From positions 14,880,001 to 14,944,000 of the forward strand of contig NC_086125.1 of assembly GCF_963921235.1 (NCBI RefSeq): DNA of 64,000 nucleotides, written 5' to 3'. The translations under genes and the position numbers were made by a program. Shown one piece after another: positions 1 to 64,000 of the stretch (position 1 is the stretch's first letter; every line of letters starts with the position of its first letter). The DNA is from Mobula hypostoma (taxonomy: Eukaryota). Under the pieces are notes generated by a model. The model ran no database searches and had not been told where the DNA came from. It saw only the letters and a list, made by a program, of their open reading frames with translations.

Positions 1-722
1 AGAGAGAGCTGTCTGGAGCGGCTCCCCCTTTGAACCCTGAACTGTTTGAAGTGATGGACAGGCGATACCCCAGCAGGGGGATAAAAAGGGACAGGTTCGC
101 TAAGGCAGGACACACACGACACCCGAGGTAACGAGACACTGGAAGCGGTGCGCCTCTCACGAGTCGGTGGGAAGTACCAGACCTTAAACGCACAGGGTGG
201 AAAGGTACGATCAGCGGGAACCCGGTGTGTGTCCACCCTCGCTTGGGTGCCGGGTTCACTGCAGAGGATCGACCACATCTGGAGGAGGGGTCACAGTCGG
301 TGACCTCAGGTGACATCATAAAGGACCCGCCCGGGAGCTGCTGTTTGTGAGCAATATCGCCGGTCTGTGAGTGGAAGCCGTTCTGAATGATCAGTCGTTC
401 CCGTTCTCTCTCTCTTTCTCCCCCCCACGTTGTCCATCGCCATGGCAACGATTACTGCCAACTGAACTACTAAATTGGACTGGACTTTGTGTCACTTTGA
501 AATTGGTCATTTATCCTTAGACAACGATAGAGCTTGATTGATGCTGTTATCTTAATTCTGTTTACATGTGTGTTTATCATTGCTGAACTGTTGCATTTAT
601 TATCCTTTCGATTACTGTGTTGCTTGTTTCTTTAATAAAACTTTCTTAGTTCTAGTAATCCAGACTCCAACTGAGTGATCCATTTCTGCTGGTTTGGCAA
701 CCCAGTTACGGGGTACGTAACA
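1..722 (+). mobile_element. 3' part of an LTR (Gypsy-like), cut by the window start
   Basis: TATA-like GGATAAAAAGG near 80, AATAAA near 634, ends GGGGTACGTAACA at 722; CpG-rich compared with flanks. Confidence 0.65.
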
Positions 723-1879
723 ATGTGAGGTCTGGTCAGCCATTTTCAAGGGAGATATTTCAAAACTTGAGAAGACAAAACATCCTACTGATGGGAGAAT
801 GGGAAAAACTGGAAAAAGTCTTATACAGGGCTACATCACCTCCAAACAGAACTCAACATTTTCAGCTGATTTTGCCTGGGATTTGAGAAGATTTACGGAT
901 TAGTCAGAGATCATTTCTATTGACCACAAATGAAGTCTGAAGTTGAAGATTACTGTAAGTCATGCATGTGTTATATTCAGACGTAATGCCCTGGTTCACA
1001 TCTTCACTGTTATGCTGTAGGTATTTCATTTGGCGGCTCTGTTCTGCTTTCAGCCTGTCTGAGTTATTGTTGAAGATAAGGGATGATGTTGGAATGTGTG
1101 CCATTCAATTAGCGGGAGGTTTTCTTGGGGAGAGACAATAAGATTGGTCTTGAGCTTTTGTTCATCGGGAGATGAAGAGAGAAAATGCTGGGGAGAACCG
1201 GGTCATAACATACGATCCAGTGGGAGACCCATTTGTTCAAAATGGACTGCGAGTGACATTTGGAAGGTGGTGTGGGCGTTCACGCTGACCGAGGGGCCCA
1301 GCGCATGAGTGACAGAATAGTTCAAGATGAGCTCCAACTTGTGCATATTTGAGTGTTTAATTAGAATGGGCCCTGTTCTTTTTGTTATTCTTTACTAACC
1401 CTTTAGTTAAATTAACATTTATAAATGTAATTCCTTTAATCATATGCAGTGTATTGCCTGTTTTTTTGTGGCACTAATTTGTAACAGTGTAGAAAATTAC
1501 ACAGCATCCACACAAACTGGGTTTTGGGGTGGGACGACCGAGGTATGAGAGTTCATCATTAAGGATGTGTTTTCAGGGTACTTGGAGGCACACAATAAAA
1601 TAGGCTAAAGTCAGTATAGAAGGATTTTCCCCCTCATGTTCCCCTTAAATATTTCACCTTTCCCCTTTAAGCAATTTCTACTAGTTCTAGTAGATTGGAT
1701 GGCATAACTCAGGAAAAGCTTGGTTGTTCTTATTTACTCATTTTTAGGCTATGTTTCTTAATGCCCCAAACTAGTAGCTTGGGCTCCTTTGAGTGCAGTG
1801 AATTTCTCCTGGAGCTGCACTGGTTCCATCAAATCAGGTTCTTCCAGTAGTGACTAGCAGCTGCTGCCATCTGTAACTT

Positions 1880-2620
1880 CTGCAATCACTGCATTTCACA
1901 ACAAACAATGATAGCTGCAAAAGTGTTCTGGGAGAAATACTTTATTCATGATGGCCTCCCGAGATACACAGTGATCAGGGAAGGGATTTTGAGAGCCGTG
2001 TCATACATGAATTACTGAGCATGCTTGGAGTCGAGAAGTCAAGGACCATGCCATATCATCCTCAAGGCAATTCTCTGCCTGAGAGATTCAACAGGACATT
2101 GTTAGACATGCTAGGAGCTCTTGATGCCAAGAACGACAAGTGGAGTCAACATATTGGACATTTAGCATCCCTGTTACAACTGTACTCAGAATGAAGCTAC
2201 TGGTTATTCGCCATGCTATCTAATGGTCAGAGATGAAGCCAGATTATCTGTGGATCTTTGTTTAGGAACCCCTAGTGAGAACTTGCCACTGAAAACTTAC
2301 CGCAGTTACAGTAAGTACCTGATAGGAGAAAAGAACTGCAAAAAGCTTATGATCTAGCAGCTGTTTCAGCTAGAAAACAAAACCAAGAAAACAAGACGAG
2401 ATATAATCAAAAGATTAAAACTTTCTAAACTGATGCCTGGAGATAAAGTTCTAATAAGAAATTTAGGACAACAAGGGATGCATAAATTGGCCACAAACTC
2501 GGATTCTACACCTTACAGTATGTAGTGGAGAGTCCGATGCCAAACTTGCCACTTCTTCGATTGAAAATTTTCCTGTGAAAACTCTCCATCGGAACAACCT
2601 TTTACCTCTAGGGCAGAGAG
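1880..2620 (+). mobile_element. Degraded Gypsy/Ty3 integrase fragment
   Basis: Translates to IHSDQGRDFESRVIHELLSMLGVEKSRTMPYHPQGNSLPERFNRTLLDMLG (integrase core), with frameshifts and stops on both sides. Confidence 0.9.
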
Positions 2621-3819
2621 TACATATTGACCCAGAGTCCGACGAAAAACCTACACCCAGTAAAACAACTCTGCAATGGAGAAGAAGAAAAGAAAAGAAA
2701 CCAGCTGAAGATAAATCAGACAATAGTATGATTTCAGTGGAAGGCATAAAGAGGAAACTGTAAAAGAGAAACCAGACAAATCCATTGAATACTGTGCAGA
2801 TTCAGAAGATGAGGAAATTGGAATATGGTATGACTTACTTAGGCCAACCTCCCAAGAGGACTTGATGAAGAAATAGTGGAACATTTCAGTCTAGACATAG
2901 GTATAGTGGAGAATACAGCCATCGAACAACAAAAAGCGATACTGGATAGTGAAAGGAAAATAAATTCCAATATAATTGAAGATGAAGCCGAGTCTAATCA
3001 GAGGGCAGGAGAAACTGAGTTGTAGGAAGGAGTAAATGAGAGACTGGACAAGGCATTTCAAAGTAAACAGGAAAAGTCAGGAGCTTATGGTGAGAGAGTT
3101 ACACACAAATAGAGGAAATGAGTAGAAAGGCAAAGGGTTGGGGTGGTGTTTTGGGAAACTCTGATTAAAGCATAATGAGAGCATTTTGTCCAGTTCTAGT
3201 CTCCACACGTAGGAAAGATATGAAGAGTGCAGGGAATTTTATCAAAATATTCTTCAAAACAGAAATATTAGCTACATGTTCTCTTTGTGTGGGGATTTGA
3301 TAGTGCACAATTTCATACAAGTTGGATGTAATGGTGGTGATGAATGTGAGTGTTGACAGTGGAGAGGCACAGACCACAGCTTTGGACAGAGCATGTGAGA
3401 AAGTACATTTTCAATGGCCGTGGATCATGTGGAAGCAGAGACAATAAACGGATTGAAAAAGAGATTGAAATGGTGCTTGAAGACTAGCAAGCGAATGGCT
3501 CCTCTGCACAAAGCCAGCATCAACCATATGGGACAATTGACCTCCTTCTGTATTGGAGTGATTGTAACTTTGGCTCTGTTAACTGACCTGAAGGGATTAA
3601 TGAATCCCAACTGAAACTGAATAAACAGCTTAATGATAATTCAGTCACCGATGTTTACCTGGGTAGAGCTTTTCTCATATATTTTTCCCTTTCTATTCTT
3701 TATGGAAAAAAATAACTGGTAACTTGATAATTACCATTTAGCATTACGTTCTCAGCTAGAAGATCTCTGAGGAGGAGATGAGAGAGCAGTTATCTTTCAT
3801 CTCACATCTGACATATCAC

Positions 3820-4160
3820 ATCACCCAGACACAGAACATCTTCAAGAAGCAGTGCCGGAAGAAGGCTGCATTCATAATTAAGGATGCTCACCATTTAGAA
3901 CACACTATCTTCTCATGACAACCATAGGGGAGGAAATACAGGAGCCTGAAGACCCACACTCAATGTTTTAGGAACAGTTTTTTCCTCTCTGCCATCAGAT
4001 TTCTCACTGTTCCATGAACCCATGAACACTCCCTTGCAATTCCCCTTTCACACTATTTATTTATTTGTTTGTTTGTAACTTATAGTAATTTTTAGGTCTT
4101 GCACTATACTGCTGCTACTAAACAACACTTCATGACATGTCTGCGCTAATAAACACAATT
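3820..4160 (+). mobile_element. Rex1/Babar LINE 3' fragment
   Basis: Homologous to 26340-26700 (GRKYRSLKTHT, NSFFPSAIRFL, T-rich 3' UTR). Confidence 0.75.
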
Positions 4161-4559
4161 CAAATATTTGAAGATTCAAAGTAGATTTAATATCAAGGTA
4201 TGTATACAGAATAGTACTCTGAGATTCATTCTCCCAGAGACAGCATGAAAATGAGAAACGCCATGGAACCCCTTCAAGAAAAGATCAAAAACCCAACCCT
4301 CGAAAAAAAGACAGAAATGTGCAGATGGCAAAAAGCGAGCGAACAACACGTAGAATATCAAACATCAAACCAGTAGTATTCAGCTTAGTTCTGGTCAGTG
4401 TTGCGCCTCTGACTAGGGCCATTCTTTGCTGAAGCGCAATTTAATTACTTCTGCTTTTTATTTTTGGGCTGAAGTGGTATTGACCTGAACTGTGAAAGCT
4501 GAGGAGTCATTCTGACAATATTGACCTAAATATCAGGGGCTTTCACATAGATATGACAG

Positions 4560-4670
4560 GGAGGGGACAAAGCAGGTGCTACACCTTGCCCAAGGGTGAC
4601 CTGCAGGCTCGCAGAGGGAAGGAGCACCTTTCACCTCCTTTGGTAGAGATGTATCTACTCCCTGCCACCC
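4560..4670 (-). mobile_element. Fragment of the same short repeat family as 23905-24270
   Basis: Reverse complement matches 23915-24010. Confidence 0.65.
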
Positions 4671-4784
4671 GTACCAAAAGTGGTAGCCTAACAAATGAGA
4701 AAGTTGAACCAAATACAGAAGTTAGAAAAAGCAAGTCCAGTAGGCGGGGCAGGCAGGAGAAGAGCAGGGAGTGAGGAATGACTG

Positions 4785-7700
4785 ACAGTCAGATGTGAAA
4801 TTTCCAGGAGTCTTCCAGCCTTCTAGATGGCCACATCTGCATCAGGTGCAGTGAGATGCCACTCCTTAGAGACCAGGTTTGGGAACTGGAGCTGCAGCTT
4901 GATAACTTTTGGCTTGTTATGGAAAGAGAGGAGGTGATAGAAAGGAGTTACAGGGAGGTAGTCACCCCAAGGCTGCAGATAAGTGGATGACTGTCAAGCG
5001 AGGGAAGGGGAAACCTCAGATTGTGGAGAGCACCCCGTGACTGTCCCCTCAACAATAAGAACTCCATTTTGAGTACTGTTGGTGGGCAGGGATGGACCTG
5101 GGAGAAGCAATGCCTCTGGCCCTATGGCTCAGAAGGATGGTGAACTAAAGATGATGGCAGCAATAATAGAGGACTCTATAGTTAGGTGGACAGATAGACC
5201 ATTCTGAGGATGCAAAAAAAGAAACAAGGATGGTAGTTTCCCTCCTAAGTGCCAGGGTCTGTGATGTTTCTGAATGCCTCCACAATAGCCTGAAGAGGGA
5301 GGGTGAGCAGTCAGAGGTTGTGGTACATATTGGTGCCAACGACATAAGTAGAAAAATGGAGTGGTCCTGAAAACAGAATACAGGGAGTTAGGAAGGAAGT
5401 TGTGAAGCAGGACTCAAGGGGATTTTCCCCCTGTGCCATGCGACAGTGAGGATAGGAATAGGATGAGGTTGCAGGTAAATGCGTGGCTGAAGATTTAAGG
5501 CAGGAAGCAAGGATTCAGATTTCTGGATCATTGGAACCTCCTCTGGGGCAGGTGTGACCTGTACAAGAGGGATGGGTTGCACTTGAATCCGAAGGGGACC
5601 AATATCCTTGTGGGCAGGTTTGCTAAAGCTGCTGGGAGTGGTTTAAGCTAATATGGTAGGGGGCTGGGGACCAGTAAAATAGAGCTGAGGATGAGCCAGC
5701 AGGTTTAAAAGTAGATGATGGGTGTAATATGAATGTAAGGAAGGACAAGCCAGTAATTGGGTGCAAATGCAGACAGTTCAGAGCGTTGTTATATCATAGA
5801 GGCAAAATTCAAAAGGGCAAACAATGCAAAACTGAAGGTACTGTATTTAAGTGCATGTAGTATTTGGAATCAGGTGGATGAACTCGCAACACAGTTAGAG
5901 ATTGGCCTGTATGACGTTGTGGGCATCACTGAGTCGTGGCTGAAAGAAGGTAATAGTTGGGAGCTTAATATCAGAGGGTATACTTTGTATTGAAAAGACA
6001 GGCTGAAAGGCATAGGCAGTGGTGTGGCTCTGTTGGTAAGAGATGGAATTACATGTTTAGATAGAGGTGACATAGGGTCAGAGAATCTTTGTGTGTGGAG
6101 TTTAACAACTGCAAGGGTAAAACAAGCACATTATGGGAATCATATATAGGCCTCCAAATGATAGCCAAGATGTGGGATTGAGATTGCAAAGAGAGGTGGA
6201 AAGGGTATGTAATACGGGTAATGTTACAATTGTAATGGAGGACTTCAATATACAAGGGGATTGAGAAAATTAGGTTGGTGTCAGATCGCAAGAGACGGGA
6301 TTGGTTGAACGCCGAAGAGATGGCTTTTTAGAGCAACTGGTGCTTGAGTCAACTCAGGGAAAGGCTATCTTAGATTGAGTGTGGTGTAATTTCAGATTTT
6401 ATTAGGGAGTTTAAGGTAAAGGAATCTTTAGAAGATGGTGATCATAATATGATTGAATTCATACTGCAATATGAGAGGGAGAAGAATAAGTCAGGTGTAT
6501 CAGTATTGCAATGGAATAAAGGGCATTACAGAGGCATGAGAGAGAAGCTTGCCCAGGTAGATTGGAGGTGGTTACAGGTGGGGATGACAGCAGATTAGAG
6601 GTGGCAAAGTTTCTGGGAATAGTTCACAAGGTGCAGGATAGATATGTCCTACAGAAGAAGAAGTTCTCAAATGGCAGGAGTAGGTAGGGGTGGCTGACAC
6701 GGGAAGTTGAGGACTGCATAAGAGCCAAGGAAAGGGCTTATAATGTAGCAAAAGTGACTGGGGAGTTAGATGATTGGGAGGTTTCTAAAATCCAACAAAA
6801 GGCAACTAAAAAAGCTCTAAGAAGGGAAAAGATGAAATATGAGGACAAAGTAGCCAATAATATAAAGCAGGATACTGAAAGATTTTCTGGTTATCTAAAG
6901 AGTAAAAGGGAGGTGAGAGTTGATATTGGACCACTGGGAAATGATGCTGGTGAGGAAGTAATGGGGGCAAAAGAAAATTGTGGATGAACTTGGTAAATAC
7001 TTTGCATCAGTCTTCACTGTGGAAGACACCAGCAGTATGCTAGAGGTCCGCGAGTGTCAGGGAGCAAGAGTGAATGTGTTTACTATTACAAAGGAAAAAA
7101 TGCTTGGCAAACTGGAAGGTCTTAAGATGGACAAGTCACTGGACCAGATGGGCTACATCTTAGAGTTATGAAAGAGGTTACTAAAGAGATAACAGATGCT
7201 TGGTCATGATCTTTCAAGAATCACTTGATTCTGGTATGGTTTAGGAGGACTGGAAAATTGCAAATGTCACTCCTCTCTTTAAGAAGGGAAGAAGGCAAAA
7301 AAAAAAGAGAAAATTATAGCCCAGTTAGCCTAACCTCAGTCGCTGGAAAAGTGTTGGAGTCCGTTATTAAGGATGAGGTTTCAGGGCACTTGGAGACTAA
7401 CGATAAAGTAAGTCAAAGTCAGCATGGTATCTGTAAAGAGAAATCTTGCCTGACAAATCTGTTAGAGTTCTTCAAGGAAGTAATAAGCAGGGTGGACAAA
7501 GGAGAGACAGTGGATATCATTTACTTGGATTTTCAGAAGGCATTTGATAAGTTGCCGCACATGAGGCTGCTTAACTAGATAAAATCCCATGGCATTACAG
7601 GAAAGGTACTGGCATGAATAGAGGAATGGCTGACAGGCAGGAGGCAGCGAGTTGGAATAAAAGGGGCCTTTTCTGGTTGGCTGCCAGTGACTAGTTGTGA

Positions 7701-8720
7701 TCCTCAGGGGTCAGTATTGGGACTGGTTCTTTTCACATTGTTTATCAATAGTTTAGATAATGGAATTAATTGAACTTGTGGCAAAGTTTGCAGATGATAT
7801 GAAGACAGGTGTAGGGTAGGTAGTGTTGAGGAAGCAATATGATTGCGGCAGGACTTTAGACAAATTAGAAGAATGGACAAAAAGTGGCAGATGCAATATA
7901 GTGTTGGGAAATGTATGATAATGCATTTTGGGAAAAGGAACAGTAGTGCAGACTATTTTCTAACTGGGGAGAAAATTCAAACGTCAGAGATGTAAAGGGA
8001 CTTAGGAGACTGCGTGAAAGGCTCCCAGAAGGTTAATTTATGGGTTGAGTCTGTGGTAAGGAAGGCAAATGCAATGTTGGCATTCATTTCAAGGGGAATG
8101 GAACATTAAAAAAAAACAAGGAGCTAATGCAGTGCCTTGATAAGACACTAGTCAGGCTGCACTTGGAGTATTGTCAACAGTTTTGGGCCCCATATCTCAG
8201 AAAGGATGTGTTGTCATTAGGGAGAGTCCAGAAGAGGTTTACGAGGATGATTCCAGGAATGAAGGGGTTAACATATGGGGAGCGTTTGGCAGCTTTGGGT
8301 CTGTACTTACTGGAGTTTAGAAGAATGGGGGTTCTCATTGAAACCGACTGAATATTGAAAGGACTAGATAAGGTGGATGTGGAAAGGATGTTCCCTTTGG
8401 TGGGGGTGTCCAGAACTTGAAGACCCAGCCTCAAAATTGAGGGGCGACCCTTTAGAACTGAGGTAAGAAGGAATTTTTTAGCTAGGGAGTAGTGAATCAG
8501 TGGAATGCTCTGCCACAGACTGTGGTGGACGCCAAGTCCATGGGTATGTTTAAAGCAAAAGTTGATCGTTTCCTGATTTGTCAGGGCATCAAAGACTATG
8601 ATGAGAAGGCAGGTGTATGGGGTTGAGTGGGATCCAGGATCAGCCATGATGGAATTGTGGAGCAGACTAGGTGGGAGGAATGGCCTAAATCTGCTTCTAT
8701 GTCTCATGGTCTTATTGTCT
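4785..8720 (+). mobile_element. Near full-length degraded CR1 LINE (esterase ORF1 plus APE-RT ORF2)
   Basis: ORF1 SGNH motifs: (G/E)DSIVR near 5170, VVVHIGAND near 5317, DGLHLN near 5571. ORF2: DVVGITESWL, YLDFQKAFDK near 7520, PQGSVLG near 7700, KFADD near 7785, LEYC.QFW. Many stops and frameshifts; ends in a short-repeat tail. Confidence 0.93.
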
Positions 8721-9404
8721 TGTGGTTGAGAATTGGACAGGATTGGCAGTTTAATATTCTGGGATATCCAGGAAACCGGTGTGACAGAGATGGAGATAGG
8801 AGAGGAAGAGAAGCTGCACTATTGGTTAGGTTGAACATCATGGCAGTACTTAGAGGGTCAAACAGTATTTATGGTGAGAAATGGACAGTCGACATTTCAG
8901 GTTGACACTCTCATCTAGACTGGAAAGACAGGTGGGAGGCAGCCAGTATGCAGTAAAAGGTTAGTGGGGGATCGGTGGTGGAGCAAAAGTGATAAGTGGA
9001 TCTGGGTGATGGGGTGATAAGCTGATGTAAAAGTGAGGAAAGTGTTTTGTCATCATTAGCAATTGAAGATAAGAAATTCTGAGTAACCATTTCTGAAATT
9101 ATAGATAACATCCAGAGAGACTAAGTATTGGAAAGAATCAATAAAAGGTGGTCAGAATTTGATCAGTGTGTTGTCAGGGAGCTGTGACATTTGAACAATA
9201 AATCCTCATATAAGCAGTTTGCATGATGGGGTCATACAATGATCATACCTACCACTTTGAGAGAACAGTGTGACAGAAATTTCATACCAAATAAATAGGA
9301 ATAGGCAATAAAAAAGAAAGTGAAAGAAGGTTTGCTTACTGTCATACTTTGAATCAGTGGTAAGCAAATACAATACAGTATGTTCCAGAACTAGGAACTT
9401 ACTT

Positions 9405-9740
9405 TCTTACTTATTTACTGCCTGTTATGCCACTGGCATTTAGGGCAGTAATGAAGGTCCTCCATCTCTGTTGTTGTTAGCCACTCAGAAGGATTTTTCA
9501 TTGCTGTTTCTGTAACAATTTTGTTTTACGAATCAGCATTTTTAACCCTGAGCTGAAACCCGAAGTCTGGAGGACTGGTGGACCACTCTTGGTCTGACCT
9601 CAATCCTTTGACCTGTTTGGCATGGGTGACCCTACTAGGAGCCAAAGTGTAAAATCCTGATTCCAGCCAACATAGCTTTCTGAGTCATTAAGGCAAGTGA
9701 GCCCCTCAACCATGACAAAGTTGTGGTCCTCTTGGAGAAG
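9405..9740 (-). mobile_element. RTE-derived non-autonomous element
   Basis: On minus ends ...TGCCCTAAATGCCAGTGGCATAACAGGCAGTAAATAAGTAAG, an RTE/Expander-like 3' end with a (TAAG)n tail. Confidence 0.55.
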
Positions 9741-10069
9741 AACTAGGAAGGAACTTCAGACAATGACTTTGCAGTCAATACCTTGGCTCAGTGGACCTTA
9801 TCATTAACTATTTTGGAAAAGATACTGCTAATTAACTGGTACTAATCTATAACCACATAAAGTGGATAGAAGTAAGACATGGGTTCATGTATTATTATTT
9901 CTAGTATTATAGGTAAGATCTGTATCTACACATCATGGCTTACCTGAAGAGATCTCTTGTGAAAATGGTTTTCTTTCCATCATGAACATTGACTTCTCAA
10001 ACTTCCGCTAATGCCCCACCACCCCGTCATACCCCATCCGTTATTTATTTATATACACACATTCTTTCT

Positions 10070-10105
10070 AGTCCTGACGAAGGGTCTCGGCCTGAAACGT
10101 CGACT
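10070..10105 (+). ncRNA. Minimal type I hammerhead ribozyme motif
   Basis: AGUC-CUGACGA-A-GGGU(CUCG)GCCU-GAAA-CGUC/GACU; helix I AGUC:GACU; predicted cut after C10101. Confidence 0.75.
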
Positions 10106-10411
10106 GCGCCTCTTCCTATAGATGCTGCTTGGCCTGCTGCGTTCACCAGCAACTTTGATGTATGTTTCTTTCTCTCTCTCTCCTTTTTCTCCCTCTGTCC
10201 CTCTCACTATACCCCTTGCCCATCCTCTGGGTTTTCCCCCCTAACTCTTTTCTTTCTCCCTAGGCCTCCTGTCCCATGATCCCCTCATCCCTTTTGCCAA
10301 TCAACTGTCCAGCTCTTGGCTCCATCCCTCCCCTTCCTGTCTTCTCCTATCATTTTGGATCTCCCCCTCCTCCTCCCACTTTCAAATCTCTTACTAGCTC
10401 TTCTTTCAGTT

Positions 10412-10447
10412 AGTCCTGACGAAGGGTCTCAGCCCGAAACGTCGACT
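10412..10447 (+). ncRNA. Minimal type I hammerhead ribozyme motif
   Basis: AGUC-CUGACGA-A-GGGU(CUCA)GCCC-GAAA-CGUC/GACU; predicted cut after C10443. Confidence 0.78.
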
Positions 10448-11254
10448 GTACCTCTTCCTAGAGATGCTGCCTGGCCTGCTGCGTTCACCAGCAACTTTTA
10501 TGTGTGTTGCTTTCTTGCCGTTTACTTCGATTGTCAGTTTCATGAAATGAAATAGGATCAAACCCATTTTTATTTACTTGTGTTATTCATCATGAAATGG
10601 AGCAGCTCAAAGATAAATCAAAATTGTCAAAATGTCCTAATAATGCGCTGTAGGAATGCTGGAAGCTGAGACTGAGATGTCACAAGGCAATTTCCTTGCT
10701 AAAGTAGAAAGCAACTGCAAACACCAGTAAAGGATGCAATAGGGCGTGCAACTATCTGAAAATGTGATCGAATCTTGCTCAATCAAAATATTGTTTCTGG
10801 GGTGAAGAAAAAAGGAAAATGGAATGAAACAGTAAGAAATGAATTTCAAGCAAAATAGATGCTTGCTGGTTCTTAGCCTCTCGCCACTCTCTCCTACACA
10901 TGCTAGGAGGCTAAACTCAATCAAGTGAGAGGTCAGAAACAAGGGTTTCCGGAATTATGGCACATCTGATTAAAATTAATGACAGAATCCAAATTACTCC
11001 TATGGATCAAATGATCTCTGCTACAGATTAATCAAATCCATTTGATGAACTAATTGATCATGAAGCTGGATCAGAGTTGGATCCAGGGCAGTCTTCATGA
11101 AGAGAAGGACAAATCCAAAGAAAATCCAACAAAGAAACAGAACATATTTTCTATTGAAATCCAGAAACGTATTGCCCAAAACTTGGTAATTTCGAGACAG
11201 ATCAGAAAAGCTGCAAACCAGTCGCCAGACTAGATTTATATTAATAGGCATTGT

Positions 11255-11880
11255 GATTGCCAGTTATTATCACACGGAATGTGATTGGAAGACTAGCGCA
11301 TCTTCAGGGCGCCAGGTTTTTGTGGCTCTGGAGATGGGCAGAGTTGAGGCCGATGCTGCCACCTGATGTGTCGTGGGAGTATACGGAAGATCGAAAGCAG
11401 CCAGCTGGCTGCTGGCCATGTGCCCAGAGACCGGAGTTTTTTAGGCACAGGGCTTGGAAAAAGCAACGCAACAGACTTTTAACACAATAAGTCAGCACGT
11501 TGTTTTGTTATGTCTCCTCTCTGGCTGTGAAACGGAGATACCTCTTTTCCCCTTATTAGGGAGAGAGAGAGCCTGTGGTATGTCGAATACCGGGTGAACT
11601 GGTAGTCATTGGGGTAAGGCAAGTCCGTGTCTTTATTGCACGCTTGAGTGCTTGGTGGGGGGTGCTGATGCTTTTTTGCTGGTGGGGGAGGGGGGGTCAT
11701 CGCTTTGCTGCTGATGCATAGGAGGGGGAGTTGCAGGGGTTTGGGGTTCTAACATTTAACTGTCATTCATTCTTTGGGGCACTTCTCTGTTGTCATGCAT
11801 GTTTGTGAAGAAAGAGAATTTCAGGATGTATATTGTACACATTTCTCTGACATGAAAAGTACGTACTGAAACCTACTGAA
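11255..11880 (+). mobile_element. Non-autonomous LINE-like/SINE-like repeat
   Basis: CpG-retaining body, LINE-type 3' end and short-repeat tail (TACTGAAACCTACTGAA); family not determined. Confidence 0.45.
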
Positions 11881-12339
11881 TGTATATGTTGTTATTTGTT
11901 CATCACTGTTGAATATGTAAAATGTGTATAAAACAAAACCTTAATTTATAAAATAATTAGGGACAATATATTGTCCTACAGTCCATGACTGTTAGTATGT
12001 GGATCTATAGTGATAATCTTAGACAGGGGAGTCATGTGGTTTGAATGGATTGTAACAACGTAACTGATCAAACAGTACATGTAAGGGTTAGAGTCATAGT
12101 CATACTATATAGAAAAGACCCTTTGGCCCATAGAGTCTGTGCTGACAATCAACCACCCATTATTGAAGATCCAGTTGAGTGGTGCCACAACAGCCAGAGA
12201 GCTGATTAGGGAGGAAGAAAGTGGAGGAGGTTCATGAGCCAGTCCTCATCAGGGGATTGAAGGTGGAGAGGGTCAGTAACTTTAAATTCCTTGATACTAT
12301 CATATTACAGGATATGTTCTGTGACCTTCACTTCAGTGC

Positions 12340-12905
12340 CTCGAATTCCGAGAGGTAATGTTGCAGCTATATAGAACCCTGGTCAGACCCAACTTGAAGT
12401 ACTCTGCTCATTCTGGTCCCCTCACTACAGGAAGGGTGTGGAAACCATAGAAAGGGTGCAGAGGAGATTTACGAGGATGTTGCCTCGATTGGGGAGCACG
12501 CCTTATGAGACTAGGTTGAGTGAACTCTGCCTTTTTTCCTTGGAGCGATGGAGGATGAGAGGTGACCTGATAGAGGTGTGCAAGATGATGAGAGGCATTG
12601 ATCATGTGGATAGTCAGAGGCTTTTTCCCAGGGCTGAGATGACTAGCATGAGAAGGCACAGTTTTAAGGTGCCTGGAAGTAGGTACAGAGGAGCTGTCAG
12701 GGATAAGTTTCTTACGCAGAGAGTGGTGAGTGCGAGGACGATAGGGTCTTTTAAGAGACTCCTGGATAGGTATATGGAGCTCAGAACAATAGAGGGCTAT
12801 GGGTAACCCTAGGTAATTTCTAAGGTAAGGACATGTTCGGCACAGTTTTGTGGGCCGAAGGGCCTGCATTGTGCTGTAAGTTTTCTATCTTTTTATATTC
12901 TATGT
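12340..12905 (+). mobile_element. CR1 LINE 3' fragment (adjacent Rex1 fragments at about 12165-12335 and 12910-13225)
   Basis: ERVQRRFTRMLP...RMRGDLIEV...FPRAE; homologous to 33378-33960. Confidence 0.9.
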
Positions 12906-12938
12906 TTCAATGGTTATTTGTATGTCTTTGTTTATGTA

Positions 12939-13110
12939 TTGTTGTTGTTCAGTTGTTCAGTCGAGTCTGACTCTTTGTGACCTGATAGGATTTTCATGGC
13001 AAGATATGGAAGTAGATTGCCAGGCCTTTCTTCCGTGGGACCTGGCTGGGTTTGAACTCAGGACCATCTGCCTTGAAGTCCAGTGCTAATACCACTACAC
13101 CATCAGCTGG
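12939..13110 (-). mobile_element. tRNA-derived SINE with BovB/RTE-like tail
   Basis: A box TGGTGTAGTGG (13102-13092), B box GAGTTCAAACC (13059-13049), 3' end GGTCACAAAGAGTCAGACTCGACTGAACAACTGAACAACAACAA. Confidence 0.75.
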
Positions 13111-13799
13111 TTTCTCGTAAATTCTACCGTATTTCTTTTTTCCCTGTAAATACCCACATGAAAATTAATCTGAAGAGAGTTTATGGTAACATATACGTAC
13201 TTCGATAATAAATTTTACTTTGACTTTGATGTACATGAACTTTACATTAATACTATTTTGTTTCCCTCCAGAGTCACAACAATTTCTGCTTTTTCCACCC
13301 CACCACACCCAAGCACACAAACTCTACCATTCACCTATAAAATCAGAAAAACTTACGACAGCCAACTCCCCTACCAACTTCCATTCCCTCGAGATGTGGA
13401 TGTGGGAGGAACTGGGAAAACTCATGTGGTTATGGAAAATATGTAAATTCCCAACAAATAGCAGCAAAGGTCAGAACTGAATCGGGTCTCTGGAGTTATG
13501 AGCCAGTAGCAGCCCGATATTAGCCATTATGTTATCTTATCATGTGCCTCTTTTAATGTATATGTAGTGATTTTTCAATGGGTTTGTAAATACATTACTC
13601 AAAATACTCCAGAAAAGGCAGATTGATAAAGGAGTGAAATGTGAGAGATTTTCTGGGTGCCCCTCCAGTCTAAGCTGCTGCGTACTGATCCCCTGGTGCC
13701 CAGCTCAGTATAGGCAGAAAGCCAAAGGACCATTGCAATAGACACAGGCAACAGCAGAAATCTATTTCTCCCAACTAATCCTACCAACTGTAGACAAGG

Positions 13800-13842
13800 A
13801 ACACACCAAAACCACGTTTCTTAAATACAAAGCAGGTTTATT
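13800..13842 (-). terminator. Candidate polyadenylation signal of the lectin gene (about 1.9-kb 3' UTR)
   Basis: AATAAA on minus at 13842-13837 followed about 20 nt later by a GT-rich tract (CGTGGTTTTGGTGTGTT); a second AATAAA at 14001-13996. Confidence 0.45.
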
Positions 13843-15698
13843 AAGAGTTAGCAGAAACAAAGCAAAAGCAAATAGTGGTTTCATCAGATTATAAAACAGA
13901 AAACCATGGATTACATTTCTGCAATACCAGACCAGCCATATAAATAGGTATTTGAAAGTTACCAGATACCAGACTAACAGCTCACATACAGGACATTTAT
14001 TGCATTCTTAATTGAATGATTACAAATGCTATGAAATTCACCTTGATTAAAGCTTTGTCCAGTGCTCAGTCTTAAATACTTCTTCAAAGGCGTTGTCAGT
14101 ATTTGACAGGGGAGAGTATTGTTATCACCAATAACAAAATAAAATATCTGGACCCAGAATACATGCGTACTTATGACTTAAACATGTTTTTATTTCACTC
14201 GTGCCGAAGGAGAATGGCATGGCCCCCGTCACCCACAATTTTCAGAAGCTAGGACAGAAAACTGCTATTTTTTTTTATACAGAATTGGTTTATCAATTGA
14301 CCAGTTGTCTTGAATTCCTTACTTGCAAGGTTAACTGCCATTCACAACAGACTGATAAAAGTCAACTGAAACTTAAAGCTGATATTTTGAAGTTAGTAAA
14401 GCAAATATCCCTTAGTTCTTGAGTGTGATTCACATCCTTCCATTATTCCTATCTCAACTGTCTCTGGCAGGTCCTGTTGTGTAAAGTGTTGCCAAGTTTT
14501 AGGAAAACTTTTCTAGAAAGGTCTCACTACAGAGTTTCGCCCATCTGACTCGAGTGCCCACTGTCACAGTCACTACTGCCTCACTGTCTACAATGGGCAA
14601 GATGGGCTCTGGCTGTCTCACTTGACTCCAACTGCCCCACGCTGTTCTCACCTGGATGTTATTTTTAACCCTTGCCTTACTGCAACTTCCACAATATCAT
14701 GTGTTAGTTGTATTTGCCTCGCGATATTCAGTTGTGCAGCAGGAAGTATAAGTGACAGGCATTTGTGGTAAAGGAAATTATCTTCCTGTGTGCCTTCAGT
14801 GTTTTCCGCAAGTGCACACGGAGTAAATGGGATGGAGAAATGAGGATGTGACTGAGAAAGGGATGGAGCAAGAGCAAAGGTGGAGATGGGCAATAAGCTC
14901 TGTGTCTCAGGACAGTTGTGAAAGAGCCTGATAATTAAGCAGTTCCAAGGAGGTTGTCTGGCTCTTTCTGCCTCTGTCAGCTCATAGATGCTGCCTGGCC
15001 TGCTGCATTCGCCAGCAACTTTTATGTGTGTTGCTTGAAATTCCAGCATCTGCAGATTTCCTCGTGTTTGCATCGATGAAACTTCCTGTTTAATGCTACC
15101 CCTTCTTCCCTCTCTGCTGTTTTGTTCACTGCAGGCATTTCTGCAAGATTGTTTTGCATGCGTTTTCTTAAATTACTTTTACTGTTCTCTCAACCAGTTT
15201 ATCTAGATCAGTACTAGTTGTGTCAAAAAGACTCTTTGCCTCCAGGTTTTCTGCCAGGGTGGAGACAATGATTGAATTAATTCTGGTAGCACCAGAGTTG
15301 ACACATAGTATGGCTTCCAAAAGGCACTGCGGGTTTGAAACACCCAGGGTGTTTGGATCCACTGGGTCAGAGCTGGAGTGATGTGACAGAGCAAACGGCA
15401 CTAGAGAATATATACTGCACTGGCACTTTGGAACATTCTAGAAAATTGCATTTAGGTCCCTACTGTGAAGGACAATGTGAATATTCTCCCATATGGGTCT
15501 TTACATTACTGAGTTAGGATAAAGCAGTAAATCTACATGCGAGTTTAGTCAGGGGAGAGGCAGGGAGTGAGAAAGGGCTTTGGCCATAGACCAGCCCCAA
15601 AAATCCCCAGCTCAGGGCTACTTGCCAATGCATGTGCAGGGAACAAACAAAAGAGATTCACTTCCCACTCTGCTGCAACTGTAAGCTGGAGTGCTGTG

Positions 15699-15834
15699 TC
15701 AATCTTCTGGTTTTTCACAGATGGGATAATGCCAATAATTGCAATGCCATTCGTACCACCCTCCAGTTCCAACGATGAGAGCACAATCTTGACCCCTCAT
15801 GCCCATATTATTGGGTTGACCAGGTGCCCAGCTC
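15699..15834 (-). CDS. Lectin gene exon 6 coding part (CTLD part 3 and stop)
   Basis: Acceptor tcttccttcAG; SWAPGQPNN...QDC...WYEWHC...ICEKPED, then TGA at 15701-15699. Confidence 0.93.
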
Positions 15835-18800
15835 CTGAAGGAAGATAGACAAGTGTGGAATAAAATAAGCATTTGATTGAGAAAAGGAAAACCATGTCAA
15901 CAGCTCGGCACGAACCCATTCTATCCCCATTTATCCAGCACAATTCTAAAGCACAGAACTGAGGACTGATTGATCTGAATTTGCGTTCTCGGGAAGTTTT
16001 ACGGAGGCACCATCTAATATTGAGCAGCTTTCTAGGATATTCTGTGGGTGCTGTAACAAGTAGTTGGGAGAGTCGCCTGTGGAAGTTCACCATTTGTGCC
16101 TTAAACTCTAGAACTGTGGGAACATCTGGACACCATAGTTCCCACTAATCACTGGAAATTCCCATGCCTTGTTCTGGCTCCTTGTGTGTATCAGCTCATA
16201 ATCTAACACTTTCATCTACCACCTGTCCTCTTGCTTCCCTATACTCACCATTCCAGTCTCTGTTTCTCTCTCCACAGAGGCTACCCAGCCTGCTGTGTAA
16301 TACTATTTCACATTTCCAGTATATATTCTATATTACTTTGGTTGAATGGCTACAAATCTTTCTCAGGGTTTATGATGCTCTCTGCATTGTCCCCCTTCAC
16401 CCATGTAACAGTTTAAATTACTTCGGGTCTTCTCAGTTCAACAGAGAACTCTGTAGGTATATTGCTGCAGCTCAGCCTGGAGATAGAGATTTGTGAGGCT
16501 TTGGTTTTAACATCAATACAATCCAGGCTCTGGTAACACCCTCCTTACATCAATACTGAGTAACATTTGAACATTAAATGGAAAAGGTGCAAAGCAAATG
16601 CACCCAGTAATTGAACAGAGATGTGCGTGAAAGCTGAGCAACCGTGGCAGAGAGTGACATCAGACAGACTGCATAAAATGCCAATGTAAACTACAATAAC
16701 AACAGATATCAGAATCTCTTGGTTGAAAGTTCCTTTCTGTGGGACATTAAGTACTCACTTGAAATTGGTAGCGTAATCTGTGCCATCCACCCAGTGCCAC
16801 ACCCCTTCTGTCTGAGTGTCATGGAGTCCAATCCAATGGCCACATTTTATATTCCGCTGTAAAAATTCCTGTTGGGCAAAACACAAAGTTCCATGTGAAC
16901 AGATTTCCCTGCATCAGTGGCAAAGCTAAAGGTTGTTTGTCCAGCAAATGTTTGCCCAATACTGAATTACATACAAGAGTTTATTTATAAAACCATGTTT
17001 ATTAAAGTGGCAGAATTGGTCTTCTTTGGGACCTGGGCATCTTTGGCAAGTCCCAAATTCCTGTTTACCCTTTAGTACCCTTGCAGAATGGTAGTGAGGT
17101 TCTTTCTTGTACCAATATCTTTCTGGGAAAGAGCTCCCACGGTGATGTTGGGGAGGGAGTTTCAGGGACAGGTTTCAAAGTTAGAATGGTGTACAACTTG
17201 GAGGAGCTCCTGATGGTGGTTTTTCTCTGCACCTACTACTCCGACCCTTCCCCACATTAAGGGTTGCACGTTGAGGTGGTGCTGCTACAGTAGCCTAGGT
17301 GAGAAATTACAGTGATTTTGCAGGCGCTACACACTGCACCCAATGTGAGGCTGGCATGGAAGGGACCTTTGCTACATTGCAGTCTTCCCCAACGTGTAGC
17401 ATTCAGCACTTGTGTATGACTAAAAATTAAAAAAAAACTTTAGATGCTGAAATCTAAAGCAAAAACATAATGATGGAAATACTCAGGTCAGGCTGCATCA
17501 GTGGGAAGAGAAACAATGTTGAAGACACTCTATCAGAGCTAACTCTGATTCTTTTCTCACTGATGTGGCCCGACTTGCTGAGTATTTCCAGGATTTTCTG
17601 TTTTTATCCCACATGATTATCGGTACCAAGAAGCTTTCTGACTGCAATACATGGCTGCAGCCTCAGAGGGCAGCATTGACTCAGAAAATGGTAACAGTGT
17701 GCATGTACTGGCACCCGTCATTGCTCCATTAATTGCTAGATGCTTTAGTATGAAATAATAGTTCTTTGCTATTAAATTATCAATGTAGTGCAATTAATTC
17801 TGCCTCTTATGAACAAATATAAGCAGCAATTTGTCCTAATAGACAAAAATATACACTCAGTGGCTATTTTATTAGGTGCACCTGTATACCAGCTTGTAAA
17901 TGCAAATATCTAATTAGCCAATCATGTGGCAGCAACTAAATGCATAAAAGCATGCAGACATGGTCAAGAGGATCATTTGTTGTTCAGACCAAATGTTAGA
18001 ATGTGGAAGAAATGTGATCTAAGTGACTTTGATTGTGGCATGAATGTTGGTGCCAGATAGAGTGGTTTGAGTATCTCAGAAACTGCTGATCTCCTGGGAT
18101 TTTCATGCACCACTGTCTTGAGAGTTTACAAAGAATCATGCAAAAAAAAACCCAAAAACATCCAGTGGGTGGCAGTTTTGCGTATGAAAATGTTTTGCCA
18201 ATGAGAGAGGTCAGAGGAGAATGGCCAGACTGGTTCAAGCTGAGAGGAAGGCAACAGTAACTCAAATATCCACTTGCCACTGCAGTCATGTGCAGAACAG
18301 CATCTTTGAATGCGCATCATGTTGAGCCTTGAAGTAGATGGGCTACAGCAGCAGAAGACCATGAACATACACTCTTGACTACTTTATTACTTACAAGAGG
18401 TACCTAATAAAGCGGCTACAGAGTGTAAGAGAGTGTAGTGAACACATGGACAGTACCTGCTCGGCTTTATTGTTAATGACCACAAGCAAGGACTTCATTG
18501 AGTCACAGAACTTCAGGGATTCATTCCAGCTGTGTCTATTTGATGAGAAGTAGTACAGCTTATTATTGAAGCGTCTCCATTGGTTGAATGGTCGTCCATG
18601 TGATAGATCTGTGAAGATATTTAAATATAAGTTTGAATAAGCTGTTGAACTAAGCTGTGTTCCCTGTTGCCCTAAAGTTCTGCTGCTAAAATATGCAGCA
18701 GCACATCCAGAATCCTGGACTGTGCAGGCAAACCGGCACTGTCTGGATGTTAGCATCAGCTCCTCTTTTACCCTGACAGTAGGGCAGCAAAACAGCAACG

Positions 18801-21800
18801 ATGGTCAAACCAGTACAAATCTGTAGTGTTCAGTTTGGAATCGCGCCCGTTGAGTCCCTGCAGCATTTTGTGTGTGTTGCTTTGATTTCCAGCATCTTCA
18901 GATTTTCTCTTGTTTGGAATCATGACTTCCTATTACTGCTGACAATTGCTTATTAATCACGCCAATACAAATAGAATCACTGCCCAGTGCCCAGGATAAT
19001 TTGCTGCGGCTGGATCAGCATGGAATCTCTGGCTTTTCTTTTCCTCCTATCCCAACCACACTCCTTCCCCCTGGAGATTTCATTGCTTCTTGTTAGAGTT
19101 GGGAACAGAGGAGGAAAAACTCTTTGTAGAGCCATAACCCAGGATAGTCAGCAGCGCAAGTTCAGTAGATTCCCCCCCCCCCCCGGCCCCCATCTATTGT
19201 CACCAGTCAGAGAGTTTTCAGGATGGATTACTGGGAATGAAAGGCTTTTCTGGAAGTTATGAAACTTACTCTTAGCCAGCTCTGCAAGTTCAACCTGAAA
19301 GTTATCGAAGGAAGCTCTTGCCTTCATGGAATTTTCTGTAACTGAAAGAGGAAAAACACAGTTTGTCAATTCTGCTTGTGGTATTAAATAACTATCGTTT
19401 TGAAAATGAGATTTTCACAGGAGGGAAATTATCCAACTCCTTGCACTAGTTAGCAAGTTCTTCCTATGTACTGTCTCCTTCTGCTTTGTTAACCTGGAGT
19501 TTGCCACTTCTGTGAGTTTGTCTCTAGGAGAAAGTATTTATTTTGAGATAGAGAAGGGCAAGGGAAACAACAGAGACTGAGGGGACCATAAGCACTGGTC
19601 ACTCTGGGAGGAGATGAACATTTAGGGAGGAAGAGCAACAGTTATAAAGCCATGGAGTAGTAGAGACCAATGGATTGAAGGAGACAGCCTGAGAACAAAA
19701 GAGCGAAGGGCATCACATCAGCCCTGTGTCACATTCTGATGCTGAACCTGGGCAAGAAAGTTAAATTTATTTTTCAGTTGCAAGAATTTTGTATAGTTCA
19801 ATGTTGATCACTTTTCTTTCTTTTATAGAGAACAAAGGAGGGCCAGACTACTAAATCTATCGATTATTCCCATCTGTTCGTGCACCACCCTTATCCTGAT
19901 GTCCCCGTAACCCTGAGCTCAAAATCAAACTACTGCCTATGGTTTATGTCATCTGTCATCCAAATACTCTGCTTCTAAATTTACACTGGTGGCCCCGCAA
20001 CAGCAGAATGTACAAGCAAGGCAACATCCTCACTGCTCCAGCGTCAGCCCTTCTGCCACTCTGAGATGAAGAGAGCAACTGAAGGGATAAGAAAATGTCT
20101 GCTGTGTCTGGATTTCAGGGTCTTTTTAAGGTATGAACGGTCAGGTGGTTACCTATACTAATAAAATACTTTGAAAAGGACTGAGCATTTCTACAGTGTG
20201 CTTATTTACAACACCAAAATGTTGATTGCATTGTAAAGTAAGCAACTGGTCATGGACTACACACACTAGTGAGTCCTATGGGAAGCAAAGCAAGTCATAA
20301 CTATGGCTCTAATGGAGATTTTTACAGCTTTGTTATTCACTAGGGGTACCAGAAGACTAGAGGATAGCTAAAGTTCATTTATTTAAGATAGGCAGCAAGA
20401 ATAAGCCAGGTAACTACATGGAATAAGCCAGGTAACTACATGCTGGTGAGTCTTCACTCAATAGCAGAGAAATTAATGGAGGAAGTCCAAAGGGAATTTG
20501 CTCAGTTTTCCTCATTTTATTGATTTATATGGAGCAGGTTGAGAACATGCTGGATGCCTCTCTAGCATCATCACTCCTTCCCTAAATAAAAGAAGTGGAG
20601 AGAAAGGACACCTTCTAATAATATGACTGGAGTGGGGCAGTACCAGCACCAGTTCTCCCAGAACTCAGGGCCATTCGGCCAGGAGGGGGGCAACTCAGGC
20701 TCCGTCCCCATATCCAGTATCATGGATGTATATATTGAAACACGTAGATCTTCTCCTTCCTTCCCAAACCTTCTTCCATGCAGTTTCTCTTTCCCTCTTC
20801 CAACTTAATTTCTTGCCTCCTTACTCTTTCTCGTATCTCTCCCCTCGCGTTCCTCTTTCTTCTTTCCTGTGTCTTCTTGACTCTCTCTTCACCCCTTCCC
20901 CTTAATTCTATTTCTTTATCCAATTCATCTTTTTCTCTTGACCCACCCCCCATGTTCTCCCCACTCCCCCTTCCTCAGTTCATGCCCTGTGCGGCCATTG
21001 CCACCATCTGTTGAAAGCTTTTCACAGAGGGAAGGACGCAAATGATTAACGCCGTTAGCAGTATGAAGGGAAGGGTTAGCAGTCTGGCGAATGTACAAGG
21101 GAAGAGGAGTTTGCCTCCAGATGCTAAGGTCAGAAGGACTACTAGGCAGAGTAGGCTGTCCGGTGAGTGAAGTGGCAAGGTAGGTGTGTGCGAGGAAGCT
21201 GCTCTCGCTAGCCGAGTTTGTCTAAAGAGGGAGTGTGGAACCGCTAGCTAAACTAATGTTCCTGGTTTTGCCAGAAAGACGCTCTTGTATGTCGTGGGTT
21301 TTCCATTAGGAAGGAGGAAGAAGAGTTTGTGCAGTGCTGGTCGGTGGGGACGAACAGCCGGAGAGACGTGTGCTAGAGACTGTGCCAACCAGCCCGACGC
21401 TCGTCCCGGGCTGCCGAGTGGAGAAAGGGCAGGGCCGGATCGGTTGAAGACAGAGTCAGCCGCTCCCAGCTACAACATCCGGATTGTGACATTCATCCGC
21501 GGCGGAATCGCCCGTGGCGCTTCGCAACCTGAGGGAATGTTCGGCGTCGCCGAACTGTGTGTTGGGACGAGTGGTGCGGCGTCGTAGCCTCGAAGCCCGT
21601 CCCTCGTGTGTGCCTGAGCATCGTGGTTTACTGCAGCTGTCATGTTCAGCCCGGGCGGGCGAGGCGTCGCCAGGAGCATTATGAATGTCCCCGCGACGTT
21701 AATATCCCCACGGGACCCGAGATCTGAGGGTGAGGTTTGGAGAGAGCTCAGATCTGCAGAATAGAGTAGCGCGGTGAGTCCGGGGCTGCAGTGCGCGGGA

Positions 21801-22811
21801 AGCTGCTGTGTAAACCGCGGCGAATGATGAGCGTGAATGGCGAGCGACGCATTCGGGCGCACAAGCAACCCGGAGAAGACCCGTAAAATTTGCTCTTCAC
21901 ATTCGCATCTGAGCCAGGCAGATGCCTTAAGCACACAATGAAAGAGCGTGTGAGGACTGGGCTGACGGAGGAAAAGCGAAGAATTCCTACTGGGCTTTGA
22001 AGATCCCTCTCTTCAGTTTGCAGCAGACAGCATTAATCCCACCCCAACAGGGCAATGAAGTAGATGTTCCCAATAGAAAGACTGAGGCGGGAATCACTGT
22101 GTGGTTTACTTACATCTAGCCTACACTTTTGGTTTACTTTCACTATTGCCAATCCACACTCTCCGAATGTTTATCTAACAATGTAATATCATAAAAAAAG
22201 TTGCAAAGTCAAAATTATGGTAAAACTTACTCAGGTGAATCACAGTGCCAAGAATCACAAAGGACATCAGGACAGAAAAGCCCAGAAGAAAGTAGATGAT
22301 CCGAGGGGATAGCTTTCTTCCTGTAGCACCTCCTGTAAAATACACAAGTCAAAGTTATCAGTGAAAACACATTAGGAAATAGTCTCCAAATTTACCAGAG
22401 TTACACTCGAAGAAGGCCAGACAAATGGAATATTGTGTCAAAATCGGAATATTTGAACATTTAGCCAAATACGTCTTCTGTGTCAGAACAGACACAGCAG
22501 GTGGGAGATCTAAGCTGGGCAGGGAGTGAAATGGTGTGTTGCATGCAATAAATCTGCTCAACTCATGAACATAGGATAGAGAGAGTTCATCCACCTCCCC
22601 TTTCCTCGTCAAATTACCATCCCCCTCTCAACGTCTTTACTCCAGCCTCTATGATATTAAATTGGAAGTAATTCCAAACCGCTCAATGGAACTGCGCATC
22701 TACAATAACCTTATATGGAACCCGCTTCAGGAATACACGCTGATAGCCCTCTCCCTTTTGTTGATCAGTGTGAAACTCACCGGATACTTCATAACTGCCC
22801 TTTACGTCCAT
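15699..22811 (-). CDS. Type II transmembrane C-type lectin receptor (CD209/CLEC4-like), 6 coding exons: 22811-22781, 22332-22231, 19341-19270, 18608-18457, 16868-16759, 15834-15699; 200 aa
   Basis: All introns are GT-AG with compatible phases (1,1,1,0,2) and exon lengths sum to 603 nt. Spliced product: MDVKGSYEVSGGATGRKLSPRIIYFLLGFSVLMSFVILGTVIHLITENSMKARASFDNFQVELAELAKNLSHGRPFNQWRRFNNKLYYFSSNRHSWNESLKFCDSMKSLLVVINNKAEQEFLQRNIKCGHWIGLHDTQTEGVWHWVDGTDYATNFKSWAPGQPNNMGMRGQDCALIVGTGGWYEWHCNYWHYPICEKPED*. Shows CTLD hallmarks (YYFS, WIGL, W.WVDGT, ICE) and the usual three-exon CTLD. The start codon is the least certain part. Confidence 0.9.
16759..16868 (-). CDS. Lectin gene exon 5 (CTLD part 2)
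   Basis: 110 nt, phase 0-2, EFL...HWIGLHDTQTEGVWHWVDGT; donor CAA|GTGAGT. Confidence 0.95.
17854..18425 (+). mobile_element. Tc1-like DNA transposon, internally deleted
   Basis: TA-flanked imperfect TIRs CACTCAGTGGCTATTTTATTAGGT / ACCTAATAAAGCGGCTACAGAGTG; HTH remnant DLSDFDCGMNVGAR*SGLSISETADLLGFSCTTVLRVYKE. Confidence 0.9.
18457..18608 (-). CDS. Lectin gene exon 4 (CTLD part 1)
   Basis: 152 nt, phase 1-0, WRRFNNKLYYFSSNRHSWNESLKFC...LVVINNKAEQ; acceptor cttcacAG, donor CAG|GTACTG. Confidence 0.93.
19270..19341 (-). CDS. Lectin gene exon 3 (neck/coiled coil)
   Basis: Acceptor tttttcctctttcAG, donor AGA|GTAAGT, 72 nt, phase 1-1, reads TENSMKARASFDNFQVELAELAK. Confidence 0.82.
21150..21990. 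other. CpG-rich segment of unknown origin in lectin intron 2
   Basis: Abrupt rise in GC and CpG content against CpG-depleted flanks. Confidence 0.6.
22231..22332 (-). CDS. Lectin gene exon 2 (transmembrane segment IIYFLLGFSVLMSFVILGTVI)
   Basis: Acceptor tattttacAG, donor TGA|GTAAGT, 102 nt, phase 1-1, hydrophobic stretch preceded by basic residues. Confidence 0.88.
22781..22811 (-). CDS. Lectin gene exon 1 coding part (cytoplasmic tail MDVKGSYEVS-G)
   Basis: ATG in strong Kozak context (aacATGg); phase-1 donor CCG|GTGAGT; in-frame TGA further upstream. Confidence 0.7.
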
Positions 22812-22963
22812 GTTCTCAGCTGGACGTTCTTCTGGCCTCTGAAGAATGCGTGAGGAGAACTCAAGATATAGTTTTTGGTTTCGCACAGTTCCTCATGCTC
22901 AGCTACCCATTTTCCCCCTTTAGGAAACCGCCAGCTCCAAGTCTGTTCTGGACTTCTCAAAAA

Positions 22964-22980
22964 GAAATCACTTCTGCTTC
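22964..22980 (-). promoter_or_regulatory. Conserved upstream motif GAAGCAGAAGTGATTT of the lectin gene
   Basis: An identical 16-mer occurs at 32613-32628 (+) upstream of the paralogous exon 1. It resembles an ETS/PU.1-type site overlapping AAATCAC on the other strand; factor identity is inference. Confidence 0.45.
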
Positions 22981-23369
22981 TTGATTAACACACAATCTGC
23001 TGGAGGAATTTGACGGGTCCAGCAATATCAGTGCTCGAGCTTCATGCCATTGCAGCTACCCAGGAAAAATGTGATTATATGGTATAGCATAACATTGTTT
23101 GCTCATTTTAGTCAAACATTCCTTCTGGCAGCCAAAAGCTCCCTTCTTTCTCCTCTCTGCTTCTCATTCTTCTGTACCCTAAACCTCCACCACCATTTTC
23201 ACCCTTTCTCTCAGTCTGTCATGGTCTGGTCCATTAACTACTCATTTCAGTTAATTTCCTTTTCCCCGTGTTCCACTGGGCTCCTTGATTAGGGCACCTG
23301 ATCTTCATTTGAACCAGCAGCATAAAAGCTTCAGCTTACATCTACTCACTGCTGGTTCATCACCGTAGC

Positions 23370-23872
23370 CAGTGCAGCTATGCTCGTCCAGGAGTCGCTG
23401 TGAATTGTGGACTCTAAGTTGCTTCAGTGCCTATGGCTGCTTAGTGAATTCAGTTGTTTTCATGTCCAGCTGAGTTGCTGGCCGTTTTGCCACTACTCGG
23501 AGTCAAGATGCGAATTCTGTTGTTTTCCTGTCTGGCTGAGTATTGCAGGCCGCTTGCCGCTGCTCCGGGCTGCGATACGAATTGTCTGTCGTTGTTTGGT
23601 TTTATTGCTTGGTGTCCAAGTCCAAGTCTAGGTTTGGTGGCCAAGTCCAGTTCCAGGCTCTGTGTCCAAGTCTATCTCCCTGTCCAAGTCCGTATCTGTG
23701 TCAAGTCTCCGTGCCTGTGTCCTGCACTTGGGTTGGCTTCCAGTTGCTTCCTTGCAACACAATCTCCTTACCCTCCTGGTTCCATCCACCCACTACCCAC
23801 ATTTCAACATCAGCTCTGCCTCTCCATTGTCTGCTTCTGGTTCTATGTCACCTCCCCTCTAACACTTCCGAT
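23370..23872 (+). mobile_element. Old LTR-like fragment
   Basis: TGTCCAAGTC sub-repeats and a 3' end resembling the LTRs at 50897 and 52454. Confidence 0.4.
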
Positions 23873-23904
23873 TGTCACCTTTGCATATAATTTCCAGAGC
23901 TGGT

Positions 23905-24270
23905 AGTCCTCTGGCAGGGTGGAGATACATCTCTCCAAAGGAAGTGTAAGGAACTCCTTCCCTCTGCTAGCCCACTGGTCTCCCTTGGGCAAGGCATAGC
24001 ACCTGCTTAGCTCCCTTCCCATCCCCCACCCACTGATCAGGGTCGTGTTAAACCATGGGAGCAGTTGGTGCATATCAGAAGTCCTGGTTATCCAATCACG
24101 GATGCCAGGCAGACAATCTCTGAAGAGTATTGATAATGGCTGGGGTGATCCATCTTGTAAAGACACTGCTCAGAAGAAACTACTTCTGTAGAAAAAATTG
24201 CCAGGAACAGTTATGGTCATAGACCATGATCACCTATGTCATGTGACATGACACATGATGATTATGATGA
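23905..24270 (+). mobile_element. Short RTE-related non-autonomous element
   Basis: Partial second copy at 4560-4670; ends in a degenerate (CATGA)/(ATG) tail. Confidence 0.55.
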
Positions 24271-25264
24271 GTACTTTCTGTTCCTGCTTATCTCCCTTCA
24301 GCTGTTATCATCAACTTTCACAGCACCCCTCCTCCAACTTCACCCCATCTGTACCTCCATCATTCCAGGCCCCTGGATTTGCATCTTCATTCTGGATTCT
24401 AGCAGCAAAACCATGAAGTGGCTGAAGTGGGGAGCCAAAGGAGTCAGTCTCCTCCAAGGTCAGCAGAAGTAAGAGAATGCCATCAACTGCAGGTCCCCCT
24501 CAGAGTTGCAAACTACCCTGACTTGAATCTTGTGGTCATGGGGTCTAAATCCTGGACCAGCCGCTCATCCCAATAGGGCCTGCAGCAGATTAAGAAGGTG
24601 GCTCAATAGTACTTCCCCAAGGACATTAAATTCTTACCCAGATTCCTCACAGAATATCATTTAACATGTGTGAATGAAACACGATTAGAACCTCACTGGA
24701 ACTGAGTTTACATATCGTGCTCAAGTGGACGTGCACACTGTGGCATTGCTGATATAGACATTATTGACATTAGATTGGAGGTGCAGAGAGTGGAATAAAC
24801 ATCGGGATGCACATTCAATGAGATGGATTGTTTCACACTGCCAGTCTCTCCAGACATCCAAACGCTTAGAAATAAGGGTTGCCCTTGAACAATGGCTCCT
24901 TACTGCTTTCTGGCTATAACCAACCAGGCTAGATTTCCATTAGGAACCAACAGTATTTTCACCAACCCAGGATTCACTGTAGTCTCCCTAGACCTGGAGT
25001 TGGAAGTGTTGCTGCCATGAACTTCACTCTTCACATTGACCATGGATTTTCTCTGCTGGCTGACAGGAAGGTCCCACCAGTTCGATTCTGGCAAAAATGG
25101 ACTAATTGTTCCCACAAAGGTCCAGGAAGAAGGTGGGCAAATTCTTTCACAATGCAGGCAGGCTGTACAACATGCCAGGGTATCCGTGTGTGCCCATTTG
25201 TGCTGTGGTGTTCTATGCATCCTGTTGTGGTGCAAATGGTCGAAGTGCATAACCTCCTGGGACA

Positions 25265-26703
25265 TAGAGAGAGAATTGGTGAGAGTGTTCAAGGACATTT
25301 TCAACCTCTCTCTGCTATGGGCAGAAGTTCCCACTTGCTTCAAAAGGCAGCAATTATACCAGTGTTTAAGAAGAATAACGTGAGCTGCCTTAATGACGAT
25401 CACCCAATAGCACTCACATTGACGGTAATGGTTGATCATGACTAGACTGAACTCCTGCCTCAGCAAGGACCTGGACACATTGTAATTTGCCTATCGCCAC
25501 AATAGGTCAATGGCAAACACAATCTCAATGGCTCTTCACACGGCCTTAGACCACCTGGACAATACAAACACCTATGTCAGGATGTTGTTCATCGACTATA
25601 GCTCAGCATTTAACACCACCATTCCCATAATACTGATTGATAAATTACAGAACCTGGGCCTCTGTACCTCCCTCTGCAAATGGATCCTTGACCTCCTAAC
25701 TGAAAGACCGCAATCTGTGCGGATTGGTGATAATACTGTATCTCTTTGCTACCGTTCAACACTAGTGCACCTCGGGTGTGTGCTTAGCCTACTGCTCTGC
25801 ACTCTCTATACCCATGACTGTGTGGCTAGGCATAGCTCAAATACCACCTATAAATCTGCTGATGACATAACCACTGTTGGCAGAATCTCAGATGGAGATA
25901 ATAGGGTGTACAGGAGTGAAATACACCAACCAATAGAGTGGTGTCACAGCAACAAGCTTGCACTCAACGTCAGTAAGATGAAAGAGCTGATTGTGGACTT
26001 TGGGAAGGGTAAGACAAAGAAATCCTTGTAGAGGGATCAGAAGTCGAGAGAGAGAGAGCAGTTTCAGGTTCCTGGGTGTCAAGATCTCTGAGGCACTAAC
26101 CTGGTCCCAAAATATCGATGCAGCTATAAACAAGGCAAGATAGCAACTATACTTCATTAGGAGTTTGAAGAGATTTGGTATGTCGCCAAAAACACACAAA
26201 AACCTCTATAGATGTACCGTGGAAAGCATTCTGACAGGCTGCATCACTGTCTGGTATGGGGGACTACTGCATAGGACCGAAAGAAGCTGCAGAGGGTTGT
26301 AAATTTAGTCGGCTCCATCTTGGGTATCAGCCTACAAAGTACCCAGATATCTTCAAAGAACAGTGTCTCAGAAAGGCAGCGTCCATTATTAAGGACCCCC
26401 AGCACCCAGGGCATTCACCTTTCTCATTGTTACCATCAGGAAGGAGATACAGAGGCCTGAAGGCACACACTCAGTGATTCAGGAACAGCTTCTTCCCCTC
26501 TGCCATCCGATTCCTAAATGGACACTGAACCCTTGGACACTACCTCACTTTCTCAATATATATTATTTCTGTTTTTGCACAATTTTTAATCTCCAATATT
26601 TATTTTCTCTTCTATGTTTTGAATTGCATTGAACTGCTGCTGCTAAGTTAGCAAATTTCATGACACATGAAGGTGATAATAAACCTGATTCTGATTCTGA
26701 TTG
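25265..26703 (+). mobile_element. Rex1/Babar LINE, 5'-truncated and degraded
   Basis: RT motifs [44 protein letters not shown]; tail AATAAACCTGATTCTGATTCTGATT. Confidence 0.92.
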
Positions 26704-27320
26704 ACTGGGAGGAGGTTAAGAGTGGACAGAAAGGAGGCCTTTTCTTGTCATCTGCTGGTAAGTGGTACTGTTCAGTAGGGGAACGACTTCTTTTTACATT
26801 ATATGTCAATGATTTGGACAACAGATTTAATGGATTTGCAGCCATATTTGCATATGACATAAATATTGGTGGAGGATAGTTAATTTTGAGGAATCAGGGA
26901 GTCTCCAGAAGGACATTAATTAGGACAATGGGCAAAGAAGTGGCAGATGGAATATAGTGTAGGGATATGTATGGTCAAGCATTTTAGTAGGAGGAATAAT
27001 GGTGTAGATTATTTTCTAAACAGGGAGAAATATTACAAGTTGGAGGTCCACAAGGACTTAAGAGTCCTTATGCAGGATTCCATAAAGGTTAACTTGCAGG
27101 TTGAGTAGGTGATAAGGAAGGCAAATGCAATGTTAGCATTCCTTTTCAGACGACTGGAATATAAAATCAAGGGTGTAATGCGGAGGCGTTAGAAGGCATT
27201 GGTCAGACTACACTTTTGAGTATAGTGAGCAATTTTTGAGCCCCTTATCTAAGAAATGATGTGGAATTGGGGAAGGTCTAGAGGAGGTTCAGGAGAAGGA
27301 TACCAGGAATGAAAGGTTAA
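26704..27320 (+). mobile_element. CR1 RT fragment
   Basis: LFTLYVNDLD, KKWQMEYSV; homologous to 7620-8270. Confidence 0.85.
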
Positions 27321-28205
27321 CAAGGACAAGAACCCCTTTAAGGCTGGAGCTTCAACGTTAATGATTGCAGGATGTAGTGGCATGTGTTCCAAAAATAGTG
27401 ACATTCGCTGCGGAAGTACAGAATACCCAATCAATAGAAAGTCTAGAAACGGGCACAACTGCTTGAAAGAGGATTGAGGGAAAACTGGGCTCTGGCAGGG
27501 TTGGAATGAACATGCACCATTTAACTGCCAGTTCATTTGTTCGTTCGGCACAATTATTGAATGGCCGGATTATTCCTGACATTTGGCACTTCCCTATTTT
27601 GTTTCCACAGTGGTTTCTCCTGGTCTACTTGCACTAAGGTTCCTCTCATCTCTCTCAGACCTCTTCTGCATAACAGCTGCTTTATATCAATGTATCAGAG
27701 TTTTTTTTATGTTAGTGTAAGTTTAAATCCGACAGCACACATACAAAATAGAATGTGAGCATGCAGAATGGCAGAATTTGATATTAGGCTGATTTATCCA
27801 CTGACTTTCCTTTATTCATAAGCTTGAAATTCAGGATGTTTGCTGGTGATTACAACCCCATTCACACTACTCAACAAATGCAGCCCATGCCTTCAGGCAG
27901 CATAACTTAGATAACATTTGGATCTGGGTTGGTAAGTGGAAAATAATTTTTTTTTAGCGCTAAAACAGCTCTGTACCTTCACAGGCATCCATCACCCTAT
28001 ATACAATACTCCACCTACCACACGCACAAAGTGCCTGCAGTGTGTAGCAGCAAAAAAATCACTGCAGTTTCTTGCCTCAGCTACTCTACTAGTCTCATCC
28101 AAAACCCATAGGGTTAGCTAGAAAAAAAAAGAAAGGAAATATGCAACACATATCAAAGTTGCTGGTGAACGCAGCAGGCCAGGCAGCATCTCTAGGAAGA
28201 GGTAC

Positions 28206-28241
28206 AGTCGACGTTTCGGGCCGAGACCCTTCGTCAGGACT
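28206..28241 (-). ncRNA. Minimal type I hammerhead ribozyme motif in a ~100-bp Penelope pLTR fragment (28143-28241)
   Basis: Consensus-like copy AGUC-CUGACGA-A-GGGU(CUCG)GCCC-GAAA-CGUC/GACU on minus. Confidence 0.78.
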
Positions 28242-28364
28242 CATCGTCAGGGAAATATGCATATGGAGCATGTAGCAAATCTCCATGTGAGCGTGCACGC
28301 GCACGTACACAAACACACAGACACACGTACACACATACTTTGCACACAATTCAGTCTAGGAAAT

Positions 28365-28770
28365 ATATCACCAGTCACTTGGTATACGTATATGTCACTG
28401 CATTACAACCCTGACATTCATTTGTTTCCAGGCATTTACAGTTGATTCAAATAAACACGATAGAATCAAAGAAAACTGCGCACAAGATGGACAAACAACC
28501 AATGTGCAAAAGACAATAAACTGTGCAAACACAAAAATGAAACAAATAAATAAACAATAAATATTGAGAATGTGAGATGAAGAATCCTTGAAAGTGAGTC
28601 CATTGGCTTCTGGAGCAGTTCAGTGTTGGGGTGAGTGAAGTCGAGTGGAGTTACCCCTTTTGGTTCAAGAACCCGATGGTTGAGGAGTAATAACTGTTGC
28701 TGAACCTGGTGGTGTGAGCCCTGAGGCTCCTGTACTTTCTTCCTGATGGCAGCAGTGAGACGAGAGTTTG
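28365..28770 (-). mobile_element. Rex1/Babar 3' fragment
   Basis: Reverse complement gives LPSGRKYRSLRAHTTRFSNS followed by a T-rich 3' UTR. Confidence 0.75.
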
Positions 28771-30104
28771 GGTAGCCATGTCAAAGTAGCCAGGCAAAAA
28801 AAAAAAACTGTGGTGGACTTTTCAGGTGGTGTTCAATGTCATTGAAAATAATTATGCACTGGGAATTAGTAGACTCAGGTAGGTGTCCATTGGATTGGAA
28901 AGTACACGTAGCAGAATTGTATACATATTCAATGAAGTGGAACAATGATGCACACACATGTTAGATTGAGGTGCAAGGATGACCTCAACTGAATTAACTG
29001 CACACTTACTGTACCTACAAGAGCTGGTCCGAGGCTAAGCCTCCTCTGAAGGCTCAGATTCTGCCAGATGTATGTGATGGAAATCTGTCCATTTGCCTGA
29101 CTGAGTGCAGCTTCTTAGCCCTAAAACAGCTCCGTACCATCCCGGACAAAGCAATCCACTTGCCCGGCCCCTTGCATCCAGCCTATACACTTACACCACC
29201 TACAGTTGGTGCATTACACTTGGTGCAAAGATGCACACACAGTAAATTGATGTATACATGGTGAAATAACAGACACAGTTAATATAATAGCGTGCATTGT
29301 AGGATATTTTCTCATTCAGCGGAATGATACGCAAGCAATGGCATGGAGTGCACGGTGTGGGATAGAGCACTCAGTGGAACTGAACAATAGTGGAACGGTG
29401 TCTGCACAGCGGAGTGGTACACATACAGTATGGTAGACTGTTGCACATGCAGTACAGGGTGAATACAAACTGGAAGGGTGTACACTTAGTGGAATATACA
29501 TACATGGTGTTATGCTTTATTCACAATGGAATGATGTACACACAGGGGAAATAGATGCATACAGTAGAATTGTGTCCTCACAATAGAAGGGCATACACAA
29601 CAATGGAATATTTTATATACAGTAGAATAGTGTATGCAAAGTTGAATTGTGCATACAGTGGGCTGGTTTACACACAATGGAATGACGCATACACAGTTTA
29701 ATGCTGTGCAAATGGACTATTTAACATAGAGTGCATTGGTGCATACACAATTAAATGCTGTGCAAACAGTAAACTGTTTAACACAGTGAAATGAAGTTCC
29801 TGCATTGGAATGGTGCACACACAGTAGAACAATGTGCACACAGTGAATTGGTGTACAGATAGCGGAATGTTGCAGACACAGTGCAATGGTGTGTATTCAG
29901 TGGGATAATGTACACACAGTGGAATGGTTGACAAATATTGGAATGATATACTCACAATGGAATGATGTACACACCTGTACATGCCAGAATATTTGACAGA
30001 GATTAGAACATTGGATCGGGGCACAAACATTGGATCAGTGTACACACAGTGGAATGTTATACAAGCAGTAGAAATGTGTCCTCATAATGGAAAGGTGTAC
30101 TTAG

Positions 30105-30566
30105 TGTTGGATCTCTGTTTAATTTCTGATCTTTTGGGCTCTTCCGAGAGTCAAAAATGGTGAGCAGTCTTAATTCTAAAATTTCAGTTTATTTTGGAGC
30201 ACAAACAATCATACAAATACTGAGCAAACTGAATAAAGAGTGGAGAAATGACACTAAGAGAGGAATTAAATGCCAAGGAGGGTAAGGCAAAGAAATAAAG
30301 ATGGCATTTCTGAAAAATCTATCACTTTTATAGATAAAGAACATTCGTTAGATAGGAATGAATGAATTAATAAGCTACATAATTAAAACAATTACATCAC
30401 ATGGGTAATGTGCTAATATGTAGCCAATGAAAAATGAGAAAGGTGATAAACCGTTAGTTTAGCTGCTATCACGCTTTCTGTCAGTGAGTGTGAAAAAATA
30501 CATGAGTTTGTTAAAAGGTACAGATCTTATAAAAAGTGCTATTTGAAGAAACAGTGGTTTTCAACA
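30105..30566 (-). mobile_element. Solo LTR, ERV-like (462 bp)
   Basis: TGTTG...CAACA termini, 4-bp flanks TTAG/TCAG, TATAAAA (near 30330) and AATAAA (near 30190) on minus, clean insertion into the minisatellite. Confidence 0.75.
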
Positions 30567-31203
30567 TCAGACAGTGGGATGTTTTACATAGAGTAGAATG
30601 GCACACACACAGTGGAACGTTGTACATGTAGTGGAATGCTACACATACATTGGAATGGTGCACACACATTGGAATGGTGTATAGACAGTGGGACGATGTG
30701 CACACAGTAGAATGGTCGAGAAACATTGAAACACTATACTCATAGTGGAATAGTGTACACACTCTGGAATATTTAACACTCATTAGAATTGTGTATGTTT
30801 AGTGGAACTATCTAAACACATTCAAATGATGCACTAACATTGGAACAATGTTCACACAGTGAACTTGTATTTGCACAGTAGAAATGCATCCTTCCAGTAG
30901 AAAGGTGTACAAGGACAGTGAATTTTATACACAGTAAAATAGTGTACAAGCAGTGAAATGGTGCCCACACAGTGAAGTGATGCGCGCACACACACTGAAA
31001 TAGCGCATGCACAGTTCAATGTTTTATACTTAGTGGAGTGCTGTATACACTGTGGACTGTTTCATGAAGAAAGAAATGGTGCACACAGAGTGAAATGGTG
31101 GATGCATAATGGAAGGATGTTTTCTTTACAGTGGAATGGTGTACACACACAGTAGCATGTAGAAACAATGGAAAAGTACTCATTAATGTAATTGTATATC
31201 GTG

Positions 31204-31862
31204 AGGGGAAGATGGCGGCACCACACAGCTTGCAGCGGTCGCTCCGGTGGTGATGTCATTTGTCAAGTAGGGTGCCGTGTACAATCCTGATTTAATGGAG
31301 ATGGATGTGGGAGCACGGAGGAACATCTGGAGAAACTTCTGAAATGCCTGCTTCACTGCTGCTGCTACCGTGTGGTCCAGAATCTCGGGAGGAGAAGGCC
31401 CTGAGTCCTCGGCTTTGCTTGTTGCTCAGTGGCCGGGGCCAGGGTCGAAGCGCTTGGCAGAGGGTGGTGCTCGGAGAGGCTGTATCGGAGGCGCTGGTCA
31501 GAGGCTCGAAGTTTTCGGACGGACTCAGTTGGCTGCGGTTGGGTACTTCCAATTCATCGGCAAGTTGTCGGCGCTTGGAGGTTCATGGCAGGGAGAGTTT
31601 CTCCCTTCTACCGTCTGCATGAGTCGATCGGAACTTTGAGACTTTTTTTTTACCGTGCCCATGGTCTGCTCTTAATCAAATTACGGTATTGCTTTGCATT
31701 GTTGTAACTATATGTTATAATTATGTGGTTTTGTCAGTTTTAATCTTGGTTTGTCCTGTTTTTTTGTGATATTCTGGAGGAACGTATCATTTTTTAATGC
31801 ATGTATTTCTAAATGACAATAAAGGAGGACTGAGTGTCCTCATAATCTAATCCAATCTAATA
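31204..31862 (+). mobile_element. Young non-autonomous LINE-derived element
   Basis: Begins GGGGAAGATGGCGGC (YY1-type motif), CpG-rich 5' half, AATAAA then (ATCTA)n tail; interrupts the minisatellite. Confidence 0.65.
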
Positions 31863-32612
31863 TATATGTAGTAGAATTGTGAGCACAGAAGGGTGATGAA
31901 GACACTCAATAGATTTGTATGATCAGAGTAGAACTGTGCACACTGCAGGACGGTATACAGAAATATATATGCAGAAATGTGTGACTGCACACACGCAAGT
32001 ATGCATGCACAAAGTGTTGGCATTGTGCACACTTGAATGGTACACACAAGGTAGAATGCTGTATACACCAAGTGAAATCAGGTACACCCTTCTTGTCACT
32101 GGAATCGGTGCTAAACCATTTAAACTATGTGAATGGACAGAAACACCTAGGGGTACAATTGAAAAATTCCATGGTAATATATTAACTTCGAATATATTAA
32201 ATCAAACCATGTAAAAAGTCCAAGATTATATAGGACCGGGTTATACAATGGGATACTTATGCTGTGAGACTGGGAAGGAAATTTCCTCTGGTCACTTAAA
32301 GTCTTCCATCATCAGCATTTGTGTAGCAACTTCTGTCCAAAAAAGTGCCAACCTATGAAGGAATCAAGTGCAAGGGAATCAATGGATAAGAGTCAATGTA
32401 TAAGGGATAAGGGGCCATGGGCGAAACTGGTGCTGAGTTAACAGTGAGGCAGGGATCACTTCAAATGGTCTGACCCTGATTCCATTCCTTATAAGCTGAT
32501 GACTCGAATCCATTTTGAAAGTCACTTTTACACATGTGCTCCAACACACAGTGAATATTTACATGCTCACAAACCCCTCAGTTTGACAGGACATTTAGGA
32601 ACCCAGCAATCA

Positions 32613-32737
32613 GAAGCAGAAGTGATTTTGCTTCATGTAATTCAGCAGAACAGATTGGGAGTTGTTCTGTTTTACCATGAGGAAATCTGTTAGACAAGAA
32701 GCTGTGTCTCTCCAACTCCCTCGCATGTTGTTGAAAG
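32613..32737 (+). pseudogene. Orphan paralogous lectin promoter plus first exon (MRKSVRQEAVSLQLPRMLLK-G)
   Basis: Shares GAAGCAGAAGTGATTT, CAGAACAGA and CATGAGGAA with the reverse complement of 22890-22980. accATG at 32677, open for 61 nt to phase-1 donor AAG|GTAAGA. No intact downstream TM or CTLD exons found in the window. Confidence 0.6.
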
Positions 32738-34936
32738 GTAAGAAGTATAGATGAAAATATGGAGTCGAATGGGAGTGATCAAACTATCACCAAGATTTAT
32801 CCCAAAACACTGAGGGAAGACAAAAGTGCTGAAGCTGGGTATGCTCAGATTAGGGATGCACACAAAATGTTGGAGGAACTTTGCAGGTCAGGCAGCATCT
32901 ATGGAGGCAAATGAACAGTTGACATATTGAGCAGAGACCCTTCATCAGGACTCAAAAGGAAGATAAAAGAACCCAGAATAAATAAGATTGGGAGAGGGAA
33001 GGAACACCAGCTGACAGGTAATGAGTGACTCCAGATGAGAGTGGGAGGTAGATGGGTGGAAAGGGGTGATGAAAGGGAATGACGTGAGAAAATGGGAGGT
33101 GACACATGGAAAAAAGGCCTGAAGAAGAAGGAATCTGATAGAAGAGGGCAATTGGCCATGGAATACAAGGAAAGAAGTGGGGAATCAGAAGGAGGTAATG
33201 GGCAGGTCATGAGGGTAGAGGAGGGGAAGAGAAGGGATGATCAGTTAGGAGTGATGACTGGAAAAAGGAGTCAAGGAGAAAGTGATTTCTGTGGAAAGTT
33301 GGGCTGGGGTGGGGGGTGTGGGAGATTGAGAGAAAGATGCATCTGGTGGTAGGTTCCTGTTGGAAGTGGCAGATGTTAGAAACATAGAAACAGAGAAGAC
33401 CTACAGCACAATATAGGGTTTTCAGCCCACAAAGCTGTGCCGAACACGTCCTTATCTTAGAAATTACCTCGGATTACCCATAGCCCTCTATTTTTCTAAG
33501 CTCCATGTAACTATCCAGCTCTTAAAAGACCCTACAATATCTGCCTCCACCACTATCACCAGCAGTCCATTCCACACACTCACCACTCTCGGTGTAAAAA
33601 ACATACCCTGACTTCTCCTCTATACCTACTTCCAAGCACCTTAAAACTGTGCCCTCTCATGCCAGCCATTTCAGCCCTGGGTAAAAGCCTCTGACTAGCC
33701 ACACGACCAATGATTCTCATCATCTTATACACCTCTATCAGGTCACCTCTCATCCTCCGTCGCTAAAGGAGAAAAGGCCAAGTTCACTCAACCTATTCTC
33801 ATAAGGCATGCACCTCAATCCAGGCAACATCCTTGTAAATCTCCTCTGCACCCTTTCTATGGTTTCCACATCATTCCTGTAGTGAGCCGACCAGAACTGA
33901 GCACAGTACTCCAAGTAGGATCTGACCAGGGTCCTATATAGCAGCAACATTACCTCTCAGCTCCTAAGCTCAATCCCATGATTGATGAATCGTGATTGAT
34001 GTGCTTTCTTATCCACAGAGTCAACCTGCGCAGCAGCTTTGAGTGTCCTAGGACTCAACTCCAAGATCCCTCTGATCCTCGGCACTGCCAAGAGTCTTGC
34101 CATTAATATTATATTCTGCCATCACATTTGAACCTCATATGCCACTTCTCAGCCTAGTTTTGCATCCTATCGATGTCCCACTGTAACCTCTGACAGCCCT
34201 CCACACTATCCACAACACCCCCAACCTTTGTGTGATCAGCAAATTTATCCCTCCACTACCTCATTCAGGTCACTTATAAAAGTCATGACAAGTAGGGGTC
34301 CCAGAACAGATCCCTGAGGCACACTGGGTCACCGAGCTCCATGCAGAATATGACCTGTCTGCAACCATTCTTTGCCTTCTGTGGGCAAGCCAGTTCTGAA
34401 TCCGCAAAGCAATGTTCCCTTGGATCCCATGCCTCCTTACTTTCTCAATAAGCCTGGCATGGGGTACCTTATCAAATGCCTTGCTGAAATCCATATACAC
34501 TACATCTACTGCTCTACATTCATCAATGTGTTTAGTCACATCCTCAAAAATTTCAATCAAGCTCGTAAGGCATGATTTGTCTTTCACAATGCTATGCTGA
34601 CTGTTCCTAATTATATTATGCCTCTCCAAATGTTCATGAATCCTGCCTCTCAGGATCTTCTCCATCAAATTACCAACCACTGAAGTAAGACTCACTGGTC
34701 TATAATTTCCTGGGCTATCTATACTCACTTTCTTAAATAAAGGAACAACATCCGCAACCCTCCAGTCCTCTGGAAACTCTCCCATCCCAACTGATGATGC
34801 AAAGATCATCACTGAGGCTCAGCAATCTCTTCTCTCACCTCCCACAGTAGCCTGGGGTCCATCTCATCTGGTCCCAGTGACTTATCCAACATGATGCTTT
34901 CCAAAAGCTCCAGCACATCCTCTTCCTTAATATCTA

Positions 34937-36524
34937 GACACTAGACACTAGACACTAGAATACTACAGCACAGTACAGGCCCTTCAGCCCTCAATGTTAT
35001 GCCGACCCATATATTCCTAAAAAAATGTACTAAACCCACACTACCCCGTAACCCTCTATTTTTCTTTCATCCATGTGCCTGTCCAAGAGGCTCTTAAATA
35101 CCCCTAATGTTTTGGCCTCCACCACCATCCCTGGCAAGTCATTCCAGGCACCCACAACCCTCTGTGTAAAAAACATACCCCTGATGTCTCCCCTAAACTT
35201 CCCTCCCTTAACTTTGTACATATGCCCTCTGGTGTCTGCTATTCGTGCCCTAGGAAATAGGTACTGGCTATCCACCCTAGCTATGCCTCTCATAATCTTG
35301 TAGACCTCTATCAAGTCCCCTCTCATCCTTCTACGCTCCAGAGAGAAAAGTCCAGCTCTGCTAACCTTGCCTCATAAGACTTGTTTTCCAATCCAGGCAA
35401 CATCCTGGTAAAACTCCTCTGCACTCTCTCCATAGCTTCCACATCCTTCCTATAATGAGGTGACCAGAACTGAACACAATACTCTAAGTGTGGTCTCACC
35501 AGAGATTTGTAGAGTTGCAACATGACCTCTCTACTCTTCAACTCAATCCCCCTATTAATGAAGCCTAGCTTCCCATAGGCCTTCTTCACTATCCTATCAA
35601 CCTGTGCAGTGACCTTGAGGGATGTATGGCTTTGAACCCCAAGGTCCCTCTGTTTGTCCACACTCCTAAGTAACTGACCATTAACCTTGTGCTCAGCCTT
35701 CTGGTTTGTCCTTCCAAAATGCATCACCTTGCACTTATCTGGATTGAACTCCATCTGCCACTTTTCTGCCCAACTCTGCATCCTGTCTATATCCTCTTGC
35801 AACCTTTGGCAACCTACAGCTCCATCCACAACTCCTCCAATCTTAGTGTCATCTGCAAACTTACTCACCCATCTTTCCGCCTCTTCATCCAGGTCATTTA
35901 TAAAAATCACAAAGAGCAGGTGTTCCAGGTCAGATCCTTGCGGCACTCTGCTGATCATTGACCTCCAGGCAGAATACCTTTTTTCCACTACTCCCCTCTG
36001 CTTTCTTCCTGTAAGCCAATTTTTTATCCAAACACCCAAGGTTCCACTGATCTCATGCCTCATGAATTTCTGGATGAATCTCTCGTGGGGGACCTTGTCA
36101 AAGGCCTTGCTAAAATCCATGTAGACCACATCTGCAGCCCTACCCTCATCAATTTCTTTTGTTACCTCTTCAAGAAACTCAATTAGGCTCGTGAGGCATG
36201 ACCTTCCTTTTACAAAGCCATGTTGACTATCCTTGAGTAGACTGTCCTTCTCCAAATGCTCGTAGATCCTATCCTTAAAAATCCTTTCCAATAGTTTGCA
36301 GAACACCGACGTGAGACTCCCCAGTCTATAGTTCCCAGGATTCTCCCTATTACCTTTTTTAAACAAGGGAACTACATTTGCCATTCTCCAATCCCCCGGT
36401 ACCTCCCCTGCAGCCAAAGAGGACTCAAAGATCATAGCTACTGCCCCAGCGATCTCTTCTCTCACTTCCCACAGAAACCTGATGTAGAACACGTCCGGCC
36501 CTGGGGACTTATCAATCTTGATGT
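34937..36524 (-). mobile_element. Nested younger CR1, 5'-truncated, with 389-aa open RT frame (35323-36492)
   Basis: YMDFSKAFDK, PQGS, KFADD; tail (TGTCTAG)n on minus; TATCTA duplicated at 34931-34936 and 36525-36530. Confidence 0.92.
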
Positions 36525-37680
36525 TATCTACATGCTCAAGCTTTTCAGTCCGCTGTAAGTCATTCTTACAATTGCCTTTTCCGTAGTGAATACTGAAGTA
36601 AAGTATTAATTAAGTACCTCTGCTATCTCCTCCAGTTCCATACACACTTTTCCACTGCCACGCTTGTTTAGTCCTAATCTCTTACATCTTATCCTCTTGC
36701 TCTTCACATACTTGTAGAATGCCTTGGGGTTTTCCTGAATCCTATCTGCCAAGGCCTTTTCTTGGCCCCTTTCTGGCTCTCCTAATTTCATTTCATGCTG
36801 GCCTTATAATCTTCTAGATCTCTATCATTACCTAGTTTTTAGAACCCATCATAAGGTTTTCTTTTCTTCTTGACTAGATTTACAACAGCCTTTGTACACC
36901 ACGGTTCCTGTACCCTACCATCCTTTCCCTGTCTCATTGGAACATACCTATGCAGAACTCCACACAAATATCCCCTGAACATTTGCCACATTTCTTCCAT
37001 ATGTTTCCCTGAGAATATCTGTTTCCAATTTATGCTTCCTAGTTCCTGCCTGATAGCCTCATATTTCCCCTTACTCCAATTAAGCACTTTCCTAACTTGT
37101 CTGTTCCTATCCCTCTCCAAAGCTATAGTAAAAGAGATACAATTGTGATCACTATCTCCAAAATGTTCTCCCTCTGAGTGATCTGACACATGACTAGGTT
37201 TATTTCCCAATACCAGATCAAGTACAGCCTCTCCTCTTGTAGGCTTATCTACATATTGTGTCAAGAAACCTTCCTGAACACATCTAACAAACTCCATCCC
37301 ATCTAAACCCCTCGGTCTAGGGATATGCCAATCGATATTTGGGAAATTAAAATCTCCCACCACAACAACTCTGCTATTATTACACCTTTCCAGAAACTGT
37401 CTCCCTATTGGCTCCTCGATGTCTCTGTTACTATTAAGGTGGTCTATAAAAAACACCCAGTAGAGTTATTGACCCCTTCCTATTCCTAACTTGCACCCAC
37501 AGAGACTCCGTAGACAATCCCTCCATGACTTCCTCCTTTTCTGCAGCCGTGACACTATCTCTGATCAAGAGTGCCACACCCCCACCTCTTTTGCCTCCCT
37601 CCCTGTCCTTTCTGAAACATCTAAAGTCTGGCACTCGAAGTAACCATTCCTGCCCCCTGAGCCATCCAAGTCTCTGTAAT

Positions 37681-38994
37681 TGTCACAATGGGGGCGTTGG
37701 GAATGGACCCAAATGCAAGACACAGATACTGAAGTACAAGGAACAGGACTGGTCTAAAGTAGGGATGTGACAGGATACAGACAAGAAGCAGGGACAAGAA
37801 TGCAGACTTGGGCTTGGACCCCGAGCCAGAGACTGGACAAGGACCCAGAGTCTGTGTCTTGCCTCGGGCTCGGGCCCCAGAACTAGGCAAGGACATGACA
37901 TGACTGCAGTACTGGAGTCTGGGGTCTTGAGGCTTGAGCTTGGAGACAGGCTTGGGGTCTTGAGGCGGCTTGAGCTTGGAGACAGGCTTGGGGTCTTGAG
38001 GCTTGAGCTTGGAGACAGGCTTGGGGTCTTGATCTTGAGGCCTGCAGGCTGGGGTCTTGGTCTTGAGTCTAGGGTACTTCGAAGCTTGGGTATGGACTCC
38101 GAGCCAGAGACTGGGCAAGGACCCAGAACCTGGGTCTTGACTCGGGCTCAGACTCCAGAACTAGGCGAGGACTGGATGAGGCTACAGGGCTGGACATGGC
38201 TTGGGTGTGGAACTCCTGGGTAGGGCGAGACACAAGTACAGGTAAAAGTACATGGACAGGACTCGGATAGGACTGGACTAGGCATGGACTGGACGAGGGC
38301 CTTCAGGAGCACGAAACCTTGGACTAGAAGAGACAGGAGCACGGAACACAGAGCCAGGGCCCCTCCTTGGGAACAGGACATAGGGCAGGGACTCACACAC
38401 ATAACACAGAGCTGGGACCCCTCCTTGGGGACAGGACGTAGGGCTGGGACTCATGCAGAACACAGAACACTGAACATGAAGAGACCGATCCAAACACAAG
38501 GTGGCAGCACACAGCCAGACCCACCTAGCGAAGGCGTGAACACAGAGACAGATCCCAACACCAGGTAACGGCAAATGCCCAGACCTACCTATTGAATGCA
38601 TGAAGACAGAGAGACAATTCCAGACAACGAAAGACAGTTCCTTATCTTGACCTAACAAGGCTCTGGTCTTGCTCCGGTGGTAAGACTTCAGCAATACAGG
38701 TGGGTATACAGGCTAGGTGAGTAGGCAGAGAGTTAGGTGAGGTATCCAGGCAGAGAGTCAGGTGAGGTATCCAGGCAGGGAGTCAGGCAAGGTTTCCAGG
38801 CAGAGAGTCAGGCAAGGGAGGAAAGACAAGGAGGGGAACAGAACAGTCCAGCAGGGAATCCCTGGTTTGCAGAGGTATTTATGTCTCAGCCCCAAAACAA
38901 GAAACGTGCCCACAACAGAAACTGGGGAAAACCAGAAACCCCGGAACAAGGAACCATGGACCGGAACACGGATTTCACGGACTGGACTATGACA
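37681..38994 (-). mobile_element. Solo Gypsy-type LTR (1314 bp) nested in CR1
   Basis: TGTCA...TGACA termini, 5-bp TSD GTAAT (37676-37680 and 38995-38999), internal tandem sub-repeats, related to the LTRs at 50897-53866. Confidence 0.9.
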
Positions 38995-40539
38995 GTAATG
39001 TCTGCAACATCATAACTCCAAGTACTGATCCATGCTCTAAGCTCATCTGCTTTGTTCATAATACTCATTGCATTAAAATAGACTTATCTCAAACCATTCG
39101 TCTGAGCGTGTCCCTTCTCTGTCTCCTGCCTATCTTCCCTCTCACAGTGACTCCAAGCTTTCTCTATTTGTGAGCCAACCACCTCTTCCTCTGTCTCTTC
39201 AGTTTGGTTCCCACCCCTCTAGCAATTCTAGTTTAAGCTCTCCCCAATTGTCTTTGCAAGCCTCCCCACCAGGATATTGGTGCCTCTGGGATTCAAGTGC
39301 AACAATTCCTTTTTGTACAGTTCACACCTGCCCTAAAAGAGGTCCCAATGATCCAGAAATCTGAATCCCTGCCCTCTGCTCCAATCCCTCAGCCACACAT
39401 CTATCCTCCACCTCATTCTGTTCCTATAATCACTGTCACGTGGCACAGTCAGTGATCCCAAGATTACTGCCTTTGATGTCCTGCTTCTCAACTTCCTTCC
39501 TAACTCCCTATAGTCTATTTTCAGGACATTCTCCCTTTCCTACCTATGTCATTGGCACCAATATGTACCACGACCTCTGGCTGTTCTCCTACCATCCATG
39601 TTTTTTTCCTGCGTCCACGGAATTGCCTGTCTGACCCCCTAACTATAGAGTACCTTATCACTGCTGCCATCCTCTTCCTTTCTCCACCCTTCTGGGCCAC
39701 AGAGGGGTAGAGAGAGGAACAGGTCGGCAGCAGTGACAGGAAAAGGACGACAGATGTTGTTGAGAATGATATGGTGGATGCGGAAGTTCATGAGATTGTA
39801 GCTGAGCACAAGGAGATCCCGTGCCAGGGGAGGATGTGATGAAGGCTGGTGTGCGTGAAATGGAGCAGATATGGGAGAGGGCAACTTTGATAGTGGTGGA
39901 GTGGAAACACAGTTTTCCAAAATAAAAAAGACGTTTCTGATGTCCTGGAAAGGAACACCTCATCCTGAGTATAGATGTAGCCAAGGCAGAGGAATGGAGA
40001 AAAGGGAATAGCATTCTTACAAGTGACTGTTAGGAAGAGATGTGTTCAAGGTAATGTTTGGAATCAGAATTGGATAATTCAGAACACAAGCTGGGATTCC
40101 ACCTACGCAGTTTCAGTTTCTGAACTAGAATTCATTTTCATCTTCAGATCTATTAGTAACAGTGCAGAGTGACTTCTCATTGGCAGGAAATCATGTGTTC
40201 GGACTGTTCTGGGATCTCCTGGGGTAAAGCAATGTGATGAATGCTTAGCCTGTGATCATCTCCTTAACTGATGGTGCTATTAACCTACTGTCAAATGAAA
40301 CAATGAGTCATAATTCATGGTGAATGATGGTGTATCTAGTATGGATTTTACAGGGAGGTGTCAGTGAGAGTGGCAGCAACATTGGGATTTCTACTCATGC
40401 AGCTGTAGAAAGAAATGTCTGATGGGCACTGTTGGAGGTTATCTGCTGCACAACCAGTGGCCCTCGATTATGGAGATCAGGAGAGGTGCCTCTGATTTGC
40501 AATGTGTGCTCACAGTTGAAAGTGGTTGAAAAATTGTCT

Positions 40540-40675
40540 CAGATGCAAGGAGCGTGCTGTACTTCCCAATGATCAGATGCAAGGAGCGTGCTGTACTTCT
40601 CAATGATCAGATGCAAGGAGCGTGCTGTACTTCCCAATGATCAGATGCAAGGAGCGTGCTGTACTTCCCAATGAT
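40540..40675. repeat. 34-bp tandem repeat, 4 copies
   Basis: CAGATGCAAGGAGCGTGCTGTACTTCCCAATGAT x4 with one substitution in copy 2; no spacers. Confidence 0.95.
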
Positions 40676-40729
40676 TTCAATGGATGGGTCTTGTTGGGGG
40701 AACAGTCTGTGAATCTGACTATCTGCCAC

Positions 40730-41165
40730 ATTACCTCTTCCTTTCTCTACCTTACTGCCTTCTCTGTCATCACAACTCCATGCTGCTCTTCAGCTGAAAA
40801 TTTATCTGTAGCTCTACTTTCTACTGTCCTCTCCCAACAGATTTCTTCATTGTTAGCCATTTTCCTCCTCCAGCCATTAGCACCTAGCTTCTCACATCAT
40901 TCCATTTTATCTCCCCTCCCCTATCCACCTACCTCCCGCTCATATGGATTCACCTAACAGCTACTAACTTGTGTTCCTCTCGTTCCCCCGACATTTTTAT
41001 TCGGGCTTCTGCTCTCTTCCTTTCCAGTCTTGATAGAAGGTCTCTGCCTGAAGCAACAATAGTTCATTTCCCTCTATAGATGCTGCCCTTCCTGCTGAGT
41101 CCCTCTGGCATCTTGTGTGTGTTGTTCATGATTTCCAGCATCTGAACAATCCCTTGTGTTTCTGT
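40730..41165 (+). mobile_element. Old Penelope pLTR with decayed hammerhead core
   Basis: CAGTCTTGATAGAAGGTCTCTGCCTGAAGC followed by ATAGATGCTGCC, homologous to 10250-10510. Confidence 0.65.
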
Positions 41166-41384
41166 TGCCCTAATTATTCAATTCACTTAGATACTCATCC
41201 CAACATGATTTGAGTGAAACTGGTCCAAATGAAGAGCTTCCCTTTCCCCATTTCTGGTGCCCATCCCTATGAATTGAAACCCACTTCTCCTACATCAGTC
41301 CCTGAGTCATACACACACCTCTCTGAGCCTATTGACCAGCCTGCATGTAGGTATTCATTAATCCAGCTTCCTTAAGGTTGTCAT

Positions 41385-41930
41385 AGCCAATGGAGGTGGT
41401 GGGAATAAGCTCCCATTATCTAGTAAATGCTCCTAATTGCGTGCACCTCCGATAGTCTCTGACAACCAAGTTAAACTCCTGGCCTTCACATATAGATTAG
41501 TTACTAAGCCCAGAGGAAAATTTCTACTCTCAGGAGAAGGGGCAAAGGTGGGTTACTGGCACCTAAAAATCAGCTGATTCAGGCATATAGGGATTGTCAT
41601 CCATGGTTGTCAGCTCATCTAGGACAAGGAGAACTCAGATCTCAAACTCTGCCGCCTTCTGGCTATACTCATTCATGGGGAAAACTTCCAGAGTAAACTC
41701 TAAGAAAAGATCCGGAGGTGATCCCAAAGGCAGTTGGATGTTGAGTTCAAGGCTGAGTGGCAACTGCTGTGACACTTCTGGTGCCAAACTGTATCAGTCG
41801 CTGCTGTTTCTTTGAATTCATTAGCAGGGTGGAGAGGGTGAATCTGCTGCATGGGCAACAGCTTGCTCTACCAATCGTACTGTCTTGACTTGTGCACTGA
41901 CTTGCATATCACACAGACAGCTAGGATGTG
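41385..41930. mobile_element. Interspersed repeat, probably RTE-derived
   Basis: Recognised only by general resemblance to RTE 5' regions; orientation and family uncertain. Confidence 0.3.
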
Positions 41931-42000
41931 ATATCTAGAAACACACATCAAAGTTGCTGGTGAACGCAGCAGGCCAGGCAGCATCTCTAGGAAGAGGTAC

Positions 42001-42036
42001 AGTCGATGTTTCAGGCCGAGACCCTTCGTCAGGACT
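42001..42036 (-). ncRNA. Hammerhead motif with helix III mismatch (GAAACAUC)
   Basis: Core CUGACGA and GAAA intact; ACGU palindrome broken. Confidence 0.55.
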
Positions 42037-42317
42037 AACTGAAGAAAGAGCTAGTAAGAGATTTAAAAGTGGGAGGGGGAGGGGGAAATCCAAAATGATA
42101 GGAGAAGACAGGAGGGGGAGGGATGGAGCCAAGAGCTGGACAGGTGAACGCAGCCAGTCAGGCAGCATCTCTAGGAAGAGGTACAGTCGAAGTTTCTGGC
42201 CGGTTCAGACCTGTCCAGCTCTTGGCTCCATCCCTCCCCCTCCTGTCTTCTCCTATCATTTTGGATCTCCCCCTCCCCCTCCCACTTTCAAATCTCTTAC
42301 TAGCTCTTCCTTCAGTT

Positions 42318-42353
42318 AGTCCTGACGAAGGGTCTCGGCCTGAAACGTTGACT
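42318..42353 (+). ncRNA. Hammerhead motif with GUU cleavage triplet
   Basis: AGUC-CUGACGA-AGGGUCUCGGCCU-GAAA-CGUU/GACU. Confidence 0.65.
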
Positions 42354-43778
42354 GCACCTCTTCCTAGAGATGCTGCCTGGCCTTCTGCATTCACCAGCAA
42401 CTTTGATGTGTGTTGCTTGAATTTCCAGCATCTGCAGAATTCCTCGTGTTTACGTTTTATCTAGAGTCGGCCCTGACCAGCAGAGGTCTCAGATGCATAA
42501 ATCCAGATATTATAAAATATTTTAGAGCATTTGATTGCTTTCCAATCTCTAAATTTATGTTTAGATATTTAAGTGTTGAATATCTTAACGGATGTTAGAT
42601 GTTTTTCTTGCTCTAAGATATTCAGAACCAAGATTAGGAAATGGTAGTGGGTTTTGCTCCCTTCAGCCACTGGAGGTTATTTTCAAGGAGGAGTGCAGTT
42701 AACTGTTAACCATGTTATCGTGAGCCTAGTATCATGAATATGTCAAGTAAGGAAAGTAGATTCCACTTCCCCCCACACTCCAAAGCAGATAAGTGAACTA
42801 ATCGTGTCCCTCTGACCACCAATCCTCTACAAGTGGTTGTGCCTGAAAATGTTGAGCAATGGGGACTCTCTGAGAATGAGTGAGCAATTGAGAACCTTTG
42901 GGGAATCATCTGCACGGTTGCCTCCTGGTCCCTACTTGCGAAGAATTCAACGATTCCCTCATCTCCATCAACAGAGTGGTCAGCCTTGCCTGCACTGGGG
43001 ATTGATTCAATAGTGCACTCACCATGTCTGGATTGCTTCGGGGCTGATAGGTCAAGGTAACAGCCAACGGACTGAACAATCCTGACCAGGGTGTGTGAAT
43101 GGAGCTCTGACTGGAGAGGTGCACCTGTCACAGATACACTGGAGAGTATAACGCACTGTATTCCTCGCAATCTGCTGCATTTCTAGGCTTACCACTCTGT
43201 CCTCCAAGAATAAGTGTACGGAAAAGCTGCCTAAACACTTCCAGTGAGGAATGTTGAAGTTCCCATCTTGAGTAGATCCTACACTTTTTCTACTATCAGT
43301 GACTCTTCCAAAAGTTGTTCATTACAGAGCAACTGAGACAGGGCAATAAGTGGTAACCAGGAGTTTCCATTTTCAGTTTGATCTAATGCCATGAAGCTTT
43401 GGAATCAATTTTGAGAAGTCCTAAGGCTTTGTAACATTGGGTCACTAGCTCTTGTGGGTCTGTACTTTTGCAGGAAGAGGCATGTGGTGCTGGGCATGCA
43501 TCCAAAGGCATGAGTCAAAAGCACATTGTTCTGTCTTGGAGGCCTCCAGCCTCCTTAGTGCTGGTGAGTGACTTCAATTTGAGGAAGTTCTGAATACTTC
43601 ATTAGCAACAGCTTTGGACACAAAGGTGCACCTTCGATGGGTAAAACCTTCTGAGGGTAACTTTTACATCTGTGCCCCATCTGATAGTGAACATCTATGT
43701 GGCCACAGGTGTAAAAGCTACCAGTCTGAAAGTATGTACAGGGCAGCATTTTCTGACTCCTCGAGTTTAAGTTATTGA

Positions 43779-44520
43779 GAAGCAAAAATGGTTTACTCTC
43801 ATGAAATCCAGAACATATTTGGAGGTATGTGGCTTTATCCAAAACTGCGGCTGTGCATGAGGAACTGAGACGAGAAGGTGCATATCACTAATTGCCACAT
43901 ATTCTCCAGTATGTTGCAGTTGAGATCATGGTGCTAAGGAGTTATCAAACTCAGAGAGAGTTTCATTCTGACGAACAGGATGGAGGTCACCATCAACTTG
44001 AAAAGTTGAATCCCATTTCACATCGATGGAGGAATGATTATTGAGTATTCTTTTAGTTCCATTGAAGGAGGAATTCACCCCACCTTCAGATGAAGTGAAA
44101 TTAGGAGATGCTGTGATGGAGGTGATAAGATGTTGATGGGGCGGGGGTGGGGGTGAAGGAACAGAGCAATGTTGTTCCTTACCCTAAACTTACCTGAGCA
44201 AATGATATTTGGGTCTGTTGTGTGTAACTGTCTAGAACTTGCAGGAGCTCCACTCCTTGTGCAATTTAATCTGCACCCTGCTGCGGATGAGTTGTTACTT
44301 TGAGGTGATATGTGTTGTTCAGTTTAAATATTCTGGTGTCCACAACAACATTCTGCTCCTCTGTCAGTGCTCCATGCGTAAACCGGGAAAGGATGATTCT
44401 GTATGAAATCTCTCTTGTGGTCTAAATGACATATTCCCTTACATTTTGTATGCGTCTTGTCAAATCAGAAGAGCACCTCAGAGGTAAAATCCCTGCCAGG
44501 TCATCGACAGTCTCCTGCTG
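43779..44520 (+). pseudogene. Truncated lectin paralogue, array unit 1 (promoter, exon 1, intron 1, half TM exon)
   Basis: Colinear matches to the reverse complement of 22280-22980; donor GTGAGT changed to GAGAGT; TM remnant 44469-44520. Confidence 0.75.
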
Positions 44521-45018
44521 TCCAGAAGATTGACTTTCAGCATAAGGTGTATTTATGTCACAAATTAAAAAGTAACCAGTGTAACACTACTGAGGCTTCG
44601 TATGTGATGAGACATGGGTGTGGCAGGGAGTTCGATAGAGTCACGGCCGGTGGGAAGAAACTGTTTCTCTCCTAACAGTGCTTGGCCTAATGCTATGGTA
44701 CCTGTTGCTTAATGGTAGGGGGGTCAAAGAGTTTGTGGGATGGATGGGAGAGATGCTTGACATTGCTAAAGACAGCACCCCTGATAAATATCCTGGATGG
44801 GTGGAAGAGGGACCCTGCTGATTCTCTTAGGAGTCCTTGCAATCCCTTATAGGGCCTTACTAGGTCATATACCATAAATATCAGCATAGTATGTAGTATT
44901 GAGAAAGCGAGAAACTGTAGAATATAAGCCCACATTACCTTGAGTGTGGCAAATCAGGTAGGTGAGGTGACTTGGAAGGTGTATGGGATACTGGCCATTA
45001 ATCAGGTCACTGAATACA

Positions 45019-46288
45019 TAAAGACATAAGAAATAGGAGCAGGAGTCGGCCATCTGGCCTGTCAAAACTGCTCTGCCATTCAATAAGATCATGGCTGATC
45101 TGGCCATGGACAACGCCAGCTACCTGCCTTTTCCCCATAACCCTTAATTTCCCTACTATGCAAAAATCTATTCAACCCTATCTTAAATTTATTTTCTGAG
45201 GTAGTCTTCACTGCTTCATTGGGCTGAGATTTCCGCAGATTTACCACTTTACGGGAAAAGCAGTTCCTCCTCATCTCCATCTTAAACCTACTCCCCTGAA
45301 TCTTGAGGCTATGTACCCTAGTTCCAGTCTCATCTACCAGTGGAGGCAACATTCCTGCCTTTATCTTATCTACCCCTTTCATAATTTTATATGTTTCTAT
45401 AAGATCTCCTCTCATTCTTCTGAATTCCAGCGAGTACCGTCCCAGGCAACTCAATCTGTCTTCATAGTCTAACCCCCTCATCTCTGGAATCAACCTGGTG
45501 AACCTCCTCTGCACCACCTTCAAAGCCAGTATATCCTTCCTCAAGTGAGACCAGAACTGCACGCAGTACTCCAGATGCAGCCTCACCAGTACCCTGTACA
45601 GTTGCAGCATAACCTCCCTATTCTTAAATTTAATCCCTCTACCAATGAACGCCAGCATTCCATTTGCCTTTTTGATAGCCTGCTGCACCTGCAAAACAAC
45701 TTTTTGTGATTCATGCACAAGAACTCCTAAGTCCCTCTGCACAGCAGCGTGCTGCAATTTTTTACCAGTTAAAAATAATCTATTCTCCAGTTTTTCCTTC
45801 CAAGGTGGATGACCTAATATTTACCAACATTTTACTCCATCTGCCAGACCCTTACCCACTCACCTAACCTATCTATATCTTTGCAGACTCTCTGCATCTT
45901 CTACACAATTTGCTTTTCCAATCAATTTAGTATCATCAGCACTTAGATACACTACACTTGGTCCCCTCTTCCAGATGGTTAATGTATATCAGTATATAAT
46001 GTACAGGTGTGGGCTCAGCACTGAACCCTGTGGCATACCGCTCTCCACTGATTGCCAACCAGAGTAACACCCATTTATCTCAACTCTACTTTCTATTAGT
46101 TAACCAATCCTCCATCCATTCTAATACTTCACCCGCAACTCCATACATTCTTATCTTATGGATAAGTCTTTTATGTGGCACCTTATCGACCGCCTTCTGG
46201 AAATCCAAGTAAATAATGCCTATCTGTTCCCCTCTATCCACTACACTCATTATATCCTTAAAGAACTCCAGTAAGTTTGTCAACCTGG
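45019..46288 (-). mobile_element. CR1 3' fragment, private to array unit 1
   Basis: YLDFQKAVDK, LEYCVQFW, RMRGDLIETYK; absent from other units; TACA duplicated at the ends. Confidence 0.92.
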
Positions 46289-47822
46289 TACAGGTTGGGG
46301 TGAGGCTTTATAAATCTTTGTTCAGATTTTATGTAATTATGGTCAGTATGTCACCGTGAGCAGAGGTCGGCATGGTAGCCTAGTGGTCAGCACAACAGTT
46401 TACAGTAACAACGACCCGGGTTCAAATCCCGCAGCTGCCTATAAGGAGTTTGTACATTATCTCTGGATCCAAAGACCTACTGGTTGGTAGGTAAATTGGC
46501 CATTGTAAACATCCTGTGATTAGGCTAGGATGAAATCCGAGGATTACAACGTAGCATGGCTCAAAAGGCTGCTGCTATATCACAATAATAAAAGAAATGA
46601 TGCCTGGGTTAGAGCAATTCATTTATGAATAGAGACCTGAAGCAACATACATATTTTTCCTGGAGAAGATGAGGTTAAAGGATGAAGCACATAATGCTAT
46701 GAACATATAGATAGGGCAGGCTTAGGAAATTTGTACCTATATCAGAGATAGCCCAAACTATATATCTAAGGTAAAGGAGAGGAAATGTAAGGTACATCTG
46801 TTGGGCACCTTTGTCAGAGACTGGTGATTACCTGGAAAACACTGTCTGAGAAAGCTGTTGATGTTGGGCTGCTGACAGCATTTAAGAAATATCCAGATGA
46901 GCATTTGAATCACTAAGGCACAAAGATATTAATAGACCAAGTGCTGCTGGATGGCATTGGTATCTAAAGTCACAGGTCAAGTTGGTTCCATGCTGTATGG
47001 CTCCACGATTCTAAGACAAGCAGCTCATTTACTGAAGTCCCTATTGAGCCCGCAAGGCTGCCCAAAAAGAAGTTCAATAAGCACCAGAGAGACTTGTCTG
47101 AAAGTTGACCCTGAGATAAATAGACTGCTGAACCTGCTCAGCTACATATCATGGCTTGTGACAACTAAGTGGGTGAGATTTGCTTCCTGACGAAGCTTAG
47201 GATAGGAGGAGGTGAAGGAGCAAATTTCTTATGTAGAGAATATTAGTGGGCAGGTGAGTAGCACAGATCTGGGAGGGGGATGAGTCTACCACCATTTTGT
47301 ATGTGATTGCCTCTGTGACCTCAGTTGTGTTCTCATTCTGAGAGGAATTTAAAGAGTAACACCTGTACCTGGCTGAGACACTTAGAGACCCATGTGGTCA
47401 ATTTTCTTTATACCAGGTGCTTTGGCTCTCTGCTCAATTATCATGAGCTTACACTGCAGGACTGTGGACTGAGCTGTTGGCCCTCAGCAGTGGCTAAGGA
47501 TTCTTGTCTAAACTCTTAAGATGCTCTGCTGTCTCAGAGCAGGGTCTGATTCAGAGTGAGGTGAGGGGCTTCTGTAATTACCAATTCCCTCCATCACACC
47601 GAATCATGCCTTTGCTAATTTCAAGCACTCATGATTCCAATGGGTTCAGAGCCTGGCGAATGACTATTGTCAATTATTCCTGGCAAAAGAAGTTCAGCGG
47701 ATCTGCTCTTTAGCTACATTTTCACAGCAGTATCATGGATTCTGGGTGCCATGGCTTTTAGCAAACCCTTTCAAGCTATGTACCATTTTACAGTGACCAG
47801 ATAGTCTGTGGTCATCATGGAC

Positions 47823-47862
47823 CTGATGCCAGCCCCCCAGGCCTGGGTCGACGTAGTAGTAG
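47823..47862 (+). mobile_element. 40-bp extremely truncated retroelement with (GTA)3 tail
   Basis: 10-bp TSD CATCATGGAC (47813-47822 and 47863-47872); empty site in the other units. Confidence 0.75.
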
Positions 47863-48254
47863 CATCATGGACACTGGTTAATCACTGAGAAATGGCTTTG
47901 ACAAATCCCTGAGCAAACACGAAGGCTCTATTGAACAAAACTGTACTGTTGCAAGAAGAGGGCCTACTTATGTTGTTGGGCGTGCATCCAGAGGCAGGGC
48001 TTGAGTGCACTTTGTTCTGTCTCCTTAGTGCTGGTGAGTGACTTCATTTTGAGGAAGTTCTGAATACTTCATTTGCACCAGCTTTGGACACAATGGTGCA
48101 CCTTCAAAGGGTGAACCATTCCCAGGGTAACTTTTACATCTGTGCATCATCTGACAATGAGCATCGATGTGCCAACGGGTGTGAAGCCACCAATCAGAAA
48201 GTATGCGCCGAGCAGCATTTTCTGACTCTTTGGCCCCCATGATAAAGTTCTTGG

Positions 48255-49021
48255 GAAGCAAAAATTGTTTCCTCTCATGAACCCATTTGGAATTTATGAG
48301 AGAAAACCAGAACCTATTTGGAGGTATGTTGGTTTATCCAAAACTGCGGTTGAACATGAGGAACTGAGACTAGAAGGTGCATATCTCTGATTGCCACATG
48401 TTCTCCAATATGCTGCAGTTGAGAACATGGTGCTAAGAAATTATTATCAAACTCAGAGGGAGTTTCATTCTGATGAACAGAATAGAGATCACCATCAACT
48501 TGAAAAGCTGAATCCTGTTTCACATCAGTGGAGGGATGATTATTGAGTATTCTTTTAGTTCCTCGGAAGGAGGAATTAACCCCACCTTCAGATTAAGAGT
48601 TGATATGATGGAAGTGATGAGATGTTGATGGGGCGGTGGGGGGGGGGAGTGGGAGGAAAGGGATAAGGCAATGTTGTTCCTTACGCTGAACTTACCTGAG
48701 CAAATGATATTTGGGTCTGTTGTGTGTAACTGTCTAAAACTTGCAGGAGCTCCACTCGCTGTGCCATTTTAATTTGCACCCTGCTGTGGTTGAGGGTTCT
48801 TTAATTGAAGTGATATGTGTTGTTTAGTTTAAGTATCCTAGTGTCCACAACAATATCCTGCTCCTCTGTCAGTTCTTGACGTGTAAATTGGGAAACGATG
48901 ATTCTGGATCTGTCTTGCGGCCTGAATGACATTTTCCCTTGAATTTTTCATGTGCCCTATCCAATCAGAAGAGCACCTCAGAGATAAAATCCCCCATCAG
49001 GTCATCTACAGTCTCCTGCTG
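48255..49021 (+). pseudogene. Truncated lectin paralogue, array unit 2
   Basis: As unit 1; TM remnant after cAG at 48969 reads EHLRDKIPHQVIYSLLL versus GATGRKLSPRIIYFLLG. Confidence 0.78.
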
Positions 49022-50896
49022 TCCCGATGATTGATTTTTACAGCATAAGGTGTATTTATGTCACAAATTAGAAAGTAACCAGCATAACACTACTGAGGCT
49101 TCGTATGTGATGAGACCTGGGTGTGGCAGGGAGCTCAACACAGTCATGGCCTGTGGGAAGAAACTGTTTCCCTCCTAACAATACTTGGCCTCATGCTATG
49201 GTACCTCTTGCTTAATGGTTAGGGGGTCAAAGAATCTATGGGATGAATGGGAGAGATGTTTGACATTGCTAAAGGCCCTGCATTTGCAGCACTCCTGATA
49301 AATAACTTGGATGGGTGGAAGAGAGACCGTAAATATCAGTATAGCATGTGGTATTGAGAAAAAGAGGGACTGTAATATATAAGTCCACATATCCTTGAAT
49401 GTGGCAATCTAGCAGGTGATGTGTTTTGGGAGGTATATGGTATACTGGCCATTAATCAGGAAACTAAATACAGGTTGTGGTGAGCTTTCATAAAACTTTG
49501 TTCATATTTCATGCATTATTGTCACGATGTCAGTCTGCAGAGGGCAGCATTGTAGCGTAGTGGTGAGCACAATGGGTTTCTGTACCAACGACCCCGGTGC
49601 AATTCCCGCTGTTGCCTGTAAGGTATTTAGATGTTATCTCCATACATTTCATCTCACTGTATAAGGACATATGGGTTAGAAGGCGAATTGGTCATTGTTG
49701 GGACTGAAGGGAGGCAAGGCTCAAAGGCTTCTGTTGTATCTCAATAATAATAAAAAAGTTGCCTAGGAGAGAGTAATTCATTTGTGAATAGAGACCTGAA
49801 GCAACATACCTATTTTTCCTGGAGTAGGTGGTGTGAAAAGATAAGGTACATAATGTTATGAAGCCTATAGATAGCGCAGGCTGTAGAAAACTTACCTATA
49901 TCAGAGAAAGAGAAAATTATATATTTAACGTAAAGGAGAGGAAATGTAGGATGTATCTGTTGGCCATCTTTGTCATCCAGAGAGTACTGAGTGCCTGGAA
50001 TTGACTGCCTGAGAAAGGTGATGATGTTGGGCTGCTGACAGCATTTAAGAAATGTCTAGATGAGCATTTGAATCATGAAGGCACAAAGATGTCAGTGGAG
50101 CAGGTGCTGCTGGATGGCATTGGTAGCTAAGGGCCACAGGTCACAGTTCAAGTTGGTTCCATGGTGTATGGCTCCAGAATCCATGACAAGCAGCTCATTT
50201 CCTGAAGTCTGGATTGAGCCTGTGTGGCTGCCCAAAAGGAAGTTCAATAAGCATCAGAGAGACTTATCTAAATGTTGACCCTGAAATAAGTGGACTGCTA
50301 AAACTGCTCGGCTATGTATCCCGGCCTGTGTGCACTAAGTGGGTGAGATTTGCTTCCTCACGATGTTGGGATAGGAGGAGGTGAAGGAGCAAAGCTCCTG
50401 TGTAGAGATTAGTTTTGGGCAATGCGATAAAACAGATTTGGGAGGGGATGGGTCTAACACCATTTTGCATGTGATTGCCTCTGTGACCTCAGTTGTGTTC
50501 TCATTCTGAGAGGAGTTTAAAGAGTAACACCTGTACCTGGCTGAGACACTCAAGGCCCCACCTGGTCAATTTTCTTTATACCAGGTGCTTTGGCTCTCTG
50601 CTCAATTATCATGAGCTTACACTGCAGGACTGTGGACTGAGCTGTTGGCCCTCAGCAGTAGCTAAGGATTCTTAACCAACTTCTTGAAATGTTCTGCTAT
50701 CTCAGATCAGGGCCTGATTCAGAGTGAGGTGAGGGGCTTCACTAATTACCAATTCTCTCCAACACACGGAGTCATGACCTTGCTAGTGACAAGCACTTAT
50801 GATTCCAATGGGATCAGAGCCTACTTCATGACTATTGTCAATAATTCCTGGAAAATAAGTTTAGGGGATATGCTCTTTAGCTGCCTTTTCACAGCA

Positions 50897-53866
50897 TGTC
50901 ATGGTCCGGTCTGTCATTCTTTATTCCAGGTTTTCCAGTTTTCCCTTGTCCTGTTGTGTGCCTTAATTGAGACACATGATTCCCATTTTGGGCTGGCTAT
51001 GTAAACAGCTCCTGGGTTCAGCTTCAGTTGCTGGACTGTTCCCTCCCCTTTCCCCTTCCTTCTGAAGCCTCGCCTGCTACCTTTGCCTGAAGCGTCGCCT
51101 GCTACCTTCGCCTGTGTCCTCGCCTGTAACACCATCAAGTTCAACTGCCAGGGCAAGATCGGGGCCTTGCTGTGTCTAGATAAGGAACTGTCTTTCATTA
51201 TTTGATACTGTCGCTTTGTGTCCTCACCTTTGCTAGGTCAGTCCGGCCGTTTGCTGCTACCTTGAGTTGGGAACCGTCTGTGTCCATGCCTTCACTAGGT
51301 AGGTCTGGCCATTTGCTGTTACCTTGTGTTGGGAACCGTCTCTGTGCCTACACCTTCGCTAAGTGGGTCTGGCCATTTGCCACTACCTTGTGTTGGGAAC
51401 CGTCTCTTCATGTTCAGCATTCTCTGTATGAGTCCTGGCTCTACGTCCTATTCCCAAGGACGTGTCCAGGTTATGTGTTCCATGTTCCTGTCTCTCAAGA
51501 CCAAGGCTCTGTTTTCTGCGTTCCTGTCTCCCAAGATTACCAAGGCTCTGTTTTCTGCGTTCCTGTCTCCCAAGATTACCAAGGCTCTGTGTTTTGTTTC
51601 CTGTTCTCCCAAGACCAAGTCAAGGCTTTGGGTTCTCGTCCTGTCCATGTGCCTCATCCTGTACAGAAGTTCCACATCCAGTCCTGTAGCTACGTCCAGT
51701 CCTGGCTCTATGTTCCATGTTCCTGTCTCTCAAGGCCAAGGCTCTATGTTCTGCGATCCTGTCTTCCAAGATTACCAAGGTTCTGTGTTCTGCGTTCCTG
51801 TCTCCCTCCACCAAGGCTCTGCGTTCCTGTCTTCTCAGGACCAAGTCAAGGCTTTGTGTTCTCGTCCTGTCCATGTGCCTTGTCCAGCCCAGGAGTACCT
51901 CGCCCAGCCTGGTGCTGGTGTTCCCTCATCTTTCCAGGAGTCTCACGTCCAGTCCTGTTGCCACTCCTCATCCTGTAGCCACATCTTTTCCTCACCTAGA
52001 TCCGGGGTCCAAGCCTGAGTCAAGACCCAGGTTCCGGGTCCCTGTCCAGTCTTTGGCTCGGAGTCCTTGTCCAGGTTCCAAGTTCCTAATTCCTCGTCCA
52101 GGTCCCGCTTTCCAAGTCTAGTCCTAGTCCAGGCCCTGTATCCTAGCCACGTCCAGGGCCTGTGTCTTGTCGAGCGTCATTTCTTTCCCACTTCCCTTGC
52201 TTGCTTGACGCACCTAGTACTGTTCCTAATATGTCAGTGTCTGTGTCTTGCATTTGGATCCACTTCCAGCGCCCCCCGTATGACAGAACAGTCCAGTCAA
52301 ATATGGATCCTGTGACACAGACACTGTTGTTTTACTCTTGCCATCCTGGGTTCCCTCCAGTTGAATGCCCCCCACCACCTGCTTGCGCTGTCCTTTGTCC
52401 TGGAGAACCTGTTAGGTCGCCAGGAGGCTCCCATAGAGGGAGGGGTGGGGTATTGTCATGGTACGGTCCATGAAGTCCACATTCTGGTTCACGGTCCAGT
52501 CCATTCTTCCTTATTCCAGGTTTTCCAGTTTCCCTTGTCCTGTTGTGTGCCTTAATTGAGGCACACGGTTCCCATTTTGGTCTGGCTACATAAATAGCTC
52601 CTGGGTTCAGCTTCAGTTGCTGGACTGTTTCCTCCTCTTCCCCTTTGGCCTGAAGCCTCGCCTGCTACCTTCTCCTGAAGCCTCGCCTGCTACCTTCATC
52701 TGTGTCCTCGCCTGTAACACCGTGAGGTTCAACTGCCAGGGCAAGATGGGGCCTGCTGTGTCTAGATAAGGAACTATTTTTTGTTGTTTGGAACTGTCCC
52801 TTTGTGTCCTTGCCTTCGCTAAGTATGTCCGGCCATTTGCCGCTACCTTGAGTTGGGAACTGTCTCTGTGTCCACGCCTTCACTGGGTAGGTCCAGCCAT
52901 TTGCCGCTACATTGAGTTGGAAACTGTCTCTGTGGACACGCCTTCGCTAGGTAGATCCAGCCGTTTGCCGTTACCTTGAGTTAGGAACTGTCTCTGTGTC
53001 CACGCCTTCGCTAGGTAGGTCCGGCTGTTTGCCGCTACCTTGTTTTGGGGACCATCTCGTTGTGTTCAGCATTCTGTGTATGAGTCCCGGCCCTACATCC
53101 TGTTCCTAAGGAGGGGTCCCGGCCCTACGTACTGTTCCTAAGGAGCGGTCCCGGCTCTGTGTTCTGCGTTCCTGTCTCCCAAGATTACCAAGGCTCTGTG
53201 TTCTGTTTCCTGTTCTCCCAAGACCAAGTCAAGGCTTTGGGTTCTCGTCCTGTTCATATGTTTCATCCTGTGCAGGAGTTCCACATCCAGTCCTGCAGCC
53301 ACATCCAGTCCTGCCTCTGTGTTCCATGTTCCTGTCTCTCAAGACCAAGGCTCTGTGTTCTGCGTTCCTATCTCCCAAGATTGCCAAGGCTCTGTGTTCC
53401 TGTCTCCCTCAACCAAGGCTCTGCATTCCAGTCCTCTCAAGACCAAGTCAAGGCTTCATATTCTTGTCCTGACCATGTGCCTCGTCCAGCCCAGGAGTAC
53501 CTCGCCCAGCCCGGTGCTGGGATTCCCTCGTCCTGTCCAGTCCTGTTGCCACTCCTCGTCCAGTAGCCACGTCTTGTTCTCACCTAGATCTGGGATCCGA
53601 GCCTGAGTCAAGAGCCGGGTCCCTGTCCAGTCTCTGGCTTGGAGTCCTTGTCCAGGTTCCAGGTTCTTAGTTCCTCGTCCAGGTCCCACTTTCCTAGTCT
53701 AGTCCTAGTCCAGTCCCTGTATCCTAGACTCGTCCAGGGCCTGTGTCTTGTCCAGCGTCGTTTCTTCCCTACTTCCCTTGCTTGCTTGACGCACCTAGTC
53801 CTGTTCCCAGTGCTTCAGTGTCTGTGTCTTGTATTTGTGTCCGCTCCCAGTGTCCCCCTTATGACA
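50897..53866 (+). mobile_element. Non-autonomous Gypsy element: LTR 50897-52285, 168-bp interior, LTR 52454-53866
   Basis: Both LTRs TGTCATGG...ATGACA; TSD CAGCA/CAGCC; interior starts GAACAGTCCAGTCAAATATGGATCCT and ends in PPT AGAGGGAGGGGTGGGG; empty site in the other units. Confidence 0.9.
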
Positions 53867-54324
53867 CAGCCGCGTCATGGTTTCTGGGTGTCATGGCTTT
53901 TAGCAAACCTCTTCAACCTATGTACTATTTTACAGTGACCAGATAGTCTGTGGTCATCATGGACACTGGTTAATCACCAGGAAACTTCTGTGACAAATCC
54001 TTGAGCATGCATTAAGGCTCTATTGAACGAAACTTTGATGTTGCAAGAAACCGGTCTACCTATGTTGTTGGGCATGAATCCAGAGGCAGGGCTTGAATGT
54101 ACATTGTTCTGTCTTGGTGGCCTCCAGCATCCCTAGTGCTGGTGAATGACTTCATTTTGAGGAAGTTCTGAATACTTCATTAGTACCAGCTTTGGACAGA
54201 ATGGTGCACCTTCTGAGGGTAATTTTTACATCTGTGCTCCATCTGACAATGAACATCTCTGTGACAACAGGTGTGAAGCCACCAGTCTGAAAGTATGTAC
54301 CGGGCAGCACTTTCTGACTCCTGG

Positions 54325-55032
54325 TCAGAAAAATGGTTTTCTTTCATGAAATCCAAGACCTATTTGGAGGTATTTTGTTTTATCCAAAACTGCGGTTGAA
54401 CATGAGGAACAGAGACTAGAAGGTGCATATCTCCGATTGCCACACGTTCTCAAATATGTTCAAGTTGAGAACAGGGTGCTAAGGAGCTATCAAACTCAGG
54501 GAGAGTTTCATTCTGATAACAGGATGGAGATCACCAACAACTTGAAAAGCTGAATCCTATTTCACATCAGTGGAGGTATGGTCATTGAGTATTCTTTTAG
54601 TTCCACTGCAGGAGGAATTCACCCCACCTTCAGATTAAGAGATAATATGATGGAGGTGATAAGATGTTGATGGGGTGGTGGGGAGAAAGGGATAGGACAA
54701 TGTTGTTCCTTACCCTGAACTTACCTGAGCAAATGATACCTTGGGTCTTTTGTGTGTAACTGTCTAGAACTTGGAGGAGCTCCACTCCCAATGCAATTTT
54801 AATCTGCACCCTGCTGTGGTTGAGGGGTCTTTATTTGTTGTTTAGTTTAAATATCCTGGTGTCCACAACAATATTCTGCTCCTCAGTCAGTATTCCATGT
54901 GTAAAGTGGGAAACGATGACTCTGTCTTGCGGTTTGAATGACATTTTCCCGTACATTTTGCATGTGTCACATCCAACCAGAAGAGCATTTCAGCGATAAA
55001 ATCCCCATTAGGTCATCTGCAGTCTCCTGCTG
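54325..55032 (+). pseudogene. Truncated lectin paralogue, array unit 3
   Basis: Same colinear blocks; TM remnant 54981-55032. Confidence 0.75.
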
Positions 55033-55044
55033 TCCAGAAGATTG

Positions 55045-55365
55045 ACTTTTTCAGCATAAGGTGTATTTATGACACAAGTTAAAAGGTAACCAGTATAACA
55101 CTACTGAGGCTTCGTATGTGATGAGACCTAGGTCTGGCACGGAGTTCAACAGAGTCACAGCCGGTGGGAAGAAACTGTTTCGCTCCTAACAGTGTTTGGC
55201 CTAATGCTATGGTACCTCCTGATTAATGGTGGGGGTCAAAGAGTTTGTGGGATGGATGGGAGAGATGCTTGACATTGCTAAAGGCCCTGCATTTGCAGCA
55301 CCCCTGATAAATAACTTGGATGAGTAGAAGAGAGACCCTGCTGATCCTTCCAGCAAACCTCGCAA
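55045..55365 (-). mobile_element. Rex1/Babar 3' fragment, present in every array unit (also near 44530, 49035, 58470, 61850)
   Basis: Reverse complement reads SNVKHLSHPSHKLFDP...RYHSIR...NSFFP; it abuts the TM-exon remnant. Confidence 0.7.
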
Positions 55366-55597
55366 TCCTTTTTAGGGCCTTACTCAGTCATATACCATAA
55401 ATATCAGGAAAATATGTAGTATTGAGGAACTGTAAAATAAAAGTTCGCATATCCTTGATTGTGGCAATCAAGCAGGTGATGTGGTTTGGGAGGTGTATGG
55501 AATACTGGCCATTAATCAGGAAACTGAATACAGTTTGTGGTGAGGTTTTATAAAACTTTGTTCATATTTCATGCATTATGGTCACTATGTCAACTGC

Positions 55598-55790
55598 AGA
55601 GGGCAGCATGGTAGCGTAGTGGTGAGCACAATGATTTTCAGTACCAACGACCCAGGTGCAATTCCTGCTGCCGCCTGTGAGCGGTTTGTATGTTACCTCC
55701 ATTCGTTTTGTCTCACTGTCCAAAGACCTACAGGTTAGAAGGCTAATTGGTCATGGTTGGGATTGAAGGGAGGCAAGGCTCAAAGGCTGC
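55598..55790 (+). mobile_element. tRNA-derived SINE, present in every array unit (also near 46362, 49538, 58962, 62415)
   Basis: GGCAGCATGGTAGCGTAGTGG A-box region and GG(T/G)TCAA(A/T)TCC-like B box. Confidence 0.7.
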
Positions 55791-55958
55791 TGTTGTATCT
55801 CAATAATAAAAAAATGTTGCCTGGGATAGAGCAATTCATTTGTGAATGGAGACCTGACACAACATACCTATCTTCCCTGGAGTAGATGATGTGAAAAGAT
55901 AAGGTACATAAAGTTATGAAGCATATAGATAGGGCAGGCTGTAGGAAACATGTACCTA

Positions 55959-56277
55959 CGAGGGGTGATTGATAAGTTCATAGCCTAAGGTAGGAGGAGT
56001 CAGTTTTAGAAAACCTAGCAAATTTATTTTTCAACATAGTCCCCTCCTACATGTACACATTTCGTCCAGCGGTCTTAGAGCATACGGATCCCTTCTTTGT
56101 AGAAGGGGTCCACAGCAGGGGTGATTCATAAGTTTGTGGCCGAAGGTAGAAAGAGATGAGTTATACAGCTCTCGTTATATGCATCTGCAGTTCAACTCTT
56201 TGCGTGAAAATGCAGGAAGTTTGGTTAATAACTCATCTCCTTCAAACTTAGGCAACAAACTTATCAATCACCCCTTG
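55959..56277. mobile_element. Mariner-type MITE (319 bp), private to array unit 3
   Basis: TA TSD; TIR CGAGGGGTGATTGATAAGTT / AACTTATCAATCACCCCTTG; internal TIR copy near 56117; empty site TGTACCTATATCAGAGA in other units. Confidence 0.92.
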
Positions 56278-57724
56278 TATATCAGAGATAGAGAAAACTG
56301 TATATTTAAGGTAAAGGAGAGGAAATGTAGGGTGTATCTGTTGGCAATCTTTGTCATCCAGAGAGTAGTGAGTACCTGGAATGCACTGCCTGAGATGGTT
56401 GTTGATGTTGGGCTGCTGACAAAATTAAGAAATGTCTACATGAGCATTTGAATCACTAAGGCACAAAATGTCAACGGAGCAAGTGCTACTGGATGGCATT
56501 GGTATCTAAGGGCCACAGGTCAAGTTGGTTCCATGCTGTATGGCTCCATGATTCTATGACAAGCAACTCCTTTACTGAAGTCCAGACTGAGCTGCCCAAA
56601 AGGAAGTTCAATAAGCACCAGAGAGACTGATCTGAATGTTGACCCTGAGAGAAGTGGGCTGCTGAAACTGCTCAGCTATGCATCCAGACCTGTGTGCACT
56701 AAGTGGGTGAGATTTGTTTCCTCACAAGGCTTGGGATAGGATGAATTGAAGGAGCAAAGTTGCTGTGTAGAGAATAGTTGTGGCTAAACCAATAAAATAG
56801 ATCTGGGAGGGGGATGGGTCTACCACCATTTTGCATGTGATTGCCTCTGTGACCTCAGTTGTGTTCTCATTCTGAGAGGAGTTTAAAGAGTAACACCTGT
56901 ACCTGGCTGAGACACTTAGAGACCCATGTGGTCAATTTTCTTTATACCAGGTGCTTTGGCTCTCTGCTCAATTATCATGAGCTTACACTGCAGGACTGTG
57001 GACTGAGCTGTTGGCCCTTAGCAGTGGCTAAGGATTCTCGTCTAACCTCTTGAGATGCTCTGCTGTCTCAGATCAGGGCCTGATTCAGAGTGAGGTGAGG
57101 GGCTTCAGTAATTACCGGTTCCCTCCATCACACTGAGTCATGACCTTGCTGGTGACAAGCATTCAAGATTCCAATGGGATCAGAGCCTACCTAATGACTA
57201 TTGTCAATAATTCCTGGCAAAAGAAGTTTAGGGGATCTGCTGTTCAGCTGCATTTTCATAGCAGTGTCATGTACTCTTGGTGTCATGGCTTCTAGCAAAA
57301 CCCTTCAAACTATGTAACATTTTACAGTGACCACATAGTCTGGGGTCATCATGGACACTGATTAATCAGCAGGAAACTGCTGTGAGAAATCCTTGAGCAA
57401 ACATGAAGGCTCTATTGAACAAAACTGTACTGTTACAAGAAGAGTGCATACCTATGGTATTGGGCATGCATGCAGAGGCAGGACTTAAGTGAATATTGAT
57501 CTGTATTGGTGGCCTCCAGCCTCCTTAGTGCTGGTGAGGAAGTTCTGAATGCTTCATTAGCACCAGCTTTGGACACAATGGGGCACCTTCTGAGAGTAAA
57601 TTTACATCTGTGCCCCATCTGTTAGTGAACATCTATGTACCAACAGGAGTAAAGCCGCCAGTCTGAAAGTATGTACCAGGCATAATTTTCTGACTACTTT
57701 GGGCTTCCATGTTTAAGTTATTGG

Positions 57725-58457
57725 GAAACAAAAACGTTTTTTATTATGAAATCCAGAACCTATCTGGAGGCATGTAGGTTTATCCAAAACTGCGGTTGAG
57801 CAAGAGGAACTGAGACTAGAAGGTGCATTATCTCTGATTGCCACATGTTCTCCACTACGTTCCAGTGGAGAACATGGTGCTAAAGAGTTATCAATCTCAG
57901 AGAGAGTTCCTTTCTGATAAACAGAATGGAGATCACCTTCAACTCGAAAAGCTGAATCCTGTTTCACATCAGTAGAGGAATGGTTATTGAGTATTCTTCT
58001 AGTTCCACTGAAGGAAGAATTCATCCCACCCTCAGATTAAGAGATGCCATGATGAAAGTGATGAGATGTTGATGGGGCGGGTGGGGATGGGGTGAAGGAT
58101 AGGACAATGTCGTTCCTTACCCTGAGCTTACCTGAGCAGATGATATTTTGGGTCTGTTGTGTGTAACTGTCTAGAACTTGCAGGAGCTCCACTCCCAGTG
58201 CAATTTTAATCTGCTCTCTGCTGCGGTTGATGGTTCTTTCTTTGAAGTGATATGTGTCGTTTAGTTTCGATATCCTAGTGTCCACAGCAATGTCCTGCTG
58301 CTCTGTCAGTTCTCCATGTGTTAAGTGGGAAATGATTCTGGGTGATTCTCTCTTGTGGTCTGAATGACATTTTCTCTTGCATGTTGCATGTGTCAAGTCC
58401 GAGCAGAAGTGAACTTCAGAGATAACATCCCCTCAGGTCAGCTACAGTCTCCTGCTG
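57725..58457 (+). pseudogene. Truncated lectin paralogue, array unit 4
   Basis: Same colinear blocks; TM remnant 58407-58457. Confidence 0.75.
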
Positions 58458-60119
58458 TCCAGAAGATTGACTCTTTCAGCACAGGGTGTATTTATGTCAC
58501 AAATTAGAAAGTTACCTGTAACCAGAGGCTTCATATATGAGGAGACCTGGGTGTGGCAGGGAGTTCAATAGACTCATGGCCGGGGGGAAGAAACTGTTTC
58601 CCTCCTAGCAGTGCCTGTGTTAATGCTATGGTACCTGCTGTCTGATGGTAGGAAGTCAAAGAGTTTTCGGGTGGGATGGGAGGGATGCTTGACATTGCTA
58701 AAGGCCGTTTACTTGTAGCACCCCTGATAAATATCCTGAATGGGTGGAAGAGACCATAAATATCAGAACAGCATGTACTATTGAGAAACAGAGGAACTGT
58801 AAAATGTAAGTCCACATATCCATGAATGTGGCAAACAAGCAGGTGATGTGGTTTGGGAGGTGTATGGGATACTGGCCATTAATCAAAAAACTGAATACAG
58901 GTTTAGTGAAGTTTTATAATACTTTGTTCGTATTTCATGCATCATGGTCACTGTCAGTGTGCAGAGGGCAGCATAGGAGCATAGTCGTTATCACGACGGC
59001 TTTCAGTACCAGTGACCCAGGACAATTCCCGCTGCTGCCTATAAGGAGTTTGTATGTTATCTCCATACGTTTCATCTCACTGTCCAAATGCATACCGGTT
59101 AGAAAGCTAATTGGTCATTGTTGGGATTGTTGGGAGGCAAGGCTCAAAGGCTGCCGTTGTATCTCAATAATAAAAAAAAAGTTGCCTGGGATAGAGCAAC
59201 TCATTTGTGAATAGAGACCTGGAACAACATATCTATTTTCCCTGGAGTAGATGATGTGAATAGATAAGGTACATAAAGTTATGAAGCCTATAGATAGGGC
59301 AGGCTGTAGGAAACATGTACCTATATCAGAGAGAGAGAGAAAACTATATATTTAAGGTAAAGGAGTGGAAATGTAGAGTGTAACTGTTGGACATGTTTGT
59401 CATCCAGAGAGTAGTGAGTACCTGGAATGCACTTACTGGGAAATTTGTTGATGTTGTTGATGAGCATTTGAATCACTAAGGCACAAAGATATCAATGGAA
59501 CAAGTGCTGCTGGATGTCATTGGTATCTAAGGGCCACAGGTCAGAGGTCAAGTTGGTTCCATGGTGTACGGCTCCATGATTCTATGGCAAGCAGCTCAGC
59601 AACAGAAGTCCAGACTGAGCTTGTGTCGCTGCCCAAAAGGAAGTTCAATAAGCACCAGAGAGACTTATCTGAAGGTTGACCCTGAACATTTTTTTATTAT
59701 TGAGATACAGCAGCAGCCTTTGAGACACTCAGGGCCCCATGTGGTCAATTTTCTTTATAGCAGGTCCTTTGGCTCTCTGCTCGATTATCATGAGGTTACA
59801 CTGGTGGACTGTGGACTGAGCTGTTGGCCCTTAGCAGTGGCTAAGGATTCTCGACCAACCTCTTGAGATGCTCTGCTATCTCAGAGCAGGGCCTGTTTCA
59901 GAGTGAGGCATGGGGTTTCATTAATTACCAGTTTCCTCCATCACACAGAGACTTGACCTTGCTAGCTTCAAGCACTCATGCGTCCATTGGGTTCAGAGTC
60001 TACCTAATGACTATTGTCAATAATTCCTGGCAAATACGTTTAGGGGATCCGCTCTTTAGCTGCATTTTCATAGCAGTGTCATGGTTTCTGGGTGTCATGG
60101 CTTTTAGCAAACCCCTTCA

Positions 60120-60682
60120 CTTGGAGTACTGTGGGCAGTTTTGGTCTCCTTATTTAAGAAAGGATGTGCTGACGTTAGAGAGGGTACAGAGAAGATTCAC
60201 TAGAATGATTCCCAGAATGAGAGGGTTAACATATGAGGAATGTTTGTCCGCTCTTGGACTGTATTCCTTGGAGTTTGGAAGAATGAGGGGAGACCTCATA
60301 GAAACATTTCGAATGTTGAAAGGCATGGACAGAGTGGATGTGGCAAAGTTGTTTCCCATGATGGGGGAGTCTAGTACGAGAGGGCATGAGTTAAAGATTG
60401 AAGGGCGCCCATTCAGAACAGAAATGTGAAGAAGTTTTTTTAAGTCAGAGGGTGGTGAATCTATGGAATTTGTTGCCACGGGCGGCAGTGGAGGCCAAGT
60501 CATTGGGTGTATTTAAGGCAGAGATTGATAGGTATCTGAGTAGCCAGAGCATCAAAGGTTATGGTGAGAAGGCGGGGGAGTGGGACAAAATGGGAGAATG
60601 GATCAGCTCATGATAAAATGGCAGAGCAGACTCGACGGGTCGAATGGCCGACTTCTGCTCCTTTCTCTTATGGTCTTATGGT
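60120..60682 (+). mobile_element. CR1 3' fragment, private to array unit 4
   Basis: LEYCGQFWSPYLRKD...RMRGDLIETF; tail (TATGGTCT)n; CTTCA duplicated at the ends. Confidence 0.92.
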
Positions 60683-61104
60683 CTTCAACCTCTGCAACAT
60701 TTTACAGTGACCAGATAGTCTGCAGTCATCATGGACACTGGTTAATCACTAGGAAACTGCTGTGACAAACCTTTGAGCAAACATAAAGGCTCTATTGAAC
60801 AAAGCCGTTCTCCTGAAAGAAGAGCGCCTACCTGTGTTGTTGGACATGCATCTAGAGGCAGGGCTTGAATGTACATTGCTCTTTCTTGGTGGCCTCCAGC
60901 CCCCTTAGTGCTGGTGAGTGACTTCATTTTCAGGAAGTTCTGAATACTTCATTAGCACCAGCTTTGGACACAATGGTGCACCTTCTTAGGGTGTGCCTCA
61001 TCTGACAACGAGCATCTATGTGCCAACAGGTGTGAAGCCACCAGTCAGAAAGTACATGCTGGGCAGCATTTTCTGACTCCTTGACCCCCCCGTTTAAGTT
61101 ATTA

Positions 61105-61837
61105 GGAAGCAAAAATGGTTTTCTCTCATGAAATCCAGAAACTATTTGTAGGTATGTTGATTTATCCAAATCTGCGGCTGTGCATGAGGAACTGGGACTA
61201 GAAGGTGCATATCTCTGATTGCCACATGTTTTCCAATATGTTGCTGTTGAGAACATGGTGATAAGGAGTTATCAAACTCAGAGTTTCATTCTGATGAACA
61301 GATTGGAGATCATCATCAACTTGAAAAGCTGAATCCTGTTTCACATTAGTGGAGGAATGGTTATTGAGTCTTCTTCTAGTTCCACTGAAGGATGAATTCA
61401 TCCCATCCTCAGATTAAGAGATGCCATGATGAAAGTGATGAGATTTTGATGGGGCAGGTGGGGATGGGGTGATGGATAGGACAATGTTGTTCCTTACCCT
61501 GAACTTACCTGAGCAGATGATATTTTGGGTCTGTTGTGTGTAACTGTCTAGAACATGGAGGAGCTCCACTGCCTGTGCAATTTTAATCCTCATCCTTCTG
61601 TGGTTGAAGGTTCTTTCTTTGAAGTGATATGAGTTGTTTTGTTTAAATACATAGGTGTCCATAACAATATCCTACTCCTCTGTCAGTTCTCCATATGTAA
61701 AGTAGGAAATGGTGAGCCTGGATGTTTCTGTCTTCTGGTCTAAATGACATTTCCTCTTAAATTTTTCATGTGTCATGTCCAACCAGAAGAGTACCTCAGA
61801 GATAAAATCCTCGTCAGGTCATGTACAGTCTCCTGAT
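61105..61837 (+). pseudogene. Truncated lectin paralogue, array unit 5
   Basis: Same colinear blocks; TM remnant 61787-61837. Confidence 0.75.
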
Positions 61838-64000
61838 GTCCAGAAGATTGACTTTTTCAGCATGAAGTGTATTTATGTCACCAAGTAGAAAGTAACTACT
61901 ATAACACTACTAAGGCTTCATACGTGATGAGACCTGGGTGAGGCAGGGTGTTCAATAGACTCACGGCCGGGGGAAAGAAACTGTTTCCCTCCTATCAGTG
62001 CCTGGGCTAATGGTATGGTACCTGCTGTCTGATGGTAGGGGGTCAAAGAGTTTGTGGGTGGGATGGGAGGGATGCTTGACATTGCTAAGGGCCCTGCATT
62101 TGTAGCACCCCTGATAAATATGCTGAATGGGTGGAAGAGGGACGTCGATGATCCTTCCAGCGGCCCTCGCAATCCTTTATAGGGCCTTACTAGGTCATAG
62201 ACCATAAATATCAGAACAGCATGTACTATTGAGAAACAGAGGATCTGTAAAATATGTCCATATATCCTTGAATGTAGCAAATCTTGTAGGTGTCGTGATT
62301 TGGGAGGCATATGGAATGCTGGCCATTAATCAGGAAACTAAATACAGACTGTAGGGTGGTTTTATAAAACTTTGTTCTTATTTCATGCATTATGATCATG
62401 TTGTCACAGTGTGAAGAGGACACCATAGGGGCGTAGTGGTTAGCACAACAGTTTTCAGTACCAACAACCCAGGTGCAATTCCCACTACTGCCTGTAAGGA
62501 GTTTGTATGTTATCTCCATACATTTCCTCTCACACAGTTCAAAGACCCTACTGGAGGTTAATTTATCATTGTAATTGTCCTGTCATTAGGCTAAAATGAA
62601 ATCCAAGGATTACTGGGTGGCTTAGTTCAAAGGCTGCTGCTATATTTGAATAATAAAAAAATGCTGCCTGTGATAGAGCAATTTATTTATCTATAGAGAT
62701 GTGAAGCAACATACGTATATCTGCTGGTGTAAATTAGGTTAAAAAATGAGGTACGTAATGCTATAAGGTATATAGATCAGGCAGGCTCAGGAATCTTGTA
62801 CCTCTATCAGAGATAGACAAAACTCTATAGTTAGGGTAAAGGAGAGGAAATGTAAGGTACGTCTGTTGGGCACATTTGTCAGAGAGTAGTGATTACCTGG
62901 AATGCACTGTCTGAGAAAGTTGTTGAAGTTTGGCTGCTGACAGCATCTAAGAAATGTCTAGATGAACGTTTGAATCACTAAGGCACAAAGATATTAATGA
63001 ACCAAGTGCTGCTGGATGGCATTTGGTATCTAAAGGCCACTGGTCACAGGTCAAGTTGGTTCCATGCTGTACGGCTCCACGATTCTATGACAAGCAGTTC
63101 GTTTACTGAAGTCCAGACTGAGCTTGTGTGGCTGCCCAAAAGGAAGTTCAATAAGCACCAGAGAGACTTATCTGAAGGTTGACCCTGAGATAAGTGGGCT
63201 GCTGAACCTGCTCAGCTATGTATCCAGACCTGTGAGCACTTAGTGGGCGAGATTTGCTTCCTCATGAAGTTTGGCATAGGAGGAGGTGAAGGAAAAAAGT
63301 TCCTGTGTAGAGAATAGTTGTGGGCAATGCAATAACACAGATCTGGGAGGGGGATGGGTCGACCACTATTTTCCAGGTGATTGCCTCTGTGACCTCAGTT
63401 GAGTTCTCATTCTGTGAGGAGTACCTATACCTGACACCTGAGACACTCAGGGACCTGTGTGGTCAATTTTCTTTATAACAGGTCCTCTTGCTCTCTGCTT
63501 GAATATCATGACGTTATACAGCCAGATTTTGGACTGAGTTGTTGGTCCTCAGCAGTGGCTAAGGATTCTCATCCAACCTCTGGGTTGAGATTCCATAGCC
63601 ACTGCTCAGCCGGGCCTGATTCAGAGTGAGGTGAGGGGCTTCATTAATTACGAATTCCTTCCATCACACTGAGTATTGACAAGCACTCATAATTCCAATA
63701 GGTTCAGAGCCTGGCTAATGACTATTGTCAATAATTCCTGGCAAGAGAAGGTTAATGGATCTGCTCTTTAGCTGCATTTTCATAGCAGTGTCATGGCTTT
63801 TAGCAAAACCCTTCAACTTATGTAGCATTTTACAGTGACCAGATAGTCTGCGGTCTTCAAGGACATTGGTTAATCACCAGGAAACTGCTTTGACCAATCC
63901 CTGAGGAACCGTGAAGAAAATTGTAGTGTTGGAAAAGAGGGCCTACCTATGGTGTTGGGTATGCATCCAGAGACATGAGTCAAAAGCACATTGTTCTGTA

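What the first reader, a model, noticed from the sequence alone, without database searches (positions are those of the whole stretch)
43450..64000. A >20-kb tandem array built from the dead 5' half of a C-type lectin receptor gene
Seen: each ~3.1-kb unit holds about 750 bp colinear with the promoter-to-TM-exon region of the intact lectin gene 21 kb away, in inverted orientation. Gene versus unit blocks: GAAGCAGAAGTGATTTC..TCCAGAAC..TTGGAG / GAAGCAAAAATGGTTTT..TCCAGAAC..TTGGAG; GCTGAGCATGAGGAACTG / GCTGTGCATGAGGAACTG; CAGCTGAGAACATGG / CAGTTGAGAACATGG; GTGAGTTTCACACTGAT / GAGAGTTTCATTCTGAT; TCCCCTCGGATCATCTAC / TCCCCCATCAGGTCATCTAC (PRIIYFLL / PHQVIYSLL). All five units lack the exon-1 GT donor and break at the same point mid-TM exon, next to an antisense Rex1 tail. 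Inference: a paralogue was inactivated once and its promoter-bearing stub was then amplified as a macrosatellite. It may be neutral birth-and-death debris, or an array of leukocyte promoters/enhancers, a lncRNA or small-RNA source, or a recombination substrate for lectin copy-number change.
Basis: partly seen in the sequence, partly recalled or inferred. Interest (0 to 1): 0.8.

Follow-up and report, generated by a model that had tools for sequence, protein, structure and literature searches.

The report
Tandem array of dead lectin-gene stubs
A stretch of at least 20 kb is made of five-plus head-to-tail copies of the broken front end of a C-type lectin receptor gene fused to two retrotransposon tails; it is real and old, but looks like ordinary decaying debris of a gene family rather than a working element.

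Summary
Window 43.4-64.0 kb is a head-to-tail array: five full units, the start of a sixth, and it runs off the window. The shared core is about 3.1-3.25 kb and units are 83-89% identical.

A profile of the units matches the 5' region of the minus-strand lectin gene (22985-22265) colinearly over about 750 bp. The score is E 8.6e-25, 76 bits against at most 1.3 bits in 200 shuffles.

- **Unit anatomy:** upstream DNA, promoter, exon 1, intron 1 and the first ~50 nt of the TM exon. Then an antisense LINE tail, a second LINE tail in sense, a remnant of the neck exon, and 0.7 kb of unassigned DNA. There are no lectin-domain exons.
- **Order of events:** all units share the same lesions and the same two LINE fragments, so the copy was dead before it was amplified.
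- **Copy number:** the stub has single-copy depth in the source DNA run, so it is not a young dispersed TE.
- **Age:** a related species holds unit-specific orthologues at about 97% identity, so the array predates that split.
- **Function:** the stub is no better conserved than the LINE parts, and three small presumed-RNA runs do not cover it.

The best reading is neutral birth-and-death debris, a composite macrosatellite with captured exons.

The parts
43400..64000 (+). Whole tandem array. Its left edge is at about 43400-43460, and the right end runs off the window.
   Evidence: Self-BLAST, unit alignment, junction alignment.
43460..47862 (+). Unit 1. It carries a private 1.27-kb minus-strand LINE insertion at 45018-46289.
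47863..53864 (+). Unit 2. It carries a private 2.96-kb insertion at 50905-53864, made of two 1.4-kb GC-rich blocks full of minisatellites.
53865..57256 (+). Unit 3. It has a private extra piece of about 320 bp at 55958-56278, and its start codon is changed to AGG.
57257..60682 (+). Unit 4. It carries a private plus-strand LINE insertion at 60119-60682. That LINE family has a word depth of 1e5-1e6 in DNA runs.
60683..63810 (+). Unit 5. It has no large private insertion, and its exon-1 remnant is frameshifted.
63811..64000 (+). Start of unit 6, cut by the end of the window.
   Evidence: 43485-43534 = 63950-63999; 60683-60882 = 63811-63997.
61101..61846 (+). Lectin stub of unit 5 (core 432-1181): promoter blocks, ATG at 61255, intron 1 and the first ~50 nt of the TM exon. 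The same part lies at 43774-44528, 48250-49029, 54322-55040 and 57720-58465.
   Evidence: nhmmer E 8.6e-25, alignment A1, coordinate map.
61850..62226 (-). Antisense 3' tail of a LINE of the family seen at 25.5-26.7 kb, in unit 5. It is present at the same place in all units.
   Evidence: Minus-strand 'RNSFFPPAV' motif, alignment, strand-specific z-scores, raised depth of 600-1100.
62227..63086 (+). Sense 3' part of a second LINE family, in unit 5. It is present in all units and ends directly at the neck-exon remnant.
   Evidence: nhmmer hits to the copies at 35.1-35.7 kb, tblastn, tail alignment.
63087..63262 (+). Remnant of the neck exon plus about 100 nt of the following intron, in unit 5. 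The same part lies at 47013-47188, 50183-50358, 56556-56722 and 59584-59698.
   Evidence: nhmmer core 2396-2571 = 19324-19109, E 0.0011; 0 of 200 shuffles reach it; alignment.
15702..22811 (-). Intact C-type lectin receptor gene. Exon 1 is 22811-22781, the TM exon 22333-22231, the neck exon 19341-19270, and the lectin-domain exons 18608-18457, 16868-16759 and 15835-15702.
   Evidence: Sequence and splice sites read directly. Pfam Lectin_C matches on the three last exons.
22265..22985 (-). The part of the gene that is homologous to the array stub.
32511..32840 (+). Third paralogous promoter and exon-1 copy (ATG at 32759). It has the same orientation as the array, and other repeat-like sequence follows about 80-110 nt after the ATG.
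   Evidence: nhmmer core 299-609, E 2.4e-10, alignment, sequence.

Best explanation
This is a non-processed pseudogene fragment that became the unit of a composite macrosatellite.

An old paralogue of the neighbouring type II C-type lectin receptor gene was disabled. One LINE tail sits antisense in its transmembrane exon. A second LINE tail sits in sense at its neck exon. Everything between the two is gone.

A 3.1-kb segment was then duplicated head to tail, most likely by unequal crossing-over or replication slippage, to at least five or six copies in a short time. The segment runs from about 430+ bp upstream of the promoter to about 0.85 kb past the neck exon, and it contains no lectin-domain exon.

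Since then the copies have decayed independently by about 7-8% each and have picked up private TE insertions. They have been passed on to at least two related species.

Shown here: the anatomy, the shared lesions, the star-like divergence, the single-copy depth and the orthologues in a second species. Inferred: the mechanism of amplification and the lack of function.
For: - Homology to gene exons together with introns: E 8.6e-25, far above shuffles. The neck exon is colinear further on.
- The window has no lectin-domain exon outside the intact gene.
- Both LINE fragments and the TM break are at identical positions in all units.
- The reading frames are dead. There is a stop 9-16 codons after the conserved VIY of the TM exon in every unit. 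U3 has no ATG and U5 is frameshifted.
- The unit tree is star-like: 558 private against 135 shared 2:3 substitutions.
- Four insertions are private to single units.
- The stub has a word depth of 8-25, with contigs at 7-10, in the source DNA run. The LINE parts reach 1e3-1e6.
- A second species has unit-specific contigs for U4 and U5 with 73 differences in 2582 nt (2.8%), whereas U4 and U5 are only 84% alike.
- There is no extra conservation of the stub between units or between species.
- Rfam and tRNA scans found nothing, and no Pfam domain was found in the unit ORFs.
Against: - Two 60-nt windows, one in intron 1 and one at the 3' end of the neck exon, carry about three times fewer substitutions than the unit mean. 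Each has p about 2e-4 among about 50 independent windows.
- A GAGGAAGT (ETS-like) motif upstream is kept in all units. Some local constraint therefore cannot be excluded.
- The RNA evidence is thin. It rests on three small runs that are only guessed to be RNA, of unknown tissue, held as contigs.
- The full extent of the array and whatever lies downstream of it are outside the window.
Confidence: 0.8

Rival explanations
1. The array is kept because it works. It could be a bank of leukocyte-type promoters or enhancers, a decoy for transcription factors, or a source of lncRNA or small RNA that influences the neighbouring lectin genes.
For: - Short promoter blocks are shared by the gene, the 32.5-kb copy and the units, for example CATGAGGAA.
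- An ETS-like GAGGAAGT lies in a well-kept window upstream, and two windows show low substitution counts.
- The array has survived since before the split of two species.
Against: - The stub is no better conserved than the LINE-derived parts, either between units or between species.
- No contig of the three presumed-RNA runs lies on the stub.
- No CTCF-like motif recurs per unit.
- Survival over about 3% divergence is expected for neutral DNA.
- The conserved blocks can be left over from the time when the parent gene worked.
Confidence: 0.08
2. The units are alternative 5' cassettes, of the variable-first-exon type seen in protocadherin or UGT1A clusters, for a lectin gene whose constant exons lie downstream beyond the window.
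For: All units and the 32.5-kb copy point the same way (plus strand), and each unit has its own promoter-like region. What lies beyond position 64000 is unknown.
Against: - No unit keeps GT at any of the three positions homologous to the gene's donor sites.
- The TM exon is cut by a LINE tail and runs into a stop codon in all units.
- The exon-1 frame is lost in U3 and U5.
Confidence: 0.03
3. The shared 750 bp is not gene-derived. It is an old dispersed repeat that also happens to sit at the 5' end of the lectin gene, or the unit was captured and spread by a transposon.
For: Four places in one 64-kb window carry it: the gene, 32.5 kb, weakly 3.7 kb, and the array. Half of each unit is LINE-derived.
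Against: - The stub has single-copy depth in the DNA runs at 90% likeness or more.
- The homology covers the ATG exon, the intron, the TM exon and then the neck exon, in gene order and orientation.
- All copies lie inside one lectin locus, and the arrangement is strictly head to tail.
- Old copies below 90% identity elsewhere in the genome could not be counted.
Confidence: 0.05
4. The array is an assembly artefact, for example stacked haplotigs or a mis-joined repeat.
For: None specific. The array does run off the window.
Against: - Units differ by 11-17% and carry different private insertions.
- Contigs from the source sample match without differences.
- A second species has separate orthologues of U4 and U5.
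Confidence: 0.02

Closest known systems
Composite repeats / macrosatellites with captured exons (human T2T annotation, Hoyt et al., bioRxiv 10.1101/2021.07.12.451456)
   Same: The unit is kilobase-sized, is built from TE fragments plus other sequence, is arranged head to tail at a single locus, and includes captured exonic sequence. That paper attributes such arrays to unequal crossing-over.
   Different: The units here are old and diverged (83-89%), with no sign of ongoing homogenisation. Copy-number variation is untested. The captured part is a dead gene front end, not a coding unit as in D4Z4/DUX4.
Non-processed (duplicated) pseudogenes and gene fragments in birth-and-death immune receptor families, for example C-type lectin receptor clusters (general knowledge)
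   Same: Introns and promoter were copied along with the exons. The copy sits in the same cluster as an intact paralogue, carries disabling lesions, and has lost the ligand-binding exons.
   Different: The fragment was amplified to at least five or six tandem copies after its death. It is not a single relic.
Constant-less IgW V-cassette arrays noted earlier in this genome (s1-141831 and s1-141760, AI notes)
   Same: These are also tandem arrays of the front part of an immune gene that has lost its back part, in the same genome.
   Different: Those notes report some intact, expressed V genes with a plausible use. Here every unit is broken, and no expression was seen.
Variable-first-exon clusters (protocadherin, UGT1A; general knowledge)
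   Same: A tandem series of promoter-plus-5'-exon cassettes, all in one orientation.
   Different: Those clusters need intact exons and donor sites and shared downstream exons. The first two were tested here and not met.

Membership tests
Composite macrosatellite (tandem composite repeat) | Kilobase-scale unit repeated head to tail at one locus. | tested here: met
   Five full units plus the start of a sixth, with a core of 3.1-3.25 kb, all on the plus strand.
Composite macrosatellite (tandem composite repeat) | Unit composed of several kinds of sequence, including TE fragments. | tested here: met
   Gene-derived stub, antisense LINE tail, sense LINE tail, neck-exon remnant and unassigned DNA.
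Composite macrosatellite (tandem composite repeat) | High identity between units, or concerted evolution. | tested here: not met
   Identity is 83-89% and the pattern is star-like, with mostly private substitutions.
Composite macrosatellite (tandem composite repeat) | Copy number varies between individuals. | not testable with these tools
   Only contigs of short-read runs were available. No record spans the stretch.
Non-processed pseudogene fragment of a C-type lectin receptor gene | Homology to exons and introns of a family member, in gene order. | tested here: met
   E 8.6e-25 over promoter, exon 1, intron 1 and TM exon. The neck exon is colinear.
Non-processed pseudogene fragment of a C-type lectin receptor gene | Disabling lesions. 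| tested here: met
   The TM exon is cut by a LINE tail and followed by stops. There are no lectin-domain exons. The ATG or the frame is lost in two units.
Processed pseudogene (retrocopy) | Introns absent, poly(A) tail, no promoter. | tested here: not met
   Intron 1 and upstream DNA are retained.
Dispersed transposable element | Many copies across the genome. | tested here: not met
   The stub has a word depth of 8-25, against 1e3-1e6 for the LINE parts, at 90% likeness or more. Older copies elsewhere were not countable.
Variable-first-exon gene cluster | Each cassette has an open exon with a working splice donor. | tested here: not met
   No GT at the three homologous donor positions, and stops in all units.
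Variable-first-exon gene cluster | Shared constant exons downstream. | not testable with these tools
   The array runs off the window at 64000.
C-type lectin domain gene (the intact neighbour) | Lectin_C domain. | tested here: met
   The three exons match Pfam PF00059 positions 2-28, 40-65 and 73-107, with E values of 0.0038, 7.5e-05 and 0.0044 for the separate exons.
   Only RVT_1 on the related element at 25.5 kb and a shared C-terminal motif could be shown. A protein search with the unit ORF found nothing.

The most novel reading that the evidence does not exclude
The array is retained as a cluster of ETS-site-bearing promoter or enhancer remnants, or as a non-coding RNA source, that tunes expression of the neighbouring lectin receptor genes. 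This would be a gene-derived macrosatellite with a regulatory role in a cartilaginous fish.
Probability: 0.07. Interest if true: 0.55.

Novelty: new member of a known kind. Interest (0 to 1): 0.25.

Why it matters
The array is a clean, datable example of how a dead gene fragment fused to retrotransposon tails becomes the unit of a large tandem repeat in an immune-receptor cluster of a cartilaginous fish.

The order of events can be read directly from shared and private lesions: disabling first, then a burst of amplification, then long independent decay.

It is useful for annotation, because five or more promoter-plus-ATG remnants could be miscalled as genes. It also gives a neutral yardstick for the locus.

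It does not by itself change what is known about lectin receptors or macrosatellites.

Tried and rejected
- **Lectin-domain exons in the array.** tblastn with the gene's exons and motif scans found none anywhere outside the intact gene.
- **Known RNAs.** Rfam at gathering threshold and ARAGORN found nothing in the whole window.
- **Protein domains in unit ORFs.** Pfam gave nothing credible.
- **Naming the antisense LINE tail.** A protein search with a unit ORF gave no hit, so the name 'Rex1' stays unverified.
- **Earlier notes by sequence.** Both look-ups were blank, which means nothing.
- **CTCF-like motif recurring per unit**, as in DXZ4-type macrosatellites: none.
- **Two-unit higher-order repeat.** The longest BLAST pairs suggested one. 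It was rejected because the identity matrices are nearly flat and shared substitutions cluster by segment rather than by alternate units.
- **A longer exon 1 in the intact gene.** Reading through the GTGAGT donor stays open for 42 codons and resembles the unit ORF. However, no downstream donor fits the phase-1 acceptor of the TM exon well, so this is left open.
- **Expression.** No run on record as RNA holds the stretch. Three runs guessed to be RNA cover only the LINE parts. This is weak negative evidence only.


Full report
**1. Is the array there?**

Yes. Self-BLAST of the window shows a dense set of direct matches of 77-88% identity between 43.46 and 64.0 kb, and none like it elsewhere. 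Aligning the segments that start at 43460, 47863, 53865, 57257 and 60683 gives a shared core of 3245 columns. A sixth unit begins at 63811 and is cut by the window's end.

Length differences between units come from four private insertions:
- a minus-strand LINE at 45018-46289 in U1;
- 2.96 kb of GC-rich minisatellite blocks at 50905-53864 in U2;
- about 320 bp at 55958-56278 in U3;
- a plus-strand LINE at 60119-60682 in U4.

The left edge of the array lies at about 43400-43460.

**2. Is the unit related to the lectin gene?**

Yes, far beyond chance. A profile HMM of the unit core was searched against window 1-43000. Core 432-1181 hits 22985-22265 on the minus strand at E 8.6e-25 and 76.4 bits, as one colinear alignment. 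200 dinucleotide-preserving shuffles of 22200-23010 reached at most 1.3 bits. Identity is low, 54-55% over about 690 columns, a JC distance of about 0.7. The parent was therefore an old paralogue, not the intact gene.

**3. The intact gene.**

On the minus strand I read six exons:
- exon 1 at 22811-22781 (ATG, ten codons, donor G|GTGAGT, phase 1);
- a TM exon at 22333-22231;
- a neck exon at 19341-19270;
- three lectin-domain exons at 18608-18457, 16868-16759 and 15835-15702.

The last three match consecutive parts of Pfam Lectin_C. Motif scans and tblastn find no other lectin domain in the window.

**4. Anatomy of the unit (core coordinates; window coordinates in the parts list).**

- **1-431:** upstream DNA. 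Core 299-431 is shared with a third paralogous 5' end at 32.5 kb.
- **432-1181:** promoter blocks, ATG, intron 1 and the first ~50 nt of the TM exon.
- **About 1190-1560:** the 3' tail of a LINE, in antisense.
  - Its minus-strand translation carries 'RNSFFPPAV...LN' in U1, U3 and U5. This matches the 'RNSFFPSAIRFLN' end of the RVT_1 element at 25.5-26.5 kb.
  - Local alignment to that element gives z 3.1-7.7 on the minus strand and about 0 on the plus strand, in all five units.
- **1561-2395:** the 3' part of a second LINE family, in sense.
  - nhmmer gives E 1.6e-07 to the minus-strand copy at 35.1-35.3 kb.
  - tblastn supports the plus orientation.
  - The tail ends in ATGG-type repeats.
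- **2396-2571:** a remnant of the neck exon and about 100 nt of the next intron.
  - This matches 19324-19109 at E 0.0011.
  - The score is 6.4 bits against at most -2.9 in 200 shuffles.
  - It is colinear and in the right orientation.
- **2572-3245:** unassigned DNA of low copy number.

The unit nevertheless continues with a second LINE tail and the neck exon. Nearly everything between the two exon remnants is LINE-derived.

**5. The copy was dead before it was amplified.**

All units share the TM break, both LINE fragments and the lack of lectin-domain exons.

At the positions homologous to the gene's three donor GTs, every unit has something else: GA, GG or a deletion at exon 1, GA at the TM exon, and GA or GG at the neck exon.

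After the conserved 'V-I-Y' of the TM exon, every unit runs into a stop within 9-16 codons.

Later damage is private: AGG in place of the ATG in U3, and a 4-nt deletion in U5.

One caution applies. The 32.5-kb copy also lacks GT at the exon-1 donor position. That difference may be the ancestral state rather than a lesion.

**6. History.**

Units are about equally distant from one another, at 83-89% identity. There are 558 private substitutions against 135 shared 2:3 ones, and the shared ones cluster by segment. This fits a quick burst of duplication with some early exchange, followed by long independent decay.

In the stub, JC distance is 0.155 between units and about 0.7 to the gene.

A second species (coded organism B) has contigs that match U4 and U5 individually, with 73 differences in 2582 nt (2.8%). 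U4 and U5 themselves are only 84% alike. The array is therefore about five times older than that species split, and the gene/unit split is about 24 times older.

Earlier notes of this scan call the genome a devil ray. I did not verify that.

**7. Is the shared segment a dispersed TE?**

Not a young one. In contigs of the source sample, the stub has a summed word depth of 8-25, with single contigs at 7-10. The LINE parts of the same units reach 600-48,000, and the private LINE in U4 reaches 1e5-1e6.

Old copies below 90% identity elsewhere in the genome could not be counted. However, the gene-order colinearity of three exons argues for a gene origin.

**8. Any sign of function?**

- Between units, the stub (85-88%) is no better kept than the LINE part (80-89%).
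- Between the two species, the stub differs at 35 of 1315 positions and the rest at 38 of 1267.
- The three runs guessed to be RNA cover only LINE parts, not the stub. They are small, of unknown tissue, and held as contigs, so this is weak evidence.
- There is no Rfam family, no tRNA, no Pfam domain and no recurring CTCF-like site.

Two 60-nt windows (core 821-880 and 2441-2500) have about a third of the expected substitutions, each at p about 2e-4 among about 50 independent windows. A GAGGAAGT motif upstream is kept in all units. These are noted, not explained.

**9. Comparison with what is known.**

The closest kind is the 'composite' tandem repeat of the human T2T annotation. Those are kilobase units made of TEs plus other sequence, arrayed as macrosatellites, probably by unequal crossing-over, and sometimes with captured exons (10.1101/2021.07.12.451456).

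This array meets the structural features but not high inter-unit identity. It is also a non-processed pseudogene fragment of a birth-and-death receptor family.

It fails the tests for a retrocopy (introns kept), a dispersed TE (single-copy depth) and a variable-first-exon cluster (no open exons or donors).

An unchecked note of this scan (s1-145010) reports a 29-kb 'TE plus relic-gene' array on another piece of the same genome, so such arrays may be common here.

**10. Verdict.**

The most likely reading (0.8) is neutral debris. Interest is modest.

Noticed in passing
window 32511-32875 (+): A third paralogous lectin promoter and exon-1 copy. It shares the blocks AGAAGCAGAAGTGATTT and CATGAGGAA with the gene. 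From the ATG at 32759 its frame stays open for 51 codons and includes a G-Y-A-Q-I motif. The sequence then turns into other, repeat-like DNA. No TM or lectin-domain exon follows before the array.
   Followed up: partly
window 3586-3773 (-): A weak fourth match to the exon-1 region (nhmmer E 0.0045; tblastn 36% over 33 aa), with the ATG position changed. It may be another decayed stub or the start of a gene running off the left end.
   Followed up: no
window 22683-22811 (-): Reading through the intact gene's exon-1 donor stays open for 42 codons and resembles the unit ORF in frame (E-F-H-x-D-x-Q-x-G). It contains G-Y-Q-R-V. The ancestral first exon may have been longer and may have encoded a tyrosine motif.
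   Followed up: partly
window 50905-53864 (+), and 38073-38672: The private insertion in unit 2 is two 1.4-kb copies (82% alike) of a GC-rich block made of minisatellites with periods of 25, 64, 39 and 36 nt. A related piece lies inverted at 38.1-38.7 kb. The insertion site may carry a 7-bp duplication (GTCATGG).
   Followed up: partly
window 10062-10515, 14984-15069, 28135-28241, 41931-42451: A short repeat of about 100-210 nt occurs in copies that are 90-97% identical, in both orientations. One inverted pair sits just left of the array. It overlaps the hammerhead note s1-144960, but Rfam at gathering threshold reports no hammerhead here.
   Followed up: no
window 40539-40675: A perfect-looking tandem repeat of a 34-nt unit, four copies, 98% matches.
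   Followed up: no
units, core 821-880 and 2441-2500 (e.g. 61480-61540 and 63130-63190 in U5): Two 60-nt windows show about three times fewer substitutions between units than the unit average (p about 2e-4 each). The cause is unknown.
   Followed up: partly
window 15702-18608 (-): The lectin domain of the intact gene has QPN in place of EPN/QPD and W-Y-E in place of WND. It also lacks the two N-terminal cysteines of long-form domains, so classical calcium-dependent sugar binding is doubtful. This agrees with note s1-144959.
   Followed up: partly
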